From Actinomycetota bacterium (GTDB lineage Bacteria > Actinomycetota > Geothermincolia > Geothermincolales > RBG-13-55-18), in NCBI GenBank assembly GCA_028697145.1, contig JAQVFR010000003.1:3988-67987 (forward strand): a stretch of 64,000 bases of DNA. The letters run 5' to 3'. Numbering within the stretch: position 1 is the first letter of the stretch; every line of letters starts with the position of its first letter. Both the position numbers and the translations under genes were made by a program. The notes beneath the pieces are model-generated. The model saw nothing but the letters and a program-made list of their open reading frames with translations. It did no database searches and had not been told where the DNA came from. Positions 1 to 64,000 of the stretch are shown here, one piece after another.

Positions 1-473
1 GAGGTGCGGGTACCGGGGGCATAGACACGCGCCAGGATAATGTAGGATAGCACGAGAAAGGTTATCCCGAAAAGCAGCGCCAGGGGCACGTTGAACCCCA
101 AGTCGAAGAGGTAGTAGCCGAGCAGGCCCCCCGCCGCTATACCAACGAAGAAGGCCAGCAGCGGTATGCCGTATAGGATATAGGCGGCGCGGATGGAAAC
201 GCTCGCCGGCAGGTCCACGACCACACGGTCGCCCTCCTTCGCCCCCGCGCGGTTATCCGCCTCCGCCAGCATGGTTTCCGAGTCCACCAGCACGCAACAG
301 GAGCCGCACCCCTCGCAGAAACGGCTGCGTCGCATAAGCACCTCGGCGACGCCACCGCGCACGGCCACCACCGTGCCCTCCTCGCTCCTCTTGCGGGTAG
401 AGGCGGGGTAATCGAAAAGCTCCGGCTTCTCCGCCGTATGCTCTACATCCCCGTTGCGGTCTTCGTCATCCAT
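1..473 (-). CDS. RseC/MucC-family protein (SoxR-reducing system RseC-like); partial, runs off the left edge of the window
   Basis: Minus-strand translation from the ATG at 473 (RBS GAGGAG upstream) reads MDDEDRNGDV...GTVVAVRGGVAEVLMRRSRFCEGCGSCCVLVD... followed by hydrophobic helices. The CxxC..CC motif after a GxVxxV beta-hairpin is typical of RseC. There is no stop codon before position 1. Confidence 0.5.
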   Translation of the reverse strand, partial: MDDEDRNGDVEHTAEKPELFDYPASTRKRSEEGTVVAVRGGVAEVLMRRSRFCEGCGSCCVLVDSETMLAEADNRAGAKEGDRVVVDLPASVSIRAAYILYGIPLLAFFVGIAAGGLLGYYLFDLGFNVPLALLFGITFLVLSYIILARVYAPGTRT

Positions 474-525
474 GTCCAGTATCTCCTCACAGATCTTATC
501 CCTACCGGCCCTCGCCTGCGCCCCG

Positions 526-3285
526 TCATTTGACGGAGCCGGCATACTTCTCGGGATCCTTATCGAACTCCTCCTCGCAGGCCTGGTTGCAGAAGTACAC
601 CGTCTTGCCCCGGTACTCGGAGGTGGCAGCGGCGTCTTTCTTCCTGATCGTCATCCCGCATACCGGGTCCGTAGCCTTGCCTATCATCTCAGGTCCCTCC
701 TCTCTTTTCACCTCTTCTCGGCGGGCAGCGCCCGCCCGGGCCTTTCCGCCACTCCGCTCCCCGAAACGCTTCAGGCGCAACGAGTTGCTTACCACCGATA
801 CCGAGCTGAAAGCCATTGCCGCGGCGGCGTAGATGGGGTTGAGCAGCATGCCCCATATGGGATAGAGCGCGCCGGCGGCGATGGGGATGCCTATGACGTT
901 GTAGATAAAGGCCCAGAAAAGGTTCTGCTTGATGGTGCGCAGCGTGGCTCGGGACAAATCGATGGCCGTCGCCACCCTGCGCAGGTCGTCGGAGATAAGG
1001 GTGATGTCAGACGTCTCCAGGGCCACGTCCGTCCCGGTACCGATGGCAATACCTATGTCCGCCTGGGCCAGCGCGGGCGCGTCATTGATGCCGTCCCCCA
1101 CCATGGCCACCACCCTGCCCCCGGACTGGATGCGGGCTACCTCCGCGGCCTTATCGGCGGGAAGCACCTCGGCCAGCACGCGGTCGACCCCCACCTGGCG
1201 GGCGACGGCCTCGGCGGTTGAACGGCGGTCGCCGCTGAGCATGACTACCTCCACTCCGAGCTTCTTCAGCTCGCGCACCGCCTCCGGCGCCATGGGCTTC
1301 AGGGTATCGGCCACCGCCACGAAGCCGAGAATTTCGCCTCCCGCCAGGGCGTAGATCACCGTCTTGCCCTCTCGCGCCAGTCCCTCGGCCTTATCCTCCA
1401 GGTCCCCCAGGTCTGCGCCGCTCTCCCGCATGAAGGCGGCGTTGCCCAGCCTCACCTCCCTGCCGTCCATCCCGGCCACGACTCCACGGCCTGGATAAGC
1501 CCGGAAATCACGGGCATCGCCGAGGGCCAGCCCCCTGCTACGCGCCTCCTCCACCAGGGTCTCCGCCAGGGGATGCTCGCTGCCGCGCTCCACCGCGGCG
1601 GCCAGGGCCAGGAGCTCGTCCTCTCCCCCGCCGTCCGCGGCGACTACGTCCGTCACCACCGGCCTGCCCCAGGTGAGGGTGCCGGTCTTGTCGAAGACAA
1701 CCACCTCCAGGCGGCCCGCCGTCTCCAGGACCTCGCCGCCCTTGATGAGGATACCCATCTCCGCCCCCCTGCCCGTGCCCACCATGATTGCCGTGGGGGT
1801 GGCCAGGCCCAGCGCGCACGGGCAGGCGATGACCAGTACCGCTACGAAGTTGATGAGGGCGAAGTTGAACGACGGCTCGGGTCCGGCCAGCAGCCACACC
1901 AGGAAGGTGACGGCGGCGATGGAGATGACCACCGGCACGAACACAGAGGCCACCTTGTCCACCAGGCGCTGGATGGGGGCTTTGCTCCCCTGCGCCTCCT
2001 CCACCAGCCTGACTATCTGGGCCAGAACGGTGTCTCCGCCGACCCGCGTCACCCGGAAGCGGAAAGAACCCGTTCCGTTCACCGTGGCCCCGGTTACCTC
2101 GTCACCCGGCCCTTTCTCCACCGGCAGCGGCTCGCCGCTGAGCATGGACTCGTCCACGGCGCTGCGGCCTTCCTCCACCATGCCATCCACGGGTATCTTC
2201 TCCCCCGGTCGCACGATGACTATATCCCCCACGCGCACCTCGTCGATGGCGATATCCACCTCCTCGCCCTCCCGCAGGACGCGCGCGGTCCGCGCCTGCA
2301 TGTCCATGAGGCGGCGGATGGCCTCAGAAGTGCGCCCCTTGGCGCTGGCCTCGAGGAAACGTCCCAGGAGGATGAGGGCGATGATAGTGGCCGAGGCGTC
2401 GTAATATACCGCCAGCTCCAACCCGGTCCCGCTGATGAAGGAGGGGAAGAAGGTGGCCACCACGCTGTAGAGGTACGCCGCGGTGGTGCCCACGGCGATG
2501 AGGGTGTTCATGTCCGAGGTGCCATGCCGCGCCGCCTTGAAGGCGGCGCGGTAGAAGGTCATGCCCGGCCAGAACTGCACCGGCGTGGCCAAGGCGAAGA
2601 GGACGATGAAGAGGGTGCGCTCGGGGATATCCCGCAGCAGGGGCAGGTGCATGCCACCCATGGAGAGGAACATGATCACCACCGCGGATACGGCGCTGTA
2701 GATGAGCTTGATCCTGAGCATCCTGGTCTCTCTTTCGCGCCGCCTGCGCTCGCGGTCGAGCGTCTCCTCGCCCTCGAGCGTGGCCACCAGACAGTAGCCG
2801 GCCGCGTCTACGGCGCGCGCCATCTTATCGAAGGAAACCAGCTCCGGATCGTAGGTCACCGTCGCCCGTTCCGTTGCCAGGTTGACGTCGGCTGCCGCCA
2901 CTCCCTCTACGCCCGAGAGGGCCTTCTCGACCCTCGCCACGCAGGAGGCGCAGGTCATCCCTTCCACGGCGTACGTCGCCTTCTCAAGGCCGGCCCTGTA
3001 TCCCAGGTCCTCGATGACGCCGGCGATGTCCTCCATGCCTGTCTCGCCCGCGCGGAACGAGACAGTGGCCTTCCCGGACGCCAGGTTAACGCTCGCGCTT
3101 TCCACCCCGGGCATCCCCCGCAGCGCCTTCTCAACCTTGGTGGCGCAGGTGGCGCAGGTCATGCCGCCTACGTTTATCACCCTTCTCGTGACGTCCTTGT
3201 CTTCTTCGCTCCCGATATCCGCCATCTCCATCAGCTCCCGTCCGCGAAGACCGCTAGTGCCCGTGACCTCCGCGGCAAGTTTCAA
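526..3285 (-). CDS. copA: Copper/heavy-metal translocating P-type ATPase with two N-terminal HMA domains and a C-terminal YHS/TRASH domain
   Basis: Two GMTCA(T/S)C metal-binding motifs, a CPC transmembrane motif ([10 protein letters not shown]), the DKTGTLT phosphorylation site and GDGINDAP. The C-terminus has PVCGM...C..C (YHS/TRASH-like). Start is either TTG at 3285 or an internal ATG near 3231. Confidence 0.92.
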
Positions 3286-3488
3286 CTATATTCTTCCCCT
3301 TCACCCGCGAATACGTCACCCGGAAACCGCATCCTGTCAATCCTTGCCGCCTCCTTCCTAAATTATGGAATCAGCGCAACGGAGTCACCATGAGCAAGCT
3401 CATCACATCCCGCCCGCGCTAAGACTCCCGCGGGGTTCCGGGCATGGTTTCACGGCAACCCCGCGGAGAGTTGGAGTAAAATGCCGGT

Positions 3489-4619
3489 ATGGGCGAAGAA
3501 AACCTCGAGGAGCAGCGGCGGTCCCTTGACCGCTCCAGGCTGCGGCGCGGCTTCATACTGGCGGTGTCCCTCTCCGCCGCTACCCTCGTGATCATCTCCC
3601 TGGTCACCCTGGATCGTGAGACCTTCAGCGCCCTCTCCAACCTCTCGCCCGGCTTCCTCGTCCTGGCCGCGGGCCTCTCCCTGGGCAGGTGGCTGTGGTC
3701 GATTGTGCGCATGCGCCTGCTGATTAGATGTGCCGGCAGGGACGTCCCCGTGCGCAACATAGTGAAGACGGTCTACGCCGGGTACTTCACCGGCCTCGTC
3801 ACCCCCCTGCGCGCGGGCGGTGTCACCGGGGAGATGTTCTTCCTATACGAATATGGGCTGGGCGCGGGCGAGGCTGTGGCCGTGGTCTCCTTCGGCGCCT
3901 GCATCTCCACGGCTCTGCTCCTGCTGCTCTTCCCCTTCGCCATCTGGATAGCCCGGAGCTTTATAGACCTGTCCATTACCATCCAGGGAGTCCTCTTCTC
4001 CGCTCTGGCCATAGGGCTTCTCTACCTGGCCCTGGTACTGTGGGCCATCCTGAGGCCCCATGCCACGGTGGAGAAGACCCTGATCGGATACTCACCCGCC
4101 TTTCTGCGCAGGCGTTCCTGGTACCGCCGCTTCCTCGCGCGCCTCTCCGCCGAGATACAGGCGTTCGCGGGATCCCTGCGGCAGCTGGCGAAGATAGGCG
4201 TGAGGAAACTGGCTTTAGTGGTCGTCCTGACCATGCTCTACTGGTTCACGGGTTTTATGGCCATCCCCGCGGCCGTCGTCGGCCTTGGTTACGGCTCGTA
4301 TTTCTGGCAGGCCGTGGTGGCGCAGCTGGTGGTGCACATCCTCATGCCCTTCGTGCCCACTCCCGGGGGCAGCGGCATCGGCGAAGTCGGCTTCCTCTAC
4401 GTCTACAAGAGCATCCTTCCCGACGTAGGCGTGGCGGGCCTGCTCACCCTCATCTGGCGTTTCATCGATTTCTATCTCGGTCTCCTGGTGGGAGGAGCGG
4501 CCTTCATCCTCATCATGCGGGACATCGGCCGCTCGCCCCGGCGAGAATCCGACGAAGCGGCAGGCGGGGTGGAGGGAGAAGCCGTTGAGATGCAGGCTCC
4601 GCCGCGCGGAAAGACATGA
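3489..4619 (+). CDS. Polytopic membrane protein, lysylphosphatidylglycerol-synthase transmembrane-region/flippase-like family (UPF0104)
   Basis: 376 aa with about eight hydrophobic helices and a PxxPGGxGxxE motif near the C-terminal helices (PFVPTPGGSGIGEVGF), as in the LPG_synthase_TM family. Family assignment is from memory. Confidence 0.45.
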   Translation: MGEENLEEQRRSLDRSRLRRGFILAVSLSAATLVIISLVTLDRETFSALSNLSPGFLVLAAGLSLGRWLWSIVRMRLLIRCAGRDVPVRNIVKTVYAGYFTGLVTPLRAGGVTGEMFFLYEYGLGAGEAVAVVSFGACISTALLLLLFPFAIWIARSFIDLSITIQGVLFSALAIGLLYLALVLWAILRPHATVEKTLIGYSPAFLRRRSWYRRFLARLSAEIQAFAGSLRQLAKIGVRKLALVVVLTMLYWFTGFMAIPAAVVGLGYGSYFWQAVVAQLVVHILMPFVPTPGGSGIGEVGFLYVYKSILPDVGVAGLLTLIWRFIDFYLGLLVGGAAFILIMRDIGRSPRRESDEAAGGVEGEAVEMQAPPRGKT

Positions 4620-4714
4620 GCGGATGCGCAGCACCTCCACTGATATAATCAAGACGTGTCCAGGCGCGGCGGTCACGCGGCCGCCGCGATACCATCGGGA
4701 TGAAAGGAGTTCGC

Positions 4715-5530
4715 ATGTTCGGACCGGGTGATCCCACGGCGATCATCGGCGAGAGGATAAATCCCACCGGACGCGCCAGGCTGGCCGAGGAGCTGCGCGA
4801 GGGGAAGTTGGACAAGGCGCTCTCCGACGCGGCCGCCCAGGCGCAGGCTGGAGCGGACTATATAGACGTCAACGTGGGCGCGCCCGGCGTGGACGAGACG
4901 GTTCTGCTGCCCCGCCTGGTTAAGGCGGTGGCGGAGGAAACGGGCCTGCCCGTGTGCGTCGACTCCGCCGATCCCGACGCCCTGGCCGCGGCCCTGGCCG
5001 TATACGGGGTGCCTGAAGCCATCGTCAACTCCGTCACCGCGGACGACGAGAGCATGGACGCCGTCCTGCCCCTGGTGGGCAAAGCGGGGTGTTACGTCAT
5101 CGCCATGACCAAGGACATGGGCGGTATACCCGCCACCGCGGAGGAGCGCCTGGCCCGGGCGGAGCGCATAGTCGAGCGCGCCTCGGCCCATAGCATCCCG
5201 CCCGGGCGCATCCTCGTGGACTGCCTTACCATCCCCGCCGCCACCGAAACCAACGCGGCCGCCGTGACCCTGCGCTCCATTTCCCTCATCCGCGAGATGC
5301 TGGGCTGCCCGGTGGTCCTGGGCGCCTCTAACATCAGCTTCGGCATGCCCGAGCGGGCGGTCATCAACTCCGCCTTCCTCTGCCTCGCCATAGAGGCGGG
5401 GATGTCGGCGGCCATCGTCAACCCACTGGAACCGGGCCTGGTCCTCTCCATGCGCGCCGCCGATTTCCTCCTGGGCAAGGACCGCATGGGGCGCGCTTAC
5501 CTGAAATACTACCGGGCCCACAAGGCGTGA
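4715..5530 (+). CDS. Pterin-binding methyltransferase (methyl-H4folate/H4MPT:corrinoid methyltransferase, AcsE/MtrH-like)
   Basis: IGERINPTG motif at the N-terminus and a DHPS-like TIM-barrel signature. The RBS GAAAGGAG sits 5 nt before the ATG at 4715 (the ORF-track start 4700 lies upstream in frame). A TATAAT box is at about 4645. Confidence 0.75.
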   Translation: MFGPGDPTAIIGERINPTGRARLAEELREGKLDKALSDAAAQAQAGADYIDVNVGAPGVDETVLLPRLVKAVAEETGLPVCVDSADPDALAAALAVYGVPEAIVNSVTADDESMDAVLPLVGKAGCYVIAMTKDMGGIPATAEERLARAERIVERASAHSIPPGRILVDCLTIPAATETNAAAVTLRSISLIREMLGCPVVLGASNISFGMPERAVINSAFLCLAIEAGMSAAIVNPLEPGLVLSMRAADFLLGKDRMGRAYLKYYRAHKA

Positions 5531-5543
5531 CAAGAGAGGCAGC

Positions 5544-7421
5544 ATGGAATACGACATAACCGTGCAGCCCGGCGGGACGCGGTTCACCTGTCCGAGCGAC
5601 GAGGACCTCCTCACCGCACTGCACGGAGCCGGTATAAACGTGGAGAGTGTTTGCGGGGGCATGGGCACCTGCGGCAAGTGCCGTGTCCGCATCCTGGAGG
5701 GAAAGGTGACGGACCCAACCCTCGAGGAGGAGGACCATCTCTCCGAAGAGCAGCTCGACGGGGGCGAGAGGCTGGCCTGCCAGGTCTTCCCGGAGAGCGA
5801 CCTGGTCATCGAGTTGCCCGATTCCTCCCTGGCAACGGGAGAGAGGCTCCAGCTCGCTTGCGAGCTGGAGGTCGGGGGATTCGATCCGGCCGTCCGCTTC
5901 CACGACCTCGAGGTGGAGATACCCGCCTCACCGGGCGACCACGGCTCCGACCTCCTGCGCCTGCGCGATGCCCTGGGGTCATCGCACCCGGGAGTACGGC
6001 TCGAGGGCGCTGACCTGGAGGGATTGCGCACGCTCCCTACCTTGCTGCGCGAGGAAGGAGGGAACGTACGGGCGGTGACCCGCGCCGGCAAGCTGCTCGG
6101 CCTTCTTCCGAGAGCGCGGAACCCCTTGGGGCTCGCGGTGGACCTGGGGAGCACCAAGGTCGCTCTCTTCCTCTGCGACCTCGCGGAAGGGCGCGTGCTC
6201 GCGAGTCATGGTTTCCTCAACCCCCAGATTCGGCACGGGGAGGACATCGTCACCCGCATACAGTACGCGATGGACAGGGATGCGGCCCGCCTGGGTCAGT
6301 TGGTGGTGGAGGCAATAAACGACAACCTGGACGTGATCAGCGCCGACGCTGGTCTCGGCCGTGAAGACATCTTCGAGATGGTGTTGGTGGGGAACACCGC
6401 CATGCACCACCTCTTCCTCGCGCTGCCGGTAACCCAGCTCGCCATGAGCCCCTACCTCCCGGCCACCGACCTTCCCCTGGAGGTCAAGGCCAGGGACCTG
6501 GGTCTGCAACTCAATCCCGCGGCCGTGGTCTACCTGCCGCCGCCCATCGCCGGCTACGTGGGTTCCGACCACCTGGCGGCGGTGGCCGCCGCGCGCCTTT
6601 GGGAACGTCCGGAACCTTGCCTGCTCCTGGACATCGGCACCAACACCGAGGTCGCCCTGCACGCCGGGGGACGCATGCGCACGTGCTCCTGTGCCTCCGG
6701 TCCCGCCTTCGAGGGTGGGGGCCTGAGCCAGGGGATGCGTGCCGGAGACGGGGCAATCGCCAGGGTATCCGTCGATCCCGCTGCGGGCGGGCTCCGGCTC
6801 TCGGTCATCGGGGACGCAACTGCGAAGGGGATCTGCGGTTCGGGCATCCTCTCGGCGCTCGCCGCCATGGTGGAGACGGGAGCCGTTGACACATCCGGCC
6901 GCATGCGGGAGGACGGTCCCGGTGTGGAACGCCGCGGCGAGGAACTCCTTTTTTACCTCGCCCCCCCGGACTCAGGCAATCCCGAAGGGGTTGCGATCAC
7001 CCAGAACGACGTCCGCGAGATACAGAAGGCGAAGGGCGCCATAAGGGCCGGCGTGGACGCCCTCCTTGCCGAGGCGGGCATAGGCCACGGGGACCTGAAG
7101 GAGGTCGTCCTCGCCGGTGCATTCGGCACCTTTATCGACCCTGCCGACGCCCTCGCCATAGCGCTGCTTCCGCCCGTCCCCACGGGCCTGGTCAACCAGG
7201 TGGGAAACGCCGCCGGAGCCGGTGCGCGTGGCATGCTCTTCTCCGCCGGCGCGCGCGCCGAGGCAGAGGAGGTCGCCCGACGCCTGGAATACCTGGAGCT
7301 TTCCGCCTACCCCGGGCTGAGCAAGCTCTTCGCGGCCGGCATGTACCTGTCGCAGGAGACGGTGCGCGGGGCCAAGGGCCGCTTCGGCCTCCAGGCTCCT
7401 CCGGCCTCAGGACCGGACTGA
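5544..7421 (+). CDS. RACo-like reductive activator of corrinoid proteins (N-terminal [2Fe-2S] ferredoxin plus ASKHA/DUF4445 ATPase domain)
   Basis: The N-terminus carries a plant-type ferredoxin motif C-x4-C-x2-C...C (CGGMGTCGKCRV...LACQ). The C-terminal 450 aa is an ASKHA-type fold (DLGSTKVALF..., IGTNTEV). The 625-aa length matches the RACo family. Confidence 0.8.
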   Translation: MEYDITVQPGGTRFTCPSDEDLLTALHGAGINVESVCGGMGTCGKCRVRILEGKVTDPTLEEEDHLSEEQLDGGERLACQVFPESDLVIELPDSSLATGERLQLACELEVGGFDPAVRFHDLEVEIPASPGDHGSDLLRLRDALGSSHPGVRLEGADLEGLRTLPTLLREEGGNVRAVTRAGKLLGLLPRARNPLGLAVDLGSTKVALFLCDLAEGRVLASHGFLNPQIRHGEDIVTRIQYAMDRDAARLGQLVVEAINDNLDVISADAGLGREDIFEMVLVGNTAMHHLFLALPVTQLAMSPYLPATDLPLEVKARDLGLQLNPAAVVYLPPPIAGYVGSDHLAAVAAARLWERPEPCLLLDIGTNTEVALHAGGRMRTCSCASGPAFEGGGLSQGMRAGDGAIARVSVDPAAGGLRLSVIGDATAKGICGSGILSALAAMVETGAVDTSGRMREDGPGVERRGEELLFYLAPPDSGNPEGVAITQNDVREIQKAKGAIRAGVDALLAEAGIGHGDLKEVVLAGAFGTFIDPADALAIALLPPVPTGLVNQVGNAAGAGARGMLFSAGARAEAEEVARRLEYLELSAYPGLSKLFAAGMYLSQETVRGAKGRFGLQAPPASGPD

Positions 7422-7429
7422 TCAGGGCT

Positions 7430-8662
7430 TCATTCGCCGACGATGGCTTCGCCTGCCACCAAGGCCAGGAAGTCGTTGGAGCCGTCCTCGATCATGCCCG
7501 CGCGGGCGTCGCGGAAGAGCTTCTCTATGGCCGATTCCTTGGAAAGCCCGAATCCTCCCATGAGCTGCACCGCCTCACTGGCCACCTCGAAGGCGGCCTG
7601 GGTGCAGAAGATCTTGGAGGCGATGGAGTACTGCGTGAAGGGCGGATTGGTGTTGAAGTTGAACTCCACGACCGCACGGGAGAATGCCCGGCAGGCCTCC
7701 ACCTGCTTGAACATATGGAAGAGCTTGTAGCGCACCAGCTGGTGCTCTATGAGCTTCTTCCCGCCCTGCACCCGCTGCTTGCAATAGGCCAGCGCCTCCT
7801 CGTAACAGGCGCGCGCCACGCCGGTGAAAAATGCCCCCATGCAGGCGTTGGCAGTGCTGACGGTGATGTCGAGGATGGCCTCGTAGCTCTCTTCGTCGAT
7901 GATCATGTACTCCTTGGGCACCCTCACGTTGTCGAAATAGATCTCGCCCTGGTTCAGAGCGCGCTGGCCCAGTTTGTCCCATGGTTTGCCACGGGTCACG
8001 CCGGGCAGGTCAAGCGGGATGACGCAGATGCCGCCGCCGGCCATGCCCATTTCCGGCTCGATGGTGAGATAGGCGCACGCGTGGGTGGCGATGGTGCCGT
8101 TGGAGACCCAGGCGGCCTTGGTGCCGTTGATGACGTAGTCGTCCCCGTCCAGGGTGGCGCGGCAGGCGGTCCTGGCGATCTCCGGGTCGGAGAACTGTTC
8201 GGTGAAAGGCCCAAGAGTATCGGAGCCGTGGTCGGGCTCGGTGATGGCCCAGCAGCCGATGATCTTGGCCTCCTCGTCCTCGCAGAAGGGTATGATGATG
8301 TTATCGATGAGGAACTCGGTGGGCACCATGCTGGCGATGAAGGCCGGGAAACAGGCCACGCCGAAGGCGATCATGAAATCGACGCTCCCCCAGGATATCT
8401 CCTCGAAGAGCATGTGTACCTCCAGGGGCGAAAAGCCTCCTCCGCCGTAGATCTCCGGCAGGAGTATCTTGTGCATGCCTATCTTGTAGCCCTTCCTGAG
8501 CACGTCCCAGTAGATGTCCTCCCTGGCGATGACGTCCTCGGGCGTCAACTTGTCCAGCTCCAGGCTGGCGGGGCGCAGCACCTCTGCAGCGAAGGTGTGC
8601 ACCATATCCCGGTTCATCCTCTGCACCTTGGTGAGGCCTAGGTTGAGGTCAACATAACCCAC
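7430..8662 (-). CDS. Acyl-CoA dehydrogenase family protein
   Basis: ACAD-like middle and C-terminal domains (GCWAITEPDHGSD, GGFG..E..IEKLFRDAR). The ORF extends to 8731; a GTG at 8662 preceded by AAGGGGGA is the preferred start but is uncertain. Confidence 0.75.
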   Translation of the reverse strand: MGYVDLNLGLTKVQRMNRDMVHTFAAEVLRPASLELDKLTPEDVIAREDIYWDVLRKGYKIGMHKILLPEIYGGGGFSPLEVHMLFEEISWGSVDFMIAFGVACFPAFIASMVPTEFLIDNIIIPFCEDEEAKIIGCWAITEPDHGSDTLGPFTEQFSDPEIARTACRATLDGDDYVINGTKAAWVSNGTIATHACAYLTIEPEMGMAGGGICVIPLDLPGVTRGKPWDKLGQRALNQGEIYFDNVRVPKEYMIIDEESYEAILDITVSTANACMGAFFTGVARACYEEALAYCKQRVQGGKKLIEHQLVRYKLFHMFKQVEACRAFSRAVVEFNFNTNPPFTQYSIASKIFCTQAAFEVASEAVQLMGGFGLSKESAIEKLFRDARAGMIEDGSNDFLALVAGEAIVGE

Positions 8663-8802
8663 GACGGTATCCCCCTTTTTTCGGTGCCAGGTCTCGGTTA
8701 ACGAGTTACCTGGCAATGATTCCCATACCATTCGGTTCTTTACGTACCCCGGAACAGCCCCTGTATACTTCCGGGATTAACAACGAACAAGACCTGACCC
8801 AC

Positions 8803-10416
8803 TTACGAGTAGTCCTCCAACTTAAACACGTTATCGGCGCCTTCTGAGAACTCGTCCTTGAGCACGCGGTCGAGATGCTTCTCCGAAGCGCTCTTGGGGA
8901 TCTCGTTCACCACTTGGATGTAAGAGGGCACCGAGTTCGGCTCCAGCCCGTCCTTCGCCGTCTGGAACACCGAGGCGGGATCTATGGCCTTGCCCTCGAA
9001 GGGCGCGACCGCAGCGACCAGGTCGCTCTCGCCCGGCGCCCCCGAGGCGGCGGGTATGCCGTAGACGCAGACCTCGGAGATGTCGGGGTGCTCGCCGATG
9101 ACCTTCTCCACGTAGGTGGGGATGATGAAGTCCCCCGCCCGCCTCAGGCCGCCGCCCTCCTTGCGGTAGTCGAAGTACAACCACCCCTCCTCGTCCTTGT
9201 GCACCATGTCGCCGGTGCGCAACCAGCCCCCGCGGGTCTTGTCCTGCGAGTCCTTCTCCCTGCCGTAGTACTCCACCTCGGGCTTGACGTTCACGGCCCG
9301 CATGAGCAGCTCGCCGGTGACCCCGGGCGACACCTCGTTGTCGTTCTCGTCCACGACGATGGCCTCCTGTATGCCCTCCAGGGGCTTGCCGAAAGAGCCG
9401 ATGGGCCCCACGCCGATGGGATTGTAGGCGAAGCCGCCCTCCACCGCCCCGTACCACTCCAGGATCTTAACCCCGAACCTCTTCTCGAAGGGCTCCCAGA
9501 TGGGCGCGGGAGTGCCGGCGCTGATGACCACCTCCACGGGATTGTCGGCATCGTCGGGCTTGGGAGGCTCGTTGTAGATGCCCGCCATCATCCCGCCCAG
9601 CAGGGAGAAAGTGGTGCATCCGTACTTGCGGCAGATGTCCCAGATGCGGCTCTTGGTAAAACGCTGGCTGATCACCCCCAGTATGCCCATGGACAGCGCG
9701 GGCAGCAGGCTGATGGCCAGGGCGTTGCCGTGGGTGAGGGACAGGCCGGTGTAGATGACCGTCTCCGGCGTGTACTTCCAGATGAGGGTGGGGGCCAGTT
9801 GCGCGAACATGGCGGTGCGGGTGGACTTGATCACCACCCCCTTGGGATTGCCCGTCACCCCCGAGGTATAAATGATGGCCATGGGCAGGTTGGGGTCGTC
9901 TATCCTCCCCTCCACCTCGAAGACGTCCGGCCCGGCCAGTATCTCGTTTATGGTGGGGTACTTTTTCGCGAGGTCGGGGTCGGCGTCCGGCTTGAGGTTG
10001 AGCCAGATCCTCTCGATCCCCGGTATGTTTTTAACCACGCTCTCCACCTCGGGAAGGAGGTCGGCGGTGGTGATGATCCCCTTCGCCTTGCAGTCCTGCA
10101 GCATATACCCGAGCTTCTCCCCCTTGGTGCGCGGGTCGATGGGCACCGCGATCATCCCCAGCAGCGTGGCGGCACCCGTGGTGAAGACGGACTCGGGGTG
10201 GTTGCGCATAAGGGTGGCCACCGCGTCGCCCTTGCGGAGGCCGAATTCTCTGTACGCCCTGGCCATCTTGAAGGTACTGGCGGCTATCTCCCTGTAAGTA
10301 AGGGGTTCATCCGGATAGAGGCCGCCGTTCTCGAAGATCAGCCCCACCTTGTCCGGGTTCTCCTCCAGCCTCATCTCGATCATGTTGGACATCAACGCCG
10401 GGTTCTTCTCTCCCAT
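8803..10416 (-). CDS. AMP-dependent synthetase/ligase (acyl-CoA synthetase)
   Basis: AMP-binding motif YTSGVTGNPKGV plus TGD...DGW. The ATG at 10416 has the RBS GAAAGG 9 nt upstream. The ORF-track start at 10425 is a GTG directly abutting that RBS, so the ATG is more likely. Confidence 0.85.
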   Translation of the reverse strand: MGEKNPALMSNMIEMRLEENPDKVGLIFENGGLYPDEPLTYREIAASTFKMARAYREFGLRKGDAVATLMRNHPESVFTTGAATLLGMIAVPIDPRTKGEKLGYMLQDCKAKGIITTADLLPEVESVVKNIPGIERIWLNLKPDADPDLAKKYPTINEILAGPDVFEVEGRIDDPNLPMAIIYTSGVTGNPKGVVIKSTRTAMFAQLAPTLIWKYTPETVIYTGLSLTHGNALAISLLPALSMGILGVISQRFTKSRIWDICRKYGCTTFSLLGGMMAGIYNEPPKPDDADNPVEVVISAGTPAPIWEPFEKRFGVKILEWYGAVEGGFAYNPIGVGPIGSFGKPLEGIQEAIVVDENDNEVSPGVTGELLMRAVNVKPEVEYYGREKDSQDKTRGGWLRTGDMVHKDEEGWLYFDYRKEGGGLRRAGDFIIPTYVEKVIGEHPDISEVCVYGIPAASGAPGESDLVAAVAPFEGKAIDPASVFQTAKDGLEPNSVPSYIQVVNEIPKSASEKHLDRVLKDEFSEGADNVFKLEDYS

Positions 10417-10454
10417 GCATATCACCCTTTCAATGCGTCATGCGGCTTCCGCCC

Positions 10455-11096
10455 TCATTCCACCGCGCCCATGAAGCGCCGCGTGAAGGAGGGGAACTCC
10501 TCTGCGAACTTCTCCGCCCATTCCTCCTTCGTCCAGTACTTGTGGCGGTCGAAGAAGGGGTTGCGGACCTGGCAGCTCACTGCCACGCCGATGCAGAAAT
10601 CTACGTCCTCGATGAACTCGCATGCCGGGGCGGCCGCCCCGATGGTCTGAAAGACACGGCAGTGCAGCCCCATGTAATGGGCCACGGCCGCAGCCGCGTT
10701 GGCGGCCATGTGCACGTCGTAGACGACGAAATGGCAGCAGGGGCCGTTGATGATCGACTCCACGTCCTCCGCCTTGTTCAGCTCCTCGCAGGTAGCGAAG
10801 CCGCAGGCGCCGCAGTCGTAGTTATAGACGGACTTGCGCCTGGCCCCCAGGAGCAGGGCGCGCGTGTCCTGCTGCGCCAGGTCCACGAAGGCGCGGCCGT
10901 CGCGATTGAAGAGGGGCGAGACCTCGGCCACTCCCTCGCAGTAGCCAGACAGGTCGTCGAACTCCTCGGGCCCGATGGCCGATATCCTGATCTTGGGATG
11001 ACCGAACTTGAGCGCGGTGTTCGCCGCCACCGCCATGAGTTCCAGCGCCCGGTCGATGCCGCTCGCGAGGAGATCGTCACCGTTGATGATAGCCAT
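10455..11096 (-). CDS. Cys-rich ferredoxin-like protein (DUF2148-like, C-x2-C-G-x3-C), paralogue 1
   Basis: 213 aa containing YDCGACGFATCEE, GPCCHFVVYD and an additional AAAPAC Cys. The ATG at 11096 follows a GGGGGGG RBS. It is tightly stacked after its paralogue (stop TAG at about 11112). Confidence 0.55.
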   Translation of the reverse strand: MAIINGDDLLASGIDRALELMAVAANTALKFGHPKIRISAIGPEEFDDLSGYCEGVAEVSPLFNRDGRAFVDLAQQDTRALLLGARRKSVYNYDCGACGFATCEELNKAEDVESIINGPCCHFVVYDVHMAANAAAAVAHYMGLHCRVFQTIGAAAPACEFIEDVDFCIGVAVSCQVRNPFFDRHKYWTKEEWAEKFAEEFPSFTRRFMGAVE

Positions 11097-11111
11097 ATCT
11101 CTCACCCCCCC

Positions 11112-11783
11112 CTAGCAGTAGATGGACCGGAAGGTCGGGAATAGCCGGTGTATGAGGCGGTTCTGCAGGGTCTCGTCGTTGTATTCCGCCCACTCTCTGG
11201 GCAGGTCTGCGAAGGGGCTCTTCTCCGTCACCGCGGCGAGGAAGCCCAGGGCGATGTCGCACTTGTAGGGCAGCAGCCCCATCCTCAGGGCGGCGGCCCC
11301 CACCGACATCTTGATGGCATGGTCGATACCCAGCTGGCGCGCCAGGGTCACGGCTCCGTTCAGGGCATAGGCCATGTTCATGGAGCGCAGCAGGCAGAAC
11401 GGGCCGCGGAAAGCGACCGACGGCGCGTCCGGCACCCTCTCGGCGTCACGCCACATGTCACAGAGCAGGTGCCCGCAGAGGTTGCAGTTGGAGTCCATGG
11501 GATCGTGGCTCGAGCGGCGGTCGGCCATGATCATGACCACGTCCGAGTCGCGCACCTGCACCGCGTCGGAGCGGAAAAATTCCCAGCGCGGGTTGTCGGC
11601 GGCCATCCTGTCGATGGCGATAGCCAAATCCTCTATCTCGTCCCTGGAATCCAGGACGTGGATGCTTATCTCGTCCACCCCGCCCACGCGGGGCGAGGTC
11701 GTCGCCGAGGCCAGGAGGAGCTTGCAGGCAAGCCTGACGCTTTCCTCCCTCCTTTCCTCGTACTCCCTCATCTTTCTTTCCAT
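11112..11783 (-). CDS. Cys-rich ferredoxin-like protein (DUF2148-like), paralogue 2
   Basis: Carries SNCNLCGHLLCDMW, the same C-x2-C-G-x3-C spacing as paralogue 1. The ATG at 11783 follows a GGGAGGGGG RBS. Confidence 0.5.
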   Translation of the reverse strand: MERKMREYEERREESVRLACKLLLASATTSPRVGGVDEISIHVLDSRDEIEDLAIAIDRMAADNPRWEFFRSDAVQVRDSDVVMIMADRRSSHDPMDSNCNLCGHLLCDMWRDAERVPDAPSVAFRGPFCLLRSMNMAYALNGAVTLARQLGIDHAIKMSVGAAALRMGLLPYKCDIALGFLAAVTEKSPFADLPREWAEYNDETLQNRLIHRLFPTFRSIYC

Positions 11784-11867
11784 GATGGGACCCCCTCCCT
11801 GCAAAGGAAACTCTTACGAAAACCTCCGGCATGCGCCTTTCCGCATCGCCGTCTCCCGGCAATAAGG

Positions 11868-12269
11868 CTACATGGGAAGGCCGTATTCCTCGCAGATAGC
11901 TGGGTAGGCCTCGTATGCCGGCTTGAGCAAGGGGAGCATGCCGAGGATCTTGGCCATGGGACCCTTGGCCTTGACCTTCCTCTTGGCCAGGGCCACGGGC
12001 AGCTTCAGGTTCTGCAGCCAGAAATTATGGCAGTCGTCGCCGGCCAGCCACATGATCACGTCGCCCTCGGCGTCGGTGGCTCCCACGGCCAGCCCCGGCT
12101 TGTCCGTGCCGTGCAGCAGCCAGATCTCTCCATCGGGGTCGTTGATGACGAACTGTACATTGATGTTCTCGTCGTTGAACTTCTGGCTGACGCTTTCGTT
12201 TTCGAGCAGTTTCGTGAAGAGCTTGCCAAGGACCTCGTACATGAACTCAGTGTCCTTGAATACCGGCAT
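11868..12269 (-). CDS. SCP2 sterol-carrier/lipid-transfer domain protein
   Basis: 133 aa beginning MPVFKDTEFMYEVLGKLF...WLLHGTDKPG...GDDCHNFWLQNLKLPVALAKRKVKAKGPMAKILGM, which fits the SCP2 fold consensus. The RBS AAAGGGG sits 9 nt upstream of the ATG at 12269. The ORF-track N-terminal extension is R/P-rich and judged non-coding. Confidence 0.7.
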   Translation of the reverse strand: MPVFKDTEFMYEVLGKLFTKLLENESVSQKFNDENINVQFVINDPDGEIWLLHGTDKPGLAVGATDAEGDVIMWLAGDDCHNFWLQNLKLPVALAKRKVKAKGPMAKILGMLPLLKPAYEAYPAICEEYGLPM

Positions 12270-12330
12270 AGCGCACACCCCTTTCACTCGCACCTTTTCC
12301 TCACACGCCCAGACTTGACAGCCATATAAC

Positions 12331-12355
12331 ATACCCAAGTATGATACCAAGGTAT
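12331..12355. promoter_or_regulatory. Operator-like double palindrome, site 1, between the divergent SCP2 operon and tetR
   Basis: Sequence ATACCCAAGTATGATACCAAGGTAT, made of two adjacent 12-mers of the ATACC-NN-GGTAT type. It is 22/25 identical to the site at 17427. A TTGACA hexamer lies at about 12314. Confidence 0.6.
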
Positions 12356-12537
12356 CTAATGCGGTGCCCCTCGTCAAGTGGAATAGTCTTGTATTTTCCG
12401 CGAACGGGGGGGCGGCGGACAAACGCCCGGGGAGCGTAGCGGGCGCGCGGCATCCGCGCAGGTTGTTCGCGCTCCCGGGGCGTGGTAGATTCTGTTGTAG
12501 CGACATGATCGCTTTGAATCGGGCAACGGGGGACAAC

Positions 12538-13146
12538 ATGGCGAAGAAGCGGACTGCGCCCAGGACGGAGAAAGGCATAAACACGCGGCAGGCGATTTTC
12601 GATACCGCCATCGCCCTGTTCGCGAAGCGGGGCTATGACAAGGTCACCATCGACGACATCTGCGACAAGGTCGGGGTCACCAAGGGCGCCTTCTACAACT
12701 ATTTCGAGTCCAAGGACCAGATCATCCTGGAGGAGTTCATGCGCATGGACGATCACTACGTCAAGGTCGCGCATGACATAGCGGACTTAAAGAGCAGCGC
12801 GGAGAAACTGCGCGTGTTCAACCGCGAAGCGGTCAAGCTCATGGCCGACCTCGGAGTCACCATGATGAAGGTGGTCTATCACTCCCAGATCGCTCCGAAC
12901 ATGCGCAGACCCTATCTCATGGACGGCAGGCGCTCCCTCTATAAGATCACGAACGAGCTTATAAAGGAGGGCCAGGAGAAGGGAGAGATCCGCGACGACA
13001 TCGCCAGCGAGGAGATGGCGGTCATGCTCATCAACTGCTTCCGCGGCCAGATCTATCACTGGTGCCTGGCAAACGGCTCCTTCGACCTGGTGGGCACCTG
13101 CGACACGCTTTTCGACCTCATAATGGATCGCCTCACGCCGCGCTAG
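12538..13146 (+). CDS. TetR/AcrR-family transcriptional regulator
   Basis: N-terminal helix-turn-helix AIFDTAIALFAKRGYDKVTIDDICDKVGVTKGAFYNYF. The first ATG after the divergent intergenic region is at 12538. Confidence 0.85.
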   Translation: MAKKRTAPRTEKGINTRQAIFDTAIALFAKRGYDKVTIDDICDKVGVTKGAFYNYFESKDQIILEEFMRMDDHYVKVAHDIADLKSSAEKLRVFNREAVKLMADLGVTMMKVVYHSQIAPNMRRPYLMDGRRSLYKITNELIKEGQEKGEIRDDIASEEMAVMLINCFRGQIYHWCLANGSFDLVGTCDTLFDLIMDRLTPR

Positions 13147-13308
13147 ACGCGTCGTCCGGCCTCGAGGCGGCTTATGCGGTGACCCCGCGATCGTCTCTGC
13201 AGCCCGCTTCGGCGCTCGATGCTCCATGCGGTTAAAGTGGCGGCTCTACCGTGTCGATTAATACCAGAGCAAGCGATAACTTATATTCTGGACAGGGGAG
13301 TCTGCAAC

Positions 13309-14358
13309 ATGAAGCGCTGTTCCGCATGCGGTGTTCCCAGAAAGATAACGTCCACCCACAGATGGCTGGATAACGGCACCATGGTGGAGACGAACAATCC
13401 CGATCACCGTATGATCTTCATAGAAAGCGACAACATAGGCGGCGTCTTCACGCGCATCGAGGAAATCCTCGGCCTCCCCATCGAGCACCTCGTCATCGAG
13501 AGCCAGCGCAGGATGACCTACGATTACGTCCGCAGCCTCATGCCGTCCATGGTGCTGAAGTTATTCCGCATGACCTCCATCAGGCCTCTGGCGAAAAGCG
13601 TGACCGAGCTGGGGAGACTCGTAGGCCTGGGAGACGTGGAACTTCTCTCTATGCGCATCAAGGGAGACGAGGGGGACTACGTGAAGCTGGGAGGGAGAAA
13701 CCTCTTCTACATACCTGCCTATTGCGGCATGGTGGTCGGCTCCATGGAGGCGCTGTCCGGACAGGAATGCAGCATCAGCTACGAGGAGACCTCGCCGGGT
13801 TACTACGAGGTGACCACGTCTGTCACGACCCACCCCGTGGAGCTGAAGGAGAGGTTCAAGCCACGGGAGTATTCGCGCAAAGAAGGGGACCTGCGCTTGC
13901 CGCGGTGCTCCCGCTGTGGGGGGCCGTCGGCGCTCGCGGGCTACGATTTCCTCTACGACGAGGGCATCATCCTGCACCGGGCGAACGCACGGCGCATGCT
14001 CTTCGACGGCCCCGCGGAGTTCGAGGCCATCTTCTCCGAGCTGGAGAAGGAGCTGGGCGAGGATATTCCGCAGGTGATAATCGAAGCTCAGAAGCTCTTC
14101 GTCAAGAGCGGATTCTACGACCTCGGCGAGATCATGGACACCGATGCCTTCAGGGAACACCTGGCGCTGCGCGGTCTTGGCAACCTGAGGGACATGGAGT
14201 ACGGAGAGGACCACCTGCGCCTGCGCATCGAGAACCCGTGCCTTCACCTGCTCCTCGCCGGCCTGGCCCAGGGAGTATTCGAGCTCGCGAGCGACCGCGA
14301 GGCCCGGGTTGCCTGGGAGCTGGCGGGAGACGGCGACCTGACCGTAGAGGCATCCTAG
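13309..14358 (+). CDS. Hypothetical protein with an internally duplicated CxxCG-headed domain (paralogue of 37380..38465)
   Basis: Begins MKRCSACGVPRK...; a second repeat starts at LPRCSRCGGP... Each repeat has a conserved ...ARRMLF.G...FEAI...LGE...VIIEAQ core. The RBS AGGGGAG sits 9 nt upstream. No confident family recall. Confidence 0.6.
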   Translation: MKRCSACGVPRKITSTHRWLDNGTMVETNNPDHRMIFIESDNIGGVFTRIEEILGLPIEHLVIESQRRMTYDYVRSLMPSMVLKLFRMTSIRPLAKSVTELGRLVGLGDVELLSMRIKGDEGDYVKLGGRNLFYIPAYCGMVVGSMEALSGQECSISYEETSPGYYEVTTSVTTHPVELKERFKPREYSRKEGDLRLPRCSRCGGPSALAGYDFLYDEGIILHRANARRMLFDGPAEFEAIFSELEKELGEDIPQVIIEAQKLFVKSGFYDLGEIMDTDAFREHLALRGLGNLRDMEYGEDHLRLRIENPCLHLLLAGLAQGVFELASDREARVAWELAGDGDLTVEAS

Positions 14359-14598
14359 GTACGCCGTCGACCTCCGCACTGCTTGGACCGTTGTCGGCGA
14401 CCGCATTCCGCCGATCCTTTTTACCGCGTCATTAGTATTCGACCGATGTGCCCGTGATCATGCGGACCATGCCCAGCATGGAGCAGGCGGCCAGGGCAAC
14501 AACGGCTTAAGCAGAATGTTCACCCGCGGGTTCTTCGCCTCGAGGCTTTCTACCAGGCCTATTCTCACAACCTCCCTCGAGACCGGGACCGCGAGGGC

Positions 14599-15597
14599 TC
14601 AGGGCATCTCCGTCCAGACCTTGCCGCCCTTGCGCCAGGTGATGGGCGGTAATTCCCTCTCCACCATGGTGTCCGCGTTCACGCGCGGGTAGCCCAGGAC
14701 GATGGCCGAAGCCACCTTGTAGGGCCACTTTATCCCCAGCTCCCTCTTGAGCCAGGGAAGGAAATTGATGCCGATGCTGAACGACAGCCAGCAGGTGACC
14801 AGCCCCAGGGAGTGGGCGGCCAGGACCATGTTGGTGCCGCAGATGCCAACGTCAATCCCCGGGTCGTTCATCCCCCGCTTGTCCATGAGGATCAGGATCA
14901 GGCACGGGGCCCCCAGGAAAACGTCTTTCGGCTTGAGGATGGCCGTGCCTCCCGATATGCCCCTCTGATCCATCAACCCGGGAGCCAACGCGCATAAGAG
15001 GCTGAGTATCCTCCTCGTCAGGGGATTGGTCTTGCCCGTCCAGTAGAAATTGGTGAGCAGCCTCCAGAAGGGGTCCATCTTCTCCGCGATATAGTCCATC
15101 TCCGCCCGGTCATTGATCACGATAAAGGCCCAGGGCTGGCAGTTGCCGTGGGAGGGGGCGAAGCGTCCGGCTTCGACCACGCGGCGCACAAGCACGTCCG
15201 GCACGGGGTCCTTGGAGTAGATGCGGTTGCTGCGGCGTTTGTAGATTACCTCCTCGACCGGCGTCAGCCCCTCGATACCCTCCACCTCCGGTATTTTCGG
15301 GTAACCGTCATCACCATGGTAGGACATGGTCCTGAAGATGCCTTCCTCCACGTTGTAGAAGCCCCGCATGCCGACTGCGCCCTTCTCACAGTGGGAGATA
15401 CAGGCGGAACAGGAAAAACATACCTTCCCATCGATCAGCCGCGCCTTCTTGTCCACGATCTCCAGGCAGCCCATGGCGCAGGCCTTGACGCAGTTCCCGC
15501 AGCCCGTACACTTCTCGGCGTCGATGATGATTTCCGAGAGCGACCACGCCTCCGGGTGAGCGGGCAAGTAAGCCTTCTTGAACTTTGCAGACGCCAT
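14599..15597 (-). CDS. Two-[4Fe-4S] ferredoxin domain fused to a nitroreductase-family domain
   Basis: CTGCGNCVKAC and CFSCSACISHC cluster motifs are followed by a nitroreductase-like fold (RRSNRIY..., HGNCQPW). The ATG at 15597 follows AAGGGGGA; an alternative ATG is at 15612. Confidence 0.75.
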   Translation of the reverse strand: MASAKFKKAYLPAHPEAWSLSEIIIDAEKCTGCGNCVKACAMGCLEIVDKKARLIDGKVCFSCSACISHCEKGAVGMRGFYNVEEGIFRTMSYHGDDGYPKIPEVEGIEGLTPVEEVIYKRRSNRIYSKDPVPDVLVRRVVEAGRFAPSHGNCQPWAFIVINDRAEMDYIAEKMDPFWRLLTNFYWTGKTNPLTRRILSLLCALAPGLMDQRGISGGTAILKPKDVFLGAPCLILILMDKRGMNDPGIDVGICGTNMVLAAHSLGLVTCWLSFSIGINFLPWLKRELGIKWPYKVASAIVLGYPRVNADTMVERELPPITWRKGGKVWTEMP

Positions 15598-15790
15598 CGT
15601 TTCCCCCTTCATCTCATACCTTTTACCATACGTACGCGTGCCAGGCCTGCACTCGCTGCACTCCGTTCAGGTGACTGGCACCGCCGCCTTCGGCGCTGTC
15701 GCTTCCGCGATGCATCCTGTCGAAACCTTTTTCATGCCTCGCGCCCCCCAGCCCGATAACTATGGGGTCGGTCGCCGCGAGTCCGCGAGC

Positions 15791-16077
15791 GGGACCGTTA
15801 CCCCAAGGTTCGGGCCAACCGAAGCCTTCCGTCTGCTGGACCGCCGCCAGCACGGCGGGCAAGGTGCTCGGAGGAGCTTGCGACGACGACCATCCTTGCC
15901 GCCGGGCTCCTGCGGAAGCGGGACCGTTGCCCCAAGGCTCGGGCCAACCGAAGCCTTCCGTCTGCTGGACCGCCGCCAGCACGGCGGGCAAGGTGCTCGG
16001 AGGAGCTTGCGACGACGACCATCCTTGCCGCCGGGCTCCTGCGGAAGCGGGACCGTTGCCCCAAGGCTCGGGCCAAA
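15791..16077. repeat. 129-bp tandem direct repeat, about 2.2 copies, intergenic
   Basis: The unit gggaccgtt(g/a)ccccaagg(c/t)tcgggccaaccgaagccttccgtctgctggaccgccgccagcacggcgggcaaggtgctcggaggagcttgcgacgacgaccatccttgccgccgggctcctgcggaagc starts at about 15791, 15920 and 16049. Copies are near-identical. All six frames give R/P/G-rich low-complexity translations. Confidence 0.85.
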
Positions 16078-16078
16078 A

Positions 16079-17338
16079 TCAACCCACGCGCTCCAATATA
16101 TGGATGCACATGGCCGCTTCGCCGGTGCCAATGAAGCCACCGCCGTTCTCTGACATGGCTATCCTCGCCCCCTCCACCTGGCGCTTGCCGGCCTCGCCCC
16201 GCAACTGCGTCACCAGCTCGACCAGTTGGGCGATACCAGAGGCCCCGATGGGATGTCCACGGCATTCCAGCCCTCCCGAGGTGTTGACGGGGAGCTTGCC
16301 CCCCAGCTTGGTGGCACCGGACTCCGCGAAGGGGCCGCCCTCTCCCTCTCCGCAGAAACCCAGTTCCTCGCACTGCAACAGCTCGCCGAAGGCGGTGGCG
16401 TCGTGCACCTCGGCCATGTCGATGTCCTCGGGGCCCACGCCGGCCACCTCGTATGCCTTCCTGCTCAGGCGTTCCCCGATGAGGTCCATGTCGCCTCCCT
16501 CGGGGATGGCGCCTCCGGTGAGCACCGATGCAAGGATCTTCACCGGACGCGCGCCGGTGAAACGCTTCAAGGCCTTCCCCGAGCAGAGTATCGCCGCCGT
16601 GGCCCCGTCCCCCATGGGCGCGCACATGGCGCGGGTGAGGGGGTAAGCCACCGGCCGGTCATTGAGGACCTCCTCGAGGGTCATATCCATCTGGTACTGG
16701 GCCAGGGGGTTCAGGGATGAATGGTAATGGTTCTTGGCGGCGATTATCGCCAGTTGCCGCTGCGTGGTGCCGTATTTCTCCATGTGCATCCGCGCCGCCG
16801 CGGCATAGAGGTCCATGAAGGGAGAGCGGGCGCCCTCGCCCCCTCCCTTCTTGCCCCCTCCCGTCGCCTCGGCCTCGGCCGCCTTCTTCTTCTCGTCCTC
16901 CATGAAAGCGGCAAGCACGACACGGATGAACTCCACGTCCGCGTTGGACATGAACATCTCGAACATGGCCTGCTTGTTGTCCGGGTTGAACATCTTCTCC
17001 ACCCCGATGGCCAGCGCCACGTCGTAAGCGCCCGCCCTGATGCCGAGGTAGGCGCCGTTCACGGCGCTGGTCGCCCCGGCGCAGGCGTTCTCTACGTTCA
17101 TGGTCGGGATGCCCTCGATGCCAAGCGGGACCAGCGCCACCTGGCCGCGTATGGAATGCTGGCCGGTGACTATCCCCCAGAAGGAATTGGAGAACCACGC
17201 CGCCTCAATATCCTTCTTCTGGACCGGGCAGTCCGCCAGCAGGTTGTCGATGACCTCCGCGGTCATCTGCTTGATGCTCTTCTCCGGGTACTTGCCGAAG
17301 CGGAACATCCCCACGCCGATGATATAGACGTCCTCCAT
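16079..17338 (-). CDS. SCP-x/nonspecific lipid-transfer-protein-type thiolase (thiolase-like superfamily)
   Basis: Begins MEDVYIIGVGMFRFGKY...; has NVENACAGATSA with an active-site Cys, and a C-terminal GGLECRGHPIGASG. The RBS AGGAGG sits 6 nt upstream of the ATG at 17338. Confidence 0.8.
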   Translation of the reverse strand: MEDVYIIGVGMFRFGKYPEKSIKQMTAEVIDNLLADCPVQKKDIEAAWFSNSFWGIVTGQHSIRGQVALVPLGIEGIPTMNVENACAGATSAVNGAYLGIRAGAYDVALAIGVEKMFNPDNKQAMFEMFMSNADVEFIRVVLAAFMEDEKKKAAEAEATGGGKKGGGEGARSPFMDLYAAAARMHMEKYGTTQRQLAIIAAKNHYHSSLNPLAQYQMDMTLEEVLNDRPVAYPLTRAMCAPMGDGATAAILCSGKALKRFTGARPVKILASVLTGGAIPEGGDMDLIGERLSRKAYEVAGVGPEDIDMAEVHDATAFGELLQCEELGFCGEGEGGPFAESGATKLGGKLPVNTSGGLECRGHPIGASGIAQLVELVTQLRGEAGKRQVEGARIAMSENGGGFIGTGEAAMCIHILERVG

Positions 17339-17426
17339 CCCTGCCTCCTTTGTTAAGACTTCGACGTCGCACAGACAGAACAGGCGCCTCAGCAGCACTA
17401 TGCGATCGCCAACCGCAGACAGTTTA

Positions 17427-17451
17427 CATACCCTGGTATGATACCATGGTA
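17427..17451. promoter_or_regulatory. Operator-like double palindrome, site 2, about 90 bp upstream of the thiolase start
   Basis: Sequence ATACCCTGGTATGATACCATGGTAT; its second 12-mer is a perfect palindrome. TTTACA is immediately upstream. Confidence 0.6.
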
Positions 17452-17474
17452 TTTTAATCCCCCGGCAGCGTCAA

Positions 17475-18539
17475 TTACGGCTGCCAGCCTTCCTCGGAGG
17501 CCTCTAGCAGGCGCAGCAAGGCCTCCTGGCTCGTGGTGGGATACATCTGACAATACTTGGCATCTCGCATAAGGCGTTCCATGCCATAGTCGCGCATGTA
17601 ACCGTAGCCACCGTGAATCTGTACACCGTCGATGGCCGACTTGCACGCGCTCTCCGTGCAGCGCAGCCAGGCCACCACGGCTGGCGCGATCCCGCCGTCC
17701 TCGCAGGCCCTCTTGACCAGGGTTCTCCCCTGCTCCACCGCCGCGAGCATCTCGGCCAGGAATATGCGCATCTGCTGGTGCTCTACGATCATCTTCCCCG
17801 CCTGATACCTCTCGCTCGCGTAGGCATAGGCCTTGTGCAGCGCGCTGCGCGAAATCCCGTTGGCTATGGACGCCAGGCCCAGCAGCATCACCCTTTCCAC
17901 CGCCCCTGCCATGTCCCCCCCGGAGATGATGTTGGAAGGCTCGGCGCCGTCGAGACGGACCGACCCGGCCCGGGCAGCCCTCAGCCCCATCTGATACGCC
18001 TCGGGTGTCGTCTCCACGCCGCGAGTGTCGCCGCGCACCGTGAGGGCTTGCGTCCCCCCCGAGCCAGCCGGGATCAGGGTGATGAAGGAGCATTCCTGGA
18101 CGTTGAAGGCGAAGGGCACCCGTCCCTGCACCCTCCCCCCCGAGAACGAAACATCGCCGGGGAAGGCGAGACATGCGGGATAATCGTCGGGGCTCACGCC
18201 GGTGATCAGCGCCTCGGGCTCGCCCATGGCCGACGGCAGCAGGGCGGTATTATGCGCCAGCAGGGAGGCGGCGACTCCCGCCTCCTCCACCGCTATCTCC
18301 TCCAGGGCGACACAGAAGGCGTATTCGTCCAGGCCCCCTCCCCCGCATTCCTCGGGGATGAGGGCCGCCAGCATTCCAATGTCACCCGCTTTGGCGATGA
18401 CCTCCCTGACCCGCCCCCGGGTCGGCTCCAGGTCGAGTTGCTCCGCCTGCTGCGAGAGTTCTTTTTGCGCGAAGGCCGCTGCGGTCTCTCGCAGTATCCT
18501 GTACTCCTGGTCCTCGTGAAATTCCGGCAGCCTGATCAT
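17475..18539 (-). CDS. Acyl-CoA dehydrogenase family protein, short form (354 aa), candidate beta-type subunit
   Basis: Has the ACAD C-terminal helical domain (IHGGYGYMRDYGMERLMRDAK). Its ATG overlaps the upstream TAG (TAGATG), indicating translational coupling to 18540..20015. Confidence 0.7.
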   Translation of the reverse strand: MIRLPEFHEDQEYRILRETAAAFAQKELSQQAEQLDLEPTRGRVREVIAKAGDIGMLAALIPEECGGGGLDEYAFCVALEEIAVEEAGVAASLLAHNTALLPSAMGEPEALITGVSPDDYPACLAFPGDVSFSGGRVQGRVPFAFNVQECSFITLIPAGSGGTQALTVRGDTRGVETTPEAYQMGLRAARAGSVRLDGAEPSNIISGGDMAGAVERVMLLGLASIANGISRSALHKAYAYASERYQAGKMIVEHQQMRIFLAEMLAAVEQGRTLVKRACEDGGIAPAVVAWLRCTESACKSAIDGVQIHGGYGYMRDYGMERLMRDAKYCQMYPTTSQEALLRLLEASEEGWQP

Positions 18540-20015
18540 CTATCTCACCCCTTTCTTGAAGGGACCGGGGATCTCCACCTGCAGCGACTGAGCTATCTCG
18601 GTGTTGTAGACCACCAGACGGTTCAGCTGGTTGGTGCCCTCGTAGATCTGGGTCAGCTTGGCGTCACGGTAGGCCTTCTCGACCCAGGGCCTCTGCGGTG
18701 AATCGTCCGCCCCCATGACCTCCAGCGCCCGCGAAGTCAGAGCCATGGCGTTGTCCGCGCACGTGAACTTGGCCAGGGACGCCTTGGCCAGCATGTCCGT
18801 AACGTCCTCGTCCTTTATGAAGTAGCGGAAGAGCGCGTTGACGAGAGCCTTGCCGTAATAGGAGTTGAGGAAAGCCGAGTAGGGCTTCGATGTGCGTATT
18901 GTCCGCGGAATGAGGAAGGTCGAGAGGAAGATGGGATGGGTGAAGGCGCCGCGGAAGACGGCGTCGCCGCCAAAGCTGTGATTCAGGAAGAGTCCGCGGT
19001 TCTCCTGTATGCTCCCCAGCATATCCGCCAGGGTCATCCTTATGCGGTCCTCGTCTATGGGACGCTTGCCGTTGCGTTTCTCCCTGGTCCAGGCCAGGAA
19101 ATGCTCGAAGGCGCCGCGCGCGATTCCGGTGGCGATGGCCCCCACCGGCCCCCGGGAGGCGGCCATGATGATGAGGATGCCGTTGGCCATGCCGTCCCCC
19201 TCGTAACCGAGCACGTGCGAGTCCGGCACGAAGACGTCCTCGAAGAGCAGTTCGGCCGCGTGGCAGGCCCTTTGCCCCATCTTGAGCTCCACCCTCGGCG
19301 TGGAAAATCCCTCCATATCCCTCTCCACCAGGAAGGTGGTCCAGGTCTGCAGGGGCCGGCTGCGGTCCGTGGCCGCGGTGACCGTGAAATACTTTGCCTC
19401 GCTGCCGCCGGAGATGAAGCACTTTCGGCCGTTGAGGAGGTAGCCTCCCTTGACCTTTTTCGCCTCCATGCCGATCTTGCCCACCTCGAGGAACTCAGGC
19501 TCCTCCACGTCCGTCCCTGCCGACGGCTCGGTGATGCCGTAGGCCATGACCACCGGGTTGCCCTTCTTTTCCTCCTCCACTATCTCATGCAGGACGGTGT
19601 CCCAGTGGGCCATGGCGCCCGAGGCGATGACCGGCGCCACTCCGAGGGAGTGCGCCGCGAGCGCAAGCCCGATGCCGCCGCATGCCGAGCTCAGTTCCTC
19701 GACCGCAAGGGCCATGCCGGTGATCATGTACTTCTCGGCCAAACCCCCCAGCACCTTGGGGATGGCAAGCGAGAAGATGTTGTATCTGCAGGCCTCCCTC
19801 ATCGTTTCCCAGTCGAAGTAATCCGGTTCCCGCTCCATGCGCTGGTCAAGCTGAAGAGCCCGTGGCAGCGCCACCTCCCGTTTGTACTCTGCGCAGCCCT
19901 CGACGATCCCGAGTATCTCGTCGATCCCCTTGCGGTCATGTTCGCGCAAGGCCGCCAGCGCCGGGAAATCGAGGAGAACCTTCTTCCCTCTCTCGCTCAC
20001 CCCTTTAGCGGTCAT
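18540..20015 (-). CDS. Acyl-CoA dehydrogenase family protein (491 aa)
   Basis: Carries AYGITEPSAGTD and a C-terminal YEGTNQLNRLVV ACAD signature. Confidence 0.8.
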   Translation of the reverse strand: MTAKGVSERGKKVLLDFPALAALREHDRKGIDEILGIVEGCAEYKREVALPRALQLDQRMEREPDYFDWETMREACRYNIFSLAIPKVLGGLAEKYMITGMALAVEELSSACGGIGLALAAHSLGVAPVIASGAMAHWDTVLHEIVEEEKKGNPVVMAYGITEPSAGTDVEEPEFLEVGKIGMEAKKVKGGYLLNGRKCFISGGSEAKYFTVTAATDRSRPLQTWTTFLVERDMEGFSTPRVELKMGQRACHAAELLFEDVFVPDSHVLGYEGDGMANGILIIMAASRGPVGAIATGIARGAFEHFLAWTREKRNGKRPIDEDRIRMTLADMLGSIQENRGLFLNHSFGGDAVFRGAFTHPIFLSTFLIPRTIRTSKPYSAFLNSYYGKALVNALFRYFIKDEDVTDMLAKASLAKFTCADNAMALTSRALEVMGADDSPQRPWVEKAYRDAKLTQIYEGTNQLNRLVVYNTEIAQSLQVEIPGPFKKGVR

Positions 20016-20299
20016 ACCTTCCCCCCTTCTCGCATCTCCACGACAGGCACAGCGCTGCGGGTACCCTGCGGATAAGCCAAGACGGCCGTCAAATCATTCC
20101 GGAACGACCTGATGTTTCCGTCACCAGGCGATCGCCGATTCCAAGGGGCTTTCCGCACCCGCACCTGAGACGAAGAAACAGCCTGATCGCACAGGATCAG
20201 GTATCGGGCTTGCGACCAGCCATATGCATGCAGCCAAGACAAAGGTATTGTAAACCATTAATCACTACTGAACAAAGCCATTCGGCTTGTATAGGAATA

Positions 20300-20325
20300 G
20301 AGGCAGGCCCGGTTTGGCCTGCCTC
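20300..20325 (-). terminator. Stem-loop downstream of the enolase-fusion gene (intrinsic-terminator-like)
   Basis: Perfect 10-bp stem gaggcaggcc/ggcctgcctc with a 6-nt loop. On the minus strand it is followed by a U-containing tract (UAUUCCUAUA). Confidence 0.4.
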
Positions 20326-20341
20326 GTACTGGAAGTCTTCC

Positions 20342-22834
20342 TTACTTGTTGAACGCGCCCTCCCCCACCTCGCCGGTGAAGATGGGCTCGTAGAATCGCC
20401 TGCGCGCTTCGGGGTAGTTCTCGAAACTCAGGCCGATGCGCTCGTTGAGGTCCATTCCGAGGTTGCGGTACACCAGCCACGGCGGCAATCCGTCCCTCAG
20501 GGCAACCGCCTTGATGAGAAGCTGCCCCAGGGTGAGGGTGACGTCCCCGCCGACCATGCGCTTGAAGGACGCTTCCTCCTCGTAGGCGTCCCACTCCGCC
20601 TCCGAGTACGCCGGGAGGATGCCCTTGTCCCTGGCCTTCTCTATGTCCATGGCCATGATCATGCGCTCGATCTCGAACGCGTTGCCGACGGCGCCCAGCG
20701 GCATTCCCACCAGACCCAGCTTCTCGACTATCTCGTTGACGACGGGGATACCCTCCTCGGGGCCCATGAGTATGGTCTCGTTCTCTCCGCGGGACAATCC
20801 CCCGGGGATGGGAGAGACTATCTCCATGCCGTTGGAGAGGCGCATGGAGGACATGAGCCCGTACTTGCCCGCCCCCAGGGTTGAGGGGAAGGCGGTGACG
20901 GAGCTGATGGTAACGTCCGGACCCACGCCGGAGGTGACGGCCGCCCCGCTGCGCCAGTCCTCGGCGGATTTCTGCATGTAGTAATAAAGGCCGGCGCGGT
21001 TGGAGAGGAACACGCCGCCCAGCTTGGCCAGGACGACCCTGCCCCGCGGCCGGTAGGAGGCAGCCAGCGTGGCCGTGACCTCTAGGGGGTCGGGCAGGGT
21101 ATCGGGCTGGGTGGAGCGGTGGGAGATGACGGTGTTGAAGCCGGCGGAGTGGAACACCTCCATGTACATCCAGGCCTGGGAAAAGGTGCCAACCTGGTTC
21201 AGCTTCACCAGGCCCGCGTTACACACGCCCTGCTTGAGGGCATCGTATGCAATGGTAGGGTTCGTCACCAGGCTGTCGTCGCCGATGATGACCATCTTGT
21301 CACCGAGCTCTTCCGTCAACCTCTGCCAGAACCTCCACTGGCTCTCGGGCGCCGCGAAGGGGTCCTCGGAGGCGAGCTGGTGCCCCCACTGGTAGAAGAG
21401 CTCTATGTAGCGGTCGCACAACTCATCCCCGCTCATCTTGCGCCCCTGCCAGGTATAGAGGTGCGTCTCGGGGTCGAACATGGTGTCCGAGTCCGCGGCG
21501 TTGTCTATGCCCAGGAACACGTTCTCGCCGTAGAGGTATCCGTGCTTCGCGCCCGCCTTGCCCACGGCCTCCATGAGCAGCTTGATGGCCGCCTCGTCCC
21601 CGCCGCCGTAGCCGTTGAAGGAGCATCCCCCCTCGTTCTCGCGGCCTCCCCCGGATACTCCCTCCCGGGAAAGTATCTCCGCCACGATCTGGTTCTGGAG
21701 GGCCGGCAGCACCCGCAGGGTACCGAAGAAACCCCGGCTGGCGACGTCGTCCGTCTCCTGCGGGAAGAGGATGATCCACTTCTCCTGGGCCACCAGGTCG
21801 GGAGAGGTGTTGCCCTTGTTGCCCTCGGCGTCCACGTACTCGGTGTGCTTGCCCGCCTGGATGGCATTGTGCGCCCCCTCGGGCAGGTAGACCGCTACGC
21901 CCTTGAAGCGGGGATCGTCTCCCCCGTATTCCGCCCAGTTACGCACCTCGCCGATGAGCCGCTCGTAATTGCTCTTCGCGCGGCTGTCGATCTCCTCGCG
22001 GCCGGCGTCCACTCTCATGGTGCCGGCGGCAGCCTGGGCGGCCAGCTCAGCCTCTATCTTCCTCTTCTCGCGGTAGCGGTACATGGCGTTGTTGTCCTGA
22101 TGCCTCCCCAGGAAAGCGATGGTGCCCAGGGCGAGGATGCGTGGGGTTATGTAAGCCATGACCTCATTTATCGGCGTTTCCGGCCAAGCTACGCGCCAGG
22201 CGATGGAGAACCCGAAGAGGGCAAGGCCGGAGAGGCCGGCGATGTAGGCCACCCAGAGGTCGAAGCGCGAGCCGGCGGCGGCCACGTTGAGGGCCGGGGT
22301 GCCGTTGAGGCGGTAGTTCAGGCCCTCCTTGATGATGGCCGGGTACTTGCCGGCGGGCCCGAGGAGGAACATCTTGGCCAGTTCGGTCCAGAAGCCGCCG
22401 CTGCCGGTCCTGAACTTGACCGAGCCGTCCTCCTGCCTCTCCACCAGCCTCGCCCCGATGGTCTCCTGTAGGCTGCGCTCGAGGTTGTACGTCTTCGCCG
22501 CCTCCAGGACATGCAGGGTGTGGTGTCCGCCGAGCATGAAGTACGCGAAGAGGATGCCGAGCGCTATGGATACGCTGAACTCGATGGCGAAGCCTCCTAT
22601 GGAGCCGGACATGGTCTCGGCTATGCTTGGGTAGAACAGGGAGACCAGGACCTGCACGTGCAGGGCCACGGCGAAATAGCCCCATTTCACGAACTCGGAG
22701 GTGGACCAGGCGCCCAGGAATATGCCCTCTCTCCAGCTCCTTGGCATGATCGCCGACATTATCCTGTCGAAGCGTGGGTTGTACGCAGCGCCAGTGCGCT
22801 GCGCCAAGGGTTTTCTTCCTGACTTGCTCACCAC
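20342..22834 (-). CDS. Membrane-anchored enolase-superfamily fusion: four N-terminal TM helices, a complete enolase domain and a 230-aa C-terminal domain of unknown function
   Basis: Residues 1-260 contain four hydrophobic helices. Residues 270-600 carry enolase motifs GREEIDSRAKSNYE (enolase N-terminus), GYGGGDE, IDNAADSDTMFD, LASEDPFA, IIGDDSLVTNP, KLNQVGTFSQ and ISHRSTQPDT. A GTG start at 22834 sits 11 nt after GAGGAGG. The reading frame is continuous. Confidence 0.8.
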   Translation of the reverse strand: MVSKSGRKPLAQRTGAAYNPRFDRIMSAIMPRSWREGIFLGAWSTSEFVKWGYFAVALHVQVLVSLFYPSIAETMSGSIGGFAIEFSVSIALGILFAYFMLGGHHTLHVLEAAKTYNLERSLQETIGARLVERQEDGSVKFRTGSGGFWTELAKMFLLGPAGKYPAIIKEGLNYRLNGTPALNVAAAGSRFDLWVAYIAGLSGLALFGFSIAWRVAWPETPINEVMAYITPRILALGTIAFLGRHQDNNAMYRYREKRKIEAELAAQAAAGTMRVDAGREEIDSRAKSNYERLIGEVRNWAEYGGDDPRFKGVAVYLPEGAHNAIQAGKHTEYVDAEGNKGNTSPDLVAQEKWIILFPQETDDVASRGFFGTLRVLPALQNQIVAEILSREGVSGGGRENEGGCSFNGYGGGDEAAIKLLMEAVGKAGAKHGYLYGENVFLGIDNAADSDTMFDPETHLYTWQGRKMSGDELCDRYIELFYQWGHQLASEDPFAAPESQWRFWQRLTEELGDKMVIIGDDSLVTNPTIAYDALKQGVCNAGLVKLNQVGTFSQAWMYMEVFHSAGFNTVISHRSTQPDTLPDPLEVTATLAASYRPRGRVVLAKLGGVFLSNRAGLYYYMQKSAEDWRSGAAVTSGVGPDVTISSVTAFPSTLGAGKYGLMSSMRLSNGMEIVSPIPGGLSRGENETILMGPEEGIPVVNEIVEKLGLVGMPLGAVGNAFEIERMIMAMDIEKARDKGILPAYSEAEWDAYEEEASFKRMVGGDVTLTLGQLLIKAVALRDGLPPWLVYRNLGMDLNERIGLSFENYPEARRRFYEPIFTGEVGEGAFNK

Positions 22835-23096
22835 TTTTTCGCCAACCTCCTCGTTCCGGGACCCGGCTCACCCGGGTCTCATTGCGTTGCGACCGGCATA
22901 CCAATCATCAAACCGGCCCTTTCCTTACACGGACGCCCTTTCCGCAGAAGCGCTGGGCTTTTCGGTGTTTCCTTCAACGGGATGATATTTTACCATCCCC
23001 TGCGCTCAAACTCACGATATACAATTGAGTGGTCTCTCCTCTTTTTCCTTCTCGGACCTGCCTACAAAAGAATTACAGCAACGATCGCGGCGGGGC

Positions 23097-25733
23097 CTAC
23101 AGCCTTATGCGCAGATCGGAGACGGGATAGCTCATGCAGGGATGGATGTATCCGAAATGCTCGTCCGCCCAGCGCCTGAGAACGCGCGCGGGCGCGAAGA
23201 ACTCGCCCGCCACCAGGCGGGTGCGGCAATAAGTGCACTCCCCTGAACGGCAGACGGCCTCGACGACCAGGCCCGCCCGCTCCATGGAGTTCATGAGGGG
23301 CTCGCCGGCCCTGGCCTTGAAGGTCATGCCCGAACGCTCCTCTACCACCTCGAACTCCGTCTCGGGCGCGACTCCAGGCCAGCCTTTCTCCATGGTCACA
23401 TCGTCCGGGGGGCCGTAGGCCTCTTTTTTCACGCGCGTTCCCGGCACCGACAACGCCGCCAGCGCGCCCTCGCAGAACGGGTACATCTCGGGCGGCCCGC
23501 AAATATAGAAGGTCCTGCCCTCCACGTTGCCCAGTGCGCTCGATATCATGTCCGCGTCGATGAATCCGCACAGTCCGCCCCAGTCGCTGTCCGGCTCGGA
23601 GATGATGAAGTCCACGTCGATGTTGTCGTTCTCCGATCCCAGTTGAGCCAGCTCCTTGCGGAAGATGATGTCCCCCGCCTCGCGGGACCCGTAGAGAAGG
23701 TGGATGCGCAGGGGACTCCCCTTCTCCACGACCTCGCGCATGATGGACATGAACGGGGTGATGCCGCTGCCGCCCGCGAGGAACACCAGGTCGGAGCCGT
23801 CCACGAGCGGTTCGTGGTAGAAGCTGCCCGCGGGCCCCGTGGACTCCAGCACGTCCCCTGCCCCCACCTCGTCCAGCAGGCAGGAGGAGACGAAACCCCC
23901 CGCCTTGCGCCTGACCGTGATGTCGTAATACGGCTTTCCGGGAGCGGAAGAGATGCTGTACGGCCGCGAGGTCTTCACTCCGCCCGCCTCGACGAAGAGG
24001 TTGACGTACTGCCCCGCGCGGAACGCGGGAAGAGTCCCCTCCACCGGCACCAGGCGCAGGGTCCTGGCGCTTTCCGTCTCCTCCAGGACCTCAGACACCC
24101 GGAGCGAGAGGCGGTGCGGGTGCAGGCCGGCCATGGACTTGTCGACCGCGTGGGCATCCATTTCTATCTCCGGCGCCTCGGCCGCCTGGTTCTCACAGAA
24201 GGTCTTGAGGCCGTCGATGGCGGCCGCCTCCATGCCTCCCTTCTCCATGTCCTCGAGGACGTCCTCCGCCGCCGTAACGCCGGAATTGATGCAGGGCTGA
24301 AAGCCCCCGCCCGTGCGCACCCAGGCGCCGGCGAGGTAGAGCCCCCGCACCGGGCCGCGGTTGGGGAGGCGCATCATCGTCCCCTCCGCCGGCGAGTTCT
24401 CATACCCGTAGACCGCCCCGTAGGCGTTACCCGTGTAGCGCATGTGGGTGAGGGGGGTTGCGACCTCCACCTCCTCGATATGCTCCTTGAGCCCGGGCGC
24501 CACCTTGTCCGCGAGGTCGATGAGCCTGCCGGCCAGGGTGTTCTTGGCCTCAACGTACCGCTCGGGGGAGAGGTCGAGCCACACGTCGCCGTAACCCATG
24601 GTGGTAAGGGATACGGCGCACGTACCCGGGGGAGAGAAGTCCGGGTCCACGATGTTATAGGGGGCTATGGCGCATCCCGTTGGCTCGAAGACGGCGCTGC
24701 GCCTGGCCACCTCGTAATGGTTCTCGAAATCGTAGTCCATGTTGAACATGGTCTCGTGGTTCTCCAGACCCAGTTCCGACACGGGGCAGTCCAGGCCGAG
24801 GAAGACGGAGAAGAGGGAGTTGCCGATAGTCCCCCAGCCCAGGCGCTTGAGGTACCAGGAAGGGATGTTCTCGCGCCCCACGAGGTCGATGCAGGTGGCG
24901 ATGGGGCTGGCGTTGCTCACTACGTAAGACGTGGATATCTCCGCGCCGTCCTCCGCGACCACGCCCCGCACCTCATTGCCCTCCAGCACTATGCGTGAGG
25001 CCCCGTTGTTGAGCCACACATCCCCGCCGTTCTCCATGATGGATTCCACGAAGGCCTGGGAGAGGGCCTGGCTCTTGCCCTTTATGTGCACCGGGCCGTA
25101 CTTGAGGTAGATGGCGTTGGCGATGGCGAAGAGGAGGAATGAGAGCTTGGAGGGCGGGAGGCCGTAATAGCCCCAGAGCTGCGCGATCACCGACCTTGCC
25201 TTTTCGTCCTTGACCTCCGCGTTCAGCACGTCCGCAAGGTTGGCGCCGGCATAGGTCATGAGGTTGGTGAAGGCCGAAGGGTCCTTGGCCATGGCGTCGG
25301 GGGTGAAATTTTCGACTTCCTCCATGATGGCGAACATGAGGGAGGTGAACTTCCTGATCCCCTCCTTCTCGACGGGGAAATGTTCGCACAGCACCTCGTC
25401 GTAGCCCGCGTGGTCGGCCGGCATCACGAGGTCGAGGTCCGGGTAGAGGCTGCGGTAGAAGTCCGGGATGTCCAGAAACTCCACCTTCTGTGCCACACCG
25501 CACTTCTCCAGCGTGCGGTACAGGGGCCCTCGCCGGTCGGCGTGGCCGAGTCCGGAGAGCTCGTGCAGGGAGATCTCGAACTCGAAGCGCCCGCGGCGAA
25601 AGGTGGAGGCGTATCCTCCCGGTACGCAATGTTTCTCCAGGAGCAGGACCTTCTTGCCGGCCACCGCCAGGTTCGCCGCCGCGGAGAGCCCGCCGAGCCC
25701 CGCCCCTACGACCACGGCATCGTAATCTCTCAT
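23097..25733 (-). CDS. Three-domain flavoprotein: CrtI/phytoene-desaturase-family FAD oxidoreductase, FNR-like FAD/NAD(P)-binding reductase and plant-type [2Fe-2S] ferredoxin
   Basis: N-terminal Rossmann motif DYDAVVVGAGLGG, then PGGYASTF..GRFEFEIS and a C-terminal LYLAGAWVRTGGG (CrtI family). The middle region has RPYSISS and LAGGSGITP (FNR-like). The C-terminus has CRSGECTYCRTRLVAGE...C. The ATG at 25733 follows GGAGAGGGAGG. Confidence 0.8.
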   Translation of the reverse strand: MRDYDAVVVGAGLGGLSAAANLAVAGKKVLLLEKHCVPGGYASTFRRGRFEFEISLHELSGLGHADRRGPLYRTLEKCGVAQKVEFLDIPDFYRSLYPDLDLVMPADHAGYDEVLCEHFPVEKEGIRKFTSLMFAIMEEVENFTPDAMAKDPSAFTNLMTYAGANLADVLNAEVKDEKARSVIAQLWGYYGLPPSKLSFLLFAIANAIYLKYGPVHIKGKSQALSQAFVESIMENGGDVWLNNGASRIVLEGNEVRGVVAEDGAEISTSYVVSNASPIATCIDLVGRENIPSWYLKRLGWGTIGNSLFSVFLGLDCPVSELGLENHETMFNMDYDFENHYEVARRSAVFEPTGCAIAPYNIVDPDFSPPGTCAVSLTTMGYGDVWLDLSPERYVEAKNTLAGRLIDLADKVAPGLKEHIEEVEVATPLTHMRYTGNAYGAVYGYENSPAEGTMMRLPNRGPVRGLYLAGAWVRTGGGFQPCINSGVTAAEDVLEDMEKGGMEAAAIDGLKTFCENQAAEAPEIEMDAHAVDKSMAGLHPHRLSLRVSEVLEETESARTLRLVPVEGTLPAFRAGQYVNLFVEAGGVKTSRPYSISSAPGKPYYDITVRRKAGGFVSSCLLDEVGAGDVLESTGPAGSFYHEPLVDGSDLVFLAGGSGITPFMSIMREVVEKGSPLRIHLLYGSREAGDIIFRKELAQLGSENDNIDVDFIISEPDSDWGGLCGFIDADMISSALGNVEGRTFYICGPPEMYPFCEGALAALSVPGTRVKKEAYGPPDDVTMEKGWPGVAPETEFEVVEERSGMTFKARAGEPLMNSMERAGLVVEAVCRSGECTYCRTRLVAGEFFAPARVLRRWADEHFGYIHPCMSYPVSDLRIRL

Positions 25734-26086
25734 GTCGCAACCTCCCTCTCCGTCACCCGATCCGCTGCCAGTAACAAGTCTAGATTGAGTATTACCCCCA
25801 AGTTTGACGGCGTAAACTCGCGCGCGCCCGGAAAATGACGGGGTGTGGGGGCCCGTCCCCTCATAAGGGTAGAATGGGCAACGAGCAGCGCTTGCGATGT
25901 GCAAAGGGGCTGGAATGTATGGACATCACAGTTAGACAAGAGGGAAGCGCGCATATCGCGTTGATAAGAAGCCGAAAGTATTGATCGCCGATGTGGACGA
26001 CGCATTGGACCCCGCGAACGGCTAAGAAGACCACGGGGCTAGACGGATCGCGGGTGCCTCATCCCGGGAAATACGGACCGGTGCGC

Positions 26087-26896
26087 TCAATCCTTGCCGA
26101 TGTCTTTCTTCTGGCTCTCGGGGGGGGCGGCCGCCAGCAGGCCGCCGGCGAGGTAGAGGCTCTCTATGAGCAGGACCTGGTTGCGGTCCTCCACGCGCAG
26201 GGTGTCGCGCAGGTTGCCGGAATTGAGGCCGATGTTAATGGCGTCCTTGGTCATGCGCAGCGCCAGGGGAGATTTCTCCGCCATCCTCCGGGCCATTTCC
26301 ATGGCCTTTTCCATCAGCTCCTCTCGGGGATAAACGTGGTTGGCGAGGCCGATGCGGTGGGCTTCCTCTATCTCGATGACCCGGCCCGTCAACAGCATCT
26401 CCGCCGCCATGCCCCATCCCACTATGCGCCATAGGAAGTAGCTGGAACCCATGTCCGCGCCACCCGTTCCGATATTGATATAGGAAGCGCAATACTTCGC
26501 CGCCGGGGAGGCCAGGCGCACGTCCGCGGCCATGGCGAAACTCAGGCCCGCGCCCATCGCCGCGCCGTTCACCGCCGCGATGATGGGCTGGGGGCAGGAA
26601 CGCATCATCTCGATGATATCCGAGAACAGCTTCTGGCCGCTCTGGATGGTCTCTCCGTTGATGACGTCCCCGGTCATGCTGGCCGCTTCCTTCAGGTCGA
26701 GCCCGGAGCAGAATCCCCGGTCCCCGGAGCCGGTCATGACGACCACCCTGCACTCGTACATGCTGAGCATCTCCTTCCAGAAGGAATTGAGCTCCGTGAG
26801 CATCACCGCATTTATCGCGTTGAGACGGTCGGGGCGGTTCAGGGTGAGCACGCCTATGCCGTCATCGAGTTCGAATCTGAGCGTCTCGTACTGCAT
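26087..26896 (-). CDS. Enoyl-CoA hydratase/isomerase (crotonase family)
   Basis: Crotonase fold motifs ...RFCSGLDLKE... and AAVNGAAMGAGLSFAMAADVRLA. Confidence 0.85.
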   Translation of the reverse strand: MQYETLRFELDDGIGVLTLNRPDRLNAINAVMLTELNSFWKEMLSMYECRVVVMTGSGDRGFCSGLDLKEAASMTGDVINGETIQSGQKLFSDIIEMMRSCPQPIIAAVNGAAMGAGLSFAMAADVRLASPAAKYCASYINIGTGGADMGSSYFLWRIVGWGMAAEMLLTGRVIEIEEAHRIGLANHVYPREELMEKAMEMARRMAEKSPLALRMTKDAINIGLNSGNLRDTLRVEDRNQVLLIESLYLAGGLLAAAPPESQKKDIGKD

Positions 26897-26951
26897 GTGA
26901 ACGACCTCCCTCTGCTGCGGATGGAAACGGGGAGCGCGAGGCTCCCAACCC

Positions 26952-27575
26952 TTATGGACCGATATCGATATCGCCGCTTACCTTGGCGATAGTGATCTTA
27001 ACCTGGTTCTCGTAGAGCTCTACGACGACCGTGACGACCGTCCCCTCCTGTTCCTGCAGCATCCACGTCGTCGCCTCCGCGGCGGACGCCATGGGCGCGC
27101 CGATCTTCGACTCGTACCAGGAAACCACCTTGGCGATGGCGTCAGTGGTGGTGAACTCGGCTCCCGCGACCGCCAGCTGCTGGTCTCCGGAGGTAGTGGT
27201 GCCGCTCACCCCGCTGCCCTCTATATACTTCGCACCCGGATATACTGGAGCGCCCAGCGCATCCTCACTTGGCGCCTGCTCCTGCACCTCGATGGTGGAC
27301 TGCTCTCCTCCCTCTTCCTCGAGGGTCACCTTGCCGCTCTCCCCCTCCTCCTGCGGTTCCTCGACGGTTATCTTCCGCCCGCCTTCGTCCGTCAACTCGG
27401 TCGATTCCCCGCCACTCTCCTTTTCGGTGGAGACCTCACCGCCGTTTTCGCTCGTGCCGTCTTCGGCCCGTTCGGCTGTGGCTCCGTCCTTATCGCCGCC
27501 ACACCCCGTCAGCAGGACAATGGATGCCGTGCAGGCGAGCATGAGCACCAGGGTAAGGCACAGGATCTTCTTCAA
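26952..27575 (-). CDS. Acidic low-complexity lipoprotein
   Basis: Signal peptide with the lipobox LLTGC; E/G/T-rich linker; conserved C-terminal 100 aa. Confidence 0.6.
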   Translation of the reverse strand: MKKILCLTLVLMLACTASIVLLTGCGGDKDGATAERAEDGTSENGGEVSTEKESGGESTELTDEGGRKITVEEPQEEGESGKVTLEEEGGEQSTIEVQEQAPSEDALGAPVYPGAKYIEGSGVSGTTTSGDQQLAVAGAEFTTTDAIAKVVSWYESKIGAPMASAAEATTWMLQEQEGTVVTVVVELYENQVKITIAKVSGDIDIGP

Positions 27576-27708
27576 CTTCCGCTCCTTTCAGCCGTCCCTC
27601 CACGCGCACCCCAGACGAAAGGCCTGCGGTATACGGTATTTAGAGTATAAACCATGCCCCGGGGTTCAAACCATTTGAAGGGGCGCTCCGGGTCCGGGGT
27701 ATGTCGAA

Positions 27709-28359
27709 TCAGCGGCCGGAGGCGTCGGCCTGGTTGGAGTAGCCGCGGCTCTCCCAGTATCCCTCGTACTCCCCCACGATGACCTCGATGGCGGTCACCC
27801 ACTTTATCCACTTGTAGCCCAGACGGTCCGGCACCACCAGGCGCAGCGGGAAACCCTGCTCTTGCGGGAGCATCTCTCCATTGGATCCGTAAGCGAGCAA
27901 TGGATCGGTCTCCTCTATGTCCGCGAGGGTAAGGGAAGTGGTATATCCACCGTGAGACGAAAAGACCACGTTGTCCGCCCCAGCGAGCACGCCCGCCCTC
28001 TCCAGGAGCGGCGCGAGCCTGATGCCCTTCCACAGGGCGGTCTCCGTCCATCCCTCCACGCACGGCAGGTCCACCAGCCTTTCCTCGGCCTGCATGGACG
28101 TGATGTCCTCGAAGCCGAGTGAGAGAGGGTTCTCCACCATTCCGCTAACGGTCAGGGCGAAAGCCTCGGGGTCGATGACCGGGTCGGTCTCGGCTGTGCG
28201 CACGCGCATGTCATCGTTGGGTGTTACCTCAGCGGTGCCGCCGTCGGGAAGTCCGATCTCTTCCCTTGATCCAACTCCCCGCAGCAGAATGAACGCCGTC
28301 GCGGAAACGAGGAGCGCGACGACCAGGATAGGTATGCCGTATCTCTTCATCCATTCCAT
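27709..28359 (-). CDS. MsrP/YedY-like molybdopterin-dependent oxidoreductase domain protein (sulfite-oxidase fold)
   Basis: LPCVEGWTETALWKGIRLAPLLERAG and GFPLRLVVPDRLGYKWIKWV match the MsrP HCVTGWS...WTGVPL pattern (from memory). An N-terminal hydrophobic anchor is present. The ATG at 28359 has a weak RBS; a GTG at 28431 is an alternative. Confidence 0.6.
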   Translation of the reverse strand: MEWMKRYGIPILVVALLVSATAFILLRGVGSREEIGLPDGGTAEVTPNDDMRVRTAETDPVIDPEAFALTVSGMVENPLSLGFEDITSMQAEERLVDLPCVEGWTETALWKGIRLAPLLERAGVLAGADNVVFSSHGGYTTSLTLADIEETDPLLAYGSNGEMLPQEQGFPLRLVVPDRLGYKWIKWVTAIEVIVGEYEGYWESRGYSNQADASGR

Positions 28360-28508
28360 GGCTCGATCATATACGGGTTTGGCGAGCGCCTGGATGACGG
28401 TGCTCAATGCGATCGATGCTGTTTCCGGCACGTCGCCGCGTCGGGTTCTACATGCTATGCATGAAAATAGGGAGGGGGGCGAGCCCCCCTCCCTCTCCTG
28501 CGGTGGGA

Positions 28509-30608
28509 TTACCGCGTACGCGCCATCCTCAGCAGCCCATAGGAAGCGATGAAAGCGCCTGTCAGGATCAATAACCCTATCATCAGCAGCAGGTAGCTGA
28601 CCTCGAAGCCGGTTACCGGCAAGGTCTGCCCGCTTTCGATCTGGGCGGGAGGAACGACCACCTCCCCTGCCACCTGCACGTTGTTGAAGAAATCGACTAC
28701 CTTCTCCTCCCCGGCGGAGAGGCTGAAGGAAACCGAGACGGGCGCGGTCGCCACGTATCCATCGCCCACGATCTCCTCGACGGTGTAGTCGCCCGCCTTG
28801 AGACCCGTGAAGGCGTAGGAACCGTCGGCCCCGCTCACTGTGGTGGCGATGATATCGCCCTCGGCGTCGCGCAGGTTGATAGCAACGCCGGCCAGGCCGG
28901 CCTCACCCTCGTCGAACGCGCCGTTGGCGTTGAGGTCGAGCCACTTGGTGCCGAGCACCGAGGCGTATTGGGCATTAAGGAAATCGACACGCTTCTCCTC
29001 GCCCGCTCCCAGCATCACTCCGATCTGTGCGGCGCTGGTGGCGTAGTAGCCTTCCGGCACCTCCTCCATCACCATGTACTGGCCATCCAGCAGGGCCTCG
29101 AAGACGAAGTAACCATTGGCGTCGGTCACTCTCTCCTCGGAGACACCCATGCCCTCGAGGACTATGGTCACGCCCGCGAGCGCGGACTCTCCGTCCTGGC
29201 GGATACCGTCCGCATTGGCATCCAGCCACTTGTACCCGTAGATGCTGGAGAGCCTCTTGTTCATGAAGACGTAGTGCTCAGCGTCACCGTCCTCGAGCAC
29301 GATGTCATGCTCGGTCCCGGTGACGGACACCCAGCCTTCGGGCACTACCTCATAGAGGTGGTATTCACCGGGTGTGATCCATCCGAAGTCGAACAAGCCG
29401 TTCTCGTCGCTGAAGGCTTCGGCGTAGAAACCCTCGCCTTCGAGCACGAACTTGACTCCCGCGACAGGCTCCTGGGTGATGAAGTCGATCTTCTCGCCGG
29501 TTATGCGGCCTCTAGGATCGGTGACCACGATCTCCACGTCCACGTCATCCTCGAGGTCTCCGATCTTGGCCTTGTTGTTGAGGATATAGACCCCGGCTTC
29601 CTCGGCGGTCAGGTCCTTCTCGATGACGATGGTGAACGGGGCCTCCGCCAGGTCCAGCATCCAGGGACCGGTCAGGGAGCCTGCGTCCGCGCCGTTGATG
29701 GTGGTCGAGGTTATCTCGTAACTCAGTCCCGTTGCGGGATCTATTGTCTCTATATCCTCCAGCATCACCTCGGTGGAACCTCCACCAGCGGGCTTCGCGA
29801 AGTCCTGGCGATAATGGAATTTCCAGTCCTGCATGCCCGGCTTCGGGGGGTCGGGCTTGTTGCTGATGGTGATCTCGATGAGGTTGCTCATGGAGGTCAC
29901 GCTGGCCAACGGCACAGGCAGGGTGAATGTACCAGAGTAGGAATAGACGTGGGGTCCACCCGTGGGTATGGCGTTATCCCCCATGGGAACCGTAGTGGTT
30001 ATGTTGGAGGTCGCCGCGAGCCAGGCAGGTCCGCCCGCCTTGTACCAGACAGTGTCGGAGACCGCGATCACGTCAGCGGCCCATTCGCCCGTGTTCTGCA
30101 CGAAGATATTACCCTCGATGTTATATGAGTTCGAGAGCTCGGCATCCACCTCTATGGTGAAGTTGACCTGCTTGGTCTCTCCCGCCTTCATCTCTATGTA
30201 GGACTCGGAAGCCGTCTTCTCCAGGCTTATCTCGGGCCCGGAGGCGGTGACCAGGTCAACGTCCTTGGATATATCAAGGCTGGTGACCTCCCAGGGGTCC
30301 TGCTGGACCATTACCATGGCCTCCGACTGCTCCTGGGCCGCCTTTTCTTCGACTATGGCCTGCTCTTCGACGGCCGCTTTCTCCTCAAGGGCTGTAGCCT
30401 CTTCCTCGGCGATGGTCTCTTCGTCGGCGATTGCCTCCTCTTCCGCCTCAGCCCCCTCTGCGATGACTACCGCCTCCGATGTCGAAGCCTTCTTCTCTCG
30501 GGAGGCTCCCGCATCGGAAGCGGAGGCAGGAACGAAGGGGAAAGCCAGCAGCAGCGCAATGGCCACTACCAGCATCATGCTGAGTAGCGTTCTTATTCTT
30601 TCGTTCAT
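28509..30608 (-). CDS. LPXTG-anchored cell-surface protein with Cna-B/SdrD-B-type repeat domains
   Basis: Signal peptide; repeated D.N.NG..D.GE.GLAGV.I modules; C-terminal LPVTG followed by a hydrophobic segment and an RMARTR tail. Confidence 0.8.
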   Translation of the reverse strand: MNERIRTLLSMMLVVAIALLLAFPFVPASASDAGASREKKASTSEAVVIAEGAEAEEEAIADEETIAEEEATALEEKAAVEEQAIVEEKAAQEQSEAMVMVQQDPWEVTSLDISKDVDLVTASGPEISLEKTASESYIEMKAGETKQVNFTIEVDAELSNSYNIEGNIFVQNTGEWAADVIAVSDTVWYKAGGPAWLAATSNITTTVPMGDNAIPTGGPHVYSYSGTFTLPVPLASVTSMSNLIEITISNKPDPPKPGMQDWKFHYRQDFAKPAGGGSTEVMLEDIETIDPATGLSYEITSTTINGADAGSLTGPWMLDLAEAPFTIVIEKDLTAEEAGVYILNNKAKIGDLEDDVDVEIVVTDPRGRITGEKIDFITQEPVAGVKFVLEGEGFYAEAFSDENGLFDFGWITPGEYHLYEVVPEGWVSVTGTEHDIVLEDGDAEHYVFMNKRLSSIYGYKWLDANADGIRQDGESALAGVTIVLEGMGVSEERVTDANGYFVFEALLDGQYMVMEEVPEGYYATSAAQIGVMLGAGEEKRVDFLNAQYASVLGTKWLDLNANGAFDEGEAGLAGVAINLRDAEGDIIATTVSGADGSYAFTGLKAGDYTVEEIVGDGYVATAPVSVSFSLSAGEEKVVDFFNNVQVAGEVVVPPAQIESGQTLPVTGFEVSYLLLMIGLLILTGAFIASYGLLRMARTR

Positions 30609-30653
30609 TTTAATCCCTCCTTTTCTCTTTCCAGTTGGTGAATCCGGTCAATT

Positions 30654-30687
30654 AAAAAACGGCCTCTTTGTTTCGAAAAGAGGCCGG
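30654..30687 (-). terminator. Rho-independent terminator (minus strand)
   Basis: 9-bp stem cggcctctt/aagaggccg followed on the minus strand by TTTTTT. Confidence 0.6.
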
Positions 30688-30927
30688 TTTCACTATTAGC
30701 TCAGAACGTTATTAGTGACCATCTCATAAAACGTTCGTCATCGCTTCCTCTTAGACTGATCTAAACCTAGTGCTTTCATCTATCTAGTAAGTCCATCCTT
30801 AAGATAAAGCACGGACTCGTGCCCTTCTATGATTCAGATCAGGCAACTTTGATCATGAGAACGGCAGTTGGACAGCGGCAGTCTCGAGGCGTATCCGGGG
30901 CGGCGCGAACCTTCTGCTCCGTAATGC

Positions 30928-31170
30928 TCAGCCACCTCGGGTACGCTTTTCATGCCTCTTCGTCCTTGTCCAGACGATCAGCACGATCGATATAAAGAGA
31001 AGTACGGATGCGGCCAGCCAGCCGATAATGCCCGCCGTGAGTAAGGCATCGAGGTTGGCGGAACTGCCTACTATCGTGCAGACCAGGGCCAGAACGAGCG
31101 CGAGAAGCGCCATGATCAACATGATCCTTGCGACGGTTTTCATCCCTGCTCCCCCGTCCTTATCCGGCAA
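30928..31170 (-). CDS. Small hypothetical membrane protein
   Basis: 80-aa ORF with two hydrophobic helices and a basic C-terminus. It lies in a relatively AT-rich stretch between the two surface-protein genes. Confidence 0.3.
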   Translation of the reverse strand: MPDKDGGAGMKTVARIMLIMALLALVLALVCTIVGSSANLDALLTAGIIGWLAASVLLFISIVLIVWTRTKRHEKRTRGG

Positions 31171-31560
31171 CCGAGGTAAAAAGACGATCGGGGCAGACCG
31201 GTCAGATCATAACTTCCGCGGCTCAAAGCCCCCACCCTCTCATCACCTCGCTTAATAGGCACCAAGTGTTTTTGTCCCTTTACGGTGCTGATTGATACCT
31301 GCTGTTGATTTTAGCAGAGAGCCCGGTGGGGAATGCCATTAAGGCCGTGGCCTGCATCTATCCGCGTTCTTCAAAAAGATGTTTCGCCTCGTCATGTATG
31401 GGGAAACACGATATAACGATATATATACGGTCCTGTATAGACAAAGGAAAAATATGTTATAATACGGTTGCTTGCACAATAGTTATATATCAAGGGATGC
31501 TGGGATCCGCGTTCTCGACATGGTCACCTGGGGACGCGGGGAGCTAAATGGTGAAACCGG

Positions 31561-31590
31561 CCCGATCGCAAGAGTGGTCGGGTTTTTTTA
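31561..31590 (+). terminator. Stem-loop plus T-tract, plus strand (terminator/attenuator of a possible leader or sRNA)
   Basis: cccgatcg-caagag-tggtcggg followed by TTTTTTTA. Upstream are TATAAT at about 31456 and a TTGCAC hexamer nearby. Confidence 0.4.
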
Positions 31591-31871
31591 TACACCGGTA
31601 CGGCTGACAAAAAGGGAGAGAGGGATAGGGCCAAGAGAGAACGGCTGAGACCGGAGAATGGGCAGTTTTCCCGGTTGCGGCCAGAGTTCATCCGGCGTAG
31701 ATGCACGGGGCAATGCTGCTGAAACGGCACGATCTCGACTATCTCATCGATGGCCTGAGCCTCACCTTTTTTATCCGTGCCTGGCGGGAGGGTGTCTTTC
31801 CCGCGTAATAGCGGGAATGACGCTGTTCACGCTGAGTAACCGACTGCATGAAAAGAAAGGGAGGTGAGATC

Positions 31872-34289
31872 TTGGAAGGCCTCAAAAAATGGATCGCGCT
31901 CCTCGCCACCGTAACTATGTTGCTGCTTGCTCTGATGTCTGGACTCATCTCGGCAGCGCCGTCGAAGGAATGGAAAGAAGACAAGGAGGAGCAATCGGAT
32001 ATAGTCGAGGATAAGACCGATGAAGAGGGTCTTGGAGGCGAGGACACGGTCGCTGGCCCAAGCGAGGAAAAGAACACCGTAGATGCAGGTGAGGCACCGG
32101 AAGCCCCCGACTCCGGCAAAGATGTGGCGGACACTGGGGCTGGAGGAAGCGAGGAATTGCCTCCCGCTGCACTCCTGGCCGCATGCGAACCCACGATGTC
32201 GACGATGGCGTCGGTGACACCGACACTGGTCGATCCCTGGGCATCGGGTGATGCGAAGCCCGAGTGCGTATTGGCTGCCACGATACTCGGGGTAAGCCCC
32301 GCCGATGAAGCCTATAAGGTTGATGCTGCCGCCCCCAACGGCACGTACACGAGTAACGGCAACACCATCACCATCTCCAACAGCACCGGCAAGGTGTTCG
32401 ACTGGGCGTCCGTGTACCCCGTGCAGTGCGTGATCGTGAAGGCGGGAACCGCCGCATACCTGTTCTACTACCCTGGTGGAGCTTACGGCGATACCGGCCT
32501 CTATGCACCGTACAACAAAGATATAAGTCACGTCACTTTCTGCTTCAACGTGCCTGTCCTGGGTTCCATCTGCGGCACCAAGTGGGAGGATCATAAGGAA
32601 GGCGCACCCGTCGACGGTGTGACCATCATCCTCCTCGACGCTACCGGCAATGAAGTAGCAAGGACCGTAACCGCGAATGGAGGCAAGTACTGCTTCAACG
32701 ATATCCCGCTGGGCGAATATACGGTGAGGGAACTCCTGGACCCCGGGTGGTATGCGAAGAGCCCTGCCAGTGGAGAGTGGACGGTCATCCTGAGCGAAAG
32801 CGGAAGCGGTATAGTAACCGCGGGAATCCTGTGCTGTCCGCCTCCCCCGCCTCCGCCGCCCTGCGTGACTGATGTGGACTTCATCAATGCCCGATACGGT
32901 TCCATCACCGGCCTCAAGTTCGAGGACATGAACGCGGACGCAGACAAGGATGCCGAGGATACGCCCTGGGCTGGGATCACCATCCAGCTCAAGCAGGGCG
33001 CTACGGTGGTCGCCACCACCGTGACCGATGCGAACGGCAGGTTCACCTTCTCGAGCGTCATGCCGGGGACCTACGACGTGGTCGAGGTCCTGGGAGCCGG
33101 TATCTACACCAGCACCTCGCTGATCATCTCCGGCGTGGAGGTTGCCTCCGGGCAAGCGGTGGTCCTGGACGAGACGCCCTTCCTCAACTACGAGGAGGGC
33201 TCCATCTCGGGCTACAAGTACCGTGACCTCGACGCCGACGGCGAGCTGGACCCCGGCGAGCCCGGATTCGCGGGCGTGACCATCAAGCTCTACGATGCGG
33301 ACGATGACCTGATCGACACCACGGTGACCGACGCAAACGGCAAGTTCGTCTTCATCGGCGTCGTGCCGGGGACCTACTCCATAGCAGAGGTGCTGGGCGC
33401 GGGGGTCCTCTCCAAGAGACTCACCACCATCACCGGCGTGGTGGTGGTATCGGGCGAGGAGACGGTGCTCGAGCAGAAGTACTTCCTCAACTACGAGGAG
33501 GGCTCCATCACCGGCCTCAAGTTCGAGGACATGAACGCGGACGGGGATAAGGACGCAGGGGATGCGCCCTGGGCCGGGATCACCATCCAGCTCAAGCAGG
33601 GCGCTACGGTTGTCGCCACCACCGTGACCGACGCGAACGGCAGGTTCCTCTTCACCGGCGTCGAGCCGGGGACCTACGACGTGGTCGAGGTCCTGGGTGC
33701 CGGTATCTACACCAGCACCTCGCTGATCATCTCCGGCGTGGAGGTTGCCTCCGGGCAGGCGGTGGTCCTGGACGAGACCCCCTTTCTCAACTACGAGGAG
33801 GGATCCATCTCGGGCTACAAGTACCGTGACCTCGACGCGGACGGCGAGCTCGACGAAGCAGATACACCGTGGGACGGGAACTCTACTCCCATCGCAGTCG
33901 AGCTGTGGTCGGGCGGTTCGAAGATCGAAGAAACCATAATAAACAACGAGCATGGTTTCTATCTCTTCGCCGATCTTGAACCCGGCGAGTACACGGTCAA
34001 AGAAGCCGAGCCCTTCCCGGAGGGCGTTGAAACGGCGATGGACGATACCTCGTTCACAGTCGTCATCGAGTCCGGCGAGCACCTCGTTGTCGCCCCGGAG
34101 CAGTACTTCCTCAACTACATCCTGGAAGTCGCTCCTGTAATCATCGAGCCTGAGGTTGCGCCCCAGGTCCCAGGCCAGTTGCCCATGACGGGCTGGAACC
34201 TGCTGCCATGGGTCCTTGCCGCCGGGTTGCTCGCGCTCCTCGGATTGATAACCCTGATGCTCGGAGTGATACAGCTCCGCAGGAACTGA
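31872..34289 (+). CDS. LPXTG-anchored cell-surface protein with Cna-B/SdrD-B-type repeats and a poly-proline linker
   Basis: RBS AGGGAGGTGA then TTG at 31872 (an alternative ATG is at 31848). Signal peptide; CCPPPPPPPPC linker; four repeats of NYEEGSI(T/S)G.K(F/Y).D..AD...D...W.GITI.L; C-terminal LPMTG plus TM helix plus RRN. Confidence 0.8.
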   Translation: MEGLKKWIALLATVTMLLLALMSGLISAAPSKEWKEDKEEQSDIVEDKTDEEGLGGEDTVAGPSEEKNTVDAGEAPEAPDSGKDVADTGAGGSEELPPAALLAACEPTMSTMASVTPTLVDPWASGDAKPECVLAATILGVSPADEAYKVDAAAPNGTYTSNGNTITISNSTGKVFDWASVYPVQCVIVKAGTAAYLFYYPGGAYGDTGLYAPYNKDISHVTFCFNVPVLGSICGTKWEDHKEGAPVDGVTIILLDATGNEVARTVTANGGKYCFNDIPLGEYTVRELLDPGWYAKSPASGEWTVILSESGSGIVTAGILCCPPPPPPPPCVTDVDFINARYGSITGLKFEDMNADADKDAEDTPWAGITIQLKQGATVVATTVTDANGRFTFSSVMPGTYDVVEVLGAGIYTSTSLIISGVEVASGQAVVLDETPFLNYEEGSISGYKYRDLDADGELDPGEPGFAGVTIKLYDADDDLIDTTVTDANGKFVFIGVVPGTYSIAEVLGAGVLSKRLTTITGVVVVSGEETVLEQKYFLNYEEGSITGLKFEDMNADGDKDAGDAPWAGITIQLKQGATVVATTVTDANGRFLFTGVEPGTYDVVEVLGAGIYTSTSLIISGVEVASGQAVVLDETPFLNYEEGSISGYKYRDLDADGELDEADTPWDGNSTPIAVELWSGGSKIEETIINNEHGFYLFADLEPGEYTVKEAEPFPEGVETAMDDTSFTVVIESGEHLVVAPEQYFLNYILEVAPVIIEPEVAPQVPGQLPMTGWNLLPWVLAAGLLALLGLITLMLGVIQLRRN

Positions 34290-34305
34290 CGTTCACGACC
34301 ACAGG

Positions 34306-34337
34306 AAAGGGCCCCCGGCCGGGGGCCCTTTCTCATT
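34306..34337. terminator. Bidirectional intrinsic terminator between convergent genes
   Basis: Perfect 20-nt palindrome gggcccccggccgggggccc flanked by aaa on one side and tttctcatt on the other. Confidence 0.6.
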
Positions 34338-34382
34338 GCCGATTACATCTCAAGGCAGGTCGAGCAGGAGCAGGCCACCCTT

Positions 34383-35675
34383 TCAGCTTATCTCGCGGAT
34401 GCGCTCGTACAGCTCGTTGCGGTGAAACTGGTCGAAGTCGTAATAGCCGCGCACGACGTCGAGCCTTGAGAGTTGCGCTCCACCCTCCCATAGCTGAAGC
34501 GTCTTCGCGTCCCTCCAGTATTTCTCCACGTAGTAATCGGTCACGTAACCATACGAGCCCATGAGCTCCATGGCGCGGTTGGTGACGTTGATCGCCGCGT
34601 CGCAGCAAAAGACCTTGGCGGCCGATGCCCTGGAGAGCATGTGCACGGATGCGCCGTCACCATACACCTCGGGGCGGTCATATAAATAAGCGGCGTTGAC
34701 GTAATTGTCCCTTCCCGCCTGTATGCCCATGGCGATATCGGCAAGCATGGTGGCGCAGACGGTATGCTGCCGGATGGGCTTTCCCGCCGCTATCCTGTCG
34801 GTGGTAAAGGCAAGGACCTCGTCCAGGGTCCCCTGGGCCATACCGATGGCCAGCCCCGCGGAGACGATGCGCGCGAAGGCCTGGTTGTCCCACAGCAACT
34901 CCGCGTCCCAGCCCGGCCCGGCGGCCCGCCATCCCTCCGGCACGCGCACTCCCTTGAGCTCGAAACCGCCCTGTCTGCTGCCCCTGAGCCCTTCCTTGTC
35001 CTCGAACCCCAGGAACGTAAACCCTTGCGTCGGGACCTCCACGTAGACCAGGGCGATCCCTTCGTCGCCCAGGCTCTGATCCGTGCTCGCGACCACGCAA
35101 TATGCGCCCGCAAGGCCCGCGTTGACCGACCATACCTTGGTGCCGTCCATTACCCACTGCCCGTCGCGCAAGGCGGCGGCACAGGTTATCCCGCTACCCA
35201 TGAGGTCGGCGTTCTCGATATCGCTGCCCCCTTGTGGCTCGGTGGCTGCGAAGCACCCCAGGCATAGTTCATCCTCCTGTACGAAGCGGGGTGCAAAATG
35301 CTCCAGCACCTCACGGTTGTCAGTCTTTATCGCCGGTCGCATGGCCAGAATGCCGCCCATCAGGGAGGTAAAGAGGGCGGCATCTCCCCTTCCCATCTCC
35401 TCCGCCAGCAAGGCCGTGGTCAAGGCCGAGGACAGGCCCATGCCGCCATATTCCTCCGGCAGGAACCCTCCCTGCAGCCCCAGGGGCAACATCTTCTTCA
35501 GCGTTTCCTCCACCAGCCCGTAATCCGAGCGTGTGCTCTCGTCGAGCTCCCTACGCACCGGCATGATCTGCTCGTCCACGAAATCCCGCGTCGAGCTCAG
35601 AAGGAGCTTGTCCGAGGGACTTAGAAGTTCCTGGACGAACCTGTTCTCCTTGCGTTCAATGGATACCTGTGCCAT
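34383..35675 (-). CDS. Acyl-CoA dehydrogenase family protein (tandem paralogue A)
   Basis: ACAD-like throughout (CFAATEPQGGSD, YGYVTDYYVEKYWRDAK). About 45% identical by eye to 35749..37044. Confidence 0.75.
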   Translation of the reverse strand: MAQVSIERKENRFVQELLSPSDKLLLSSTRDFVDEQIMPVRRELDESTRSDYGLVEETLKKMLPLGLQGGFLPEEYGGMGLSSALTTALLAEEMGRGDAALFTSLMGGILAMRPAIKTDNREVLEHFAPRFVQEDELCLGCFAATEPQGGSDIENADLMGSGITCAAALRDGQWVMDGTKVWSVNAGLAGAYCVVASTDQSLGDEGIALVYVEVPTQGFTFLGFEDKEGLRGSRQGGFELKGVRVPEGWRAAGPGWDAELLWDNQAFARIVSAGLAIGMAQGTLDEVLAFTTDRIAAGKPIRQHTVCATMLADIAMGIQAGRDNYVNAAYLYDRPEVYGDGASVHMLSRASAAKVFCCDAAINVTNRAMELMGSYGYVTDYYVEKYWRDAKTLQLWEGGAQLSRLDVVRGYYDFDQFHRNELYERIREIS

Positions 35676-35748
35676 GTCCTCTATCCTCCTTGCCGGCTCA
35701 GCCGGCGGACGACCTTTTCTGCTTCACGCGCTCCGCCTCCCTCTGTCT

Positions 35749-37044
35749 TCATTTCCTTCGCATCTCCTGCATCTTTTCATAGAGATCATTCTCGTAGAAC
35801 TGGTTGTAGTCATAGTAGCCGCGGGTGACGTCCATCTTCCCCAGCTGTACTCCCCCCTCCCACAGCTGGACGATCTTGTTGTCGCGCCAGTACTTCTCTA
35901 CGTTATAGTCGGTGGCGTAACCGTAATTGCCCATGAGCTCCATGGCCTGGTTGGTAGCCTTCACCGCCATATCGCAACAATAGACCTTGGCGACCGTGGA
36001 CCTCGACAGCATGTACTTCGAATGCCTCGGCCCGTAGGTCTCCGGGTGGTCGTACATGTAGGCGGCGTTGACATATGAGTCCCGTCCCACCTGGATGCCT
36101 ATGGCGATGTCCGCGAGGATGTTCGCGGCCACGGTGTGCTGGCGTATGGGCTTTCCCGCAACCTTGCGGTCGCGCGTGAAGGCCAGTGCCTCGTCGAAGG
36201 CGCCCTGGGCGATGCCCGCCGCCCACGCCGCACTAAAGAGGCGGGCAAAGACCAGGTTGTCGTGCAGCAGCTCCGCGTCTTTTCCGGGTCCCGCGGCGCG
36301 GTACTCCAGGGGTACGCGCACGTCCTCGAAATAGAAGTCACCCTCGTGGCTGCCGCGGAAACCGGCCTTGTCCTCGAACCTGCCAAAGCTGTATCCCTCT
36401 ATAGGGACAGGCACGTAGATGAGGGCGATACCGTCGTCGCCCAGGGACGGGTCTGTGTTGCACACCACGCAATATACATCGGACTCCCCCGAGTTCGTCG
36501 GCCATACCTTGGCGCCGTTGATCACCCATTCGTCACCGTCCAGCACGGCGCGGGTGTGTATGCCCTTTCCCTTCATGTCAAGGTTCTCTATGTTGCAGCC
36601 GCCCGAGGGCTCGGTCATGGCGAAGCAGGCGACGTAAGGCTCACTTCCCAGGAAGCGAGGCGCAAAATCTTCCAGCAGGGTCTTGTTCTCTGCGAACACC
36701 GCCGGGCGGAAAGCCCAGGTGCCGCCTCCGATGGGCGCAATACAGGCGGGCTCGCTCCTGCCGAACTCGTCGAGGATGACGCAGTAGGTTAGCGCCGAGG
36801 TGAGGTTCCAGCCCCCGTATTCCGGCGGAAGGAACGCGCTCTGAAAGCCAAGGTCGACAAGCTTTCTCTGCACCTCCTTCACCAGTTTCCAATCGCCGCG
36901 TGTGCTGGCCTCCATCTCCTTTCGTATGGGCATGATCTCGCGTTCGACGAAGTCCCGGATCAGGTTCACCAGGAACCTGTCCCCGGGGCTTACCAGCTCG
37001 TGCATGAACCTGTTCTCCCTGTTCTCGATGGAAACCTCTTCCAT
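35749..37044 (-). CDS. Acyl-CoA dehydrogenase family protein (tandem paralogue B)
   Basis: Begins MEEVSIENRENRF...; has CFAMTEPSGGCN and YGYATDYNVEKYWRDNK. The RBS AAGGGGGAAGGGAG precedes the ATG at 37044. The ORF-track upstream extension is not used. Confidence 0.75.
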   Translation of the reverse strand: MEEVSIENRENRFMHELVSPGDRFLVNLIRDFVEREIMPIRKEMEASTRGDWKLVKEVQRKLVDLGFQSAFLPPEYGGWNLTSALTYCVILDEFGRSEPACIAPIGGGTWAFRPAVFAENKTLLEDFAPRFLGSEPYVACFAMTEPSGGCNIENLDMKGKGIHTRAVLDGDEWVINGAKVWPTNSGESDVYCVVCNTDPSLGDDGIALIYVPVPIEGYSFGRFEDKAGFRGSHEGDFYFEDVRVPLEYRAAGPGKDAELLHDNLVFARLFSAAWAAGIAQGAFDEALAFTRDRKVAGKPIRQHTVAANILADIAIGIQVGRDSYVNAAYMYDHPETYGPRHSKYMLSRSTVAKVYCCDMAVKATNQAMELMGNYGYATDYNVEKYWRDNKIVQLWEGGVQLGKMDVTRGYYDYNQFYENDLYEKMQEMRRK

Positions 37045-37149
37045 ACTCCCTTCCCCCTTTTCGCATGAGCGATAAACAGAACCCCTCCTGTTCCGTGAGA
37101 AGCCTTTTTCGACCGGACCGCCGATGAGACCTGACATGCCGCGAGGCCG

Positions 37150-37356
37150 TTATTCACGCCCCTCGCGCCTGTCGCGTTCGCGTTTGTATGGTACCCCTTT
37201 GCCCTTCCTGCCCTGCTTGACCTTGGTAGGAGGAGGCATCGCTTTGCGGATGCGTTTGAAAGCCTCTAGCCAGGAATCCCCTCTCTTCTCTACCCCCATG
37301 GCGACCTCCAGCCGCTGTCTCTCGATTGTCCGGTTTGCGCCCTGTTGATTCGTCAT
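37150..37356 (-). CDS. Small basic hypothetical protein (68 aa)
   Basis: MTNQQGANRTIERQRLEVAMGVEKRGDSWLEAFKRIRKAMPPPTKVKQGRKGKGVPYKRERDRREGRE. The RBS GGGAGGA is adjacent to the ATG. It sits between the CxxCG paralogue and the ACAD pair. Confidence 0.4.
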   Translation of the reverse strand: MTNQQGANRTIERQRLEVAMGVEKRGDSWLEAFKRIRKAMPPPTKVKQGRKGKGVPYKRERDRREGRE

Positions 37357-37379
37357 TCCTCCCGCACGTGGCGAGCGCG

Positions 37380-38465
37380 CTATTCCCCGCCCGGGGCGAG
37401 GATGTAGGAAACCGACGAAGGACCGGTCAGCGACCAGTCCACCCTTGCCCTCTTCCCCTCCATCGCCTCGTAGAAGGCGGCCAGCCTTCCGGCCATGAAG
37501 TACTCGCTGTAAGGGTTCTCCACCCACACCCTGAGGGCGCCGCCCGCGGTGTATTCCACGTCGGTCGCCAGGCCCTGCCCATAGAGCGGAAGCAGGGAGA
37601 GCATCTCCTGCAGCAGGTCGCTCCTGGCCTCCTCCGAAGTGCTGGTCAGACCAAGGTCGTCCAGCATCTTCAGGGTATAGTCCCTCTCCGCGTCTACGAT
37701 GATGGGGATGACCTCGTCTCCGAGTTCCCGTATGAGCTCCCTCGCCACCAGGGAGAGCAGGAATCCCTCCCAGTTGAGCATGCGTATCCCCCTGCGCTTG
37801 TCGATGATAAGGCCTTCGTCCTCCCGCCATTCCATGTGCCTGATGTCCAGGGGAACGCCGCAGCGGGGGCAGCGGTGGTGGCGGTAGTCGCCGTCTTTCA
37901 CCGGTGGGAACTCGACCTCCAAGCGCTCCGACAACTCCGGCTTATACTCTGTCACCTCGACCCTGAGGAGGTACTCCCCGTCTTCCTTCTTCCAGAACGA
38001 GCGCAACGGCTTTCCCTCCAGGGCCTCGAAAGCGCCGACCACGACCGCCGCCATGAGGTCCAGATCCCAGGGATTGCGCATGCGTGCCACCCCGTATTTC
38101 CCGCTGCGGTATTCGACGGTGCGAGAGCTCGCCGTGCCCGTCATCCACGCCATGTTATTAAAGAAGCGCACGGCGCCGTACTTGAAGGGAGGTATGCGCA
38201 GGGTAAGGCGTATGGTCTGCGACTGCAGGAGTGCCGCGATGACGATGCGCACCGAATTACGCTCCGCCTCGTAGAATATGCGGTTAACGGGAAAGCCCAA
38301 CCCCTCAGAGATACGGCGCCTCAGCTCGGGCAGGAGATCGGCCTCGTAGAATACCTGCCTTATGCGTGAATCCCCCCTGCTGACGATGGTGCCGTTGGAC
38401 TCCCAACGGTTCATGCGACTCACCATCTTGGGAACACCGCATACGCTGCAGCGGCTGTAATGCAT
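37380..38465 (-). CDS. Hypothetical protein with an internally duplicated CxxCG-headed domain (paralogue of 13309..14358)
   Basis: Begins MHYSRCSVCGVPK...; second repeat starts HHRCPRCGVPLD... It shares the ...RRGIRMLNWEG...L..EL....IP.IVDAE... core with the first paralogue. The RBS AGGGGGT precedes the ATG at 38465. Confidence 0.6.
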   Translation of the reverse strand: MHYSRCSVCGVPKMVSRMNRWESNGTIVSRGDSRIRQVFYEADLLPELRRRISEGLGFPVNRIFYEAERNSVRIVIAALLQSQTIRLTLRIPPFKYGAVRFFNNMAWMTGTASSRTVEYRSGKYGVARMRNPWDLDLMAAVVVGAFEALEGKPLRSFWKKEDGEYLLRVEVTEYKPELSERLEVEFPPVKDGDYRHHRCPRCGVPLDIRHMEWREDEGLIIDKRRGIRMLNWEGFLLSLVARELIRELGDEVIPIIVDAERDYTLKMLDDLGLTSTSEEARSDLLQEMLSLLPLYGQGLATDVEYTAGGALRVWVENPYSEYFMAGRLAAFYEAMEGKRARVDWSLTGPSSVSYILAPGGE

Positions 38466-38613
38466 GCCTACCCCCTGCAAAAAAGCTAAAGAAGCCGCCC
38501 CTATTCTAAACCAGAGGATTCTTTCATCTCAACCGCATGCTTGTTAAGTTATGGGCCGCACGACCGTTAAGGCGCCATGATCGCTAGGGGTATGACAGAT
38601 CCTGCCATTGCAT

Positions 38614-38641
38614 CTAGAAAAGCCCGCTGCCCCAAGCGGGC
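38614..38641 (-). terminator. Rho-independent terminator after the acyl-CoA ligase gene (minus strand)
   Basis: Stem gcccgct/agcgggc with loop gcccca, followed on the minus strand by TTTTCT. Confidence 0.5.
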
Positions 38642-38725
38642 CAACACGCGTCATCGGCCAGTTCCACTTGCTGCCGGTCGCCCATGCTCGCATACGCGCC
38701 GTCTGGCGAGTATTCTTAGGAGTAT

Positions 38726-40306
38726 TTATGTCTTGGATTTGCCCTCAAACTCCCGCCGCAACTCCCGCTTGAGAACCTTACCGCTAGCCGTCATTGGCAG
38801 CGCCGGCCGGACATAAACCTTCTTGGGGACTTTGTACCCGGCCATGTTCTTTTTGCAGAAAGCGATGATCTCTTCCGGGGTTACCTCCACATCCGGTTTG
38901 GGGACGACGATCGCCGTCACAAGCTCCATCCAGTAAGGATCGGGAACCCCGATGACCGCCGCCATGGCCAGCTTCGGGTGCTGGAGTAGCGTTCCTTCTA
39001 CTTCCTGGGAGGAGACGTTTTCTCCGCCCGTCTTTATCATGTCCTTTTTCCGGTCGACAAAATAGAACCAGCCGTCTTCGTCCATATAGCCTAGATCCCC
39101 GGTATGCAGCCAGCCGTTGGCTAATGCTGCCGCTGTAAGATCTTGTTTCTTCCAGTAACCCTTCATCACTGCTGCAGACCGGATAACCAATTCTCCCACC
39201 TGTCCAACCGGTACCTCACGATCATTGACGTCGAAAACCCTTACCGCCACGCCCGTATCGGGGATACCGATAGCGTTCCGTTTCTGATCGAATGCTTCCG
39301 GGCTGGAAGTCGTTCCCACAGGGCTGCTCTCCGTCTGTCCCCAGTAATTCCGCCACTGGGTGTCCGGATTGATCCCCTTCCAGCGCTCTATGACCACATT
39401 CGGGATGACGGCACCAAAGGAAACGAATTTCTTCAATGAAGACAGATCGTACTCGTCGAACCCCGGGATAGAGGGAATGGCGGCATAGAGGGTGGGCGGA
39501 TACACCCAGTAGGTTATCTTTTCATCCTGCGTCACCTTCAGGGTTTGTAATGGATCCGGGGCATAGGTGATTACCGCCCGTGCTCCGGTGGCCAGCACTC
39601 CCAAGAGGACGGTGTTGCCAGCGACATGAAACATCGGGATGTCGATGATAAAGGCGTCATCGCGTGTGAAGTTGGCATCCGGAATGAGGTGAAGGAGCGA
39701 CATGTAGTAATTGAGATGAGTGGTCATGACGCCCTTGGGAAAACTCTCCGTTCCGGTAGTATAGATAAGGGTCGCCACGTCGTCGGAATCGATGATGACC
39801 TCCGGCTCCGTTGCCGGATACGCGCCGTTGAAAAAATCGCCGACATCTATCCAGCCATCCGGCTTTGGCTTCTTGCCGAAATTGAGCCAGCCGAAATGCT
39901 CGATGCCCTTTAGCCCATCTTTCACCGAGAGCACGTTTTCCGTGAGCATATCCTCCACGAAAAAGGCCTTGGGCTCGGCATCGCCGATGATATAACTTAT
40001 TTCCTCGCCCTTGAGCATGAAATTCAGCGGAACCGTGATCGCCCCGAGCTTGGCCAAGCCGAAACAGCAATAGAGATAATCCATACAGTTGTGGGTCATA
40101 AAGGCAACCCGGTCTCCACGCTTGATCCCCAGTTCGGCAAAGGCGTTGGCCGCCATGCAGCTCTTCTCGTTAAGCACCCTGAAGCTGATGCGCTCTTCTC
40201 CATAGATGAATACGGTTCTTTCCCGGAAACGCGCCGCCGACCGGCTGACCAGATCGCCTATGACCGCTCGTCTCAAAAGGTTCTCGTGCAACTCATCCAA
40301 AACCAT
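38726..40306 (-). CDS. AMP-dependent synthetase/ligase (acyl-CoA synthetase), second copy
   Basis: YTTGTESFPKGVMTTH, TGDLGYMDEDGWFYFVDRKKDMIKTGGENV and a C-terminal lid domain. The RBS GGAGGGAGG precedes the ATG at 40306. Confidence 0.85.
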   Translation of the reverse strand: MVLDELHENLLRRAVIGDLVSRSAARFRERTVFIYGEERISFRVLNEKSCMAANAFAELGIKRGDRVAFMTHNCMDYLYCCFGLAKLGAITVPLNFMLKGEEISYIIGDAEPKAFFVEDMLTENVLSVKDGLKGIEHFGWLNFGKKPKPDGWIDVGDFFNGAYPATEPEVIIDSDDVATLIYTTGTESFPKGVMTTHLNYYMSLLHLIPDANFTRDDAFIIDIPMFHVAGNTVLLGVLATGARAVITYAPDPLQTLKVTQDEKITYWVYPPTLYAAIPSIPGFDEYDLSSLKKFVSFGAVIPNVVIERWKGINPDTQWRNYWGQTESSPVGTTSSPEAFDQKRNAIGIPDTGVAVRVFDVNDREVPVGQVGELVIRSAAVMKGYWKKQDLTAAALANGWLHTGDLGYMDEDGWFYFVDRKKDMIKTGGENVSSQEVEGTLLQHPKLAMAAVIGVPDPYWMELVTAIVVPKPDVEVTPEEIIAFCKKNMAGYKVPKKVYVRPALPMTASGKVLKRELRREFEGKSKT

Positions 40307-40434
40307 GGCTTCCTCCCTCCAAATATGATTTGTTCCAGACCCTCTTGAAGCCATATGTGCTCCCCCCTCCATATTTCCTCTCTTTCCCAAAGCGGCCTGA
40401 CCTCGGCTTCCCCCCCTGGCCGCCGAAGTGGCGA

Positions 40435-41883
40435 CTAGCCAGTGATTCCGCATAGCCGTCTGGCCGATTCGATGGCCTCCTGCCGGTACGGGGCTTGCTT
40501 AGAGAACTCAAAAAGCTCCATCTTGCAGGCCTGCCCGGATCCCCCGCCGTGCGTAGCGGAGTGCAGTATGGAGCCAAGTCCCCATGAGATATTCTCGATG
40601 AGTCTGACCATGCGAATCCTGTGTTCCGCGGGGACATCGTCCACGCCCTTGAGGAAACGCTCCAGGAAAGGCGCGATCTCGGGGTTGTTCATCTCCTTCT
40701 CGCTCGGGCAGCAGGAAAGGATACCCCCGGTTATGTCCTCGGCCAGCCTGATGAGATCGAAGACGGCGCGCGATGCGTAGTACTTGGCATTATTGGCGAG
40801 CACGGGATCGGATACGTAGCCGCCTCCGGGAAGTTCGTAGCCGCGCATGGCGGCAGCGATCCCGCAGGAATACACGGTTTCAGTGATAGCGATCATGTCC
40901 GCCAGCTTGTCCCGGACGTGGGCGGAATCCTCCAGGCCATTGTAGCGCGCCACGAGTTGAGTCGCGGCCACCAGCACGTCGGCCCATCCCGCCTTGCAGC
41001 CACCCGTGGTGGGACGGTGTGATGAGCCGAAGAGGCCGACCAGTTCCTCGAGGTAATCCACCTCCCCGCAGAGGAATACCCGCTCCCAGGGAACGAAAAC
41101 GTCGTCGAACACAACAACGCATTCGTGCACCCCGTAACGGCTGTTGCCCAGGTCTATATCCGCCCCTTTTTGCCGGCGCTCGTCCTGTGAATGGCGCACC
41201 GATATATGAATCAGCCCCGGCGCGGTGGTGGGTACCGCACAGGCCACAGCGTAATCCTCGGAGCCCCGACGGTGGGTCGTGCAGGGCAACACCAGCTTCT
41301 CGTGCGAGATGGCGGCTCCGGTCTGGTGTAGCTTCGCTCCCCTAAGCACTATACCATCGCCGTTCTTTTTCACCACGCGCAAATACATGTCCGGGTCGGA
41401 TTGATCGCATGCCTTGATCTTACGGCCTCCCTTGGGGTCGGTGATGGCGGGGCAGGCCAAAAGGTCATTCTCCTGCATGTACCTTATCCAGTCGGACACA
41501 TTGCGATGATAGGAGGTGCCATTGTCCGCATCCACCTTCGCGGCGATATACAGCAGGGGCGCGTAGGCGTTCTGGATACAGCGGAAGGAGCACATACCAA
41601 GTTGGCGGTTGCAGTAGCGGGTCACGTTTACTTTGGCCACCAGCTCATCTGCGTTCTGTGGGACGTGTTGGAATATAGGCACCGGCTCCCCGCTAAGATG
41701 GGAGGTTGTGATGACCTTGTCCCTGTATGCGGGTTCGCATGCCAGATCGTAGGTGAAGGCTACCGCCTCGGCGGCGGCCTGCACCGACGGGTGGTCCATG
41801 GCGCTATCGACCTTCCCGCCATCGATGTAGAGCGGCAGTTTCATGTCTCTGACGCTCTGCAGGTACTCTTTCCCCGTTCTCAT
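40435..41883 (-). CDS. 4-hydroxybutyryl-CoA dehydratase/vinylacetyl-CoA delta-isomerase family protein (AbfD-like, FAD/[4Fe-4S])
   Basis: Recalled alignment to Clostridium AbfD covers TDPKGGRKIKACDQSDPDMYLRVVKKNGDGIVLRGAKLHQTG, GADIDLGN...VVFDDVFVPWERVFLCGE and HRPTTGGCKAGWADV. The Cys of CSFRC and the H-x6-C motif are conserved, consistent with the cluster ligands. The ATG at 41883 has GAAGGGAG 8 nt upstream; an alternative start is at 41889. Confidence 0.8.
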   Translation of the reverse strand: MRTGKEYLQSVRDMKLPLYIDGGKVDSAMDHPSVQAAAEAVAFTYDLACEPAYRDKVITTSHLSGEPVPIFQHVPQNADELVAKVNVTRYCNRQLGMCSFRCIQNAYAPLLYIAAKVDADNGTSYHRNVSDWIRYMQENDLLACPAITDPKGGRKIKACDQSDPDMYLRVVKKNGDGIVLRGAKLHQTGAAISHEKLVLPCTTHRRGSEDYAVACAVPTTAPGLIHISVRHSQDERRQKGADIDLGNSRYGVHECVVVFDDVFVPWERVFLCGEVDYLEELVGLFGSSHRPTTGGCKAGWADVLVAATQLVARYNGLEDSAHVRDKLADMIAITETVYSCGIAAAMRGYELPGGGYVSDPVLANNAKYYASRAVFDLIRLAEDITGGILSCCPSEKEMNNPEIAPFLERFLKGVDDVPAEHRIRMVRLIENISWGLGSILHSATHGGGSGQACKMELFEFSKQAPYRQEAIESARRLCGITG

Positions 41884-41931
41884 CGTCATTTGCTCCCTTC
41901 GAATCGATGTTCCTTACCGCTAGCCCCGTCC

Positions 41932-42516
41932 TCACTGCCCCCCCGGCCGTTTTGCGCAAGCCCTGGTAATGAACTCCAGAAAGAGACTCGCGACCTCGTC
42001 TGTTGTCAACGGCCCACTCTTTCTGTACCAAACGGGAAGCCAGTTGCACATGCTCGAGATAATGCGCGCGGTCATGGGCACGTCTATCTCCTCGAATGTG
42101 CCTTCCTCGACCGCCTGCTCGAGGGCAGCCCGCAGTATCCCCTCGTATTCCCGGCTCAATGAGCGGATGCGCGCCCTCTGCCGCGCCGGAAGCTCCTTCT
42201 CCTCCGCGAAAAAGACGCTGGCGAAGTCGCCGTACTCCGAGAACAGGGAGAGGTGCATGCAAAAGAGCTCTGCCAACTTCTCCCTTGCCGTCATCGTGGA
42301 GTTGTCGACCTCGCGTGCCTGGTTGAGTAGCTTGCTGACCGCCTGGTCGCAGATGCTGTAGAGGAGATCATTCTTCGCCTCTATGTAATGGTAGAGCGTG
42401 GGCTTGGAGATTCCCAGTTCGGAGGCGATATCCTCCAGTGTAGTGGAACTGTACCCCTTCCTGCTGAAGAGCGCTGCGGACGTATTTAGGATCTCCCACC
42501 AGCTGGTCTTGGCCAC
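41932..42516 (-). CDS. TetR/AcrR-family transcriptional regulator
   Basis: Helix-turn-helix ALFSRKGYSSTTLEDIASELGISKPTLYHYIEAK. GTG start follows the RBS AAAGGA. Confidence 0.85.
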   Translation of the reverse strand: MAKTSWWEILNTSAALFSRKGYSSTTLEDIASELGISKPTLYHYIEAKNDLLYSICDQAVSKLLNQAREVDNSTMTAREKLAELFCMHLSLFSEYGDFASVFFAEEKELPARQRARIRSLSREYEGILRAALEQAVEEGTFEEIDVPMTARIISSMCNWLPVWYRKSGPLTTDEVASLFLEFITRACAKRPGGQ

Positions 42517-42794
42517 GTCTTGATCCTTTCGTCGACCACATGGGAAACTGATAGCCTTCAGTATAGCACATATCTACTGGCTAGTATATCCTTCATCATT
42601 ATTTAGTTAAAGCAACCATTTGCATTATATACTCTATTTGCAGGGATATTACTATTTTATATAATGGTGTTAATTACCTTATCTACCCTTCAGTATTTAT
42701 AGACGCGCCTTTTCTTCACTGTTTCCAGATAAGCTTCTCTGGCCTGATCCGCAATGAGGTCGGTGATACTCCGAGATTTCATTCATCCTCCAGG

Positions 42795-42958
42795 TTCGCC
42801 GCCTTTACCGGGCTTGTTCCTTCGACTTATGCCTCTGGAGAAAAGATATGCCATGGTTGGATTACCAGGCAGTGCAACAAGTGTCTGGGGTGAGCCTTCA
42901 TCGAGGCGGTGACCCCCGCCGTCTGGATATCACCGTGAAGCATGTTCCTATTACGAGC
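42795..42958 (+). pseudogene. IS110-family transposase C-terminal fragment (frameshifted remnant)
   Basis: Translations read RFAAFTGLVPSTYASGEKI(C)HGWITRQCNKCLG in one frame and then AFIEAVTPAVW in another. This matches the conserved IS110/IS1111 C-terminal block (GLVPS.YSSG....GRITK.GN..LR..L.EAA.) with one frameshift. It lies next to a sharply AT-rich stretch at 42540..42720. Confidence 0.5.
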
Positions 42959-43243
42959 GCATCAAGAGGCGGAAGGGAGCCAGGGACACCAAAGAGCGAC
43001 GGTGAGTAAATTGTCCGAGATAGCACGGTGTGTGGACGGAGGAGTATCCCAATTAGGCGCAATAGAAAGTAAGGGATCGGCCCTCTTAAATTTCTGGGTT
43101 TATTGACCTATGGAGGCGATCCGCAGGCTAGGTGGTCATATGGAAAGCCTACAACCACACTTTAGCCACAATTTCAGCCACAGTGACGATTCGGTGGTCA
43201 GTCTCCCCCATTCCCCTCAGGATAAAACCGCTGGTAAACATGG

Positions 43244-43328
43244 TGGTGCCCGGGGCGGGAGTCGAACCCGCACGAGTTTCCCCGAGGGATTTTAAGTCCC
43301 TTGTGTCTACCGGTTCCACCACCCGGGC
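43244..43328 (-). tRNA. tRNA-Leu (anticodon UAA), type II with long variable arm
   Basis: Minus-strand sequence GCCCGGGTGGTGGAACCGGTAGACACAAGGGACTTAAAATCCCTCGGGGAAACTCGTGCGGGTTCGACTCCCGCCCCGGGCACCA. It has a 7-bp acceptor stem, anticodon loop CUUAAAA, a GGTTCGA T-loop and an encoded CCA. Confidence 0.85.
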
Positions 43329-43488
43329 ACGCCGCTTATAACCTGTGCATGAGGCCTCCCCGCGAAGGCAACCCCATGCTAGCACCGCCTATTTTCAGCG
43401 TCAATCAAAGCTCCCACGCGTGATCGTATCGGTTCGGGGCAGCAGCACGTTACGATGTTCGAGGGGATCAGCGGCGAGGACAGGCGGC

Positions 43489-43884
43489 TCAACCCGCGGA
43501 ACGGTTTGCGCACGTGGTGTTGAGGGCGGAACGGATTACCTTCACTAGCTCGGCGGGCTGGAAAGGCTTGGTGAGATACGATGCTGCCCCCAACCTGAGG
43601 GCTTTTTCGCGTTCCTGGCGCCGGTTGCAGGCGGTGAGGACGACCACGGGTATATCCCGTGTCTCCTCGTCCGACTTGAGCATGCGCAGGACATCGAAGC
43701 CATTCAGTTCGGGCATCATGATGTCCAGGATGATGAGGTCCGGCTTTCCCGCGGTCACACTATCCCTTGTGCTCTCATTCGAGCCAAGGCCGGTGATCCT
43801 GTAACCTTCTACCTCGAGGATTATCTGGAGCAGGCGATGAACGGCGGGCTCGTCGTCGATGACCATGATCTTCTTCTCGCTCAT
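43489..43884 (-). CDS. Single-domain response regulator (CheY-like receiver)
   Basis: IMVIDDEP...DLIILDIMMPELNGFDVLRMLK...PVVVLTA...K. The ATG at 43884 follows the RBS GGGAGAGGG. Confidence 0.8.
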   Translation of the reverse strand: MSEKKIMVIDDEPAVHRLLQIILEVEGYRITGLGSNESTRDSVTAGKPDLIILDIMMPELNGFDVLRMLKSDEETRDIPVVVLTACNRRQEREKALRLGAASYLTKPFQPAELVKVIRSALNTTCANRSAG

Positions 43885-44057
43885 TGCCCTCTCCCGGCCT
43901 CGTATCATGAAGAAAGAGATTCCCATAACGATAAGGAGCGCTTTCGCGCCCCACATAAGTCTATACTTTTCGCGCCGCCAGCGCTACCACTTTTTACCTG
44001 AGATTTTATCTCATATTCTCCCACTTGGAGCCTCGGCCTTGCGCATGTGAGCCATCC

Positions 44058-45014
44058 TCACGCGCCGCACCCACGTGCCGCGGTGATGGCCAGGCCATCA
44101 AGGATATCCTTCTCGCTGACAAGCAGGCGCTCCCATCCCAGCTCGCGCAGGAACACGACCAGCACCGCGGTCCCACCCACGATGACATCGGCCCGGCCGG
44201 GCTCCAGCCGCATGAATTCCTTCCTCTCGGCCAAGGGGAGCGCCTGGAGAAACCGATATATCTCGGTGATCTCCTCTCGACTCAACCAGGAATGGTGGAT
44301 TGCATCCCCATCGTATTCCTCCAGCCCCTGCCTGATCCCGGAGATGGTGGTGACCGTTCCCGCCAGCCCCACCATGAGCCGCGGAGAAAAGCCGGCGATG
44401 CGCATGACGTGGGGGCAGAGCACGGAACCGATATATTCCTCCATCTCCCGCACCTCCTGCGCGCGTGGCGGGTCTCCGACCAGGAACCTCTCGCTCATGC
44501 GCACGCAGCCGACGTCCAGGCTGAGTTCCTCCACGATAGCTCCGTCCCGTCCCAGGATTATCTCCGTCGAGCCGCCTCCGATATCCACCACCAGAACGGT
44601 ATCGCGGCGGGGACACAATTCCCCCAGGTCGTAGGTGGATCCCAGGAAGGAGAGCTGCGCCTCCTCCCGGCCTGAGAGCACGCGCGGCCTGGTACCCATG
44701 ATCCGCTCCACCAGGCCCAGGAACTCCCCGGCGTTGGACGCGTCCCTGGCGGCGCTGGTCGCCGCCACCTCGCAGGCCATCACGTCTTCCCCGCGCATCA
44801 GTTCGCGGTAGTCGCGCAGGACCTCCGCCGTGCGCTGCATGGCCATCGCATCAAGGCTCCCCGTTTCGTCCACGCCCTGTCCAAGGCGGGTTATCTTCAT
44901 GATGCGGTGCATGGTCCGTATTTCGGGCGAAGCGGCCGCACCCGAGACCTCGGCCACGAGCAGGCGGACCGAGTTGGTGCCGATATCCACGCCCGCCACG
45001 CGTATCGCCCTCAT
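44058..45014 (-). CDS. ppx: Ppx/GppA-family phosphatase (exopolyphosphatase/pppGpp phosphohydrolase)
   Basis: VAGVDIGTNSVRLLVAE and DIGGGSTE, an ASKHA fold. ATGA overlap with the upstream DUF501 gene. Confidence 0.8.
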   Translation of the reverse strand: MRAIRVAGVDIGTNSVRLLVAEVSGAAASPEIRTMHRIMKITRLGQGVDETGSLDAMAMQRTAEVLRDYRELMRGEDVMACEVAATSAARDASNAGEFLGLVERIMGTRPRVLSGREEAQLSFLGSTYDLGELCPRRDTVLVVDIGGGSTEIILGRDGAIVEELSLDVGCVRMSERFLVGDPPRAQEVREMEEYIGSVLCPHVMRIAGFSPRLMVGLAGTVTTISGIRQGLEEYDGDAIHHSWLSREEITEIYRFLQALPLAERKEFMRLEPGRADVIVGGTAVLVVFLRELGWERLLVSEKDILDGLAITAARGCGA

Positions 45015-45562
45015 CGCCTCCCCTCTTCCCTCAGGAAGGGGCCGCAATTCCCTTCGCACTCCCGCTCCTGCGCCCCGCTCAGCTCCTCCGCCACTTCCGC
45101 CCCCACCGGGTTATCTCCTCCCGCGAGGAAATGGGCCAGGTGAGCGTGGAGGCATTTCAATCCCCCGGCCACCGTCCCACCGATGCCCTCCCGGCCGGAG
45201 AAATACTCTCTCGCCTTTTCCCCCGCCCCCAGTCTATCCGCCCATTTCTCCCTCTCCACGGCATAGTCGCGCTCCGCCTGCCGCAGCGCTTCAGCGAATC
45301 CCGGCACCTCCTCCGCCTTGCGCCGCAGAAGCCCTCGCAACTCCCCGCTCTCCAGGCCGGAGACGCGGCGCTGCAGCAAGGGGCATGTGAGCCAGAACAG
45401 CGTGGGGAAAGGCGTCCCGTCGGGAAGCAGTGGAGGGTTGGCGATCACCTCGACCACGCCGTGAGGGCAGCGGGCGGCCACCCTCACCTCACCGCGCACT
45501 GGCCGGCCGAGCTGTCTCCCCAGCGTCTTCAAGTCTTCCGTCCCCGGGGATTCGTATTCCAT
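45011..45562 (-). CDS. DUF501-domain protein (actinobacterial partner of ppx)
   Basis: Conserved syntenic position before ppx as in Actinomycetota; has CPHGVVEV... and C..H.H motifs. Start is uncertain (ATG at 45562 or GTG at 45607). Confidence 0.5.
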   Translation of the reverse strand: MEYESPGTEDLKTLGRQLGRPVRGEVRVAARCPHGVVEVIANPPLLPDGTPFPTLFWLTCPLLQRRVSGLESGELRGLLRRKAEEVPGFAEALRQAERDYAVEREKWADRLGAGEKAREYFSGREGIGGTVAGGLKCLHAHLAHFLAGGDNPVGAEVAEELSGAQERECEGNCGPFLREEGRR

Positions 45563-45705
45563 GGATAACTCGATCGCAGATAATCCCGGGCCTTCAAGGC
45601 ACCGCACGTTTCCCCGGGGCAGCCCGGGCCGGGCTTGGCTTGCGGCTCACTTCTTCCCTTTCATGACCTCACGGCGCCGCGTATGCCGAAGCGCCCACCG
45701 GACGA

Positions 45706-46140
45706 TTATTTCTTGTGCGCGATGAATATCTTTATCGTCGCCAGCACCAGTTCCTCGTCCCGCTGGTTCTTGATCTTCTGCTGGATGGTGACCACCCCGC
45801 CGAGTTCGCCCTTGTCCTTCTTCTCCACCGTCTCCGCCTCGACGCGGATGGTATCCCCGATCCTGGTAGGGCCGACGAAGCGCACCTTGTCCATGCCGTA
45901 AAAAGCGACGATGGCCATCTCGGTCACGGGCATGAGGCCCGAGGCGGCGGACATGACCAGCAGGCCGTGGGCGATCCTCTCGCCGAAGGGGGTCTTGGAA
46001 GCCCATTCCTTGTCGATGTGCAGCGGGTACCAGTCTCCGCTGAACATCGCGAAGTTCACAATGTCCGCCTCGGTGATGGTGCGGCCACGGCTCACGAACA
46101 CCTCCCCTTCCTTGAAATCCTCGAAGTACTGCATGTTCAA
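45706..46140 (-). CDS. MaoC-like (R)-specific enoyl-CoA hydratase (hot-dog fold)
   Basis: FAMFSGDWYPLHIDKEWASKTPFGERIAHGLL, a hot-dog dehydratase signature. Confidence 0.8.
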   Translation of the reverse strand: MNMQYFEDFKEGEVFVSRGRTITEADIVNFAMFSGDWYPLHIDKEWASKTPFGERIAHGLLVMSAASGLMPVTEMAIVAFYGMDKVRFVGPTRIGDTIRVEAETVEKKDKGELGGVVTIQQKIKNQRDEELVLATIKIFIAHKK

Positions 46141-46426
46141 CCATCCTCCTTGCCTGCTACATGAACGCCGAACCTGTCAGCATGATTATATATCAACTAA
46201 GGTCGGGGTTTCGCTCGGCCTCCGGTTTCCCGGCTTGCTCGCGGAGCTTTGCGGGGAAAACCGCGGCGGTGCTTGAACCTTGCCGGCCCCCGCGGCCTCG
46301 ACCCGTTGCGAACCCGGATACGCGAGCACGCCAGAGCTTGAAATCCTCGCTGGTTGAGGTTATCTTATTATTGTTCCCGGAATGTTAAGTTGCGGTTAAT
46401 AATCCGTCCGGCGAAAGGAGCAGGGA

Positions 46427-47581
46427 ATGGGATCAAGTCCTTATTTCACCGAGGAACACGATATGCTCAGGCAAAGCATACGGGAGTTCGTGGAGAAGGA
46501 GCTGGCGCCCCACGCCGAGGAGTGGGAAGAGGAGGAGATGTTCCCCAACTGGGTCTTCAAACGCATGGGCGAACTCGGCTTCCTCGGGCTGCGTTACCCC
46601 GAGGAGTACGGGGGAGGCGGCGGGGATTACTTCACCGAGATCGTGCTCATGGAGGAAATAACCCGCTGTGGGTCGGGCAGCCTGGGCATGGCCGTAGGTG
46701 TGCAGGTGGGAATGGCCACCCCTCCCATCCTCAAGTTCGGCAACGAGGAGCAGAAGCAGAAATACCTGGTTCCGGCAATAGCCGGCGACAAGATCGCCTG
46801 CCTGGGCATCACCGAGCCGGGCGCCGGGTCCGACGTAGCCAGCCTGACCACCTACGCAGAGAAGGTCGACGGTGGCTGGAAGGTCAACGGCAATAAGATA
46901 TTCATCACCAACGGCTGGCGCGCCGATTTCATGACCCTGGTGGCGCGCACCGAGAAGGTCAAGGGCTACAAGGGGATCAGCCTGTTCCTGGTGGACTGCG
47001 ACACCCCCGGTTTCGTGAAGTCCCGCAAGCTGGACAAGGTGGGGTGCCGCGCCTCTGACACGGCGGAGATCTTCTTCGAGGACATGTTCATCCCCGACGG
47101 TTCCATGCTGGGCGAGGAGGGCAAGGGCTTCTACCACATAATGTGGGAGCTGCAGGGCGAGAGGCTTATCGCGGCCGCCCTGTCCGTAGCCGGCTCGAAG
47201 CTGGTCCTGCAAGAGGCCATTCAGTACACAAAGGAGAGGGAGCAGTTCGGCAAGCCCATCTGTAAGAACCAGGCAATCGCCCACCGCATCGCCGACCTGG
47301 CGACCAAGCTCGAGGCCTGCGAGGCGTTCCTCTATTCCTGTGCGTGGAAAGTCAACCAGGGAGAATTCCCGGCGGGTGAGATATCCATGGTCAAGCTCAT
47401 CAGTTCCCTGGTGGCCTGCGAGGTGGCCGACGAGGCCATGCAGTTCATGGGCGGCTACGGCTACATGATGGAGTACCCGGTGCAGAGGTCGTGGAGGGAC
47501 TCGCGCCTGGGGCGCATCGGCGGCGGTACCGACGAGATCATGCGGGAGATCATCGCCACCACCATGGGCCTGTACGCCTGA
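46427..47581 (+). CDS. Acyl-CoA dehydrogenase (classical short/medium-chain type)
   Basis: Begins MGSSPYFTEEHDMLRQSIREFVEKELAP...; has YGGGGGDYF, GITEPGAGSDVAS and a C-terminal MQFMGGYGYMMEYPVQRSWRDSRL. The RBS AAAGGAG is present. Confidence 0.9.
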   Translation: MGSSPYFTEEHDMLRQSIREFVEKELAPHAEEWEEEEMFPNWVFKRMGELGFLGLRYPEEYGGGGGDYFTEIVLMEEITRCGSGSLGMAVGVQVGMATPPILKFGNEEQKQKYLVPAIAGDKIACLGITEPGAGSDVASLTTYAEKVDGGWKVNGNKIFITNGWRADFMTLVARTEKVKGYKGISLFLVDCDTPGFVKSRKLDKVGCRASDTAEIFFEDMFIPDGSMLGEEGKGFYHIMWELQGERLIAAALSVAGSKLVLQEAIQYTKEREQFGKPICKNQAIAHRIADLATKLEACEAFLYSCAWKVNQGEFPAGEISMVKLISSLVACEVADEAMQFMGGYGYMMEYPVQRSWRDSRLGRIGGGTDEIMREIIATTMGLYA

Positions 47582-47837
47582 TAGCGCCCGCAACGGCGGC
47601 GCCGCAGGTGTGGCTGCATACCGCGGGAGGATACCGGCCACAAACATGGGTCAGCTCAAAAGGGAGGAAACCGGCCGCGCCGCATGGGCGACGCAAGGTT
47701 CAGCGGATTTGCACGCGATGAAAAGGGGCGCGGATCGCCGCGCCCCTTCCGTTGCGTGAGAATATACCCTTGTTCGCCCAGTGGGGTCCCGGTCGGCCTT
47801 CGGCCCGGGGCGTGATGACGAGAGAAAAGGGCCCCCG

Positions 47838-48263
47838 TCAGGGAAGATAGACGGTCGCCTCTCCCCCCTTGAGCACCTCGCTGCCGTCGTCTTTCTCGGC
47901 CCATACATCCAGGACAACAAGGTTGCCCTCCAGCTTCTCCCGCACCTTTCCCTTGAAGATCACCGTCTGTTCGGGTATAACCATGCCCCGGAACTGGCAG
48001 GACAGCTTCTTGAGATAGCCGGGATCGCCGATCCAGTCCACGACCGTCTTCCCCAGCAGGGCCATATTGAAGAGCCCGTGGGCGATGACGTCGGGGAGCA
48101 TGGCCACTTCCTTGGCGAAAAATGGATTGGTATGGATAGGGTTGAAGTCGCCGCTGGCCCCTGCGTATATGATGGCGTCCATGCGGTCGAACTTGTGGGT
48201 GAAGGCCGGGACTTCCTGGCCCACCTGGATATCGTCGTACTTGAGGCTCGTGAGTTCCGTCAT
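47838..48263 (-). CDS. MaoC-like dehydratase (hot-dog fold), C-type subunit of a tandem pair
   Basis: 142 aa beginning MTELTSLKYDDIQVGQEV...ASGDFNPIHTNPFFAKEV...AHGLF. The ATG at 48263 follows GGGGAGG. The ORF-track N-terminal extension is R-rich noise. Confidence 0.75.
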   Translation of the reverse strand: MTELTSLKYDDIQVGQEVPAFTHKFDRMDAIIYAGASGDFNPIHTNPFFAKEVAMLPDVIAHGLFNMALLGKTVVDWIGDPGYLKKLSCQFRGMVIPEQTVIFKGKVREKLEGNLVVLDVWAEKDDGSEVLKGGEATVYLP

Positions 48264-48268
48264 GGCGA

Positions 48269-48706
48269 TCAACCTCCCCGGATGATGAAGGTGGCCCGGG
48301 AACGGCACACCAGCTCGTCTCGCTGGTTTTTTGCCTCCCCCTCGTAGACCACGAAGTCCAGGTTGCCCTTCTCGTAGATGTCCGCTATCTTCCCGGTCTC
48401 CACGATGATGTCGTTCGGCTTCACCACCGTGAACCACTCGAACTCCTGGGCGCCGTGCACCAGCATGGCCAAGTTGAGCTTGACCTCCGGGTCCAGGAGG
48501 ACCATCCCCGCGCCGCGCAAGGCGTAGACGGCGGCGAAGTTGGGCATGCCGATTATATCCCCGTACTTCGTGCCCCTGGAGAATTCCTCGTCGTGATAGA
48601 TGGGTCGCTCGTCCTTGGCGGCCGAGGCGTACTCCCTCATCTTCTCTCGACCGATCTCGTACTTGAGCGGTCCGTAAGCCTTCCCGATCCACTTGTGGTC
48701 GACCAT
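48269..48706 (-). CDS. Hot-dog fold protein (MaoC N-terminal-like), second subunit of the tandem pair
   Basis: 145 aa beginning MVDHKWIGKAYGPLKYEIGREKMREYA... The RBS AAGGAGTGAGG precedes the ATG at 48706. The stop lies 5 nt before the next gene's start. Confidence 0.65.
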   Translation of the reverse strand: MVDHKWIGKAYGPLKYEIGREKMREYASAAKDERPIYHDEEFSRGTKYGDIIGMPNFAAVYALRGAGMVLLDPEVKLNLAMLVHGAQEFEWFTVVKPNDIIVETGKIADIYEKGNLDFVVYEGEAKNQRDELVCRSRATFIIRGG

Positions 48707-48914
48707 GGCCTCACTCCTTTCCGCATTTACCCCTCCCCATGCAAAGCAAGAAGATTCTATCACCGCCCGCTGCGCCCGGACAACAATGAAAAGGCCCCGT
48801 GGGGGCCTTTTCCAGCCTATTTGATGGTCCTTTCGTTTCTCTATTTTGTATCCGTATGGGAGGGCGGGGGTTTTTGCCTGTATTCGACAGGGCGTTCCCG
48901 CCTCCTCTGGTCTC

Positions 48915-49406
48915 TTAGCTCCCGCCGCGGTCCTGGTTCTGCGCGCCGTCACCATCGCAGGTGCTGTCGCAGGAACCGTCACAGAGCCTGTCCCGGGTGC
49001 GGTCGCAGTCACCGGCGCATTCGCCGCCCTGCACCGCGCCTCGCGCCTGCGGTCCCGCCGCGGCACCTTCCTCCGGGGTCTCGTCGCTCCATCCCTTGCG
49101 GCTCTGGGTGGAATCGCCGTCACATTCTCCGTCACAGTCGCGCTCGCGCAAACGCTCCTGAACGCAGTCGCCTTCGCACGCGCCGTTCTCGGCACCGACA
49201 CAGTTCTCCGCGCGGATATTGCTTTCCTCGCCGGCGTTGCGGCACCCGAAGGAGAAGGCGTCGCCGGCCACGCGGGTGATCCCTTCACCCTCCGCGCATC
49301 TGCCGGCTCCCCCGTCCGACACCCCTGCCGCTACGGCAATTCCAGCCGAGACGAGCAGCGCCAGCGCCACTGCGGCCACCGCGATGATCGTTCCTCTCTT
49401 CTTCAA
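48915..49406 (-). CDS. Secreted Cys-rich, Asp/Glu-rich protein of unknown function
   Basis: RBS AAAGGAGGTGA then TTG at 49406. Signal peptide MKKRGTIIAVAAVALALLVSAGIAVAAG. At least 16 Cys in repeated C-x(1-3)-G-x-C and CDG-x-CD patterns. It is divergent from the ECF sigma gene. Confidence 0.5.
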   Translation of the reverse strand: MKKRGTIIAVAAVALALLVSAGIAVAAGVSDGGAGRCAEGEGITRVAGDAFSFGCRNAGEESNIRAENCVGAENGACEGDCVQERLRERDCDGECDGDSTQSRKGWSDETPEEGAAAGPQARGAVQGGECAGDCDRTRDRLCDGSCDSTCDGDGAQNQDRGGS

Positions 49407-49583
49407 ATCCAGCTCACCTCCTTTGCCAGAATCGTTCTTACCCTTTAATACGAACCGGGCTATCGTCATGTACGCGTTATTTTTCGCCGACGCACCGGTA
49501 CAATAAGTAATCGTCATGGCTATCAGAGCGTTCATGTGAGACCCTTACTTCGTATATACAGGTAAAAGCGAAAGGCGGAGTTT

Positions 49584-50126
49584 TTGGCGCCCCTGGAGGA
49601 ACTGGCACTGCGCAGTGCCGCAGGCGATGAGAGTGCCTTTGCGGAATTATACGGGACCCTCCTCGACCCGGTGTTCAGGTACCTGTACTGGAACATTGGC
49701 TCCAGGGAGGATGCCGAGGACCTGGCCGAGGAAGTCTTTCTCAAGTGCCTGGTCAATATCAGCAGATATGACCCGAGGCGAGGCCCCTTCAAGGCCTGGG
49801 CCTTTCGCATTGCCCACAACCTGCTGGTGGACCACCAGAGGCGTCAGGGCAGGAGGGGCAGGGAAGAACTGAGGGAGGACCTGCAAGACGGGACGGCCTC
49901 GGCGCCGGATAGCCTGGAGGAGCAGGAGAGGGCAAGGATCGTGAGGGAGACCCTGGAGGAATTGCCCTCCAACCAGAGGCAGGTTATAGCGATGAAATAT
50001 TTCGCGGAGATGAGCAACGCGGAGGTGGCCAGGGCCATAGGCCGCAGCGAAGGAGCGGTGAACGCCCTGCAGCACCGCGCACTGCGCCGTCTAGGCAGAA
50101 TACTCGAGGAACGAGGTTGGAGATGA
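49584..50126 (+). CDS. ECF-subfamily RNA polymerase sigma-70 factor
   Basis: Region 2 LAEEVFLKCL...AWAFRIAHNLLVDHQR and region 4 QRQVIAMKYFAEMSNAEVARAIGRSEGAVNALQHRALRRL. TTG start follows GGCGGAG. Confidence 0.8.
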   Translation: MAPLEELALRSAAGDESAFAELYGTLLDPVFRYLYWNIGSREDAEDLAEEVFLKCLVNISRYDPRRGPFKAWAFRIAHNLLVDHQRRQGRRGREELREDLQDGTASAPDSLEEQERARIVRETLEELPSNQRQVIAMKYFAEMSNAEVARAIGRSEGAVNALQHRALRRLGRILEERGWR

Positions 50127-51121
50127 TGGCCGGCAGGAGAAGCAACGGCAAAGACGACCTGGAAACGGCGGCAGCCGCCTTCCTGGCTGAGGTGGAGATC
50201 CCCCCCGCCCCGCAGCGTTTGCGGGAGTACGGCCTCCAGCGCGTGCTGGTGAGGGCGAGGGCCAAGGAGGGCGGGAAAGCGCCCGCCACCGCCAGGCGCG
50301 CTTACCGCAATCCCGCTCTCTTGCGCCACACGCTGGTCGTTGTCGTGGCCGTACTCCTGGTGATGACGTTATCCACTACGGGAGCGTATGCGTTCTCCCT
50401 GGACGCCCAGCCCGACTCCCCCCTGTACGGGACCAAGATCTTCTTCGAGCGAGCGCGCGTTATTCTCAACCTGTCCAGCGCGGGTGACATGCGCCTGGAG
50501 ATGGATTTCTCGGAGCGCCGCATGGAGGAACTGCGCAGGATGGCCGCGTCCGGCAAGGCCGGAGGGGCGGAGCGCTGGCTGCGCGAGTACGGCCGTAACA
50601 TCGAAGTCGCCGGATCCCTCGCAGGGGCCGTGTCCGGGGAGGATGCCGAGCGCCTCTCCCTGCAGTTCCAGGAGATGCTGGAACGGCAGGCCCTGATGAT
50701 GCAGGAAATACGAAGGGGGCAGCCATCAGGGCTGGAAGAGCCGATCGAGGGCGCCTTCCGTATCTGCGACCAGGAAAGGGCGCGCATGCGCCAGCGCTGC
50801 GGGCAGCAGGGCGCCGGGGCGCCGGCGCAGGAAGGTGGCCAGGGCGATGGTGACTGCCCTCGCACGGAGGATTCGTCACCTCAGGAGGGGGCAAGCTCCG
50901 CCACCTTCATCGAGCCCTCGGGCAGCGGCAGCGCACCGGGGGAGTCCAGCCCCCTTTGCGGCGAAGGAACCCTTTCAGGTGATGCCCTTGAGGCCGGCGA
51001 TGAGCCTGTGGAAGCGGCCCCGGATGCCTCCCAGCCGAGGATCGATGCCCCGGAAAGCGAGCAGGCCAGCAGGGATATGGAATACCGGGGAGACGGCCCG
51101 GGCAAGGGACATATGCCTTGA
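50123..51121 (+). CDS. Putative anti-sigma factor, single-pass membrane protein
   Basis: ATGA overlap with the sigma-factor stop. One TM helix (LLRHTLVVVVAVLLVMTL). The extracytoplasmic domain has coiled-coil character and an acidic Pro/Gly/Ser-rich tail. Confidence 0.55.
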   Translation: MMAGRRSNGKDDLETAAAAFLAEVEIPPAPQRLREYGLQRVLVRARAKEGGKAPATARRAYRNPALLRHTLVVVVAVLLVMTLSTTGAYAFSLDAQPDSPLYGTKIFFERARVILNLSSAGDMRLEMDFSERRMEELRRMAASGKAGGAERWLREYGRNIEVAGSLAGAVSGEDAERLSLQFQEMLERQALMMQEIRRGQPSGLEEPIEGAFRICDQERARMRQRCGQQGAGAPAQEGGQGDGDCPRTEDSSPQEGASSATFIEPSGSGSAPGESSPLCGEGTLSGDALEAGDEPVEAAPDASQPRIDAPESEQASRDMEYRGDGPGKGHMP

Positions 51122-51129
51122 CCGCGGGC

Positions 51130-51627
51130 TCAGGGGGGAGGTTGGTCGCCGGAAGAGGTAGTATCCGTCTCCTCTTCATGGTAATCAAGGACGATGATGG
51201 GTATCTCCCCGGGCTTGACGAAGCCCATGCCGCGCGCCTCCGACTCCACGAAGGTATCGGTCATGTCCCATGCCTTGCGCTCCTCCAGGACCGCGGTGCG
51301 GGCTTTCTCCTCCGCCAGTTGGGACTCGGCCCGCGATAGATTACGGCGGCTCTCGATCACGCGCGTCACCGGAGCGAAAAGAACGTAGACGATCAGGCCC
51401 GCCGCCAACAGGGTCAGTATGACCGCCGCTGTCCTGCGCCTTCTCCTCACACCAGCCGGCGCCTCGCGCCGCCTGGGGGCGGCATGATCCGAGCCTTCCT
51501 TTCCAGCTTCCCTTACCCTGCTCCCCTGCACGAGGCGCAATTCGCGGGCTTCATCTCTCTGGCGGCGCGGCGCGGCCCGTGAAGCGCGAGTTGTCCTGTG
51601 GCCCATGGGTTGCGATACCCTGCTCAT
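51130..51627 (-). CDS. Septum formation initiator family protein (FtsB/DivIC-like)
   Basis: Basic N-terminus, one TM helix (AAVILTLLAAGLIVYVLF), a coiled-coil (AESQLAEEKARTAVLEERKAW) and a conserved ARGMGFVKPGEIPIIV block. Confidence 0.65.
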   Translation of the reverse strand: MSRVSQPMGHRTTRASRAAPRRQRDEARELRLVQGSRVREAGKEGSDHAAPRRREAPAGVRRRRRTAAVILTLLAAGLIVYVLFAPVTRVIESRRNLSRAESQLAEEKARTAVLEERKAWDMTDTFVESEARGMGFVKPGEIPIIVLDYHEEETDTTSSGDQPPP

Positions 51628-51831
51628 TTTTTTACTCTTCTTTTTTTTGCCAACAACTCTTGCATACTACAACAATAGTATAATATTCCACCATTAACTT
51701 ACAAGCGCATCCGGTTTAACGGACTTCTCAACGATGGGCGGGATCTATTCCTGCTCCGTATGCATGGCGCGTGGCACGGCGCAAGCCACGGAAAAAGCGG
51801 GGGCATGCTGGTCAGAGTCGTGCCGTCAAGG

Positions 51832-53475
51832 CTATCGCGGCGGGCCGGAATCGGTCCATTTCAGCCTCTCCCGCAGCTCGTCGAACCTCTTCCTCTTCGC
51901 GGGATCGATGCGCTCATAGGCGAAATCCGCCTCCTCGGTATAGAAGCCGGTGTCGGCGGCGGCGTGCGGGTCGAAGGCGGAGGATATCCTTCTCTGCCAG
52001 CGGTTGTAGTTTCCCGCCAGCGGGCTCAGGGCCTTTCGTACCGGCGCGATGAAAGCCGACAGGGGGGTCATGCACAACTCGATGGCATTGAGGGTGGCGG
52101 AGAACTCGATGGGATTGAGGGCGTCCAGGGCTCCCTTGTTGTCCACCGAATAGGCGTATAGGACCTCGCAGTGGGCCCAGGTGTTGTTCTCGTAGGGGAC
52201 GAAATAAGGGTTGTTGCCCCCGTCCTCCATGATGCACTCCCTCTCCATGAACTCCTGCTTGGCCTCTGCGATGGCATCCACCCACTTCATCTGGGTATCC
52301 AGGGCCTCGTTGCCGTCCAGGCAGGTCCCGAAGATGCCGCCGGGCCGGAAGGCCAGGGGGATGATGCTCACGCGCAGCAGGTTGAGTCCCATGAAAGAGG
52401 CCATGGGCCCCATCTTGTTCAGGTCCAGCATGAAGCCGTCGTATTCCAGGACGATGCGCTTGAGCACCTGCTCCTGGAAGGCTATCTCCCCCGCCGAGCT
52501 TCCGGCCAGGACGAGGGTCAGGGGGTAGGCGAGGGTGTCCGCGAGTATGGGCCTGATGGCCTTGGTGTCCAGGAGAGAGAAGCCGGTGTGGGGCATGACC
52601 AGTGCGGTATAAGCCACCGGGGCTATCCTGACGCAGCCGTATCCGATCTCGGATTCCCCGATCTTGTAGAGCGCGTCCGCGAACTCCCGGGGTCCGGGAA
52701 AGAACATCATGTAGAAACGCATGTGCTCCGGCACCTCCACGCGGGAGTCCAGCACCAGGCCCTCGCTCTTCAGCCGGGCCGGTCCCGGCCAGTTGTAGAG
52801 CTTGAGGGCGCACTTGGTGAAGACCCCCAGGCCCGAGAGCGCCCCCAGGGCCCCCCGCATGATGCCCCGCAGGGAGGGTCCGGGGCCGTCGCCACAGTAC
52901 CATCCCAGGCCGGACCCGGGGGTGCCCAACCTCAGCACCTCTCCGTCGGGCAGGACCCACTCCACGCCCACGACATTGCGCGCACTGTAGGCCATGTAGA
53001 TGCAGTCGTGCCCCACCCCGCTCATGGAGGTGGCGCTGGCCAGGGGCGAGCAGGAGGGACCGGCACCGATGATGTGGGTGTTGAGCCCCAGTTTCATGGT
53101 CTCGGCCTGGAGTTGGGCGCCGCTGACGTAGGGCTCGACCACGGCGATCATGTTGCGCTCGTCGATGTCCAGGATGCGGTCCATGCGGCGCATATCCAGC
53201 TGCACCACGTCCTCGGTGGTGGGCCCGGACGCCGCGCCCCAGCCGGTTGAGAGCGCCTTGAACTTGAGGCCGTGACGGTTGCATGTGCGCACGACCTCCT
53301 GCACCTCCTCGGTGCTGGACGGCAGGACAGCCGCTACGGGCCGGGTGATCCACAGCGCGGGGTCGTCGTTGAGGAAAGGCTGCCAGGTGTAACCCTCCAG
53401 CACCGCGGGCTCGCGCGATACGTTATCCGGACCTACCGCGGCCTCGAGTTCCCTATATGCCTCATCCGAGATCAT
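51832..53475 (-). CDS. FAD-linked oxidase, VAO/PCMH-type FAD-binding family (tandem paralogue 1)
   Basis: Begins MISDEAYRELEAAVGPDNVS..; has a PCMH-type FAD-binding domain (VVRTCNRHGLKFKALSTGWG..) and a C-terminal substrate domain. The RBS GGAGGTGG precedes the ATG at 53475. Confidence 0.7.
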   Translation of the reverse strand: MISDEAYRELEAAVGPDNVSREPAVLEGYTWQPFLNDDPALWITRPVAAVLPSSTEEVQEVVRTCNRHGLKFKALSTGWGAASGPTTEDVVQLDMRRMDRILDIDERNMIAVVEPYVSGAQLQAETMKLGLNTHIIGAGPSCSPLASATSMSGVGHDCIYMAYSARNVVGVEWVLPDGEVLRLGTPGSGLGWYCGDGPGPSLRGIMRGALGALSGLGVFTKCALKLYNWPGPARLKSEGLVLDSRVEVPEHMRFYMMFFPGPREFADALYKIGESEIGYGCVRIAPVAYTALVMPHTGFSLLDTKAIRPILADTLAYPLTLVLAGSSAGEIAFQEQVLKRIVLEYDGFMLDLNKMGPMASFMGLNLLRVSIIPLAFRPGGIFGTCLDGNEALDTQMKWVDAIAEAKQEFMERECIMEDGGNNPYFVPYENNTWAHCEVLYAYSVDNKGALDALNPIEFSATLNAIELCMTPLSAFIAPVRKALSPLAGNYNRWQRRISSAFDPHAAADTGFYTEEADFAYERIDPAKRKRFDELRERLKWTDSGPPR

Positions 53476-53818
53476 GCAGCCACCTCCATGTCCTGGCACG
53501 GACCGTTTACGCAGTCGTTGTCGCTTGTGTCCGACACGCTGTCATCTTCCCTGGACAAATCATAAGGCAAAGTACGTTTGAAATAAAGTGGCGCGTTCTC
53601 CTGGTCTAGCAGGGGTAAAAGCCCAGCAGGGCCCTCGCGGAACATTACCGACCGCCGCGTCAGCTATCGCTGTCGCAGGCGAAGTCCACCTGCGGCGTCA
53701 TGGTGCGCCCGCTGCCCTTGATGACGATCATGTCGATCTTGTGGAAGGAAAGCAGGTCGGGCAGCCAAGCGGTGCCTTCCCCTGCTGAACCAGGCCGGCT
53801 GCCCGCGGCAGCGGTACC

Positions 53819-55462
53819 TTATACCGGGTCTTCTTCGGACCCCTTGTGTTTCCTCACCAGCTCCTCAAGCTGCTTCACCTTTGACGGTTCGATGCGCGAT
53901 ATGTCGAACTCCGCCTCACCGCAGTAGAGGGTGGAGTCGGCGGCCCTGCCCGGGTCCAGCCGCTCGGATACCTTTTTCTGCCAGGTATTGAACCAGCCGG
54001 CCAGGGGGCCTATTATCCCGCGCACCCTGGGATCGGACGAGAACATAGGCTCCATGCACTGCTCCAGGGCAGCGATGGTGAAGTCCATGAAGATGGGCTC
54101 CAGGGTGGCCCGGTGCTCGTCTTTGCGCGGATCGAACTGGTAGACCACCTCGCAGTGGGCCCACATGTTGTCCTCGTACGGGACGTAATACGGATTGTCG
54201 GCCAGGTCGTCGATTATCCCCTGCCTGGCGATCCATCCCTTCTTGATCTCCATGCACTCTTCCCTCCAGTTCTCCTGGGTTTCGATAGCGTCGTTGCGGC
54301 AGAGGGCGGTGTTGAAGGAGCCGCCGATGCGGAAGACCAGCGCCGGCAGGGTGGCGCGCACGAATCCCATGAGGGCCATGGACACGAAGGGCCGGATAAC
54401 GCTCATGTCCAGCGCCAAGCCTCCGTGGTCCGCGACGATGGCCTGGAGGGCGGCGCTCTGGAAACCGACCTCCCCTTCCGAATCGCCCGCGAGGACGAAG
54501 AGCATCACGTATTCGAGGGTTTGCCCCAACACTTTCCGCAGAGAGGTGGCTTTGGTCAGCTTGCCGAAGAGGTGGGGTGCAATGACGTTCAGGTAGGCGG
54601 CGGTGGCCGTGCGCATGGCGTTGTATCCTATCTCCGACTCCCCTATCCTGAGCATCGCTTCCAGGAATCTCGCGCGGTCGGGAAGAGCGCACATGAAGAA
54701 ACCCATGTTCTCCGGTATCTCCGATTCGGCGTCCAGGAGCGTCCCCCGCGTCTTCACCACCGGCGGTCCCGTCCACTTGTAGAGCTTGAGGCAGCATGCG
54801 GTGAAGATGCCGATGCCGCCCAGGGCGCCGGCGGAGCCGCGCATGATGCCGCGCAGGGAGGGGCCCGGGCCGTCGCCGCAGAACCAATCCAGGCCGGAAC
54901 CGGGGCTTCCCACCCTGAGCACCTCGCCGTCGGGCAGCACCCACTCCGCGCCCATGACGTTGCGGGGGCTGTAGCTCATGTACACGCTGTCGTGCCCGAC
55001 TCCCCACCCCGAGGTGGCGCTGGCCAATGGGGAGCAGTTGGGGCCGGAGCCGTGGATGTGCAGGTTAAGTCCCAGTTTCATCGTCTCTGCCTGGATCTGG
55101 GCCGCGATGGCATACGGCTCCACCACCGCGTACATGTTCTTCTCGTCGATCTCCAGGATGCGGTTCATCCTACGCAGGTCTACCTGCACCACGTTGTCGT
55201 AGGTAGGCCCGCACCATACCCCCCAGCCGGTGGAGAAGGCCTTGAACTTGAGGCCGTGGCGGTTGCAGGCGCGCACCACCTCCTGCACCTCCTCGGTGCA
55301 GGAGGGCAGGACCACGGCAACCGGTCGCTTGACCCAGCGCTCCACCGGATGGTCGTTGTTGGTTGGCTGCCAGGCGTAGCCATCCAGAACGCCGGGCTCC
55401 CGGGATACGTTATCGGGACCGACCGCTTCCTCGAGTTGCGAATACGCCTCGTCCGAGATCAT
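53819..55462 (-). CDS. FAD-linked oxidase, VAO/PCMH-type family (tandem paralogue 2)
   Basis: Begins MISDEAYSQLEEAVGPDNVS..; collinear with paralogue 1 at about 60% identity by eye. The RBS GGAATGGAGG precedes the ATG at 55462. Confidence 0.7.
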   Translation of the reverse strand: MISDEAYSQLEEAVGPDNVSREPGVLDGYAWQPTNNDHPVERWVKRPVAVVLPSCTEEVQEVVRACNRHGLKFKAFSTGWGVWCGPTYDNVVQVDLRRMNRILEIDEKNMYAVVEPYAIAAQIQAETMKLGLNLHIHGSGPNCSPLASATSGWGVGHDSVYMSYSPRNVMGAEWVLPDGEVLRVGSPGSGLDWFCGDGPGPSLRGIMRGSAGALGGIGIFTACCLKLYKWTGPPVVKTRGTLLDAESEIPENMGFFMCALPDRARFLEAMLRIGESEIGYNAMRTATAAYLNVIAPHLFGKLTKATSLRKVLGQTLEYVMLFVLAGDSEGEVGFQSAALQAIVADHGGLALDMSVIRPFVSMALMGFVRATLPALVFRIGGSFNTALCRNDAIETQENWREECMEIKKGWIARQGIIDDLADNPYYVPYEDNMWAHCEVVYQFDPRKDEHRATLEPIFMDFTIAALEQCMEPMFSSDPRVRGIIGPLAGWFNTWQKKVSERLDPGRAADSTLYCGEAEFDISRIEPSKVKQLEELVRKHKGSEEDPV

Positions 55463-55654
55463 GCTGCAGCCTCCATTCCCCACACCAGCACGAGTATGAC
55501 GCTTCGTCATTTTTTGTTCGAGTAAATAATACAATCAGGCTTGCGCTAAATCAAAACCGGATGTGTCGGCTTACGGCGCATAACCTGCGTTGGCTCAGGG
55601 TTCTCGCGAGATCCTGATCCGGGTGCCCGGCCTGATAACCGGGTCAATCCCGCG

Positions 55655-57088
55655 TCAGACGGTGACGCAGTGGATGGTATTGGTGGTGGGGATGCCCTCC
55701 CCGTCGCCCTCCTTGACCCCTGCGGTCACGACTATCGTATCTCCCGCGCCCAGCAATCCCTCGCGGGAAGCGATATCCCTGGCGGTGGCGAACATCTCCT
55801 CGATGCTCCCCCTCACCTGGACCAGCCGGGGATATACGCCCCAGAAGAGCGTCAACCGTCGTGCCGTCGCCAGAGACGGAGTGGACGCAAGGATCGGCTG
55901 GCGAGGGCGGAAGCGGCTCATCTGGCGCGCCGTGAACCCCGATTCCGTCGGCGCCACGATCGCCGTAGCGCGGGTCTGGCGGGCAAGGCCGCAGGCGGAG
56001 AAGCACACCGCCTCCACCATGCCGCTGCTGATCCAGCGCCTGCGCTCGTCCAGCCAGCGATCGTAGGGAAGCACCGTCTCCGCCTTGAGGACGACCCTCC
56101 GCATGGTGTTCACGGTATCCACCGGGAAACTCCCCACCGCCGTCTCCCCAGAGAGCATCACGGCGTCGGTGGCGTCGAACACGGCGTTGGCCACGTCGGA
56201 GACCTCCGCCCGCGTGGGCGTCGGACTGTCGATCATGCTCTGCAGCATCTGGGTGGCGGTGATCACCGGCTTGCCCAGGCTTGCCGCTACCTCGATTATT
56301 TTCTGCTGCAGCAGCGGTATCTCCTCCAGGGCCATCTCCACGCCCAGGTCTCCCCTGGCGATCATCACCCCGTCTGCTTCCTCGACCACGGCCTCGAGGG
56401 CTTCCACCGCCTCCCTCTTCTCGATCTTGGCGATGACGGGGGCATCGAAGTCCAACCTCCTCATTTCCTCGCGCAATGTGGTGACGTCGCCGGGCGACCT
56501 CACGAAGGAGAGCGCCACCCAGTCAACCCCCAGCTCCCGCCCCAGTTCGAGGTCGGAGAGGTCCTTTGCGGTCAGGGGCGGTACGTCGAGGTACACTCCC
56601 GGCAGGTTGATCCCCTTGCGAGAACTCAACCACCCTCCCGCTATCACCCGGCAGTGCACCTCGTTCGCGGAGACGGCTATGACCTCGAGCCGCAGGTTGC
56701 CATCGTCGAGAAGCACGGCGTCCCCGGGGTGCAGCGCCGCCTCGAGGTGGTCTGCGTAGCCGACGCTGACGCGGTTGGCGTCGCCCACGACCTCCGCCGC
56801 CGTCAGCACAAAGCCCTGCCCGTCCTCGAGGCGGACGCCGCCGTCGTCGATCTCGCCGATCCTTATCTTGGGGCCCATGAGATCGAGGATGACACCCACC
56901 TCCCTGCCCGCGCGCCGCGAGGCTTCGCGTACGGCCTTGACTCCCTCGCGCATGTCGTCACGGTTCGAATGGGAGGCGTTGATGCGGACCACGTCCATGC
57001 CCGCCGCTATCATGCCCTGCAGCGTACCGACGTCCCTGCATGCCGGGCCGAGGGTCGCTACGATCTTGGTCTTGCGCGCCGTGTCCAT
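55655..57088 (-). CDS. pyk: Pyruvate kinase
   Basis: KIVATLGPA, MDVVRINASHS, VILDLMGPKIR, IAKIEKREAVE, MIARGDLGVE and MLSGETAVG. The ATG at 57088 follows GGGAGGGGA. Confidence 0.9.
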   Translation of the reverse strand: MDTARKTKIVATLGPACRDVGTLQGMIAAGMDVVRINASHSNRDDMREGVKAVREASRRAGREVGVILDLMGPKIRIGEIDDGGVRLEDGQGFVLTAAEVVGDANRVSVGYADHLEAALHPGDAVLLDDGNLRLEVIAVSANEVHCRVIAGGWLSSRKGINLPGVYLDVPPLTAKDLSDLELGRELGVDWVALSFVRSPGDVTTLREEMRRLDFDAPVIAKIEKREAVEALEAVVEEADGVMIARGDLGVEMALEEIPLLQQKIIEVAASLGKPVITATQMLQSMIDSPTPTRAEVSDVANAVFDATDAVMLSGETAVGSFPVDTVNTMRRVVLKAETVLPYDRWLDERRRWISSGMVEAVCFSACGLARQTRATAIVAPTESGFTARQMSRFRPRQPILASTPSLATARRLTLFWGVYPRLVQVRGSIEEMFATARDIASREGLLGAGDTIVVTAGVKEGDGEGIPTTNTIHCVTV

Positions 57089-57089
57089 C

Positions 57090-58157
57090 TCAGTCCCCTC
57101 CCGCGCCCATGCGCCGTATGCCCCCGCGGCCCACGAATAATATCTCGTTGGCTGCCTCGTTCCAGGCCAGCGGCGTCCTCGCCTCCAGGCCGGTGTAGCG
57201 ATATATGACCCGCTCCCCGTGATCCAGGTATTCCAGGCCCCTCTCTCCCACGTACGCAAGCCTCTCGTCCGTGCGCGAGGGATAGAAGTCGTAATAGGAG
57301 ATCTCGTATCCCAGCCCGTCGGTAGACGCCACCCTTTTTATCTTGTCGGGTGGTTCGACCCTCGACCAGGTCCCCTTCACCCTGTCCTGTCCCTTCACGA
57401 ACGTGGGCCCCACGTAAAGCACCGTGTCCTCCCGGAGCCACCATATGAAATATACCTCTCCCTCACAGTCGGCGTAATGCTCCCATCCCCGCCTGCCCGG
57501 GACAGCCGTCTGCAGCAGATGGCGGTAGCTCTCCTCCTCGCCGATGACGGCGGTCCCGCGGCGGGAGATGATCCCGAGCCCCGAGGTGTCCCATGCCGCC
57601 AGGTCCTGGGCCTCCGCCAGAAACGTCTTGTCCTCTCCTTCCGCTCCCATCAGCCAGAAGGCGGGAGCGTCTCCGGACGCGGCCGCCGGTGACACCGTCC
57701 ATAATATGTACCTGCCGTCGGGCGAGGGTATGGGATCGCTGTCCTTCTCCGGGCTCTCCGTGAGGTTTCTTGTCTCCGTTCCATCCATATCCAGGAGGTG
57801 GATATCATCGGCGTCCTCGAAGGCGACGCGAGAGGTGTCGCCGAGCCAGGCGAGTCTTCGTCCGCTTATCTCCCGCTCGAAGACGGCGCCGGCGTCCCCG
57901 TCAAGCCCGACGACCCTCAGTACGGCGCCCTCGCTGCCTTCCGTCCCCCCGATAAAAGCGAGAAAGCGCCCGTCGGCGCTCGCCTGCATGCAGAGCACCT
58001 CTGCTTCCTCCACGGGGACGACCAGCTCTCCTTCGCCGGCGATCTCCTTCACCTTCGTCTTGGGGACCACGATCATGCCGCTCAGGATGTCGAGCATGAA
58101 ATAGCTGATCCCCACCAGCAGGATGCAGGAGGCGACCATGACGATGACGATGACCAT
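57090..58157 (-). CDS. Membrane-anchored beta-propeller protein with PD40/TolB-like repeats
   Basis: N-terminal TM helix followed by repeats of the SPDGRYI...S type. Confidence 0.5.
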   Translation of the reverse strand: MVIVIVMVASCILLVGISYFMLDILSGMIVVPKTKVKEIAGEGELVVPVEEAEVLCMQASADGRFLAFIGGTEGSEGAVLRVVGLDGDAGAVFEREISGRRLAWLGDTSRVAFEDADDIHLLDMDGTETRNLTESPEKDSDPIPSPDGRYILWTVSPAAASGDAPAFWLMGAEGEDKTFLAEAQDLAAWDTSGLGIISRRGTAVIGEEESYRHLLQTAVPGRRGWEHYADCEGEVYFIWWLREDTVLYVGPTFVKGQDRVKGTWSRVEPPDKIKRVASTDGLGYEISYYDFYPSRTDERLAYVGERGLEYLDHGERVIYRYTGLEARTPLAWNEAANEILFVGRGGIRRMGAGGD

Positions 58158-58285
58158 GTAGCGCTTGGAGATCGGCCCTCTCCTCGTCTCTACCAGCTAG
58201 TCCCCGGTGGACTCACGTCCCCATGTAGCCATTATAGTCTCGCGCGAGGCGAGCTGGCGGCGGGCCGGCAAGCCCGGCACTTCCA

Positions 58286-60487
58286 TCAACTCCCGGTATA
58301 GCCTTCGGCGAAATACCATTCCTCGGAGGGGGAGATGGTGCCCTGCGAGCAGCTGCCCCCGTCACGGTTCCTGTAGACGAAATACATGGCGCGCTCGGCT
58401 ACCAATGGCTTATCCGACTCGACCAGGGTGGAGAACTCCGCTTCCTCCAGGCCCTGTAGATCGTCCACGTGCACGGTGTAGCGGGCATGGGGTTCGATCA
58501 CCGCCCTCTTCGTGACCTCCTCCCCGTCATCACGCATGAAGGTCAGGGTGACCGCGGCCTGGTCCGGTCCCGGGTTCTGCAGCAGTATATAGGTATCGAA
58601 GTACGCCGCGGTGTATCCCTCCGCGAAATACCAGCGCCGCGAGGTCTGGGATACGCCCAGGGCATCGTGGCCTCCCCCCCTGCCCTCGTAGATAAAATAC
58701 ATGGCCCTTTCCGCGACTATGGGTGTATCCGACTGCACGCGCAGCGAGAACTCCGTCTGTTCCAGGCCCGGCAGGTCGTCCACGTGCACGGTGCCGCGGC
58801 TGCGTCCCGGCACCACGATGTCGATTTTCCGGGTGGTGGCGTCGGGGAGCATGAATTCGAGCGTCACCTCCGCCTCTTTTTCGTCGGGGTTGGCCAGCAG
58901 GACCCAGGTATCGAAATCGCCGGCGGTGTATCCCTCGGCGAAGTACCATGTCAATCCGGTAGCCGACGCCCCCTCCGCCACCGTCCCTCCCCTCGCGCCC
59001 TTGTACCCGAAATAGACGGCCCGCTCCGCCACCACCGGGAGGTCGCTCTCCATCTTCACGCAGAACTCGCCGCAGTCGAGCCCGGGCTCCAGGTTCATCC
59101 AGATGGTCGTGCGGGAATGGGGAGCCAGGGTGTAGTAAAGCTCGTCGACTTCGCCCGCGTTGCCCATGAAGGAGACCGTGAGACGGGCCTCCCGGTCGTC
59201 GGGGTTCTGCACCAGGTAGAAGGTATCGAAATCGCCGCCGGTGTATCCCTCCGCGAAATGCCATTCCGTCCGGGGCTGGTTCGATCCCATACAGGCGTGC
59301 CCGCCCTTGCGGCCGCTTCCGAGGAAATCGAAGTACATGGCGCGTTCCGCGACGACCGGCCGATCCGACCGGACCTTGACGGAGACGTCCGAGTTCTGGA
59401 TGCGGTCGTTCACGCAGATGGTGTGGCGGGACCGCGGGCCCACCTCGCATTCCTCCTGCATCGTCCCTCCCCCGGGGAACATGTAGGTCACCGTGCACAG
59501 CACGGTCTCCTCGCCCGGGTTCTGTATGAGCAGGTACTCGTCGAAGTTCTGTGAGTTCAGGAAGAAGAAATGCGTCTGCAGGCCCACCACGGAGGCGAAG
59601 AGGGTCCCCTTCACCGTCCTGCTGCCGTCGCTGCCGTCCACGCGGATCCGGTTGACGCGGCCCGAGGTCCAGCGCGAGACCACCTCGAAGCCGTAGAGGG
59701 TCCCCACGGCTGTGTCAGCATGGGAGTTAAGCTTGGCCTGCAGCTCTTCCCAGGACATGGTCACCTTCCAGTCGTGGTCCTCGTCGCTGGCGCAGGCGTC
59801 GTCGTAAACGGGGCTCAGGTAAGGCAGGTTACTACCCCCCCACGCCTCTTCCATGCTAGCCGTATAGCCGCCGCAGCAGGAGCTGTAGGCGGCGACGATA
59901 GGCTCTCCGCCGTAGGTAATGATCTCCCCCGCGGTGGCGTTCACCGCTGCCACCGTGTTCGGCCTGGTCTTCGGGTCGATGGTCTCTACGAAGGCCTGGC
60001 AGCAGCTCCCGTACGGACAGATATCGTAACCGTCTTTGGTGTGCTTGTCGCGGTCTTTACAGGAGAGGACATAGGTCCTGGCCGCCACCATGGTCACCCT
60101 GAGGCCCTGCGTCGGCCAGCTGTCTGGCTCCTCCTGCAAGCGGTACAGATACTCCCGCAGCGTATATTTCCTTATCACGTTATCTCGGCAGAGGACCCTG
60201 ATGGGCATGTCGTCGCTCACGCGCGAGAAATCAACGCCGGTATAGTAGGCGCGGATGATGTCGTGGTATTCCTCTCCGCGCATGGCCCGGTAGTATACTC
60301 CCGCCATGCACAGCCCCACGCCGTGGCCCCGGCCGTGGCCGATGAAGGTCACGCTGCCCCCGCCGGCCGACGCCCCCTCGTCGCTGGGGAACGGAGCGCC
60401 CAGGAGGGCCGTAACGAGCACCGCCACGACCATGAAAGCCGCCAGCGCCTTCCGGCCTCTTCCTTCCCGTCTTGTCTCTTCGGGCAT
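58286..60487 (-). CDS. Secreted or membrane-anchored SpoIID/LytB-domain protein with four C-terminal WYFAEGYT-type repeats of about 110 aa
   Basis: RBS AGAGGAGGG then ATG at 60487. Signal or anchor helix, then a SpoIID/LytB-like region (..GHGRGHGVGLCMAG.., YSSCCGGYT). Four repeats follow, each containing W(Y/H)FAEGYT, FDT(Y/F/W).L..NP and P(V/I/L)VAERAMYF. Confidence 0.65.
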   Translation of the reverse strand: MPEETRREGRGRKALAAFMVVAVLVTALLGAPFPSDEGASAGGGSVTFIGHGRGHGVGLCMAGVYYRAMRGEEYHDIIRAYYTGVDFSRVSDDMPIRVLCRDNVIRKYTLREYLYRLQEEPDSWPTQGLRVTMVAARTYVLSCKDRDKHTKDGYDICPYGSCCQAFVETIDPKTRPNTVAAVNATAGEIITYGGEPIVAAYSSCCGGYTASMEEAWGGSNLPYLSPVYDDACASDEDHDWKVTMSWEELQAKLNSHADTAVGTLYGFEVVSRWTSGRVNRIRVDGSDGSRTVKGTLFASVVGLQTHFFFLNSQNFDEYLLIQNPGEETVLCTVTYMFPGGGTMQEECEVGPRSRHTICVNDRIQNSDVSVKVRSDRPVVAERAMYFDFLGSGRKGGHACMGSNQPRTEWHFAEGYTGGDFDTFYLVQNPDDREARLTVSFMGNAGEVDELYYTLAPHSRTTIWMNLEPGLDCGEFCVKMESDLPVVAERAVYFGYKGARGGTVAEGASATGLTWYFAEGYTAGDFDTWVLLANPDEKEAEVTLEFMLPDATTRKIDIVVPGRSRGTVHVDDLPGLEQTEFSLRVQSDTPIVAERAMYFIYEGRGGGHDALGVSQTSRRWYFAEGYTAAYFDTYILLQNPGPDQAAVTLTFMRDDGEEVTKRAVIEPHARYTVHVDDLQGLEEAEFSTLVESDKPLVAERAMYFVYRNRDGGSCSQGTISPSEEWYFAEGYTGS

Positions 60488-60504
60488 ATCCCTCCTCTTT
60501 GTTG

Positions 60505-60552
60505 CCTTATATATTAACAATAGACTCCGTTAATTAACAATAATATTGTTTA
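60505..60552 (-). promoter_or_regulatory. Sigma70-like promoter with an overlapping palindrome upstream of the SpoIID/LytB-domain gene
   Basis: Minus strand reads TTGTTA, a 17-bp spacer, then TAATAT about 35 nt before the RBS. The perfect palindrome AACAATAATATTGTT (two TTAACAATA direct copies) overlaps the -35 hexamer. Confidence 0.4.
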
Positions 60553-60734
60553 ATCACACGCCACCTTCTCATGGGCTCCTGGTTAGAGATATCGGCAGAT
60601 ATTCCTTCTCCCGAAAGCGTGCTTTGGGATGAAAACCGTCCCGCGGGAAAGTCCCGGCGACGTAACGCGGCTTCGCGCATGCGGAGCCGGCATGCTGAAG
60701 TCACGGAGATAATCGAGACGCAGCGCGCCGGGTG

Positions 60735-60998
60735 TCAGGCCGTCTCCGCCGGTTTGGATTGGACCAGGTTTTCCGCTACGCCCAGGAGGGCCTCCCCGAA
60801 CCTTCTCGTCAACAGCCCTGCCTCCTCGAGGGATTTCACGGCCTCGCACACCATGTCATGGGGCCTGCATAAAAGGGAGGCCAGCCTTCCCTCGCTCACC
60901 AGGAGGAACGGATTGGCCTTGAAGAAGCCGATCACTTCGGCCTTTACCGAACCGCCCGCCGCCGGATCGATTACGTCCGGATTGCCATAATCTTCCAT
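60735..60998 (-). CDS. Small hypothetical protein (87 aa)
   Basis: The ORF has non-random composition (MEDYGNPDVIDPAAGGSVKAEVIGFFKANPFLLVSEGRLASLL...). No family recognised. Confidence 0.3.
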   Translation of the reverse strand: MEDYGNPDVIDPAAGGSVKAEVIGFFKANPFLLVSEGRLASLLCRPHDMVCEAVKSLEEAGLLTRRFGEALLGVAENLVQSKPAETA

Positions 60999-61234
60999 AG
61001 ATACTCTACCGCTATCATTTGACGCGCGGAATCCATGCTGGGAGGGATCCCTTCAAACCAGAAAAACCTCAAGCCCTGTGAGATATGCCTGCCCCCGGCG
61101 CAGGCCCGCGCAAGGAGCTTGTGTTGCCGTAAGAAATATATCATAAAGGGATGGCGCTTGAAAGCGCGGCGGGACATCTACAGCGAGGCATTTTCGGCGG
61201 TGCGGTTGCGAGCCCGCATGCGCCGGAAACGAGG

Positions 61235-61903
61235 TCAGAACATCCCCTCCTTGATAGCCTTGATGATCACCTGCGCGCGGTCCTCCACGCCCAGTTTGCG
61301 GAATATGTTGCGCAGGTGGGTCTTGACGGTGCTGAGGGTTATGCCCAGCTCCCCCGCCACCGCCTTGTTGCTGTAGCCCTTGGCCACGAGCCGCAGCACA
61401 TCCGCCTCGCGGTCGGTCAGCGAGAGAAGTGGGTCTTCTCCGTTATTTACCGTGGTCAGGAGGCCTCCCTGTGATCGCAGCACCGCGACCAGTTCCCGGG
61501 TGATGGAGGAGGCGACCAGGGGAACTCCTTCGGAGGCGCTGTTGATCGCCTTCAAGAGCTGCTCTCTTCCGCAATCCTTGAGTATGTAACCTATGGCCCC
61601 GGCGCGAATGGCCTCCGCGGCTATCTCCAGGTCGTCGTATACGGTGAGGATGATGGCCTGTATTTCCGCGGTCTCGGGGTCGCTCTTGAGCTTGCGCACC
61701 ACCTCTATGCCGCTTATGTCCGGCAACTTGATGTCAACCAGCATGACCTGCGGCCTTTCGCGGCGTGCCAGGTCCAGGGCTTCCGCGCCGTTCTCGGCCT
61801 CTCCCACGAGGCGTATCCCGCTCTCCCCCTCGAGAACGCGGCTGACCCCCATGCGCACTATCTCATGGTCGTCCACTATCGCCAGGCGTATCGTCTTCTT
61901 CAC
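61235..61903 (-). CDS. NarL/LuxR-family response regulator
   Basis: Receiver domain (IRLAIVDDHEIVR...VMLVDIKLPDISG) plus a C-terminal LuxR helix-turn-helix (LTDREADVLRLVAKGYSNKAVAGELGITLSTVKTHLRNIFRKLGV). GTG start follows AGGAAGG. Confidence 0.85.
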   Translation of the reverse strand: MKKTIRLAIVDDHEIVRMGVSRVLEGESGIRLVGEAENGAEALDLARRERPQVMLVDIKLPDISGIEVVRKLKSDPETAEIQAIILTVYDDLEIAAEAIRAGAIGYILKDCGREQLLKAINSASEGVPLVASSITRELVAVLRSQGGLLTTVNNGEDPLLSLTDREADVLRLVAKGYSNKAVAGELGITLSTVKTHLRNIFRKLGVEDRAQVIIKAIKEGMF

Positions 61904-61914
61904 CCCAGACCTTC

Positions 61915-63954
61915 CTACTTTTTTTGGGGCACGGGAAAGGAGAAGCTGACCTTGGTGCCGTCTCCGGGGCGCGTATCTATCACCAGGTCGCCCTGCATGA
62001 GCTCCGCCCTCTCCCTCATGCCCTTGATGCCGAGGCACTCCCCCGTCACGATCTTTTCCCGTACCTCCCTCTCGATGAAACCGGCCCCATCGTCCTCTAT
62101 CGCCATCTCCACCCAGCCGTCGCCCCCCTTCAACATGAACTTCACGCTGGCGGCACCCGCGTGGCGGGCGATGTTCGACAGCGCCTCCTGGGCCACGCGA
62201 AAGATAGTGACCTCCGTGAGCGAATCCAGTCTCTCCAGGCTCCCCCGGGTAATGAACTCCACCGCCAGCCCATTCTCGGCGGCGAACCGCTCCAGGTATG
62301 TGGACAGGGACTTCTCCAGTCCCAGCACGTCCAGCGCGGATGGGCGCAGGTCCCCTATGACCTGCCGCAAGTCCCTCAGGCCCTCGCGGGCCTTCTCTTT
62401 CAGCCCCTCGAGGGAATCGGTCAGGACGGGGAAGTAGGCCAGTTGCGCCTCGAGCATCTCGAGCCTGAAGATGAAGTCCAGGAAATAAGGCGCAAGCCCG
62501 TCGTGGAGTTCGCGCGAGATGCGTATACGCTCCTCCTCCTGGGCCTTTGAGGTGTCCTGGATCAGCTCCTGCAGGCGCGCGCTCTTGTCCAGCAACTCCT
62601 GCATGAGCTTGGAGTTGAGGAGCGAAACCGCCACCTGAGTGGAGAGGGCGACCATGAAATCGAGCTCATCCATGGTGAAGGGGGCCTGGTCCAGCCTTCC
62701 CCCCAGCCAGAGCAGCCCAGTCCTTTCCCCGTGCACTTCCAGGGGTATCAGTATCGCCCCGCCCTCCTCGTCGCGCCAGTGCATCTCCCTTACCACCCCG
62801 CCGCCCTCGTAGGTGCGCAGGGAGCCCAGGCGCAGGAACTCCAGCTCGCATAAACCCCGGTTGACCCGGTTTCCCACCAGCCAGTAGGTTGAGAACCTGT
62901 TGCTCTCGCAATAGGTGGTGTAGGAGTCATCCCACTCCAGCACGTGCACCCCCTCCTCCACGCAATCGCGGAAGTGGTAGGCGATATGGTCGCGGCAGGC
63001 CGAATAACCCACCATCCTGTAGCCGCCGTCCTCGACCATCATCAGGGCGCAGGATCCCAGGTTCATCGACTTCCTTACCTCTTCGACGACGCTCGCAGCC
63101 AGCTCATCGAGGTTGCTCACCGTGCGTATCGAATGGGCCAGCTCCTGCAGCAGCCTCCCCTCCTCGAACTCGCGGCCGTATATGTAGCGCCCGGTAAGCC
63201 TCCTTGCCAACCTCAGCTCCGCGTGGTAGCCGACCATGAAGGGGAGGCCGGTCAGAACGAACATCAAGTAGGCTATCCAGCCGAAACCGAGGTCCAGCCC
63301 GTAGGCATAAAAGGCGCAGAGCAGTGTGAACACGGCCAGGTTAACCGCCATGACCACGGCATGCGTCAGCATGTTCCTGGTCACCGAGCGTATATCGATG
63401 AACAGGCCGTAACGCAGTATCCCGTAGGCCAGCATGCACACGAAGATCAGGCTGGACTGCGGGGTGGTGATATAGTGGCTGATCTCGAAGTTCTGGATGA
63501 CGTTCGCCACCATCATCGGCACGGGGGCCATGGCCAGGATGAACAGGCCTTTGCGGGCGACCTTGCTCGAGTTGCGGCTGCGCTCGTACAGGAAGATCGC
63601 CATCGAGGCGCTGATGATGGCAAAGCCCAGGGCGGTGAGAAACCAGAAGAACGGCGTCCGCACCACGTTCACTCCCTGGCCCACGTCCACGAGGAAGTAA
63701 GAAGAGTATATGGCCCCCGTGGTGAAAAGGAGCAGCAATCCCAGCAGCCAGGGGGCATAGAGGACCGCGACAGTGGCTGTCGCCTTCTTTCTGTCCAGCA
63801 TGAAACCCCTGGCGCGCGGAAAATGCAGGGCGAGCAGAAGATAGGTGGGCATGAGCAGCATCTCCCCTATCCCCTGGACGCGGGTCCAGAAGATCTTGCC
63901 CCCGAGGTCGCTCGCCGTCATGGTCATGGCCTCGCCCAGCGCCCACACCGCCAT
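61915..63954 (-). CDS. Sensor histidine kinase with an N-terminal multi-helix membrane domain, a GAF-like domain and a HisKA_3 plus HATPase_c core
   Basis: About seven hydrophobic helices, then a GAF-like region, then an H-box (RISRELHDGLAPYF) and an ATPase with G-boxes (IEDDGAGF, GLGIKGMRERAE). Its stop lies 11 nt before the response-regulator start. Confidence 0.8.
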   Translation of the reverse strand: MAVWALGEAMTMTASDLGGKIFWTRVQGIGEMLLMPTYLLLALHFPRARGFMLDRKKATATVAVLYAPWLLGLLLLFTTGAIYSSYFLVDVGQGVNVVRTPFFWFLTALGFAIISASMAIFLYERSRNSSKVARKGLFILAMAPVPMMVANVIQNFEISHYITTPQSSLIFVCMLAYGILRYGLFIDIRSVTRNMLTHAVVMAVNLAVFTLLCAFYAYGLDLGFGWIAYLMFVLTGLPFMVGYHAELRLARRLTGRYIYGREFEEGRLLQELAHSIRTVSNLDELAASVVEEVRKSMNLGSCALMMVEDGGYRMVGYSACRDHIAYHFRDCVEEGVHVLEWDDSYTTYCESNRFSTYWLVGNRVNRGLCELEFLRLGSLRTYEGGGVVREMHWRDEEGGAILIPLEVHGERTGLLWLGGRLDQAPFTMDELDFMVALSTQVAVSLLNSKLMQELLDKSARLQELIQDTSKAQEEERIRISRELHDGLAPYFLDFIFRLEMLEAQLAYFPVLTDSLEGLKEKAREGLRDLRQVIGDLRPSALDVLGLEKSLSTYLERFAAENGLAVEFITRGSLERLDSLTEVTIFRVAQEALSNIARHAGAASVKFMLKGGDGWVEMAIEDDGAGFIEREVREKIVTGECLGIKGMRERAELMQGDLVIDTRPGDGTKVSFSFPVPQKK

Positions 63955-64000
63955 GAATACGGAGATGAGGAAAACGATGTTATTTACCGTCTGACGCCGG

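Follow-up and report, generated by a model that had tools for sequence, protein, structure and literature searches.

Flavoenzymes of the CrtI superfamily catalyse demanding chemistry on hydrophobic chains, which they desaturate, isomerise, saturate, or hydroxylate at allylic positions. RetSat, on the CrtISO branch, is the precedent for reduction in this superfamily. E. coli FadH, the NADPH-driven 2,4-dienoyl-CoA reductase, uses several flavins and Fe-S to reduce a C=C bond for the beta-oxidation of unsaturated acyl-CoA, although its unrelated fold (OYE-type FMN domain, [4Fe-4S]) makes it a functional analogy only to the enzyme described here. Which physiological partner exchanges electrons with RetSat, CRTISO, CtmAB, and the delta-24 desaturase is either unknown or under debate. 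The limonene dehydrogenase CtmAB of Castellaniella defragrans occurs with the ferredoxin CtmE and the NADH:ferredoxin oxidoreductase CtmF, and it acts independently of O2 on a hydrophobic unsaturated substrate that then undergoes CoA-dependent degradation (PMC4109377). The delta-24 desaturase of Sterolibacterium denitrificans is a relative of CtmAB, with subunits that show 34-38% identity to CtmA/B. Its His-containing flavinylation motif is also present in CtmA and CtmB, and the reactions of these enzymes are allylic desaturation and hydroxylation (PMC11061730).

How does the locus studied here compare? In the window, by which we mean the whole 64-kb stretch of DNA that was analysed, a single gene encodes a CrtI-like flavoprotein domain followed by a reductase with a flavin domain, an NAD(P)H domain, and a [2Fe-2S] domain (Table 1). 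By description, it has in common with CtmAB the combination of a COG1233/CrtI-like flavoenzyme, a [2Fe-2S] ferredoxin, and an NAD(P)H-dependent reductase (PMC4109377), and the O2 independence, substrate type, and CoA-dependent downstream route of CtmAB would be further points of likeness. However, CtmAB consists of three separate components with a heterodimeric catalytic part and is an oxidative system with a high-potential acceptor, whereas the fused enzyme is one polypeptide with a single CrtI-like domain and an FNR/PDR-type reductase module. The delta-24 desaturase alpha and beta subunits are homologous to the N-terminal domain over their full length (BLASTP 5e-16 and 7e-20), but that enzyme is heteromeric, lacks iron and a fused reductase, and performs a radical desaturation. 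The carotenoid enzymes CrtI (4dgk) and CrtD-like (4rep) share the fold, the FAD-binding motifs, and a full-length Amino_oxidase match; unlike the fused enzyme, they have no fused electron-transfer module, and neither CRTISO nor RetSat is known to have one. The domain order is that of the self-sufficient class VII/IV P450s (CYP116B, P450-RhF) and phthalate dioxygenase reductase (PDR), in which flavin, NAD(P)H, and [2Fe-2S] domains follow an N-terminal catalytic domain. Here, in contrast, the acceptor would be another flavin, housed in a CrtI fold, rather than haem or Rieske/non-haem iron, and catalysis has to proceed in the absence of O2.

Table 1. Features of the fused gene and its neighbourhood (positions in the window).
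Feature	Position	Strand	Evidence
Complete fused-enzyme CDS	23097..25733	-	ORF list, Pfam domains, >120 homologue clusters, AF2 pTM 0.86
Ribosome-binding site GAGAGGGAGG, 7 nt 5' of ATG 25733	25741..25750	-	Read from sequence
CrtI/CrtISO-superfamily flavoprotein domain, aa 1-500	24234..25733	-	Pfam, NCBIfam, Foldseek, phmmer
Dinucleotide-binding motif G10-A-G-L-G-G15	25689..25706	-	A1 conservation, NAD_binding_8
Family hallmark F50-E-F-E-I-S-L-H57-E58; His57, candidate covalent-flavin site	25560..25586	-	A1, BLASTP alignment
Inter-domain linker, aa 501-540	24114..24233	-	AF2 secondary structure, A1 conservation
FNR-like flavin-binding beta-barrel, aa 541-640, R590-P-Y-S593	23814..24113	-	Pfam, A1, Foldseek
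NAD(P)H-binding domain, aa 648-754, G654-G-S-G-I-T-P660 and C745-G-P747	23472..23792	-	Pfam, A1
Plant-type [2Fe-2S] ferredoxin domain, aa 793-878	23100..23357	-	Pfam Fer2, NCBIfam reductase models
Predicted cluster ligands C828-x4-C833-x2-C836-x29-C866	23136..23252	-	A1, motif count
Enoyl-CoA hydratase/isomerase-family gene, upstream, most often conserved neighbour	26087..26896	-	Pfam ECH_1 3e-51, synteny
Abutting acyl-CoA dehydrogenase pair, 491 aa and 354 aa, downstream of fusion gene	17475..20015	-	Pfam, synteny
SCP-x/lipid-transfer-type thiolase, conserved in cluster	16079..17398	-	Pfam Thiolase_C_1, synteny

Misassembly does not account for the fusion, since the same single frame recurs in over 120 clusters of proteins and in 31 loci that were fetched. 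These observations contradict the suggestion that separate genes were joined by a sequencing error. The homologue clusters, at least 120 of which were listed, are mostly full length (870-895 aa, 54-89% identity, with few truncated entries). The ORF list gives a minus-strand frame of 878 aa plus stop; the preliminary description had the single frame right, but its length of 879 counts the stop codon. The longest form of the ORF ending at 23097 begins at TTG 25904. ATG 25733 agrees with the M[KRS]DYD N-terminus of all homologues, and the sequence reads GGGAGG at 25741-25746 ahead of it. An AlphaFold2 (AF2) model of the fused protein has a mean pLDDT of 84 and a pTM of 0.86. Pfam recovers Amino_oxidase, FAD_binding_6, NAD_binding_1, and Fer2 in this order, all above gathering scores, which bears out the three-domain assignment made earlier, and every motif then quoted (GAGLGG, PGGYASTF..GRFEFE, LYLAGAWVRTGGG, RPYSISS, GGSGITP, and the four-Cys pattern) is present in the translation. 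Residue invariance was judged in an alignment of 18 diverse homologues (A1), in which all cofactor motifs are invariant.

The N-terminal domain belongs to the Amino_oxidase superfamily (PF01593, COG1233 superfamily) by a full-length Pfam match (residues 13-493, E 3.8e-22, 79.6 bits against a cutoff of 19.8) and a GxGxxG motif. G10 of this motif is nearly invariant, G12, G14, and G15 are nearly invariant or invariant in A1, and residues 8-62 match NAD_binding_8. Foldseek searches with the AF2 model place the N-terminal part in the CrtI-type desaturase fold (4rep, E 2e-29, target TM 0.86, rmsd 3.5; CrtI 4dgk, E 3e-23), and phmmer matches it to CrtI with an E-value of 4e-23. Could the protein then be an ordinary carotenoid-pathway enzyme (CrtI, CrtD, or CrtISO)? 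Fold and Pfam family are indeed those of carotenoid desaturases. However, the domain reaches none of the carotenoid equivalog or subfamily cutoffs, including that of TIGR02734 crtI_fam (119.9 bits against 238.1), His57 stands where CrtI has Thr, and the gene context is not that of a carotenoid pathway: crt genes are absent from the window neighbours examined (526-34289) and from the neighbour families common to at least 3 of 85 loci. The chance that the locus holds either such an enzyme or two artefactually joined genes is negligible. Because identity to characterised enzymes is only about 20-24%, to CrtI and to delta-24 desaturase subunits alike, the clade assignment of the domain is not firm. 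RetSat-like relatedness is a resemblance that we presume.

The linker contains two predicted helices (503-517 and 529-534) and ends at the invariant H538-P-x-R541. Beyond it, the protein is a predicted PDR-type NAD(P)H reductase with FNR-like flavin, NAD(P)H, and [2Fe-2S] domains. FAD_binding_6 matches residues 553-639 (E 3.8e-09), with R590, P591, and S593 invariant in A1, and the barrel resembles 2pia, 4eh1, and 2eix by Foldseek. NAD_binding_1 covers residues 651-754 (E 6.3e-20), where the residues of both nucleotide-domain motifs are invariant, and Fer2 covers residues 798-870 (E 2e-06). The four ligand cysteines are invariant in A1 and their pattern is present in 118 of the 120 listed homologues. 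Both the domain order and the motifs RxYS, GGxGxxP, CGP, and Cx4Cx2Cx29C are those of PDR-type reductases, and the structural matches of the C-terminal part of the predicted model include PDR itself (2pia) and the reductase part of CYP116B P450s (6kbh, 6laa). NCBIfam models of the reductases PaaE, Hcr, and GbcB align over residues 541-876, but none of the named equivalogs PaaE, Hcr, GbcB, and BenC is reached (120-138 bits against cutoffs of 383-500). The proposal that a catalytic flavoprotein carries its own PDR-type electron-delivery module thus agrees with domain order and motifs.

The gene unites what elsewhere is a two-gene operon. The halves are fused in 31 loci and lie as adjacent separate genes in 42, with a stop codon, RBS, and ATG between them at the position of the linker. 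The split-adjacent loci are more distant (Nocardia, gut Clostridiales, Syntrophomonadaceae, Desulfobacterales, and Asgard archaea), and the split pair in Syntrophomonadaceae is also given by independent database gene calls. This module of a CrtI-like protein and an FNR-Fd reductase is conserved over many bacterial phyla and some Asgard archaea. Elsewhere, proteins of this CrtI-like clade have been joined independently to an N-terminal FNR-Fd module, to cytochrome c3, and in one member to Pyr_redox_2 and a BFD-type [2Fe-2S] domain; fusions to hotdog thioesterases also occur. The fused and split-adjacent loci, together with the fusions to other electron modules, support functional coupling of the two halves. 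Relatives occur in at least 593 species genomes, a count that pools fused, split, and partner-less forms, and at 50% identity the family falls into at least 1,250 clusters. Homologues are named 'FAD-dependent oxidoreductase' or 'phytoene dehydrogenase-like protein/ferredoxin-NADP reductase' in databases. We found no characterised member and no paper describing the architecture, in keeping with the preliminary description, which knew of no earlier account of it; its novelty must nevertheless be qualified, as the architecture is not rare, the module also exists split, and CtmAB with CtmE/CtmF is a published functional precedent (PMC4109377).

Most carriers are obligate anaerobes, with strict-anaerobe lineages that include Geothermincolia, Dehalococcoidia, Syntrophomonadaceae, Desulfobacterales, and Asgard archaea, but aerobic, cultured Nocardia species carry the split form. 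The occurrence of the family in these strict-anaerobe lineages as well as in Nocardia points to O2-independent chemistry. An alternative is an O2-dependent flavoprotein monooxygenase or desaturase-like enzyme whose reductase feeds O2 activation, as in CYP116B or Rieske systems. PDR-type modules classically serve oxygenases and the aerobic Nocardia would suit such a role, but the predominance of obligate anaerobes opposes it, as do the RACo, corrinoid methyltransferase, and Fer4-nitroreductase-type proteins of the window organism, which fit an anaerobic lifestyle. We also know of no oxygenation by a CrtI fold, and consider an oxygenase highly improbable.

The hallmark of the family is His57, which is invariant in A1; the His motif is kept in 117 of 120 listed homologue clusters, and about 137 of 142 family representatives have His at this position. 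RetSat presumably has a His at the equivalent position and CrtISO, we assume, does not. Covalent histidyl-flavins usually raise the redox potential and are typical of dehydrogenases. In BLASTP alignments, His57 coincides with His57 (alpha) and His58 (beta) of steroid delta-24 desaturase, which were shown to carry FMN (PMC11061730 supplement). The local F-E-I-S-L-H-E has F, S, L, and H in common with the flavinylation motif G-F-[LR]-x-[NS]-[TL]-H-A, whose G, [LR], and A are absent. From this conservation and alignment, the catalytic flavin is probably covalently bound to His57. Every characterised enzyme with a histidine at this position (delta-24 desaturase and, according to the paper, CtmAB) is oxidative, which, like the usual effect of histidyl-flavins on the redox potential, runs against a saturase.

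Shared His57 is also an argument for an oxidative enzyme that dehydrogenates or hydroxylates allylic positions as CtmAB and the delta-24 desaturase do, in which the catalytic flavin would take an allylic C-H hydrogen from a terpenoid, steroid-like, or alkenyl substrate and the FNR-Fd part would provide reductive activation or an exit path for electrons. The genes for CtmAB occur together with those for a [2Fe-2S] ferredoxin and an NADH:ferredoxin oxidoreductase, and mutants in ctmE are unable to use limonene (PMC4109377). The fusion to Pyr_redox_2 and [2Fe-2S] parallels CtmF/CtmE by annotated function only, and one locus (L043) has two CrtI-like genes beside a single separate reductase gene, like CtmA/CtmB; a second CrtI-like paralogue also lies beside the fused gene in five loci (L017, L019, L020, L028, and L038). 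However, the window has only one CrtI-like gene and no heterodimer pair of paralogous subunits, and at 23-24% identity to the delta-24 desaturase's alpha and beta subunits the domain is no closer to this class than to CrtI. Moreover, limonene dehydrogenase needs a positive-potential acceptor and is thought inoperable in habitats that are highly reduced (PMC12583861), whereas strict anaerobes commonly carry members of the present family. Such oxidations cannot use NAD(P)+ as their electron acceptor. We regard an oxidative enzyme as unlikely.

The neighbourhood points to acyl-CoA metabolism. An acyl-CoA-type gene lies within three genes in 25 of 28 dereplicated fused loci, upholding the link to acyl-CoA catabolic genes that was drawn from the window; the family is not restricted to anaerobes, given the cultured Nocardia species with the split form. 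Among split-form loci such context is found in only 8 of 23. An enoyl-CoA hydratase gene is within three genes in 17 of the 28 fused loci and occupies the same position in L001, L002, L006, L009, and L014. The acyl-CoA dehydrogenase pair, whose 354-aa member lacks a middle-domain match in Pfam, is syntenic in L001, L002, L006, and L009 (70-87% identity), and SCP2 lipid-carrier genes are adjacent neighbours in Chloroflexota loci. Between 526 and 34289, the neighbours are acyl-CoA metabolism genes, TetR, surface proteins, and similar. No neighbour gene reaches an NCBIfam equivalog cutoff, the thiolase is below the cutoffs of the thiolase-domain and lipid-transfer models, and the neighbours thus indicate generic acyl-CoA functions only. 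The gaps around the fusion gene (354 nt upstream, about 260 nt downstream) weigh against assured co-transcription.

This setting bears on another alternative, a redox-neutral isomerase that shifts or cis-trans isomerises acyl double bonds with reduced flavin as a non-consumed catalyst, like plant CRTISO, the fused reductase merely keeping the flavin reduced. Double-bond repositioning is a classic need in the beta-oxidation of unsaturated acids, and genes of the enoyl-CoA hydratase family are the commonest neighbours. The reaction of CRTISO is non-redox and yet requires FADred. Among curated models, a carotenoid isomerase (TIGR02730 carot_isom, 155.4 bits) scores best against the N-terminal domain, and JGI names several homologues 'prolycopene isomerase'. 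However, that score is far under the cutoff of 586.9, and the His57 equivalent is one that CrtISO presumably lacks. A stoichiometric, covalently attached three-domain reductase, repeatedly reinvented with other electron modules, also seems heavy for occasional re-reduction. An isomerase is thus improbable.

We favour a reductive role. The fused enzyme probably performs O2-independent redox chemistry on an unsaturated lipid-like acid, to judge from its domains and neighbours. The most likely reaction is saturation, as suggested by architecture and context only. As a whole, the scheme of a self-sufficient three-cofactor enzyme that uses NAD(P)H to saturate a C=C bond of a CoA-thioester acid without O2 is tentative, its chances somewhat short of even. 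NAD(P)H would reduce the FNR flavin and, in turn, the [2Fe-2S] cluster, which would pass electrons in one-electron steps to the catalytic flavin of the CrtI domain; the reduced flavin would then saturate the C=C bond in the manner of retinol saturase. Electrons should flow inward from NAD(P)H, because the characterised relatives of the C-terminal module (PaaE, Hcr, GbcB, BenC, PDR, and the CYP116B reductase) all pass NAD(P)H electrons to an acceptor, and because a C-C/C=C couple, whose potential is near 0 mV, would have to drive electrons strongly uphill to reduce NAD+ (about -320 mV). The acyl-CoA genes in most fused loci, the thioesterase fusions, and the SCP2 neighbours suggest a thioester or lipid substrate, which may be a hydrophobic unsaturated carboxylic acid handled as its CoA thioester. 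The saturated product would enter the beta-oxidation-type pathway next door, with its enoyl-CoA hydratase, paired acyl-CoA dehydrogenases, SCP-x thiolase, and acyl-CoA ligase.

Why might this architecture matter? One CrtI-like clade has been linked time and again with an NAD(P)H-dependent [2Fe-2S] reductase, whether as a fusion (in both orders), as an operon pair, or with alternative electron modules, and this is strong genomic evidence for the identity of its electron partner. The single-polypeptide version is a convenient entry to biochemistry and biocatalysis, since only one gene has to be expressed for assays with NAD(P)H. Subsurface and gut anaerobes are rich in the family, which lies beside acyl-CoA pathways and may mark an undescribed step in the anaerobic degradation of lipids, terpenoids, or hydrocarbon-derived acids. 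A broader and rather doubtful possibility is that these proteins form a large unrecognised family of O2-independent CrtI-like enzymes, hard-wired to NAD(P)H/[2Fe-2S] and bearing a flavin covalently bound to a signature histidine. Their role would be to saturate non-activated or allylic C=C/C-H bonds of acyl-CoA-bound lipids or to convert them in some other way. In that case, the family would provide a missing route by which anaerobes process unsaturated or branched lipid chains and would reveal the electron source of RetSat/CRTISO-type saturases and isomerases. In some loci, FadH-like genes (cluster c18) adjoin the CrtI-like gene, and the two enzymes are therefore probably non-redundant.

A single long open reading frame on the minus strand of the window ends at position 23097. 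Its ATG at 25733 follows a GGGAGG by seven bases and gives the same N-terminus (M-x-D-Y-D) as all full-length homologues, and the reading frame, the upstream GGGAGG and the homologous N-termini together bear out the gene limits proposed in the preliminary description. That description had also assigned CrtI-type, FNR and ferredoxin parts to the product, and these are backed by four Pfam regions, all above their own gathering scores; every motif it had quoted was found in the protein. This agreement of motifs and domains is far above chance. C828, C833, C836 and C866 (spacing x4, x2, x29) are invariant in the homologue alignment, as are the RxYS, GGSGxxP and CGP motifs, and a motif scan recovers the cysteine pattern in 118 of 120 homologues. 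An AlphaFold2 model of the whole chain, built with 18 homologues as input, has a mean pLDDT of 84 and a pTM of 0.86. In a Foldseek search with this model, the first 500 residues resembled the carotenoid desaturases 4rep (target TM 0.86) and 4dgk, the last 340 resembled phthalate dioxygenase reductase (PDR; 2pia) and, in the self-sufficient P450s 6kbh and 6laa, their reductase part, and no solved chain spanned the whole protein (best query TM 0.49).

Features of the fusion gene and its neighbourhood (nucleotide positions in the window; residue numbers for protein domains)
Feature	Position	Strand	Remark
Fusion CDS	23097-25733	-	ATG at 25733; 878 codons plus stop
Amino_oxidase domain	residues 13-493		Pfam, E 3.8e-22
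FAD_binding_6 domain	residues 553-639		Pfam
NAD_binding_1 domain	residues 651-754		Pfam, E 6.3e-20
Fer2 domain	residues 798-870		Pfam
Enoyl-CoA hydratase (ECH)-family gene	26087-26896		one flank of the fusion gene
Non-coding gap, ECH gene to fusion gene	25734-26086		353 nt
830-aa enolase-barrel protein	20342-22834	-	flanked by the fusion gene on one side and the acyl-CoA dehydrogenase pair on the other
Acyl-CoA dehydrogenase pair	17475-20015	-	genes abut at 18539/18540
Fer4-nitroreductase fusion protein	14599-15612	-	kept in the cluster across related MAGs
DUF2148 ferredoxin-domain protein	11112-11804	-	
Pterin-binding methyltransferase-type gene, then RACo-type corrinoid reductive activator (Fer2 + RACo domains)	4700-7421	+	

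The fused form is conserved. A search of a protein space of 5.8 billion returned 3,050 relatives, and the best 120 clusters came from independent metagenomes and from MAGs of Actinomycetota, Geothermincolia and Dehalococcoidia. These clusters were 54-89% identical to the window protein, nearly all about 880 residues long and identical in domain set. The fused frame recurs in over 120 clusters and at 31 genome loci, and an origin by assembly or sequencing error is ruled out by this identical frame. In a tblastn search of a plasmid collection, no record covered at least 80% of the fusion protein; the collection yielded only separate CrtI-like or PDR-like genes. A search for identical sequences turned up no record of the window protein itself.

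A full-text literature search found no paper on either the fusion or a two-gene module. Database names for the best 120 clusters are only "FAD-dependent oxidoreductase" or [quoted passage not shown]. A benzene-activating flavoprotein (2026 paper) belongs to a different family, VAO/PCMH, and a paper on lateral gene transfer in ciliates only lists a crtISO annotation. The protein lies within the Amino_oxidase/CrtI-fold superfamily and outside the curated crtI and carotenoid-isomerase families, scoring below their cutoffs; on these scores and the gene context (no crt genes at 526-34289 of the window, nor among neighbour families that three or more of the 85 loci share) we reject a role in a carotenoid pathway. 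The C-terminal part belongs with the PDR-type reductases and is distinct from PaaE, Hcr and GbcB. The whole can be viewed as the flavin-to-flavin counterpart of CYP116B-type self-sufficient P450s, or as a one-chain version of the limonene dehydrogenase CtmAB with its ferredoxin CtmE and reductase CtmF. The system is real, widespread, uncharacterised and mechanistically suggestive; it is built of familiar parts, and a two-component precedent is already published.

How are the two halves encoded elsewhere? With each species represented by a single genome, at least 593 genomes encode relatives, and we called and classified ORFs in the 80 best loci and five others. The fused gene was present in 31 loci (identity at least about 48%), carried by Actinomycetota MAGs (including Geothermincola and Solincola), Dehalococcoidia/Chloroflexota and one Thermodesulfobacteriota genome. 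In 42 loci the halves are coupled as neighbouring genes. The first encodes a CrtI-like-fold protein of about 500 aa; its stop codon is followed by a short spacer holding a ribosome-binding site and by the ATG of the second, whose product is an FNR-Fd protein of about 385 aa. Carriers of this split form include Nocardia species, gut Clostridiales/Oscillospiraceae, Desulfobacterales, Myxococcota, Anaerolineae, Spirochaetota and Jordarchaeia, with 36-50% identity across residues 1-878. A few loci of up to 73% identity (L007, L064 and L069) were also classed as split, probably owing to assembly frameshifts. Independent database gene calls contain a split pair in a Syntrophomonadaceae genome, with overlapping stop and start. 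In one locus, L043, a single FNR-Fd gene comes after a pair of CrtI-like genes, resembling the CtmA/CtmB arrangement. Five others (L017, L019, L020, L028 and L038) have an additional CrtI-like paralogue directly downstream of the fused gene; it is unfused, about 500 aa long and only 24-27% identical, and a gene for a beta-keto acid cleavage enzyme (BKACE) often intervenes.

The N-terminal domain alone, searched against 1.84 billion cluster representatives at E <= 1e-30, gave 1,252 clusters, mostly of about 500 aa; the nearest unfused relatives all bear generic names ("NAD(P)/FAD-dependent oxidoreductase", "phytoene dehydrogenase-like"). Among members of odd length, P0234 has the FNR-Fd module at the N-terminus of the CrtI-like domain, in reverse order. 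P0192 joins the domain to a pyridine-nucleotide-disulphide-type reductase (Pyr_redox_2) and a BFD-type [2Fe-2S] domain, P0148 joins it to a tetrahaem cytochrome c3 domain, and P0167 and P0219 carry hotdog thioesterases. These fusions are independent events. Because the CrtI-like clade has been joined repeatedly and independently to electron-transfer modules, this Rosetta-stone evidence argues that it relies on an external chain of one-electron carriers. The fusions to thioesterases suggest that the substrates are thioesters.

The analysis establishes the domain layout, the cofactor motifs and a genetic link between the halves. In which direction do electrons flow, and to what end? To our knowledge, every characterised PDR-type module passes electrons from NAD(P)H to flavin, then to [2Fe-2S] and on to an acceptor. 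Reverse flow would have to lift electrons of a C-C/C=C couple near 0 mV onto NAD+ at -320 mV, which is thermodynamically implausible. Since the family is found in strict anaerobes as well as aerobes, the chemistry should not need O2. We infer, in line with the preliminary description, that electrons enter from NAD(P)H and that the protein is a RetSat-type saturase. It would act on an unsaturated acyl chain, and the saturated chain would become digestible by the adjacent beta-oxidation enzymes. This is the most economical reading, and we advance it tentatively. A serious, if rather unlikely, rival is a CRTISO-like redox-neutral isomerase, in which the module would merely hold the flavin reduced.

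A second rival arises from a histidine in the N-terminal domain. His57, within F-E-F-E-I-S-L-H-E, is invariant in the homologue alignment, and a motif scan finds it in about 137 of 142 representatives of the family; the aligned position in CrtI is a threonine (G-F-T-F-D-A-G-P-T). In the anaerobic steroid delta-24 desaturase (delta-24-SD), FMN is bound covalently to His57 of the alpha and His58 of the beta subunit, both sequences being in the supplement, and both CtmAB subunits carry the same motif (PMC11061730). With BLASTP, His57 of the window protein pairs with exactly these two residues, at an overall identity of only 23-24%. From this alignment and the motif in CtmAB, we therefore predict that the N-terminal flavin is histidyl-linked. 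The delta-24-SD and CtmAB enzymes oxidise allylic positions (PMC11061730), and the common histidine, together with the CtmE/CtmF precedent (PMC4109377), favours an allylic dehydrogenase whose module would activate the enzyme or join the electron exit. However, limonene dehydrogenase requires a high-potential acceptor (PMC12583861) and the fusion family is abundant in strict anaerobes. We take this rival seriously and consider it improbable.

The saturase reading draws on the gene neighbourhood for its substrate. An acyl-CoA-type gene lies within three genes in 25 of the 28 dereplicated fused loci, compared with 8 of 23 split loci; within that distance the 28 fused loci include enoyl-CoA hydratase (17), acyl-CoA ligase (9) and an NMO/FabK-like gene (7). 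Downstream in the window follow the enolase-barrel protein, two acyl-CoA dehydrogenase genes, an SCP-x-type thiolase and the Fer4-nitroreductase, and beyond them a TetR regulator, an acyl-CoA ligase and another acyl-CoA dehydrogenase; this order is syntenic in related MAGs. The abutting dehydrogenase pair brings to mind the heteromeric alpha2beta2 ACADs that serve in the degradation of steroid side chains and rings. Its second member (354 aa) is without a middle-domain hit and matches IpdE2 weakly. None of ten window neighbours reached an equivalog cutoff in an NCBIfam scan, and their weak best matches (cyclohexane-carbonyl-CoA dehydrogenase, acryloyl-CoA reductase, lipid-transfer thiolase) do not pin down a substrate, which is thus narrowed only to a hydrophobic acid or acyl-CoA.

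In six Dehalococcoidia/Chloroflexota loci the fused gene adjoins the gene of a glycyl-radical enzyme (PFL-like + Gly_radical, about 800 aa) and that of its radical-SAM activase. Three of these (L011, L024 and L060) also have two small SCP2 lipid-carrier genes, a tungsten-type aldehyde:ferredoxin oxidoreductase, an Fe-alcohol dehydrogenase and an FrhB-like protein after the fused gene; the others (L013, L015 and L016) have runs of acyl-CoA ligase genes in their place. Such loci may represent an anaerobic hydrocarbon or alcohol-to-acid pathway. In the window, the methyltransferase and RACo pair is in keeping with an anaerobic organism whose metabolism includes methyl transfer by corrinoids or is of the Wood-Ljungdahl type.

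The sole hit in the 830-aa protein is a central enolase C-terminal TIM-barrel (residues 389-576, E 1.8e-26); by eye, the N-terminal third of its translation appears hydrophobic. The protein occupies the equivalent place in L007 (89% identical), but L001, L002 and L009, which are syntenic in other respects, lack it. The Fer4-nitroreductase and DUF2148 proteins are further uncharacterised redox proteins near the fusion gene. A consensus scan of the gap before the ECH gene found no promoter or terminator above shuffled expectation; the gap may hold a putative regulator-binding site, perhaps for TetR. Upstream of the ECH gene, 26952-34289 encodes a predicted lipoprotein, a small MsrP/SorA-like protein with an Oxidored_molyb match and large surface proteins with SdrD_B/SpaA repeats, a block kept in the related MAG loci L001, L002, L007 and L009.

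Follow-up and report, generated by a model that had tools for sequence, protein, structure and literature searches.

tRNA genes serve as attachment sites (attB) for elements that encode tyrosine integrases, and one class of these elements uses the anticodon loop (Williams 2002, as cited in PMC8371274 and PMC4383910). The pTN3-like integrases of Thermococcales (archaea) use the 5′ half of a tRNA as attB and leave a recombinant tRNA downstream of the integrase gene that is expressed from the integrase promoter; this situation is seldom found in bacteria (PMC8371274). The bldA tRNA-Leu(UAA) of Streptomyces acts as a rare-codon switch, and in Streptomyces coelicolor 147 genes contain TTA genome-wide (PMC2000904).

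Here we analyzed 64,000 nucleotides of an actinobacterial genome (the window), which holds a tRNA-Leu(UAA) gene next to a transposase remnant, a sharply AT-rich tract and a small operon. Two near-identical metagenome-assembled genomes of the same species (GCA_028718105.1 and GCA_034678765.1) are available. Across the window, a near-identical contig and sister species, three independent structural variants were seen at the tRNA. These data suggest that the tRNA-Leu(UAA) gene is a hotspot of DNA rearrangement in a lineage close to Candidatus Solincola (class Geothermincolia), combining an attachment site, an accumulated 3′ flank and the AT-rich regulatory region of an operon. The tRNA gene would be an ordinary, conserved housekeeping gene, and the AT-rich tract would serve the neighboring TetR operon as its promoter/operator region and travel with it. 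We put the probability of this explanation at about 0.8. A tRNA-linked hotspot is of a kind already known, and the rare 5′-half integration variant described below is a side finding. For the window itself the outcome is mainly a clarification: a normal tRNA gene, a dead IS, and a relocated, variably present catabolic operon with its control region. The locus also illustrates how DNA gathers at tRNA flanks in an uncultured actinobacterial class.

Table 1. Features at the tRNA-Leu(UAA) locus, in window coordinates.
Feature	Coordinates	Strand	Basis and remarks
Conserved 361-aa gene	37380..38465	-	Synteny; promoter-like site at 38503-38532
4,091-bp segment present in the window and most same-species contigs, absent from L013	38582..42672	.	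BLAST
Terminator-like hairpin after the synthetase gene	38622-38641		Terminator scan
Acyl-CoA synthetase (AMP-binding)	38726..40306	-	Pfam
4-Hydroxybutyryl-CoA dehydratase / HpaB family protein	40435..41889	-	Pfam, HpaB_N + HpaB
TetR-family regulator	41932..42516	-	Pfam, TetR_N + TetR_C_24
Predicted AT-rich regulatory region of the TetR operon	42517..42701	-	Composition, promoter scan, L040 homology, three-lineage alignment
Proximal conserved box, TACTAGCCAGTAGATA	42571..42586	-	TACT-N4-AGTA palindrome; candidate TetR operator
Promoter-like sites in the AT-rich region	42610..42583 and 42673..42646	-	Promoter scan
Distal conserved box, TACTGAAGGGTAGATA	42680..42695	-	Candidate second operator; kept in L013
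IS110-family transposase remnant	42720..43040	+	C-terminal Transposase_20 region only
Non-coding spacer, tRNA 3′ end to transposase homology	43041..43243	.	Homology, SNP density
tRNA-Leu(UAA) gene	43244..43328	-	85 nt, CCA encoded; ARAGORN + Rfam
Putative unoccupied attB, identity block	43287..43330	-	2 nt upstream + tRNA positions 1-42
tRNA promoter-like site	43376..43404	-	TTGACG, 17 nt, TAGCAT, TG preceding the second hexamer; consensus scan
Stand-alone response-regulator receiver gene	43489..43884	-	Pfam, Response_reg

Results and Discussion

The window contains an ordinary tRNA-Leu(UAA) gene

ARAGORN identified a single tRNA in the 64-kb window, a tRNA-Leu with anticodon TAA, and the gene scored 58.5 bits against Rfam RF00005 (gathering score, 29). 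Both results bear out the assignment made in an earlier note on this DNA. That note had also placed several features 3′ of the tRNA, and this is correct: the gene is on the minus strand, and lower coordinates are on its 3′ side. Being the lone tRNA within 64 kb is uninformative. Almost every bacterium that uses UUA would be expected to have a tRNA-Leu(UAA) gene.

The gene is identical across the same-species contigs that span it whole, including contig L013, which has 0 differences within it. At least 15 species share an identical copy of its 5′ half, with one exact match in each related genome, and this half presumably differs from that of E. coli leuZ at three positions. Identical 5′ halves were also found in Gemmatimonadota, Deltaproteobacteria and Moranbacteria; we considered element-borne transfer as the source and rejected it, because this half is highly conserved across bacteria. 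Upstream of the tRNA, a stand-alone response-regulator gene is the conserved neighbor in nine related loci (L021, L024, L025, L027, L028, L032, L033, L035 and L037). Between the two genes lies a promoter-like site (Table 1) that is probably the promoter of the tRNA, and its hexamers recur upstream of attL in L021.

An integrase-encoding element occupies the tRNA gene in relatives

In contig L021 (127.8 kb), which comes from a related species and has flanking host genes syntenic with the window on both sides, a whole element lies between perfect 44-nt direct repeats (3360-3403 and 11250-11293, 7,890 bp apart). The repeat that bounds this 7.9-kb element covers the tRNA 5′ half (positions -1 to 42) and is identical to the attB block of the window (Table 1). 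The block spans the 5′ end of the tRNA through the anticodon loop, plus 3 nt of the 3′ strand of the anticodon stem, and the likely crossover point is the anticodon loop, at 43290-43296. In L021 the second 44-nt copy sits in the only intact tRNA-Leu(UAA), about 120 nt past the integrase stop and hence at the integrase end of the element, and the attL fragment at the other end retains the native tRNA promoter-like site.

Contig L014 carries a similar insertion. Its host flank matches the window at 99.9% identity as far as 43287, the exact point of divergence, past which more than 9 kb of element genes end in a tyrosine integrase; the left junction alone is visible. The element is 8 to >9 kb in L014 and L021. 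Its genes include a primase and an Xis-like HTH protein, with a helicase-type ATPase (AAA_25) in L014 and an HK97-type capsid gene in one case. PHROGs and PADLOC scans assigned no function to the cargo genes, and one capsid-adjacent protein matched an unnamed PHROG.

The tRNA gene is occupied in L014 and L021 and empty in the window, L013, L025, L026 and L037. Other relatives have different occupants at the same tRNA. Contigs of at least eight other assemblies stop inside or just 3′ of the tRNA (43219-43312), and these breaks could stem simply from tRNA sequence common to related species. The window contains no second copy of the tRNA 3′ end, 3′ half or 5′ half with up to 3 mismatches, and tblastn with the integrase of the element gave no match in it. 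Because both tRNA halves are single copy, this strain has no attL/attR pair, and the direct repeat suggested by the earlier note is absent. A lone 18-mer match with 3 mismatches at 22118 is at chance level. From these comparisons we infer that the window carries an empty attachment site and that the element uses this site in the strain.

Could L014 be an assembly chimera, with the species never a host and the tRNA merely the passive neighbor of a dead IS? Because the 44-nt core exceeds the word sizes common in short-read assemblers, the L014 host flank and the element could be a chimeric join with a related host, and a tRNA 5′ half identical in so many species invites false joins. L014 shows one junction only, and a viral collection held no match for the element capsid protein or the 42-nt core. 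However, L021 has both junctions with syntenic host genes on either side in a single contig, and the sequence that follows the core on the element side is alike in L014 and L021. Several independent assemblies of the species break at the core, and the tRNA of other relatives holds the other occupants mentioned above. We therefore consider a chimera unlikely and favor true integration at the tRNA.

In these relatives the anticodon stem-loop serves as the attachment site, and attP of the element holds the tRNA 5′ half. Recombination leaves the native promoter with a dead 5′ fragment and rebuilds an intact tRNA just downstream of the integrase gene. A search between the integrase gene and the rebuilt tRNA found no consensus promoter. 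The earlier note had proposed an integration hotspot in the 3′ flank of the tRNA. The variants at the tRNA in relatives support the hotspot. The location does not hold, as the element enters the anticodon loop and duplicates the tRNA 5′ half, and therefore ends up upstream of the intact tRNA and not in its 3′ flank.

The element resembles the anticodon-loop class in that its integrase gene is adjacent to the att site and its identity block stops at the anticodon stem-loop, with an intact tRNA rebuilt and a displaced fragment left at the far end. Its polarity is the mirror image of the standard one, in which the element supplies the 3′ part of the tRNA and the gene keeps its own promoter. In L021 and L014 the block covers the 5′ half (-1 to 42), the integrase gene precedes the rebuilt tRNA and is read in the same direction, and what remains behind the native promoter is a dead fragment. 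Integrase relatives at 27-33% identity (L073, L097 and L098) have a standard block, which starts at tRNA position 33 or 34 and runs to the 3′ end, and in closer relatives (44-51%) the tRNA or its 3′ end is convergent with the integrase. At nine loci (seven from a metagenome scan and two from Gemmatimonadota genomes) an integrase gene and the tRNA downstream of it point in the same direction, and in the sequence available none had an upstream copy of the tRNA 5′ part, even with mismatches allowed.

With the pTN3-like integrases the element shares an attB formed by the tRNA 5′ half and a recombinant tRNA downstream of the integrase gene. The host here is bacterial (Actinomycetota), unlike the hosts of pTN3-like integrases, and the nearest integrase relatives found are of standard polarity. 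The L021 locus provides a delimited bacterial example of 5′-half integration, for which attB, attL, attR and the 44-nt core are defined. Studies on the evolution of att-site polarity could draw on this example, and the integrase is a candidate integration tool for an uncultured group.

A further idea, which we regard as quite unlikely, is that a small element subclade in Geothermincolia-like actinobacteria has reversed the logic of tRNA integration. Such elements would carry the 5′ half of tRNA-Leu(UAA), cut what is probably the host's sole UUA decoder from its own promoter and place that decoder behind the integrase gene, with the orphaned, probably strong promoter reading into the left-end genes. 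If expression of the rebuilt tRNA depends on the element, then the element would control the supply of a decoder on which its own genes draw 4-5 times more than those of the host. If true, this would be a mobile-element version of the rare-codon tRNA idea.

A decayed IS110 element lies 3′ of the tRNA

On the 3′ side of the tRNA, three-frame translation read by eye showed a transposase-like sequence that is broken by about three frameshifts and two in-frame stops. A peptide rebuilt across frames matches Transposase_20 (PF02371; E = 5.5e-10; 39.9 bits, cutoff 21.3). It contains the conserved IS110-family stretch GLVPSTYASG...ITRQCNK, and in a protein search it matches IS110-type proteins (E = 1.7e-24, 57% identity). 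With two IS110-type proteins as tblastn queries, the homology covers 42735-43040, which is wider than the 42795-42958 reported earlier. The frameshifts, stops and PF02371 match agree with the earlier description of a frameshifted IS110 transposase fragment and a decayed mobile element.

Neither the translations nor tblastn with a fragment that keeps the region upstream of Transposase_20 revealed transposase-like sequence below about 42720. For this reason the N-terminal catalytic part is probably lost: the 5′ two-thirds of the gene, with the DEDD catalytic domain, appears to be missing, which makes the window copy a pseudogene fragment in contrast to members of the IS110 family. Upstream of the remnant is the AT-rich tract, which is full of stops. 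One assembly annotates a 30-aa ORF on the minus strand at 42690-42782 as a gene. We rejected it as spurious because it has no family match and runs antisense to the transposase fragment.

Of the loci compared, only the window and L013 show the remnant. The protein search for an intact IS110 copy gave other fragments only, at no more than 57% identity and in unrelated contexts, and neither a second copy nor element ends were detected. Between the remnant and the tRNA is a non-coding spacer. Its part at 43151-43243 is common to L032 (a related species), where homology stops at 43151, and the remainder may represent 3′ non-coding sequence of the IS remnant. From 43003 to 43241 the window and L013 show 11 differences, compared with about 0.3% in the neighboring genes; this raised SNP density is a further sign of decay. 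No structured or bridge-RNA-like RNA beside the remnant was matched in Rfam at E up to 1, and the fold of 43036-43243 is not unusual (z scores of +1.0 and +0.5 for the two strands). These data suggest a spacer without visible constraint.

A catabolic operon lies beside the IS remnant

Three genes form the operon beyond the AT-rich tract. The regulator matches the DNA-binding domain TetR_N (2.1e-14) and the ligand domain TetR_C_24 (6.5e-30) in Pfam; in NCBIfam it has sub-threshold matches alone, the best being to the SACE_7040 and FadR-like families. Homologues of the dehydratase-like protein at 74-94% identity are named 4-hydroxybutyryl-CoA dehydratase in their source records, and the acyl-CoA synthetase matches an NCBIfam fatty acyl-CoA synthetase subfamily below its cutoff. 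The 361-aa gene that follows the operon has no Pfam family on record and no NCBIfam match, and the hexamers of its promoter-like site (TTGAGA-18-TAGAAT) are conserved in L021.

In most relatives the 361-aa gene is the direct downstream neighbor of the tRNA, and in L021, L025, L026 and L037 the tRNA is followed directly by it. The window lineage has gained two additions between these genes, the IS110 remnant and the 4-kb operon. In Candidatus Solincola tengchongensis (L039) the operon is on another contig, and L040 has it, 90% identical, with unrelated sequence on either side. The homology to L040 extends to 42701, which is 29 nt past the L013 breakpoint.

The 4,091-bp segment that L013 lacks contains only the TetR, dehydratase and synthetase genes. 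Like a genomic island, it has deviant GC content (56.6%, versus 62.2% for the window) and is absent both from L013 and from this position in outgroups. No mobility genes or flanking repeats were found for it, and neither repeats nor a recombinase point to how the operon arrived. At the L013 junction there is a 2-nt microhomology (AT) and no target duplication.

The most parsimonious order of events appears to be IS first, operon second and the L013 deletion last. An IS110 element would have inserted 3′ of the tRNA, died and lost its 5′ two-thirds. The complete operon, with its own AT-rich promoter/operator region and terminator, would then have been placed against the IS remnant, and L013 would later have deleted 4,091 bp of it by illegitimate recombination. 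The difference could instead reflect a recent gain, with the operon inserted into an ancestor that resembled L013. At this position the operon is missing from outgroup species, the GC and GC3 of the segment are below those of its surroundings, and changes at hotspots are mostly gains. Nevertheless, L013 retains 47 bp of the AT-rich tract, including the distal box, and in L040 and L039 that box is part of the operon regulatory region. An insertion would require that an orphan copy of the distal box was already present and that the operon landed precisely next to it, and a junction with 2-nt microhomology alone, without target duplication, also argues against it. A recent gain thus seems improbable, and we prefer a deletion in L013.

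The AT-rich tract probably regulates the TetR operon

The AT-rich tract noticed earlier is real. Its GC content is 26-33% over 42540-42710, compared with 62% for the genome, and in 100-nt windows over 42550-42749 it is 26-36%, compared with 55-69% in the flanking genes and a window mean of 62.2%. The earlier note had also taken the tract for foreign DNA. This part of the claim fails, as the tract is conserved with the TetR operon in two other lineages in which the operon is sited elsewhere: the tract of L040 is homologous up to the end of the region in Table 1 despite different flanks, and L039 has an AT-rich tract with both boxes upstream of its own TetR gene, elsewhere in the genome.

Amid divergent AT-rich DNA, two boxes of the form TACTN5GTAGAWA are invariant (TACT.....GTAGA.A) in the window, L040 and L039. 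They are partly palindromic, about 110 nt apart and upstream of the TetR gene, and the pattern occurs twice in the window against 0.01 occurrences expected. They are probable candidates for TetR operators, which makes TACTN5GTAGAWA a candidate operator motif for a conserved 4-hydroxybutyryl-CoA dehydratase-type operon. As in TetR-repressed catabolic operons, the regulator is the first gene and is followed by CoA-dependent enzymes, with an AT-rich region and two boxes upstream. The operon differs from these systems in its different chromosomal positions in different relatives.

A scar of foreign DNA (an island end, att site or IS end) in place of a functional regulatory region would fit the sharp deviation in composition, the truncated IS110 fragment that abuts the tract and the strain-level breakpoint within it. 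We consider a scar very unlikely, since the tract moves with the TetR operon to L040 (part of a 90% identical match, with other flanks) and L039 (both boxes), its promoter-like sites point at the TetR gene, a ribosome-binding site (read by eye) precedes the GTG start of that gene, and the tract has no similarity to either tRNA half. A control region that belongs to the operon is the better reading.

TTA usage does not resemble the bldA system

The locus shares with bldA the tRNA species, Leu(UAA), a GC-rich actinobacterial host and TTA as the rarest leucine codon. In the window TTA accounts for 1.13 per 1000 codons (21 of 1,690 leucine codons). The earlier note had drawn the analogy with bldA and suggested that the tRNA ties the expression of foreign genes to its abundance. 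If so, a limiting tRNA for a rare codon would gate the adjacent foreign genes. The rarity of TTA in the window, the single exact match to the tRNA 5′ half in each related genome and the TTA content of the elements that target the tRNA, which is 4-5 times that of their hosts (5.5 versus 1.1 and 13.9 versus 3.9 per 1000), would all agree with such a role.

The distribution of the codon does not. Seventeen of the 48 ORFs contain TTA (10 when the first 25 codons are ignored), including ordinary genes for a histidine kinase, an acyl-CoA dehydrogenase, a nitroreductase and a membrane protein, compared with the 147 TTA-containing genes of the whole S. coelicolor genome. By share of genes, we estimate that TTA is about 10 times more widespread here than in the bldA system. 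The adjacent TetR and dehydratase genes have 0 TTA codons and the synthetase gene has 2. Unlike in the bldA system, no TTA-bearing regulator is found beside the tRNA. The elements have a lower GC content (54%), which accounts for their TTA excess. Wobble pairing may also let a UAA anticodon decode UUG, a much commoner codon (8.2 per 1000), and this would make the tRNA a general-purpose one. bldA-like translational control is thus extremely unlikely, and a rare-codon regulatory role for the tRNA is neither needed nor supported.

As a separate observation on the elements, some of their left-end genes are TTA-rich, such as a 372-aa gene of L014 with 6 TTA codons.

The tRNA-Leu(UAA) gene and its 3' flank

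The tRNA-Leu(UAA) gene scores 58.5 bits against the Rfam tRNA model (threshold 29). Since it lies on the minus strand, its 3' side is at lower coordinates, and the earlier note was correct in placing the flanking features 3' of it. The tRNA, the IS110 remnant and the AT-rich segment described there are all present, and the transposase remnant is wider than had been claimed. This fragment is readable only with about three frame changes and by translating past two stop codons. The frame-rebuilt peptide matches Transposase_20 in Pfam (E 5.5e-10) and reaches 57% identity with IS110-type proteins (E 1.7e-24), and tblastn places transposase homology at 42735-43040. The catalytic N-terminal portion appears to be missing; translations of the DNA below about 42720 give only AT-rich, stop-filled sequence. 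When the window is compared to L013, a near-identical contig from the same species, 11 differences fall within 43003-43241, across the remnant and spacer, with none in the tRNA and about 0.3% in the adjacent genes. This is the pattern expected for unconstrained DNA.

Features of the tRNA-Leu(UAA) locus and of related contigs (window coordinates unless a contig is named)
Feature	Position	Strand	Remarks
tRNA-Leu, anticodon TAA	43244-43328	minus	ARAGORN; sole tRNA found in the window
attB (empty integration site)	43287-43330
Spacer	43041-43243		Non-coding, about 200 bp, between tRNA and IS110 fragment
IS110-family transposase fragment	about 42720-43040	plus
AT-rich tract	100-nt windows at 42550-42749		26-36% GC; window mean 62%
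Conserved boxes	42571-42586; 42680-42695		Pattern found exactly twice in the window; 0.01 expected
TetR-family gene	start 42516, running to lower coordinates	minus	Pfam
Terminator-like hairpin after operon	38622-38641
Promoter-like site of 361-aa gene	38503-38532		TTGAGA-18-TAGAAT; same hexamers in L021
AMP-binding acyl-CoA synthetase paralogue	8803-10425		26% identity to that of the operon
Second TetR_N/TetR_C_24 regulator	12364-13146
Paralogue of 361-aa gene	13219-14358		28.5% identity
L014 element	L014:3587-12595		More than 9 kb; not in the window
L021 element	L021:3360-11336		7.9 kb; not in the window
L021 repeat copy 1	L021:3360-3403		Directly after response regulator and native promoter-like site
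L021 repeat copy 2	L021:11250-11293		Inside sole intact tRNA-Leu(UAA) (11252-11336), about 120 nt downstream of integrase stop

An integrative element enters the tRNA at its anticodon loop

L014, a second contig, matches the window at 99.9% identity along its host flank, on the response-regulator side, from 46914 down to 43287. At that point, inside the tRNA, it departs from the window after ...ACTTAAAATCC, and ARAGORN found no tRNA on L014. Beyond the departure point lie element genes encoding a DUF11 protein, a 372-aa product of an AT-rich gene, an HK97-type major capsid protein, a CHC2-type primase, an AAA_25 helicase-like protein with an HTH domain, an Xis-like HTH_17 protein, a 296-aa protein and a tyrosine integrase truncated where the contig stops.

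P0009, the most similar integrase of full length (72% identity), is encoded at the same chromosomal position on L021, a 127.8-kb contig from a related species. Here the element is complete and bounded by a perfect 44-nt direct repeat, GTGCCCGGGTGGTGGAACCGGTAGACACAAGGGACTTAAAATCC. The repeat spans from 2 nt before tRNA position 1 through position 42, which is the entire 5' half of the tRNA, including the anticodon loop and 3 nt of the stem's 3' strand. In a four-way alignment of the window attB, the L014 attL junction and the L021 attL and attR junctions, the shared and divergent arms are as expected. In the integrated layout, the integrase gene precedes the rebuilt tRNA and runs in the same direction. 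The window has a single copy of each tRNA half, indicating that it is an empty site. Direct comparison thus upholds the proposal of an integration hotspot with a decayed mobile element and corrects its anatomy: entry is at the anticodon loop, and the 5' half is duplicated. The locus is a fresh example of a well-known kind.

Many independent assemblies of the species (at least eight) break at 43219-43312, in the tRNA or just 3' of it. These breaks fit the coexistence of occupied and empty alleles; tRNA sequence common to related species would cause the same. L014 has only one junction and could be an assembly chimera, which is, together with the inferred order of events at the locus, the main caveat.

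A single strongly AT-rich gene is present in each of the two elements (41-43% GC; L014:4889-6007, 372 aa, 6 TTA codons; L021:8872-9987, 371 aa, 12 TTA codons). The L014 protein had no tblastn match in L021. Neither gene had a PHROGs or PADLOC match, and neither has a Pfam family (L014 by scan, L021 none on record).

Mirrored integration polarity

Recombinant bacterial tRNA genes retain their own promoter with very few exceptions (PMC8371274). The pTN3-like integrases are unique among archaea in using the 5' half, so that the tRNA is then expressed from the integrase promoter, a situation seldom met in bacteria (PMC8371274). In the Islander pipeline, provision is made for a 5' fragment that lies upstream of the intact gene (PMC4383910). 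Such an arrangement is therefore already known, if rare. It is modestly interesting and occurs on other contigs, the window itself lacking it.

An alignment of the integrase with related proteins was used to search metagenome contigs, which gave 80 loci. In 39 of these, a tRNA follows the integrase gene within 600 nt; it converges on the integrase, the standard orientation, in 30, runs in the same direction in eight, and one locus has one of each. In the standard loci that hold a whole element (L073, L097 and L098), the repeat begins at tRNA position 33 or 34 and extends to the 3' end, which places the crossover of this integrase family at the anticodon loop. Of the co-directional loci examined, none could be delimited.

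The nearest relatives of the L014 and L021 integrases (44-51% identity) show the standard 3'-side polarity at other tRNAs, which makes mirrored polarity a derived trait of a small subclade. Among loci of relatives, L121 (L121:1-8554, Logan ERR15087788) is an 8.5-kb contig whose ends overlap by 16 nt and is probably a circular or repeat-bounded element. Across these ends, the att region corresponds to the 3' part of a tRNA-Lys(UUU)-like gene (anticodon read by eye). L122 uses tRNA-Met, and L123 ends in a tRNA 3' end. The anticodon stem-loop has dyad symmetry, by which the same core site may work with either arm; this would be a route to the mirrored form. The L121 cargo includes Phage_rep_O, a DnaB/AAA_25 helicase, a HicA toxin, an HTH_17 protein and the integrase.

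Two Gemmatimonadota MAGs encode integrases of about 400 aa (L029:445-1836 and L030:1151-2590; 26% identity to P0009) directly upstream of and co-directional with a tRNA-Leu(UAA) whose 42-nt 5' half is identical. In neither did the available sequence contain an upstream repeat.

Host lineage and gene order in relatives

Identical TetR and response-regulator proteins occur on contigs of the MAGs GCA_028718105.1 and GCA_034678765.1 and of many metagenome assemblies, which share 99.4-99.97% identity with the window over common stretches. An exact-match scan with the tRNA 5' half (one genome per species) returned 15 loci. Ten are from Actinomycetota MAGs, including three Candidatus Solincola species (class Geothermincolia), and in these MAGs protein-coding similarity to the window is 65-90%. 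The window's organism is an uncultured relative of Candidatus Solincola.

The gene order MaoC, DUF501, Ppx/GppA, response regulator, tRNA-Leu(UAA), a 361-aa gene and acyl-CoA dehydrogenase occurs, complete or partial, in L025, L026, L037 and, leaving its element aside, L021. In these four the 361-aa gene follows within a few hundred bases of the tRNA. In the window, the tRNA flank and the promoter-like site of this gene lie about 4.6 kb apart, with the IS110 remnant and a three-gene operon making up the intervening DNA. Other relatives have an 802-aa ORF between the response regulator and tRNA (L035), an ORF, about 950-1040 aa long, that converges on the tRNA (L024, L032) or small inserted genes beside it (L033, L028). 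The site is variable across the clade.

In Ca. Solincola sediminis (L027:3080-4261, MELM01000006.1), a different integrase gene, of 377 aa, occupies the standard position, converging on and overlapping the 3' end of the same tRNA; distinct elements in the clade thus use this tRNA from either side. The 361-aa protein (window 37380-38465), a conserved neighbour of the tRNA, begins with a CxxC motif (MHYSRCSVCG); no Pfam family is on record for it, and NCBIfam gave no match.

TTA codons and the tRNA

The earlier note likened this tRNA to bldA, as a rare-codon tRNA. We called 48 ORFs in the window by length and third-position GC (18,641 codons). TTA occurs 21 times (1.13 per 1000 codons) and TTG 153 times (8.21 per 1000). 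TTA is found in 17 of the 48 ORFs, or in 10 when the first 25 codons, possibly upstream of the true start, are left out. Carriers include a histidine kinase, acyl-CoA dehydrogenase, ferredoxin-nitroreductase, a second TetR gene and a membrane protein. The genes adjoining the tRNA (TetR, dehydratase and synthetase) have 0, 0 and 2. In S. coelicolor, 147 genes genome-wide contain TTA, and growth does not require the bldA tRNA (PMC2000904). The spread of TTA over 17 ORFs and its scarcity beside the tRNA leave the analogy unsupported. TTA is more frequent in the integrative elements than in their hosts (5.5 vs 1.1 and 13.9 vs 3.9 per 1000) because the elements are 54% GC, and this excess is a basis only for a speculative reading in which the element controls the tRNA.

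The operon and its AT-rich upstream tract

The operon encodes a TetR regulator, a 4-hydroxybutyryl-CoA dehydratase / HpaB family protein, whose homologues carry the source name 4-hydroxybutyryl-CoA dehydratase, and an acyl-CoA synthetase. L040, from another metagenome, holds a 90%-identical copy that matches the window from 42701 to 38719, AT-rich tract included, between flanks unrelated to the window on both sides. In Ca. Solincola tengchongensis the TetR and dehydratase genes are on a different contig from the tRNA and also lie behind an AT-rich tract. When the three upstream regions are aligned, two boxes with an invariant TACT-N5-GTAGA-W-A stand out from otherwise divergent sequence. Promoter-like hexamers inside the tract are directed at the TetR gene. 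From the retention of the tract with the operon elsewhere, the conserved boxes and these hexamers, we read it as the operon's own promoter/operator region, to which TetR would bind. The view of the tract as anonymous foreign DNA was not borne out: of the supposed mobile material 3' of the tRNA, a dead IS110 piece stands, and the remainder is a relocated operon with its regulatory region.

A paralogous gene set lies about 30 kb away, at 8803-14358.

History of the operon block

L013 tracks the window through the tRNA and IS110 remnant to 42673 and resumes at 38581, the two sides overlapping by 2 nt. It is therefore without 38582-42672 (4,091 bp). L013 retains 47 bp of the AT-rich tract, distal box included, and homology between the window and the independent copy L040 continues for 29 nt beyond the L013 breakpoint. 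These data point to a deletion in L013; insertion of the 4,091 bp in the other strains is less likely.

The block has 56.6% GC, below its surroundings, with third-position GC of 0.69-0.79 versus mostly 0.77-0.90 elsewhere, and the whole of it is missing at this position in outgroups. The block was therefore acquired or relocated to this place at an earlier time. The end of the IS110 fragment coincides exactly with the start of the block, so the 5' part of the transposase was probably removed by the block's arrival or an associated deletion.

Beyond the block, the window has two tandem acyl-CoA dehydrogenase paralogues (34383-37137, about 67% nucleotide identity). The copy at 35749-37137 is affected in L013 by a further gap (window 36127-36196) and is called there as two pieces (302 + 113 aa). 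Farther on, a 2-kb stretch at 30001-32000 (53-54% GC) holds the 1-kb windows of lowest GC outside the tRNA region. Beside it, at 32800-33900, internal repeats of 70-97% identity lie in a large SdrD_B/SpaA-domain surface-protein gene.

Follow-up and report, generated by a model that had tools for sequence, protein, structure and literature searches.

In Mycobacterium tuberculosis, the ECF sigma factor SigK and its anti-sigma factor RskA serve a small regulon consisting of their autoregulated operon and the neighboring secreted-protein genes mpt70 and mpt83. Sigma-dependent exported proteins can also modulate the sensing step itself, as do RseB in the sigma-E system of Escherichia coli and CseA in the sigma-E system of Streptomyces. 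BldN of Streptomyces drives genes for secreted surface proteins along with the gene for its own anti-sigma factor (PMC6101532). Features of its group, ECF121, include an N-terminal pro-extension and an RsbN-type anti-sigma factor, and the metal-sensing CnrH/CnrY/CnrX system is assigned to ECF291 (PMC7826278).

The locus described here lies in a 64-kb window (the whole stretch of 64,000 nucleotides that was analyzed) and brings together a BldN-like ECF sigma factor, an adjoining anti-sigma factor, and a divergently oriented gene for a Cys-rich protein. The last of these is delimited by the following features.

48915..49406, minus strand, stop codon included: gene for a 163-residue exported Cys/Asp-rich repeat protein (open reading frame, translation, homologues, dN/dS)
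49414..49421, minus strand: ribosome-binding site GGAGGTGA, 7 nt 5' of the TTG start codon
49320..49406, minus strand: signal peptide, codons 1-29, Sec-type, possibly a signal anchor (sequence and AlphaFold helix 5-20)
48788..48812, minus strand: terminator-like hairpin 3' of the Cys-rich gene (consensus scan only)
48783..48754: sigma-70-like promoter for the MaoC genes, beyond the hairpin (consensus scan only)

Comparative sequence data indicate that the Cys-rich open reading frame is a real coding gene under purifying selection. The initial annotation, made from the sequence alone, had allowed that the Cys pattern might come from reading GC-rich DNA in the wrong frame, and long overlapping open reading frames do occur on both strands, for example at 48846..49448 (+) and 48269..49288 (-). 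However, GC content by codon position agrees with the called frame, the gene has a ribosome-binding site, a putative promoter, and a putative terminator, and dozens of loci conserve the frame and its core Cys columns at 34-69% identity. dN/dS is 0.17-0.36 in 12 pairwise comparisons, among them 7 that involve the window gene and 4 that pair homologues with each other. A wrong-frame reading is refuted by these comparative data, and its probability is practically nil.

The TTG is taken as the true start codon because the promoter of the gene falls inside a longer open reading frame call of 206 residues; both the ribosome-binding site and the start position are the same in homologous loci. The gene is probably monocistronic, because the terminator-like hairpin and a separate sigma-70-like promoter set it apart from the downstream MaoC genes. 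Its product is predicted to carry an export signal, either a cleaved signal peptide or possibly a membrane anchor. The N-terminus runs from MKKRGT through about 20 hydrophobic residues to AVAAG, and inspection of this region revealed neither a lipobox nor a twin-arginine motif. The first Cys is residue 37 and is preceded by AGR, which departs from the lipoprotein pattern [LVI][ASTVI][GAS]C. Residues 1-29 form the best-conserved segment of the family, with a mean identity to the window protein of 0.67 versus 0.28-0.63 elsewhere.

The mature protein is acidic (29 Asp and Glu versus 14 Lys and Arg in the 132 residues scored), contains no His, and has few aromatic residues. An exported 163-residue product with an acidic region and repeated CxGxC and CDGxCD motifs had been claimed in the initial annotation, and these elements are all present, with CxGDC occurring as CEGDC and CAGDC and CDGxCD as CDGECD and CDGSCD. 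The count of at least 16 Cys given there proved too high, as the protein has 12, or 9% of 135 mature residues. Metallothioneins are small cytosolic proteins with about 15-30% Cys in CxC, CC, and CxxC clusters, which hold metal-thiolate clusters. The proposed label of metallothionein-like therefore had to be dropped for a protein with this Cys content, no CxC or CC clusters, and an export signal, and the Pfam metallothionein and TSP_3 models do not match it. A blastp comparison detected an internal repeat (E = 1e-10), the two copies of which are located as follows.

49095..49190, minus strand: repeat 1, residues 73-104, ENGACEGDCVQERLRERDCDGECDGDSTQSR, twin CX3C with core Cys C77, C81, and C95
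48927..49031, minus strand: repeat 2, residues 126-160, QGGECAGDCDRTRDRLCDGSCDSTCDGDGAQNQ, core Cys C130, C134, and C150

Both repeats follow the pattern C-x-G-D-C-x9-13-C-D-G-x-C-(D-G-x-C)-D-G-D-G-x-Q and thereby contain CX3C-x9-13-CX3C. The twin-CX3C hairpins known from small Tim proteins consist of antiparallel helices held by two disulfides; no helices are predicted in the present repeats. The Cys columns of repeat 1 are kept in 19-22 of the 22 family members and the core Cys, three per repeat, in 17-22, with two further Cys of the twin motifs more weakly kept (C91 in 12/22, C142 in 7/22). Members have between 5 and 15 Cys, often an odd number. Cys chemistry may not be the essential feature of the family, because some members, such as P0017, have lost many Cys yet retain the motif [DE]R[LI][RQ]DGS...DGxGxQ.

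The family is rare and restricted to uncultured Actinomycetota. A word-indexed search returned 13 homologues, and an exhaustive HMM search found 21 cluster representatives among 1.84 billion. As the initial annotation had surmised, the family is not a recognized one: neither Pfam nor NCBIfam holds a model for the window protein or the 22 members, and matches to OATP and PARP are noise. Two candidates were set aside, a 2026-residue protein with CxGxCDG-type repeats whose HMM match is compositional (P0024) and a borderline match (E = 6e-4) encoded next to a two-component system (P0027), which was left out of the count. AlphaFold2 produced no usable fold and no hairpins (pLDDT 43, pTM 0.14), although this low confidence may merely mirror the shallow alignment of 13 sequences. 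The protein is predicted to be disordered, as expected of a polypeptide that would become ordered only around metal ions or disulfides. The names of the source samples (Zodletone spring, deep subsurface, sediments) hint at anoxic habitats.

Divergent from the Cys-rich gene are the two genes of the sigma factor operon.

49584..50126, plus strand: ECF sigma factor, 180 residues, BldN-like (Pfam, NCBIfam, and PDB matches)
50123..51121, plus strand: single-pass anti-sigma factor, 332 residues, with DUF5667, one transmembrane helix, and an ATGA overlap

By profile matches, the 180-residue protein is a typical ECF (group IV) sigma-70 factor. It matches the Pfam models Sigma70_r2 (65.2 bits), Sigma70_r4_2 (51.5 bits), and Sigma70_ECF, and exceeds the cut-off of TIGR02937 (109.5 versus 42.9 bits). 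The best NCBIfam model is that of the BldN family, TIGR02952, and the score of 136.3 bits lies under the cut-off of 206.45, outside the BldN equivalog. Among PDB chains, the top match (E = 2.8e-24) is likewise a BldN, 6dxo_A from the RsbN-BldN complex (PMC6101532). A BldN-type pro-extension is lacking, given a sigma-2 match that begins as early as residue 22 of 180 and a promoter only 28 nt upstream of the start codon.

At 50123-50126, the sequence ATGA combines the ATG of the downstream gene with the TGA stop of the sigma gene. The 332-residue product is a DUF5667-type single-pass anti-sigma factor, as judged by a Pfam match to PF18915 of 42.6 bits (cut-off 27) next to an ECF sigma gene. It is predicted to consist of cytoplasmic helices, a transmembrane helix at residues 64-92, a five-helix DUF5667 ectodomain at residues 102-225, and a disordered C-terminal tail rich in acidic residues, Gly, and Gln, with extra Cys. 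The ectodomain ends in a conserved C-[DN]-Q-E-R-x-R-M-R-Q-R-C. The AlphaFold model has a pLDDT of 75.7 overall and above 90 in the ectodomain, and the architecture is the same in all related loci. Its homologues form 49 clusters. A sequence search of the PDB gave no relative at E <= 1, RsbN included, and Foldseek comparison of the model with the PDB gave nothing under E = 0.1, with designed or TPR-like helical repeats as the only matches above that value. Pairs of an ECF sigma factor and a DUF5667 anti-sigma factor are common in databases; a literature search returned no article naming DUF5667, and only incidental mentions of DUF5666, a domain encountered at a related locus below.

Evidence tying the Cys-rich gene to this operon comes from a promoter motif that the two share.

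49448..49474, minus strand: promoter of ECF type for the Cys-rich gene (assigned by motif), CGTACAT-N15-CGTAT, 41 nt 5' of the start codon
49529..49555, plus strand: promoter of ECF type for the sigma/anti-sigma operon (presumably autoregulatory), CGTTCAT-N15-CGTAT, 28 nt 5' of the TTG start

The combined motif CGTWCAT-N15-CGTAT has exactly two matches in the 64-kb window versus 0.04 expected, one before the sigma gene and one before the Cys-rich gene. The promoter of the Cys-rich gene has 22 non-redundant conserved instances with the consensus gCGTA[CT]AT-N15-CGTAtTAAGGgtT, and that of the sigma operon has 24, which lie almost invariably 27 nt from the start codon. About 20 loci keep the motif at both places while the rest of their intergenic DNA has diverged. 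Two more distant lineages provide further support, in that variants of the motif co-vary at both promoters. In a Candidatus Geothermincolia locus with another gene neighborhood (L024), both read CGTTCAY-N15-CGTTC, and in a second locus (L044), both read CGTATGY-N15-CGTAW, the sole two matches there. The association of sigma factor and Cys-rich protein survives rearrangement, because L044 carries the Cys-rich gene on the downstream side of the anti-sigma gene rather than divergently upstream of the operon.

An ECF sigma factor with an ATGA-overlapping single-pass anti-sigma factor and control over the adjacent gene had been proposed in the initial annotation. A shared promoter motif, the kind of evidence that it suggested seeking upstream of 49406, was found, and the association of homologues with ECF genes that it suggested checking holds in the diverged loci and in the rearranged one. 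Co-transcription of the sigma and anti-sigma genes and an upstream motif with a CGT-containing -10 element also accord with what is usual for ECF systems. The regulatory link from the sigma factor to the Cys-rich gene is thus well supported at the level of sequence, and sigma-dependence of both promoters can be strongly inferred, with the caveat that the assignment follows motif logic, which does not establish sigma specificity. The metal binding or redox buffering and the envelope-stress trigger put forward in the initial annotation are conjectural by comparison. A BldN promoter consensus is absent from PMC6101532 and was not found by a literature phrase search.

In the main clade the whole neighborhood is syntenic (PK, FAD oxidase, DivIC, MaoC, ACAD), and adjacency there proves nothing on its own because of this. 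None of the genes around the locus points to metals or redox. Within the neighborhood, the Cys-rich protein (34-69% identity) and the anti-sigma factor (37-56%) evolve fastest, as compared with 77-93% for MaoC2 and ACAD; RsbN of Streptomyces is likewise fast-evolving (PMC4255298). The secreted partner in L024 is a Cys-free, amphipathic helical, acidic protein, and in a low-GC relative (L047) the DUF5667 module adjoins an exported acidic DUF5666 lipoprotein. L003/L013 have lost sigma region 4 together with the anti-sigma gene, and their Cys-rich protein is short of some Cys. This was not accepted as proof of joint decay, as it is a single case and N-terminal Cys vary in intact loci too.

The best explanation, given even odds (a probability of roughly 0.5), is a three-gene ECF signaling module whose exported output may bind metals or buffer thiols. 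The BldN-like sigma factor would be held at the membrane by the DUF5667-type single-pass anti-sigma factor and, when released, would transcribe both its own operon from CGTTCAT-N15-CGTAT and the monocistronic Cys-rich gene from the back-to-back CGTACAT-N15-CGTAT. For the Sec-exported, acidic, probably disordered product with its two twin-CX3C/Asp repeats, the most likely site of action is beyond the cytoplasmic membrane, where its clustered Cys and Asp may bind cations or thiophilic metals, or may act as a thiol/disulfide buffer. If the same condition were sensed by the anti-sigma ectodomain and its Cys-bearing acidic tail, as is proposed, a homeostatic loop would be closed. The gene, the export signal, the sigma/anti-sigma identities, and the shared promoter motif on which this model builds can be read from the sequences, and to these it adds, by inference only, what the exported protein does chemically and which signal induces the module.

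Instead of acting on the environment, the exported protein could be a regulatory partner of the anti-sigma factor, made under sigma control in the manner of RseB or CseA. It would bind the DUF5667 ectodomain or the acidic Cys tail and tune anti-sigma stability, giving autocrine feedback that is possibly redox- or metal-dependent. This possibility is unlikely but has several lines of evidence behind it. The motif scan makes the Cys-rich gene the only local sigma target besides the operon itself; the ectodomain is modeled as a bundle of helical repeats, and extended peptides are frequent ligands of such shapes; and the DUF5667 modules of L024 and L047 each adjoin a different acidic exported partner. 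Rapid evolution of both proteins, shared with RsbN (PMC4255298), also fits, but would be expected of any surface-exposed protein. The motif at the end of the ectodomain resembles the repeat core C-D-Q-E-R-L-R-E-R-D-C, but only 10 columns align, short of significance (hhalign P = 0.05, probability 1%), and the Foldseek matches are generic helical ones. A broader version, which is speculative and more improbable than either of the other two roles weighed for the intact protein here and below, casts DUF5667 ECF modules as a class in which the helical-repeat ectodomain would monitor the state of an acidic polypeptide that the cell makes and exports as a reporter and that is swapped between lineages. 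The reporters would be the twin-CX3C repeat protein here, the amphipathic helical protein in Ca. Geothermincolia, and the DUF5666 lipoprotein in the low-GC relative, and the Cys-rich protein would serve as an extracellular redox or metal probe that gates sigma release when oxidized or metal-loaded.

That the protein is stapled by disulfides and has a structural or surface role in the envelope, in functional analogy to the BldN-controlled chaplins and rodlins, is somewhat harder still to credit than the regulatory partner. Each twin CX3C would then form a two-disulfide hairpin, as the CX3C-x9-13-CX3C spacing recalls, and the sigma factor has this one dedicated target, whose ribosome-binding site is strong. 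The sigma factor is also closest to BldN, whose regulon encodes secreted surface proteins (PMC6101532). However, chaplins differ from this very acidic and hydrophilic protein, none of the 22 members matches Chaplin or any other Pfam model, and sortase and lipid anchors are both lacking. The poor retention of C91 and C142, the often odd Cys totals, and the AlphaFold model without hairpins also argue against stapling, and extracellular disulfides would be less likely in the anoxic habitats suggested by the sample names. A precursor of a secreted Cys-rich peptide (RiPP, bacteriocin, or defensin-like) would likewise be small, Cys-rich, exported, lineage-restricted, and fast-evolving. This origin is highly improbable. 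Neither the 10 kb flanking the gene on each side in L021 nor the flanks in other loci contain a radical-SAM, lanthipeptide, protease, or ABC-transporter gene for maturation, the signal is of the Sec type rather than a RiPP leader as in ranthipeptides or SCIFF peptides, and the position between housekeeping genes on the chromosome is conserved. The protein is, moreover, strongly acidic, in contrast to known cationic antimicrobial peptides.

The locus is a moderately interesting variation on a familiar ECF design. The module is compact and serves a single dedicated target, its promoter motif is defined and co-varies naturally across lineages, and the promoter/sigma pair could be put to use as an orthogonal switch. 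That target belongs to an unannotated family of exported Cys/Asp repeat proteins from deep-branching uncultured Actinomycetota. If its members bind metals or buffer thiols outside the cell, as preferred above, they would show how anaerobic Gram-positive lineages handle metal or redox stress at the envelope. A protein that talks to the anti-sigma ectodomain would represent a new signaling layer, and the reporter class, if real, a sensing principle undescribed for ECF systems. Should neither role hold, the gene would simply add to the lineage-specific ECF targets that lack an assigned function.

Among known Cys-rich proteins, the exported protein recalls metallothioneins, thrombospondin-like TSP type-3 repeats, and twin-CX3C proteins in its clustered Cys with Asp and Gly, its few aromatic residues, its CX3C pairs 9-13 residues apart, and a presumed shortage of secondary structure in the absence of metal or disulfides. 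It differs from metallothioneins in having CX3C spacings only and in being exported. The logic proposed here, from an extracytoplasmic metal signal to metal-handling proteins, is that of CnrH/CnrY/CnrX, which belongs to another ECF group with another anti-sigma factor and has an efflux pump as output, whereas the present locus holds no metal gene. With RseB and CseA it would share a sigma-controlled exported protein that could feed back on an anti-sigma or sensor ectodomain; there is no homology to either, and the feedback is hypothetical here. SigK/RskA offers the same small-regulon design with a single-pass anti-sigma factor, in another ECF group with an RskA-type anti-sigma factor and FAS1-domain antigens in place of Cys/Asp repeats. 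At the level of the sigma factor, the closest parallel is BldN/RsbN (ECF121). The present sigma factor lacks the pro-sequence and scores below the equivalog cut-off, its DUF5667 anti-sigma factor has no sequence similarity to RsbN, and its host is an uncultured, deep-branching, and probably non-mycelial actinobacterium. Chaplins, moreover, are hydrophobic amyloid-formers, in contrast to the acidic Cys/Asp repeat target. The two systems nonetheless share an actinobacterial ECF sigma factor, for which BldN provides both the closest solved structure and the closest curated model, an adjoining single-pass anti-sigma factor with a large, fast-evolving extracytoplasmic part (PMC6101532, PMC4255298), and target genes for secreted proteins, the chaplins and rodlins in Streptomyces and the Cys-rich repeat protein here.

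The cysteine-rich gene is real and its product carries an export signal; it lies divergent from a sigma/anti-sigma pair, arranged as follows.

Features of the locus
48783..48754, minus strand: sigma-70-like promoter between the cysteine-rich gene and the MaoC genes
48812..48788, minus strand: terminator-like hairpin in the same interval
48915..49406, minus strand: cysteine-rich gene, ORF of 163 aa
49407-49535, minus strand: N-terminal extension in the P0001 annotation, holding the conserved promoter and ribosome-binding site
49474..49448, minus strand: promoter motif of the cysteine-rich gene, CGTWCAT-N15-CGTAT, 41 nt 5' of its start
49529..49555, plus strand: promoter motif of the sigma gene, CGTWCAT-N15-CGTAT, 28 nt 5' of its start
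49584..50126, plus strand: ECF sigma factor, Sigma70_r2 and Sigma70_r4_2 above cut-off
50123..51121, plus strand: anti-sigma factor, ATGA overlap with the sigma stop; DUF5667 at 42.6 bits (cut-off 27)

Codon-position GC agrees with the called frame, the ORF is kept in homologues at 34-69% identity, and dN/dS is 0.17-0.36 for every computable pair, refuting the proposal that the ORF is a frame artefact, a concern raised in the initial annotation. The N-terminus consists of MKKRGT, about 20 hydrophobic residues and AVAAG, with neither a lipobox nor a twin-arginine motif. The mature protein is acidic (29 D+E versus 14 K+R among 132 residues scored), with three aromatic residues and no His. The signal peptide and acidic character first described are thus borne out, as are the repeated CxGxC and CDGxCD motifs (CxGDC and CDGxCD occur twice each), and the original count of at least 16 cysteines is corrected to 12. 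Translation starts at a TTG, 7 nt downstream of GGAGGTGA, a position that is the start in most homologues. At least one public annotation (P0001; NCBI and Logan) uses an ATG at 49535 for a 206-aa reading. This ATG sits 5' of the conserved promoter, and because promoter and ribosome-binding site fall within the extension, that annotation probably overextends the protein by 43 codons.

Thirteen relatives came from a word-indexed search covering 5.8 billion proteins. When a mature-domain HMM was run exhaustively against 1.84 billion cluster representatives, it gave 21 matches at E <= 1e-3, one spurious and one borderline. No member has a name or a Pfam domain, in line with the initial view of an unrecognized family, and the host genomes are recorded as MAGs of uncultured Actinomycetota or Actinobacteria, from sources that include Zodletone and SURF; the window itself matches GCA_034678765.1. 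The signal segment is the best-conserved part (mean identity fraction 0.67). Members share a variable N-terminal stretch, SFxCRNxGEExxIRAENC, and two copies of an approximately 35-aa unit, NGxCxGDC-x9-13-(C)DGxC(DGxC)DGDGxQxR; the two repeats of the window protein match at E = 1e-10 (blastp). C77, C81, C95, C130, C134 and C150 are conserved in 17-22 of 22 members and other cysteines vary, the total per protein being 5-15 and often odd across members and further loci examined. AlphaFold yields only an N-terminal helix (pLDDT 43). In two related loci, L044 (from 4313 to where the contig ends at 4747) and L045, the cysteine-rich gene repeats a 38-aa unit, ECDGDCQECQNQECVRNQGAESQLENGFQNCEG, exactly and in tandem. 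These repeats probably break assemblies, since both contigs stop within the gene. Copy number varies among relatives (one in the homologue P0077, two in P0078).

The sigma and anti-sigma identities hold, as initially assigned. The sigma factor scores 109.5 against TIGR02937 (cut-off 42.9). Among curated models it scores best with the BldN family, TIGR02952 (136 bits, under the equivalog cut-off of 206). Among solved structures the top match is 6dxo_A (E = 2.8e-24), which is BldN in the Streptomyces venezuelae BldN-RsbN complex (PMC6101532). In the AlphaFold model of the anti-sigma (40 homologues, pLDDT 75.7), three short cytoplasmic helices precede a single transmembrane helix (64-92); the ectodomain has five helices (102-225, pLDDT above 90), and the acidic/Gly/Gln tail is disordered. 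No PDB relative was found by sequence or by fold. At least 90% of members retain C215 and most retain C226, and the tails are acidic and of low complexity. The ectodomain ends (aa ~211-230) in a conserved A-Y-x-x-C-[DN]-Q-E-R-x-R-M-R-Q-R-C-G that resembles the cysteine-rich repeat core, a likeness that hhalign does not find significant. In many homologues the C-terminus reads G-H-[IVLM]-P, a possible recognition tag.

A conserved, co-varying predicted promoter is common to the sigma and cysteine-rich genes. The 27-nt motif has exactly two matches in the 64-kb window versus 0.04 expected from shuffles and, read as xAC-N17-CGT, fits the ECF type suggested initially. Both copies keep their distances, in 24 non-redundant loci on the sigma side and 22 on the cysteine-rich side, although the remaining spacer sequence (177 to about 600 bp) cannot be aligned. 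In L024, a related locus assigned by record name to Ca. Geothermincolia and set in an unrelated neighbourhood, both promoters read CGTTCAY-N15-CGTTC. In L044/L045 (sigma 45% identical, anti-sigma 34%) both read CGTATGY-N15-CGTAW, with no further match in the locus, and in L044 the cysteine-rich gene follows the anti-sigma gene in the same orientation; P0077, a complete relative of its product, ends in CEGECDGDCLRTKERLKDGSCGGGNC, the family motif. Given the motif's rarity, its retention at both sites, and its co-variation and rearrangement across lineages, both promoters are very likely read by one sigma factor, the obvious candidate being that encoded at the locus. The hairpin and sigma-70-like promoter separate the cysteine-rich gene from the MaoC genes. 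We strongly infer that the sigma factor autoregulates and drives the cysteine-rich gene as a monocistronic target.

Adjacency of the sigma and cysteine-rich genes is by itself uninformative in the main clade, because the entire neighbourhood is conserved there (pyruvate kinase, FAD oxidase, DivIC, anti-sigma, sigma, cysteine-rich gene, two MaoC genes, ACAD, DUF501 and Ppx). At 46427-53499 and in related loci, the module and MaoC-MaoC-ACAD-MaoC are flanked by a DivIC/FtsB-like gene on one side and DUF501-Ppx on the other. These flanking genes are adjacent in many actinobacteria, which would make the block an apparent insertion within a conserved cluster. One MAG (GCA_964529285.1; L003/L013, about 4287-4745) has a sigma truncated to region 2 (152 aa) and no anti-sigma gene, yet still carries the two promoter motifs and a cysteine-rich gene shortened to 145 aa (9 Cys); this may be a decaying module. 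Elsewhere, two c-di-GMP-II aptamers point apart within the window's lowest-GC part (GC 0.537, 30-32 kb).

Other elements (Rfam)
30673-30757, minus strand: c-di-GMP-II riboswitch aptamer, 61.3 bits, above gathering score
31486-31569, plus strand: c-di-GMP-II riboswitch aptamer, 47.9 bits, above gathering score
43247-43328, minus strand: tRNA gene, RF00005, 58.5 bits

DUF5667-type modules apparently come with an exported acidic partner whose identity changes from lineage to lineage, the Cys/Asp repeat protein being this clade's version, given the acidic anti-sigma tails and two further loci. L024 encodes a divergent 267-aa acidic protein (5436-6239, minus strand) that has a signal peptide, contains amphipathic helices of apolipoprotein-like character and lacks cysteine; its gene and the L024 sigma gene share one promoter motif. 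In L047, a remote low-GC locus (2729-4999, plus strand), sigma is followed by a DUF5667 anti-sigma whose tail is rich in D/E/T/P, and then by a very acidic, D/N-rich lipoprotein with DUF5666 near threshold (25.7 bits, cut-off 27), which suggests that the DUF5667-DUF5666 association is general.

The favoured putative role of the cysteine-rich protein is that of an extracytoplasmic binder of cations or thiophilic metals, or a thiol buffer, because its clustered cysteines are flanked by Asp and Gly, histidine is lacking, aromatics are scarce, the chain appears disordered and the sensor (the anti-sigma) has its own Cys-bearing acidic tail. The weightiest rival is a feedback partner of the anti-sigma ectodomain: these two proteins are the fastest-evolving in the locus; their motif likeness is not significant. 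Less weight falls on a disulfide-stapled surface protein, which by analogy would correspond to BldN's secreted targets, and a RiPP or bacteriocin precursor is unlikely since maturases are absent and the protein is acidic.

The module is built to the usual ECF plan: a sigma factor, a single-pass anti-sigma transcribed with it, autoregulation and an adjacent target. What is new is an unannotated, lineage-restricted target family, a defined promoter for the module and a hint of interchangeable acidic exported partners in DUF5667 modules. Neither the composition nor the location of the cysteine-rich protein is that of a metallothionein, contrary to the initial comparison. BldN/RsbN is the nearest system by sequence; however, the sigma factor here falls under the BldN equivalog cut-off and lacks a pro-sequence, and its anti-sigma belongs to another class.
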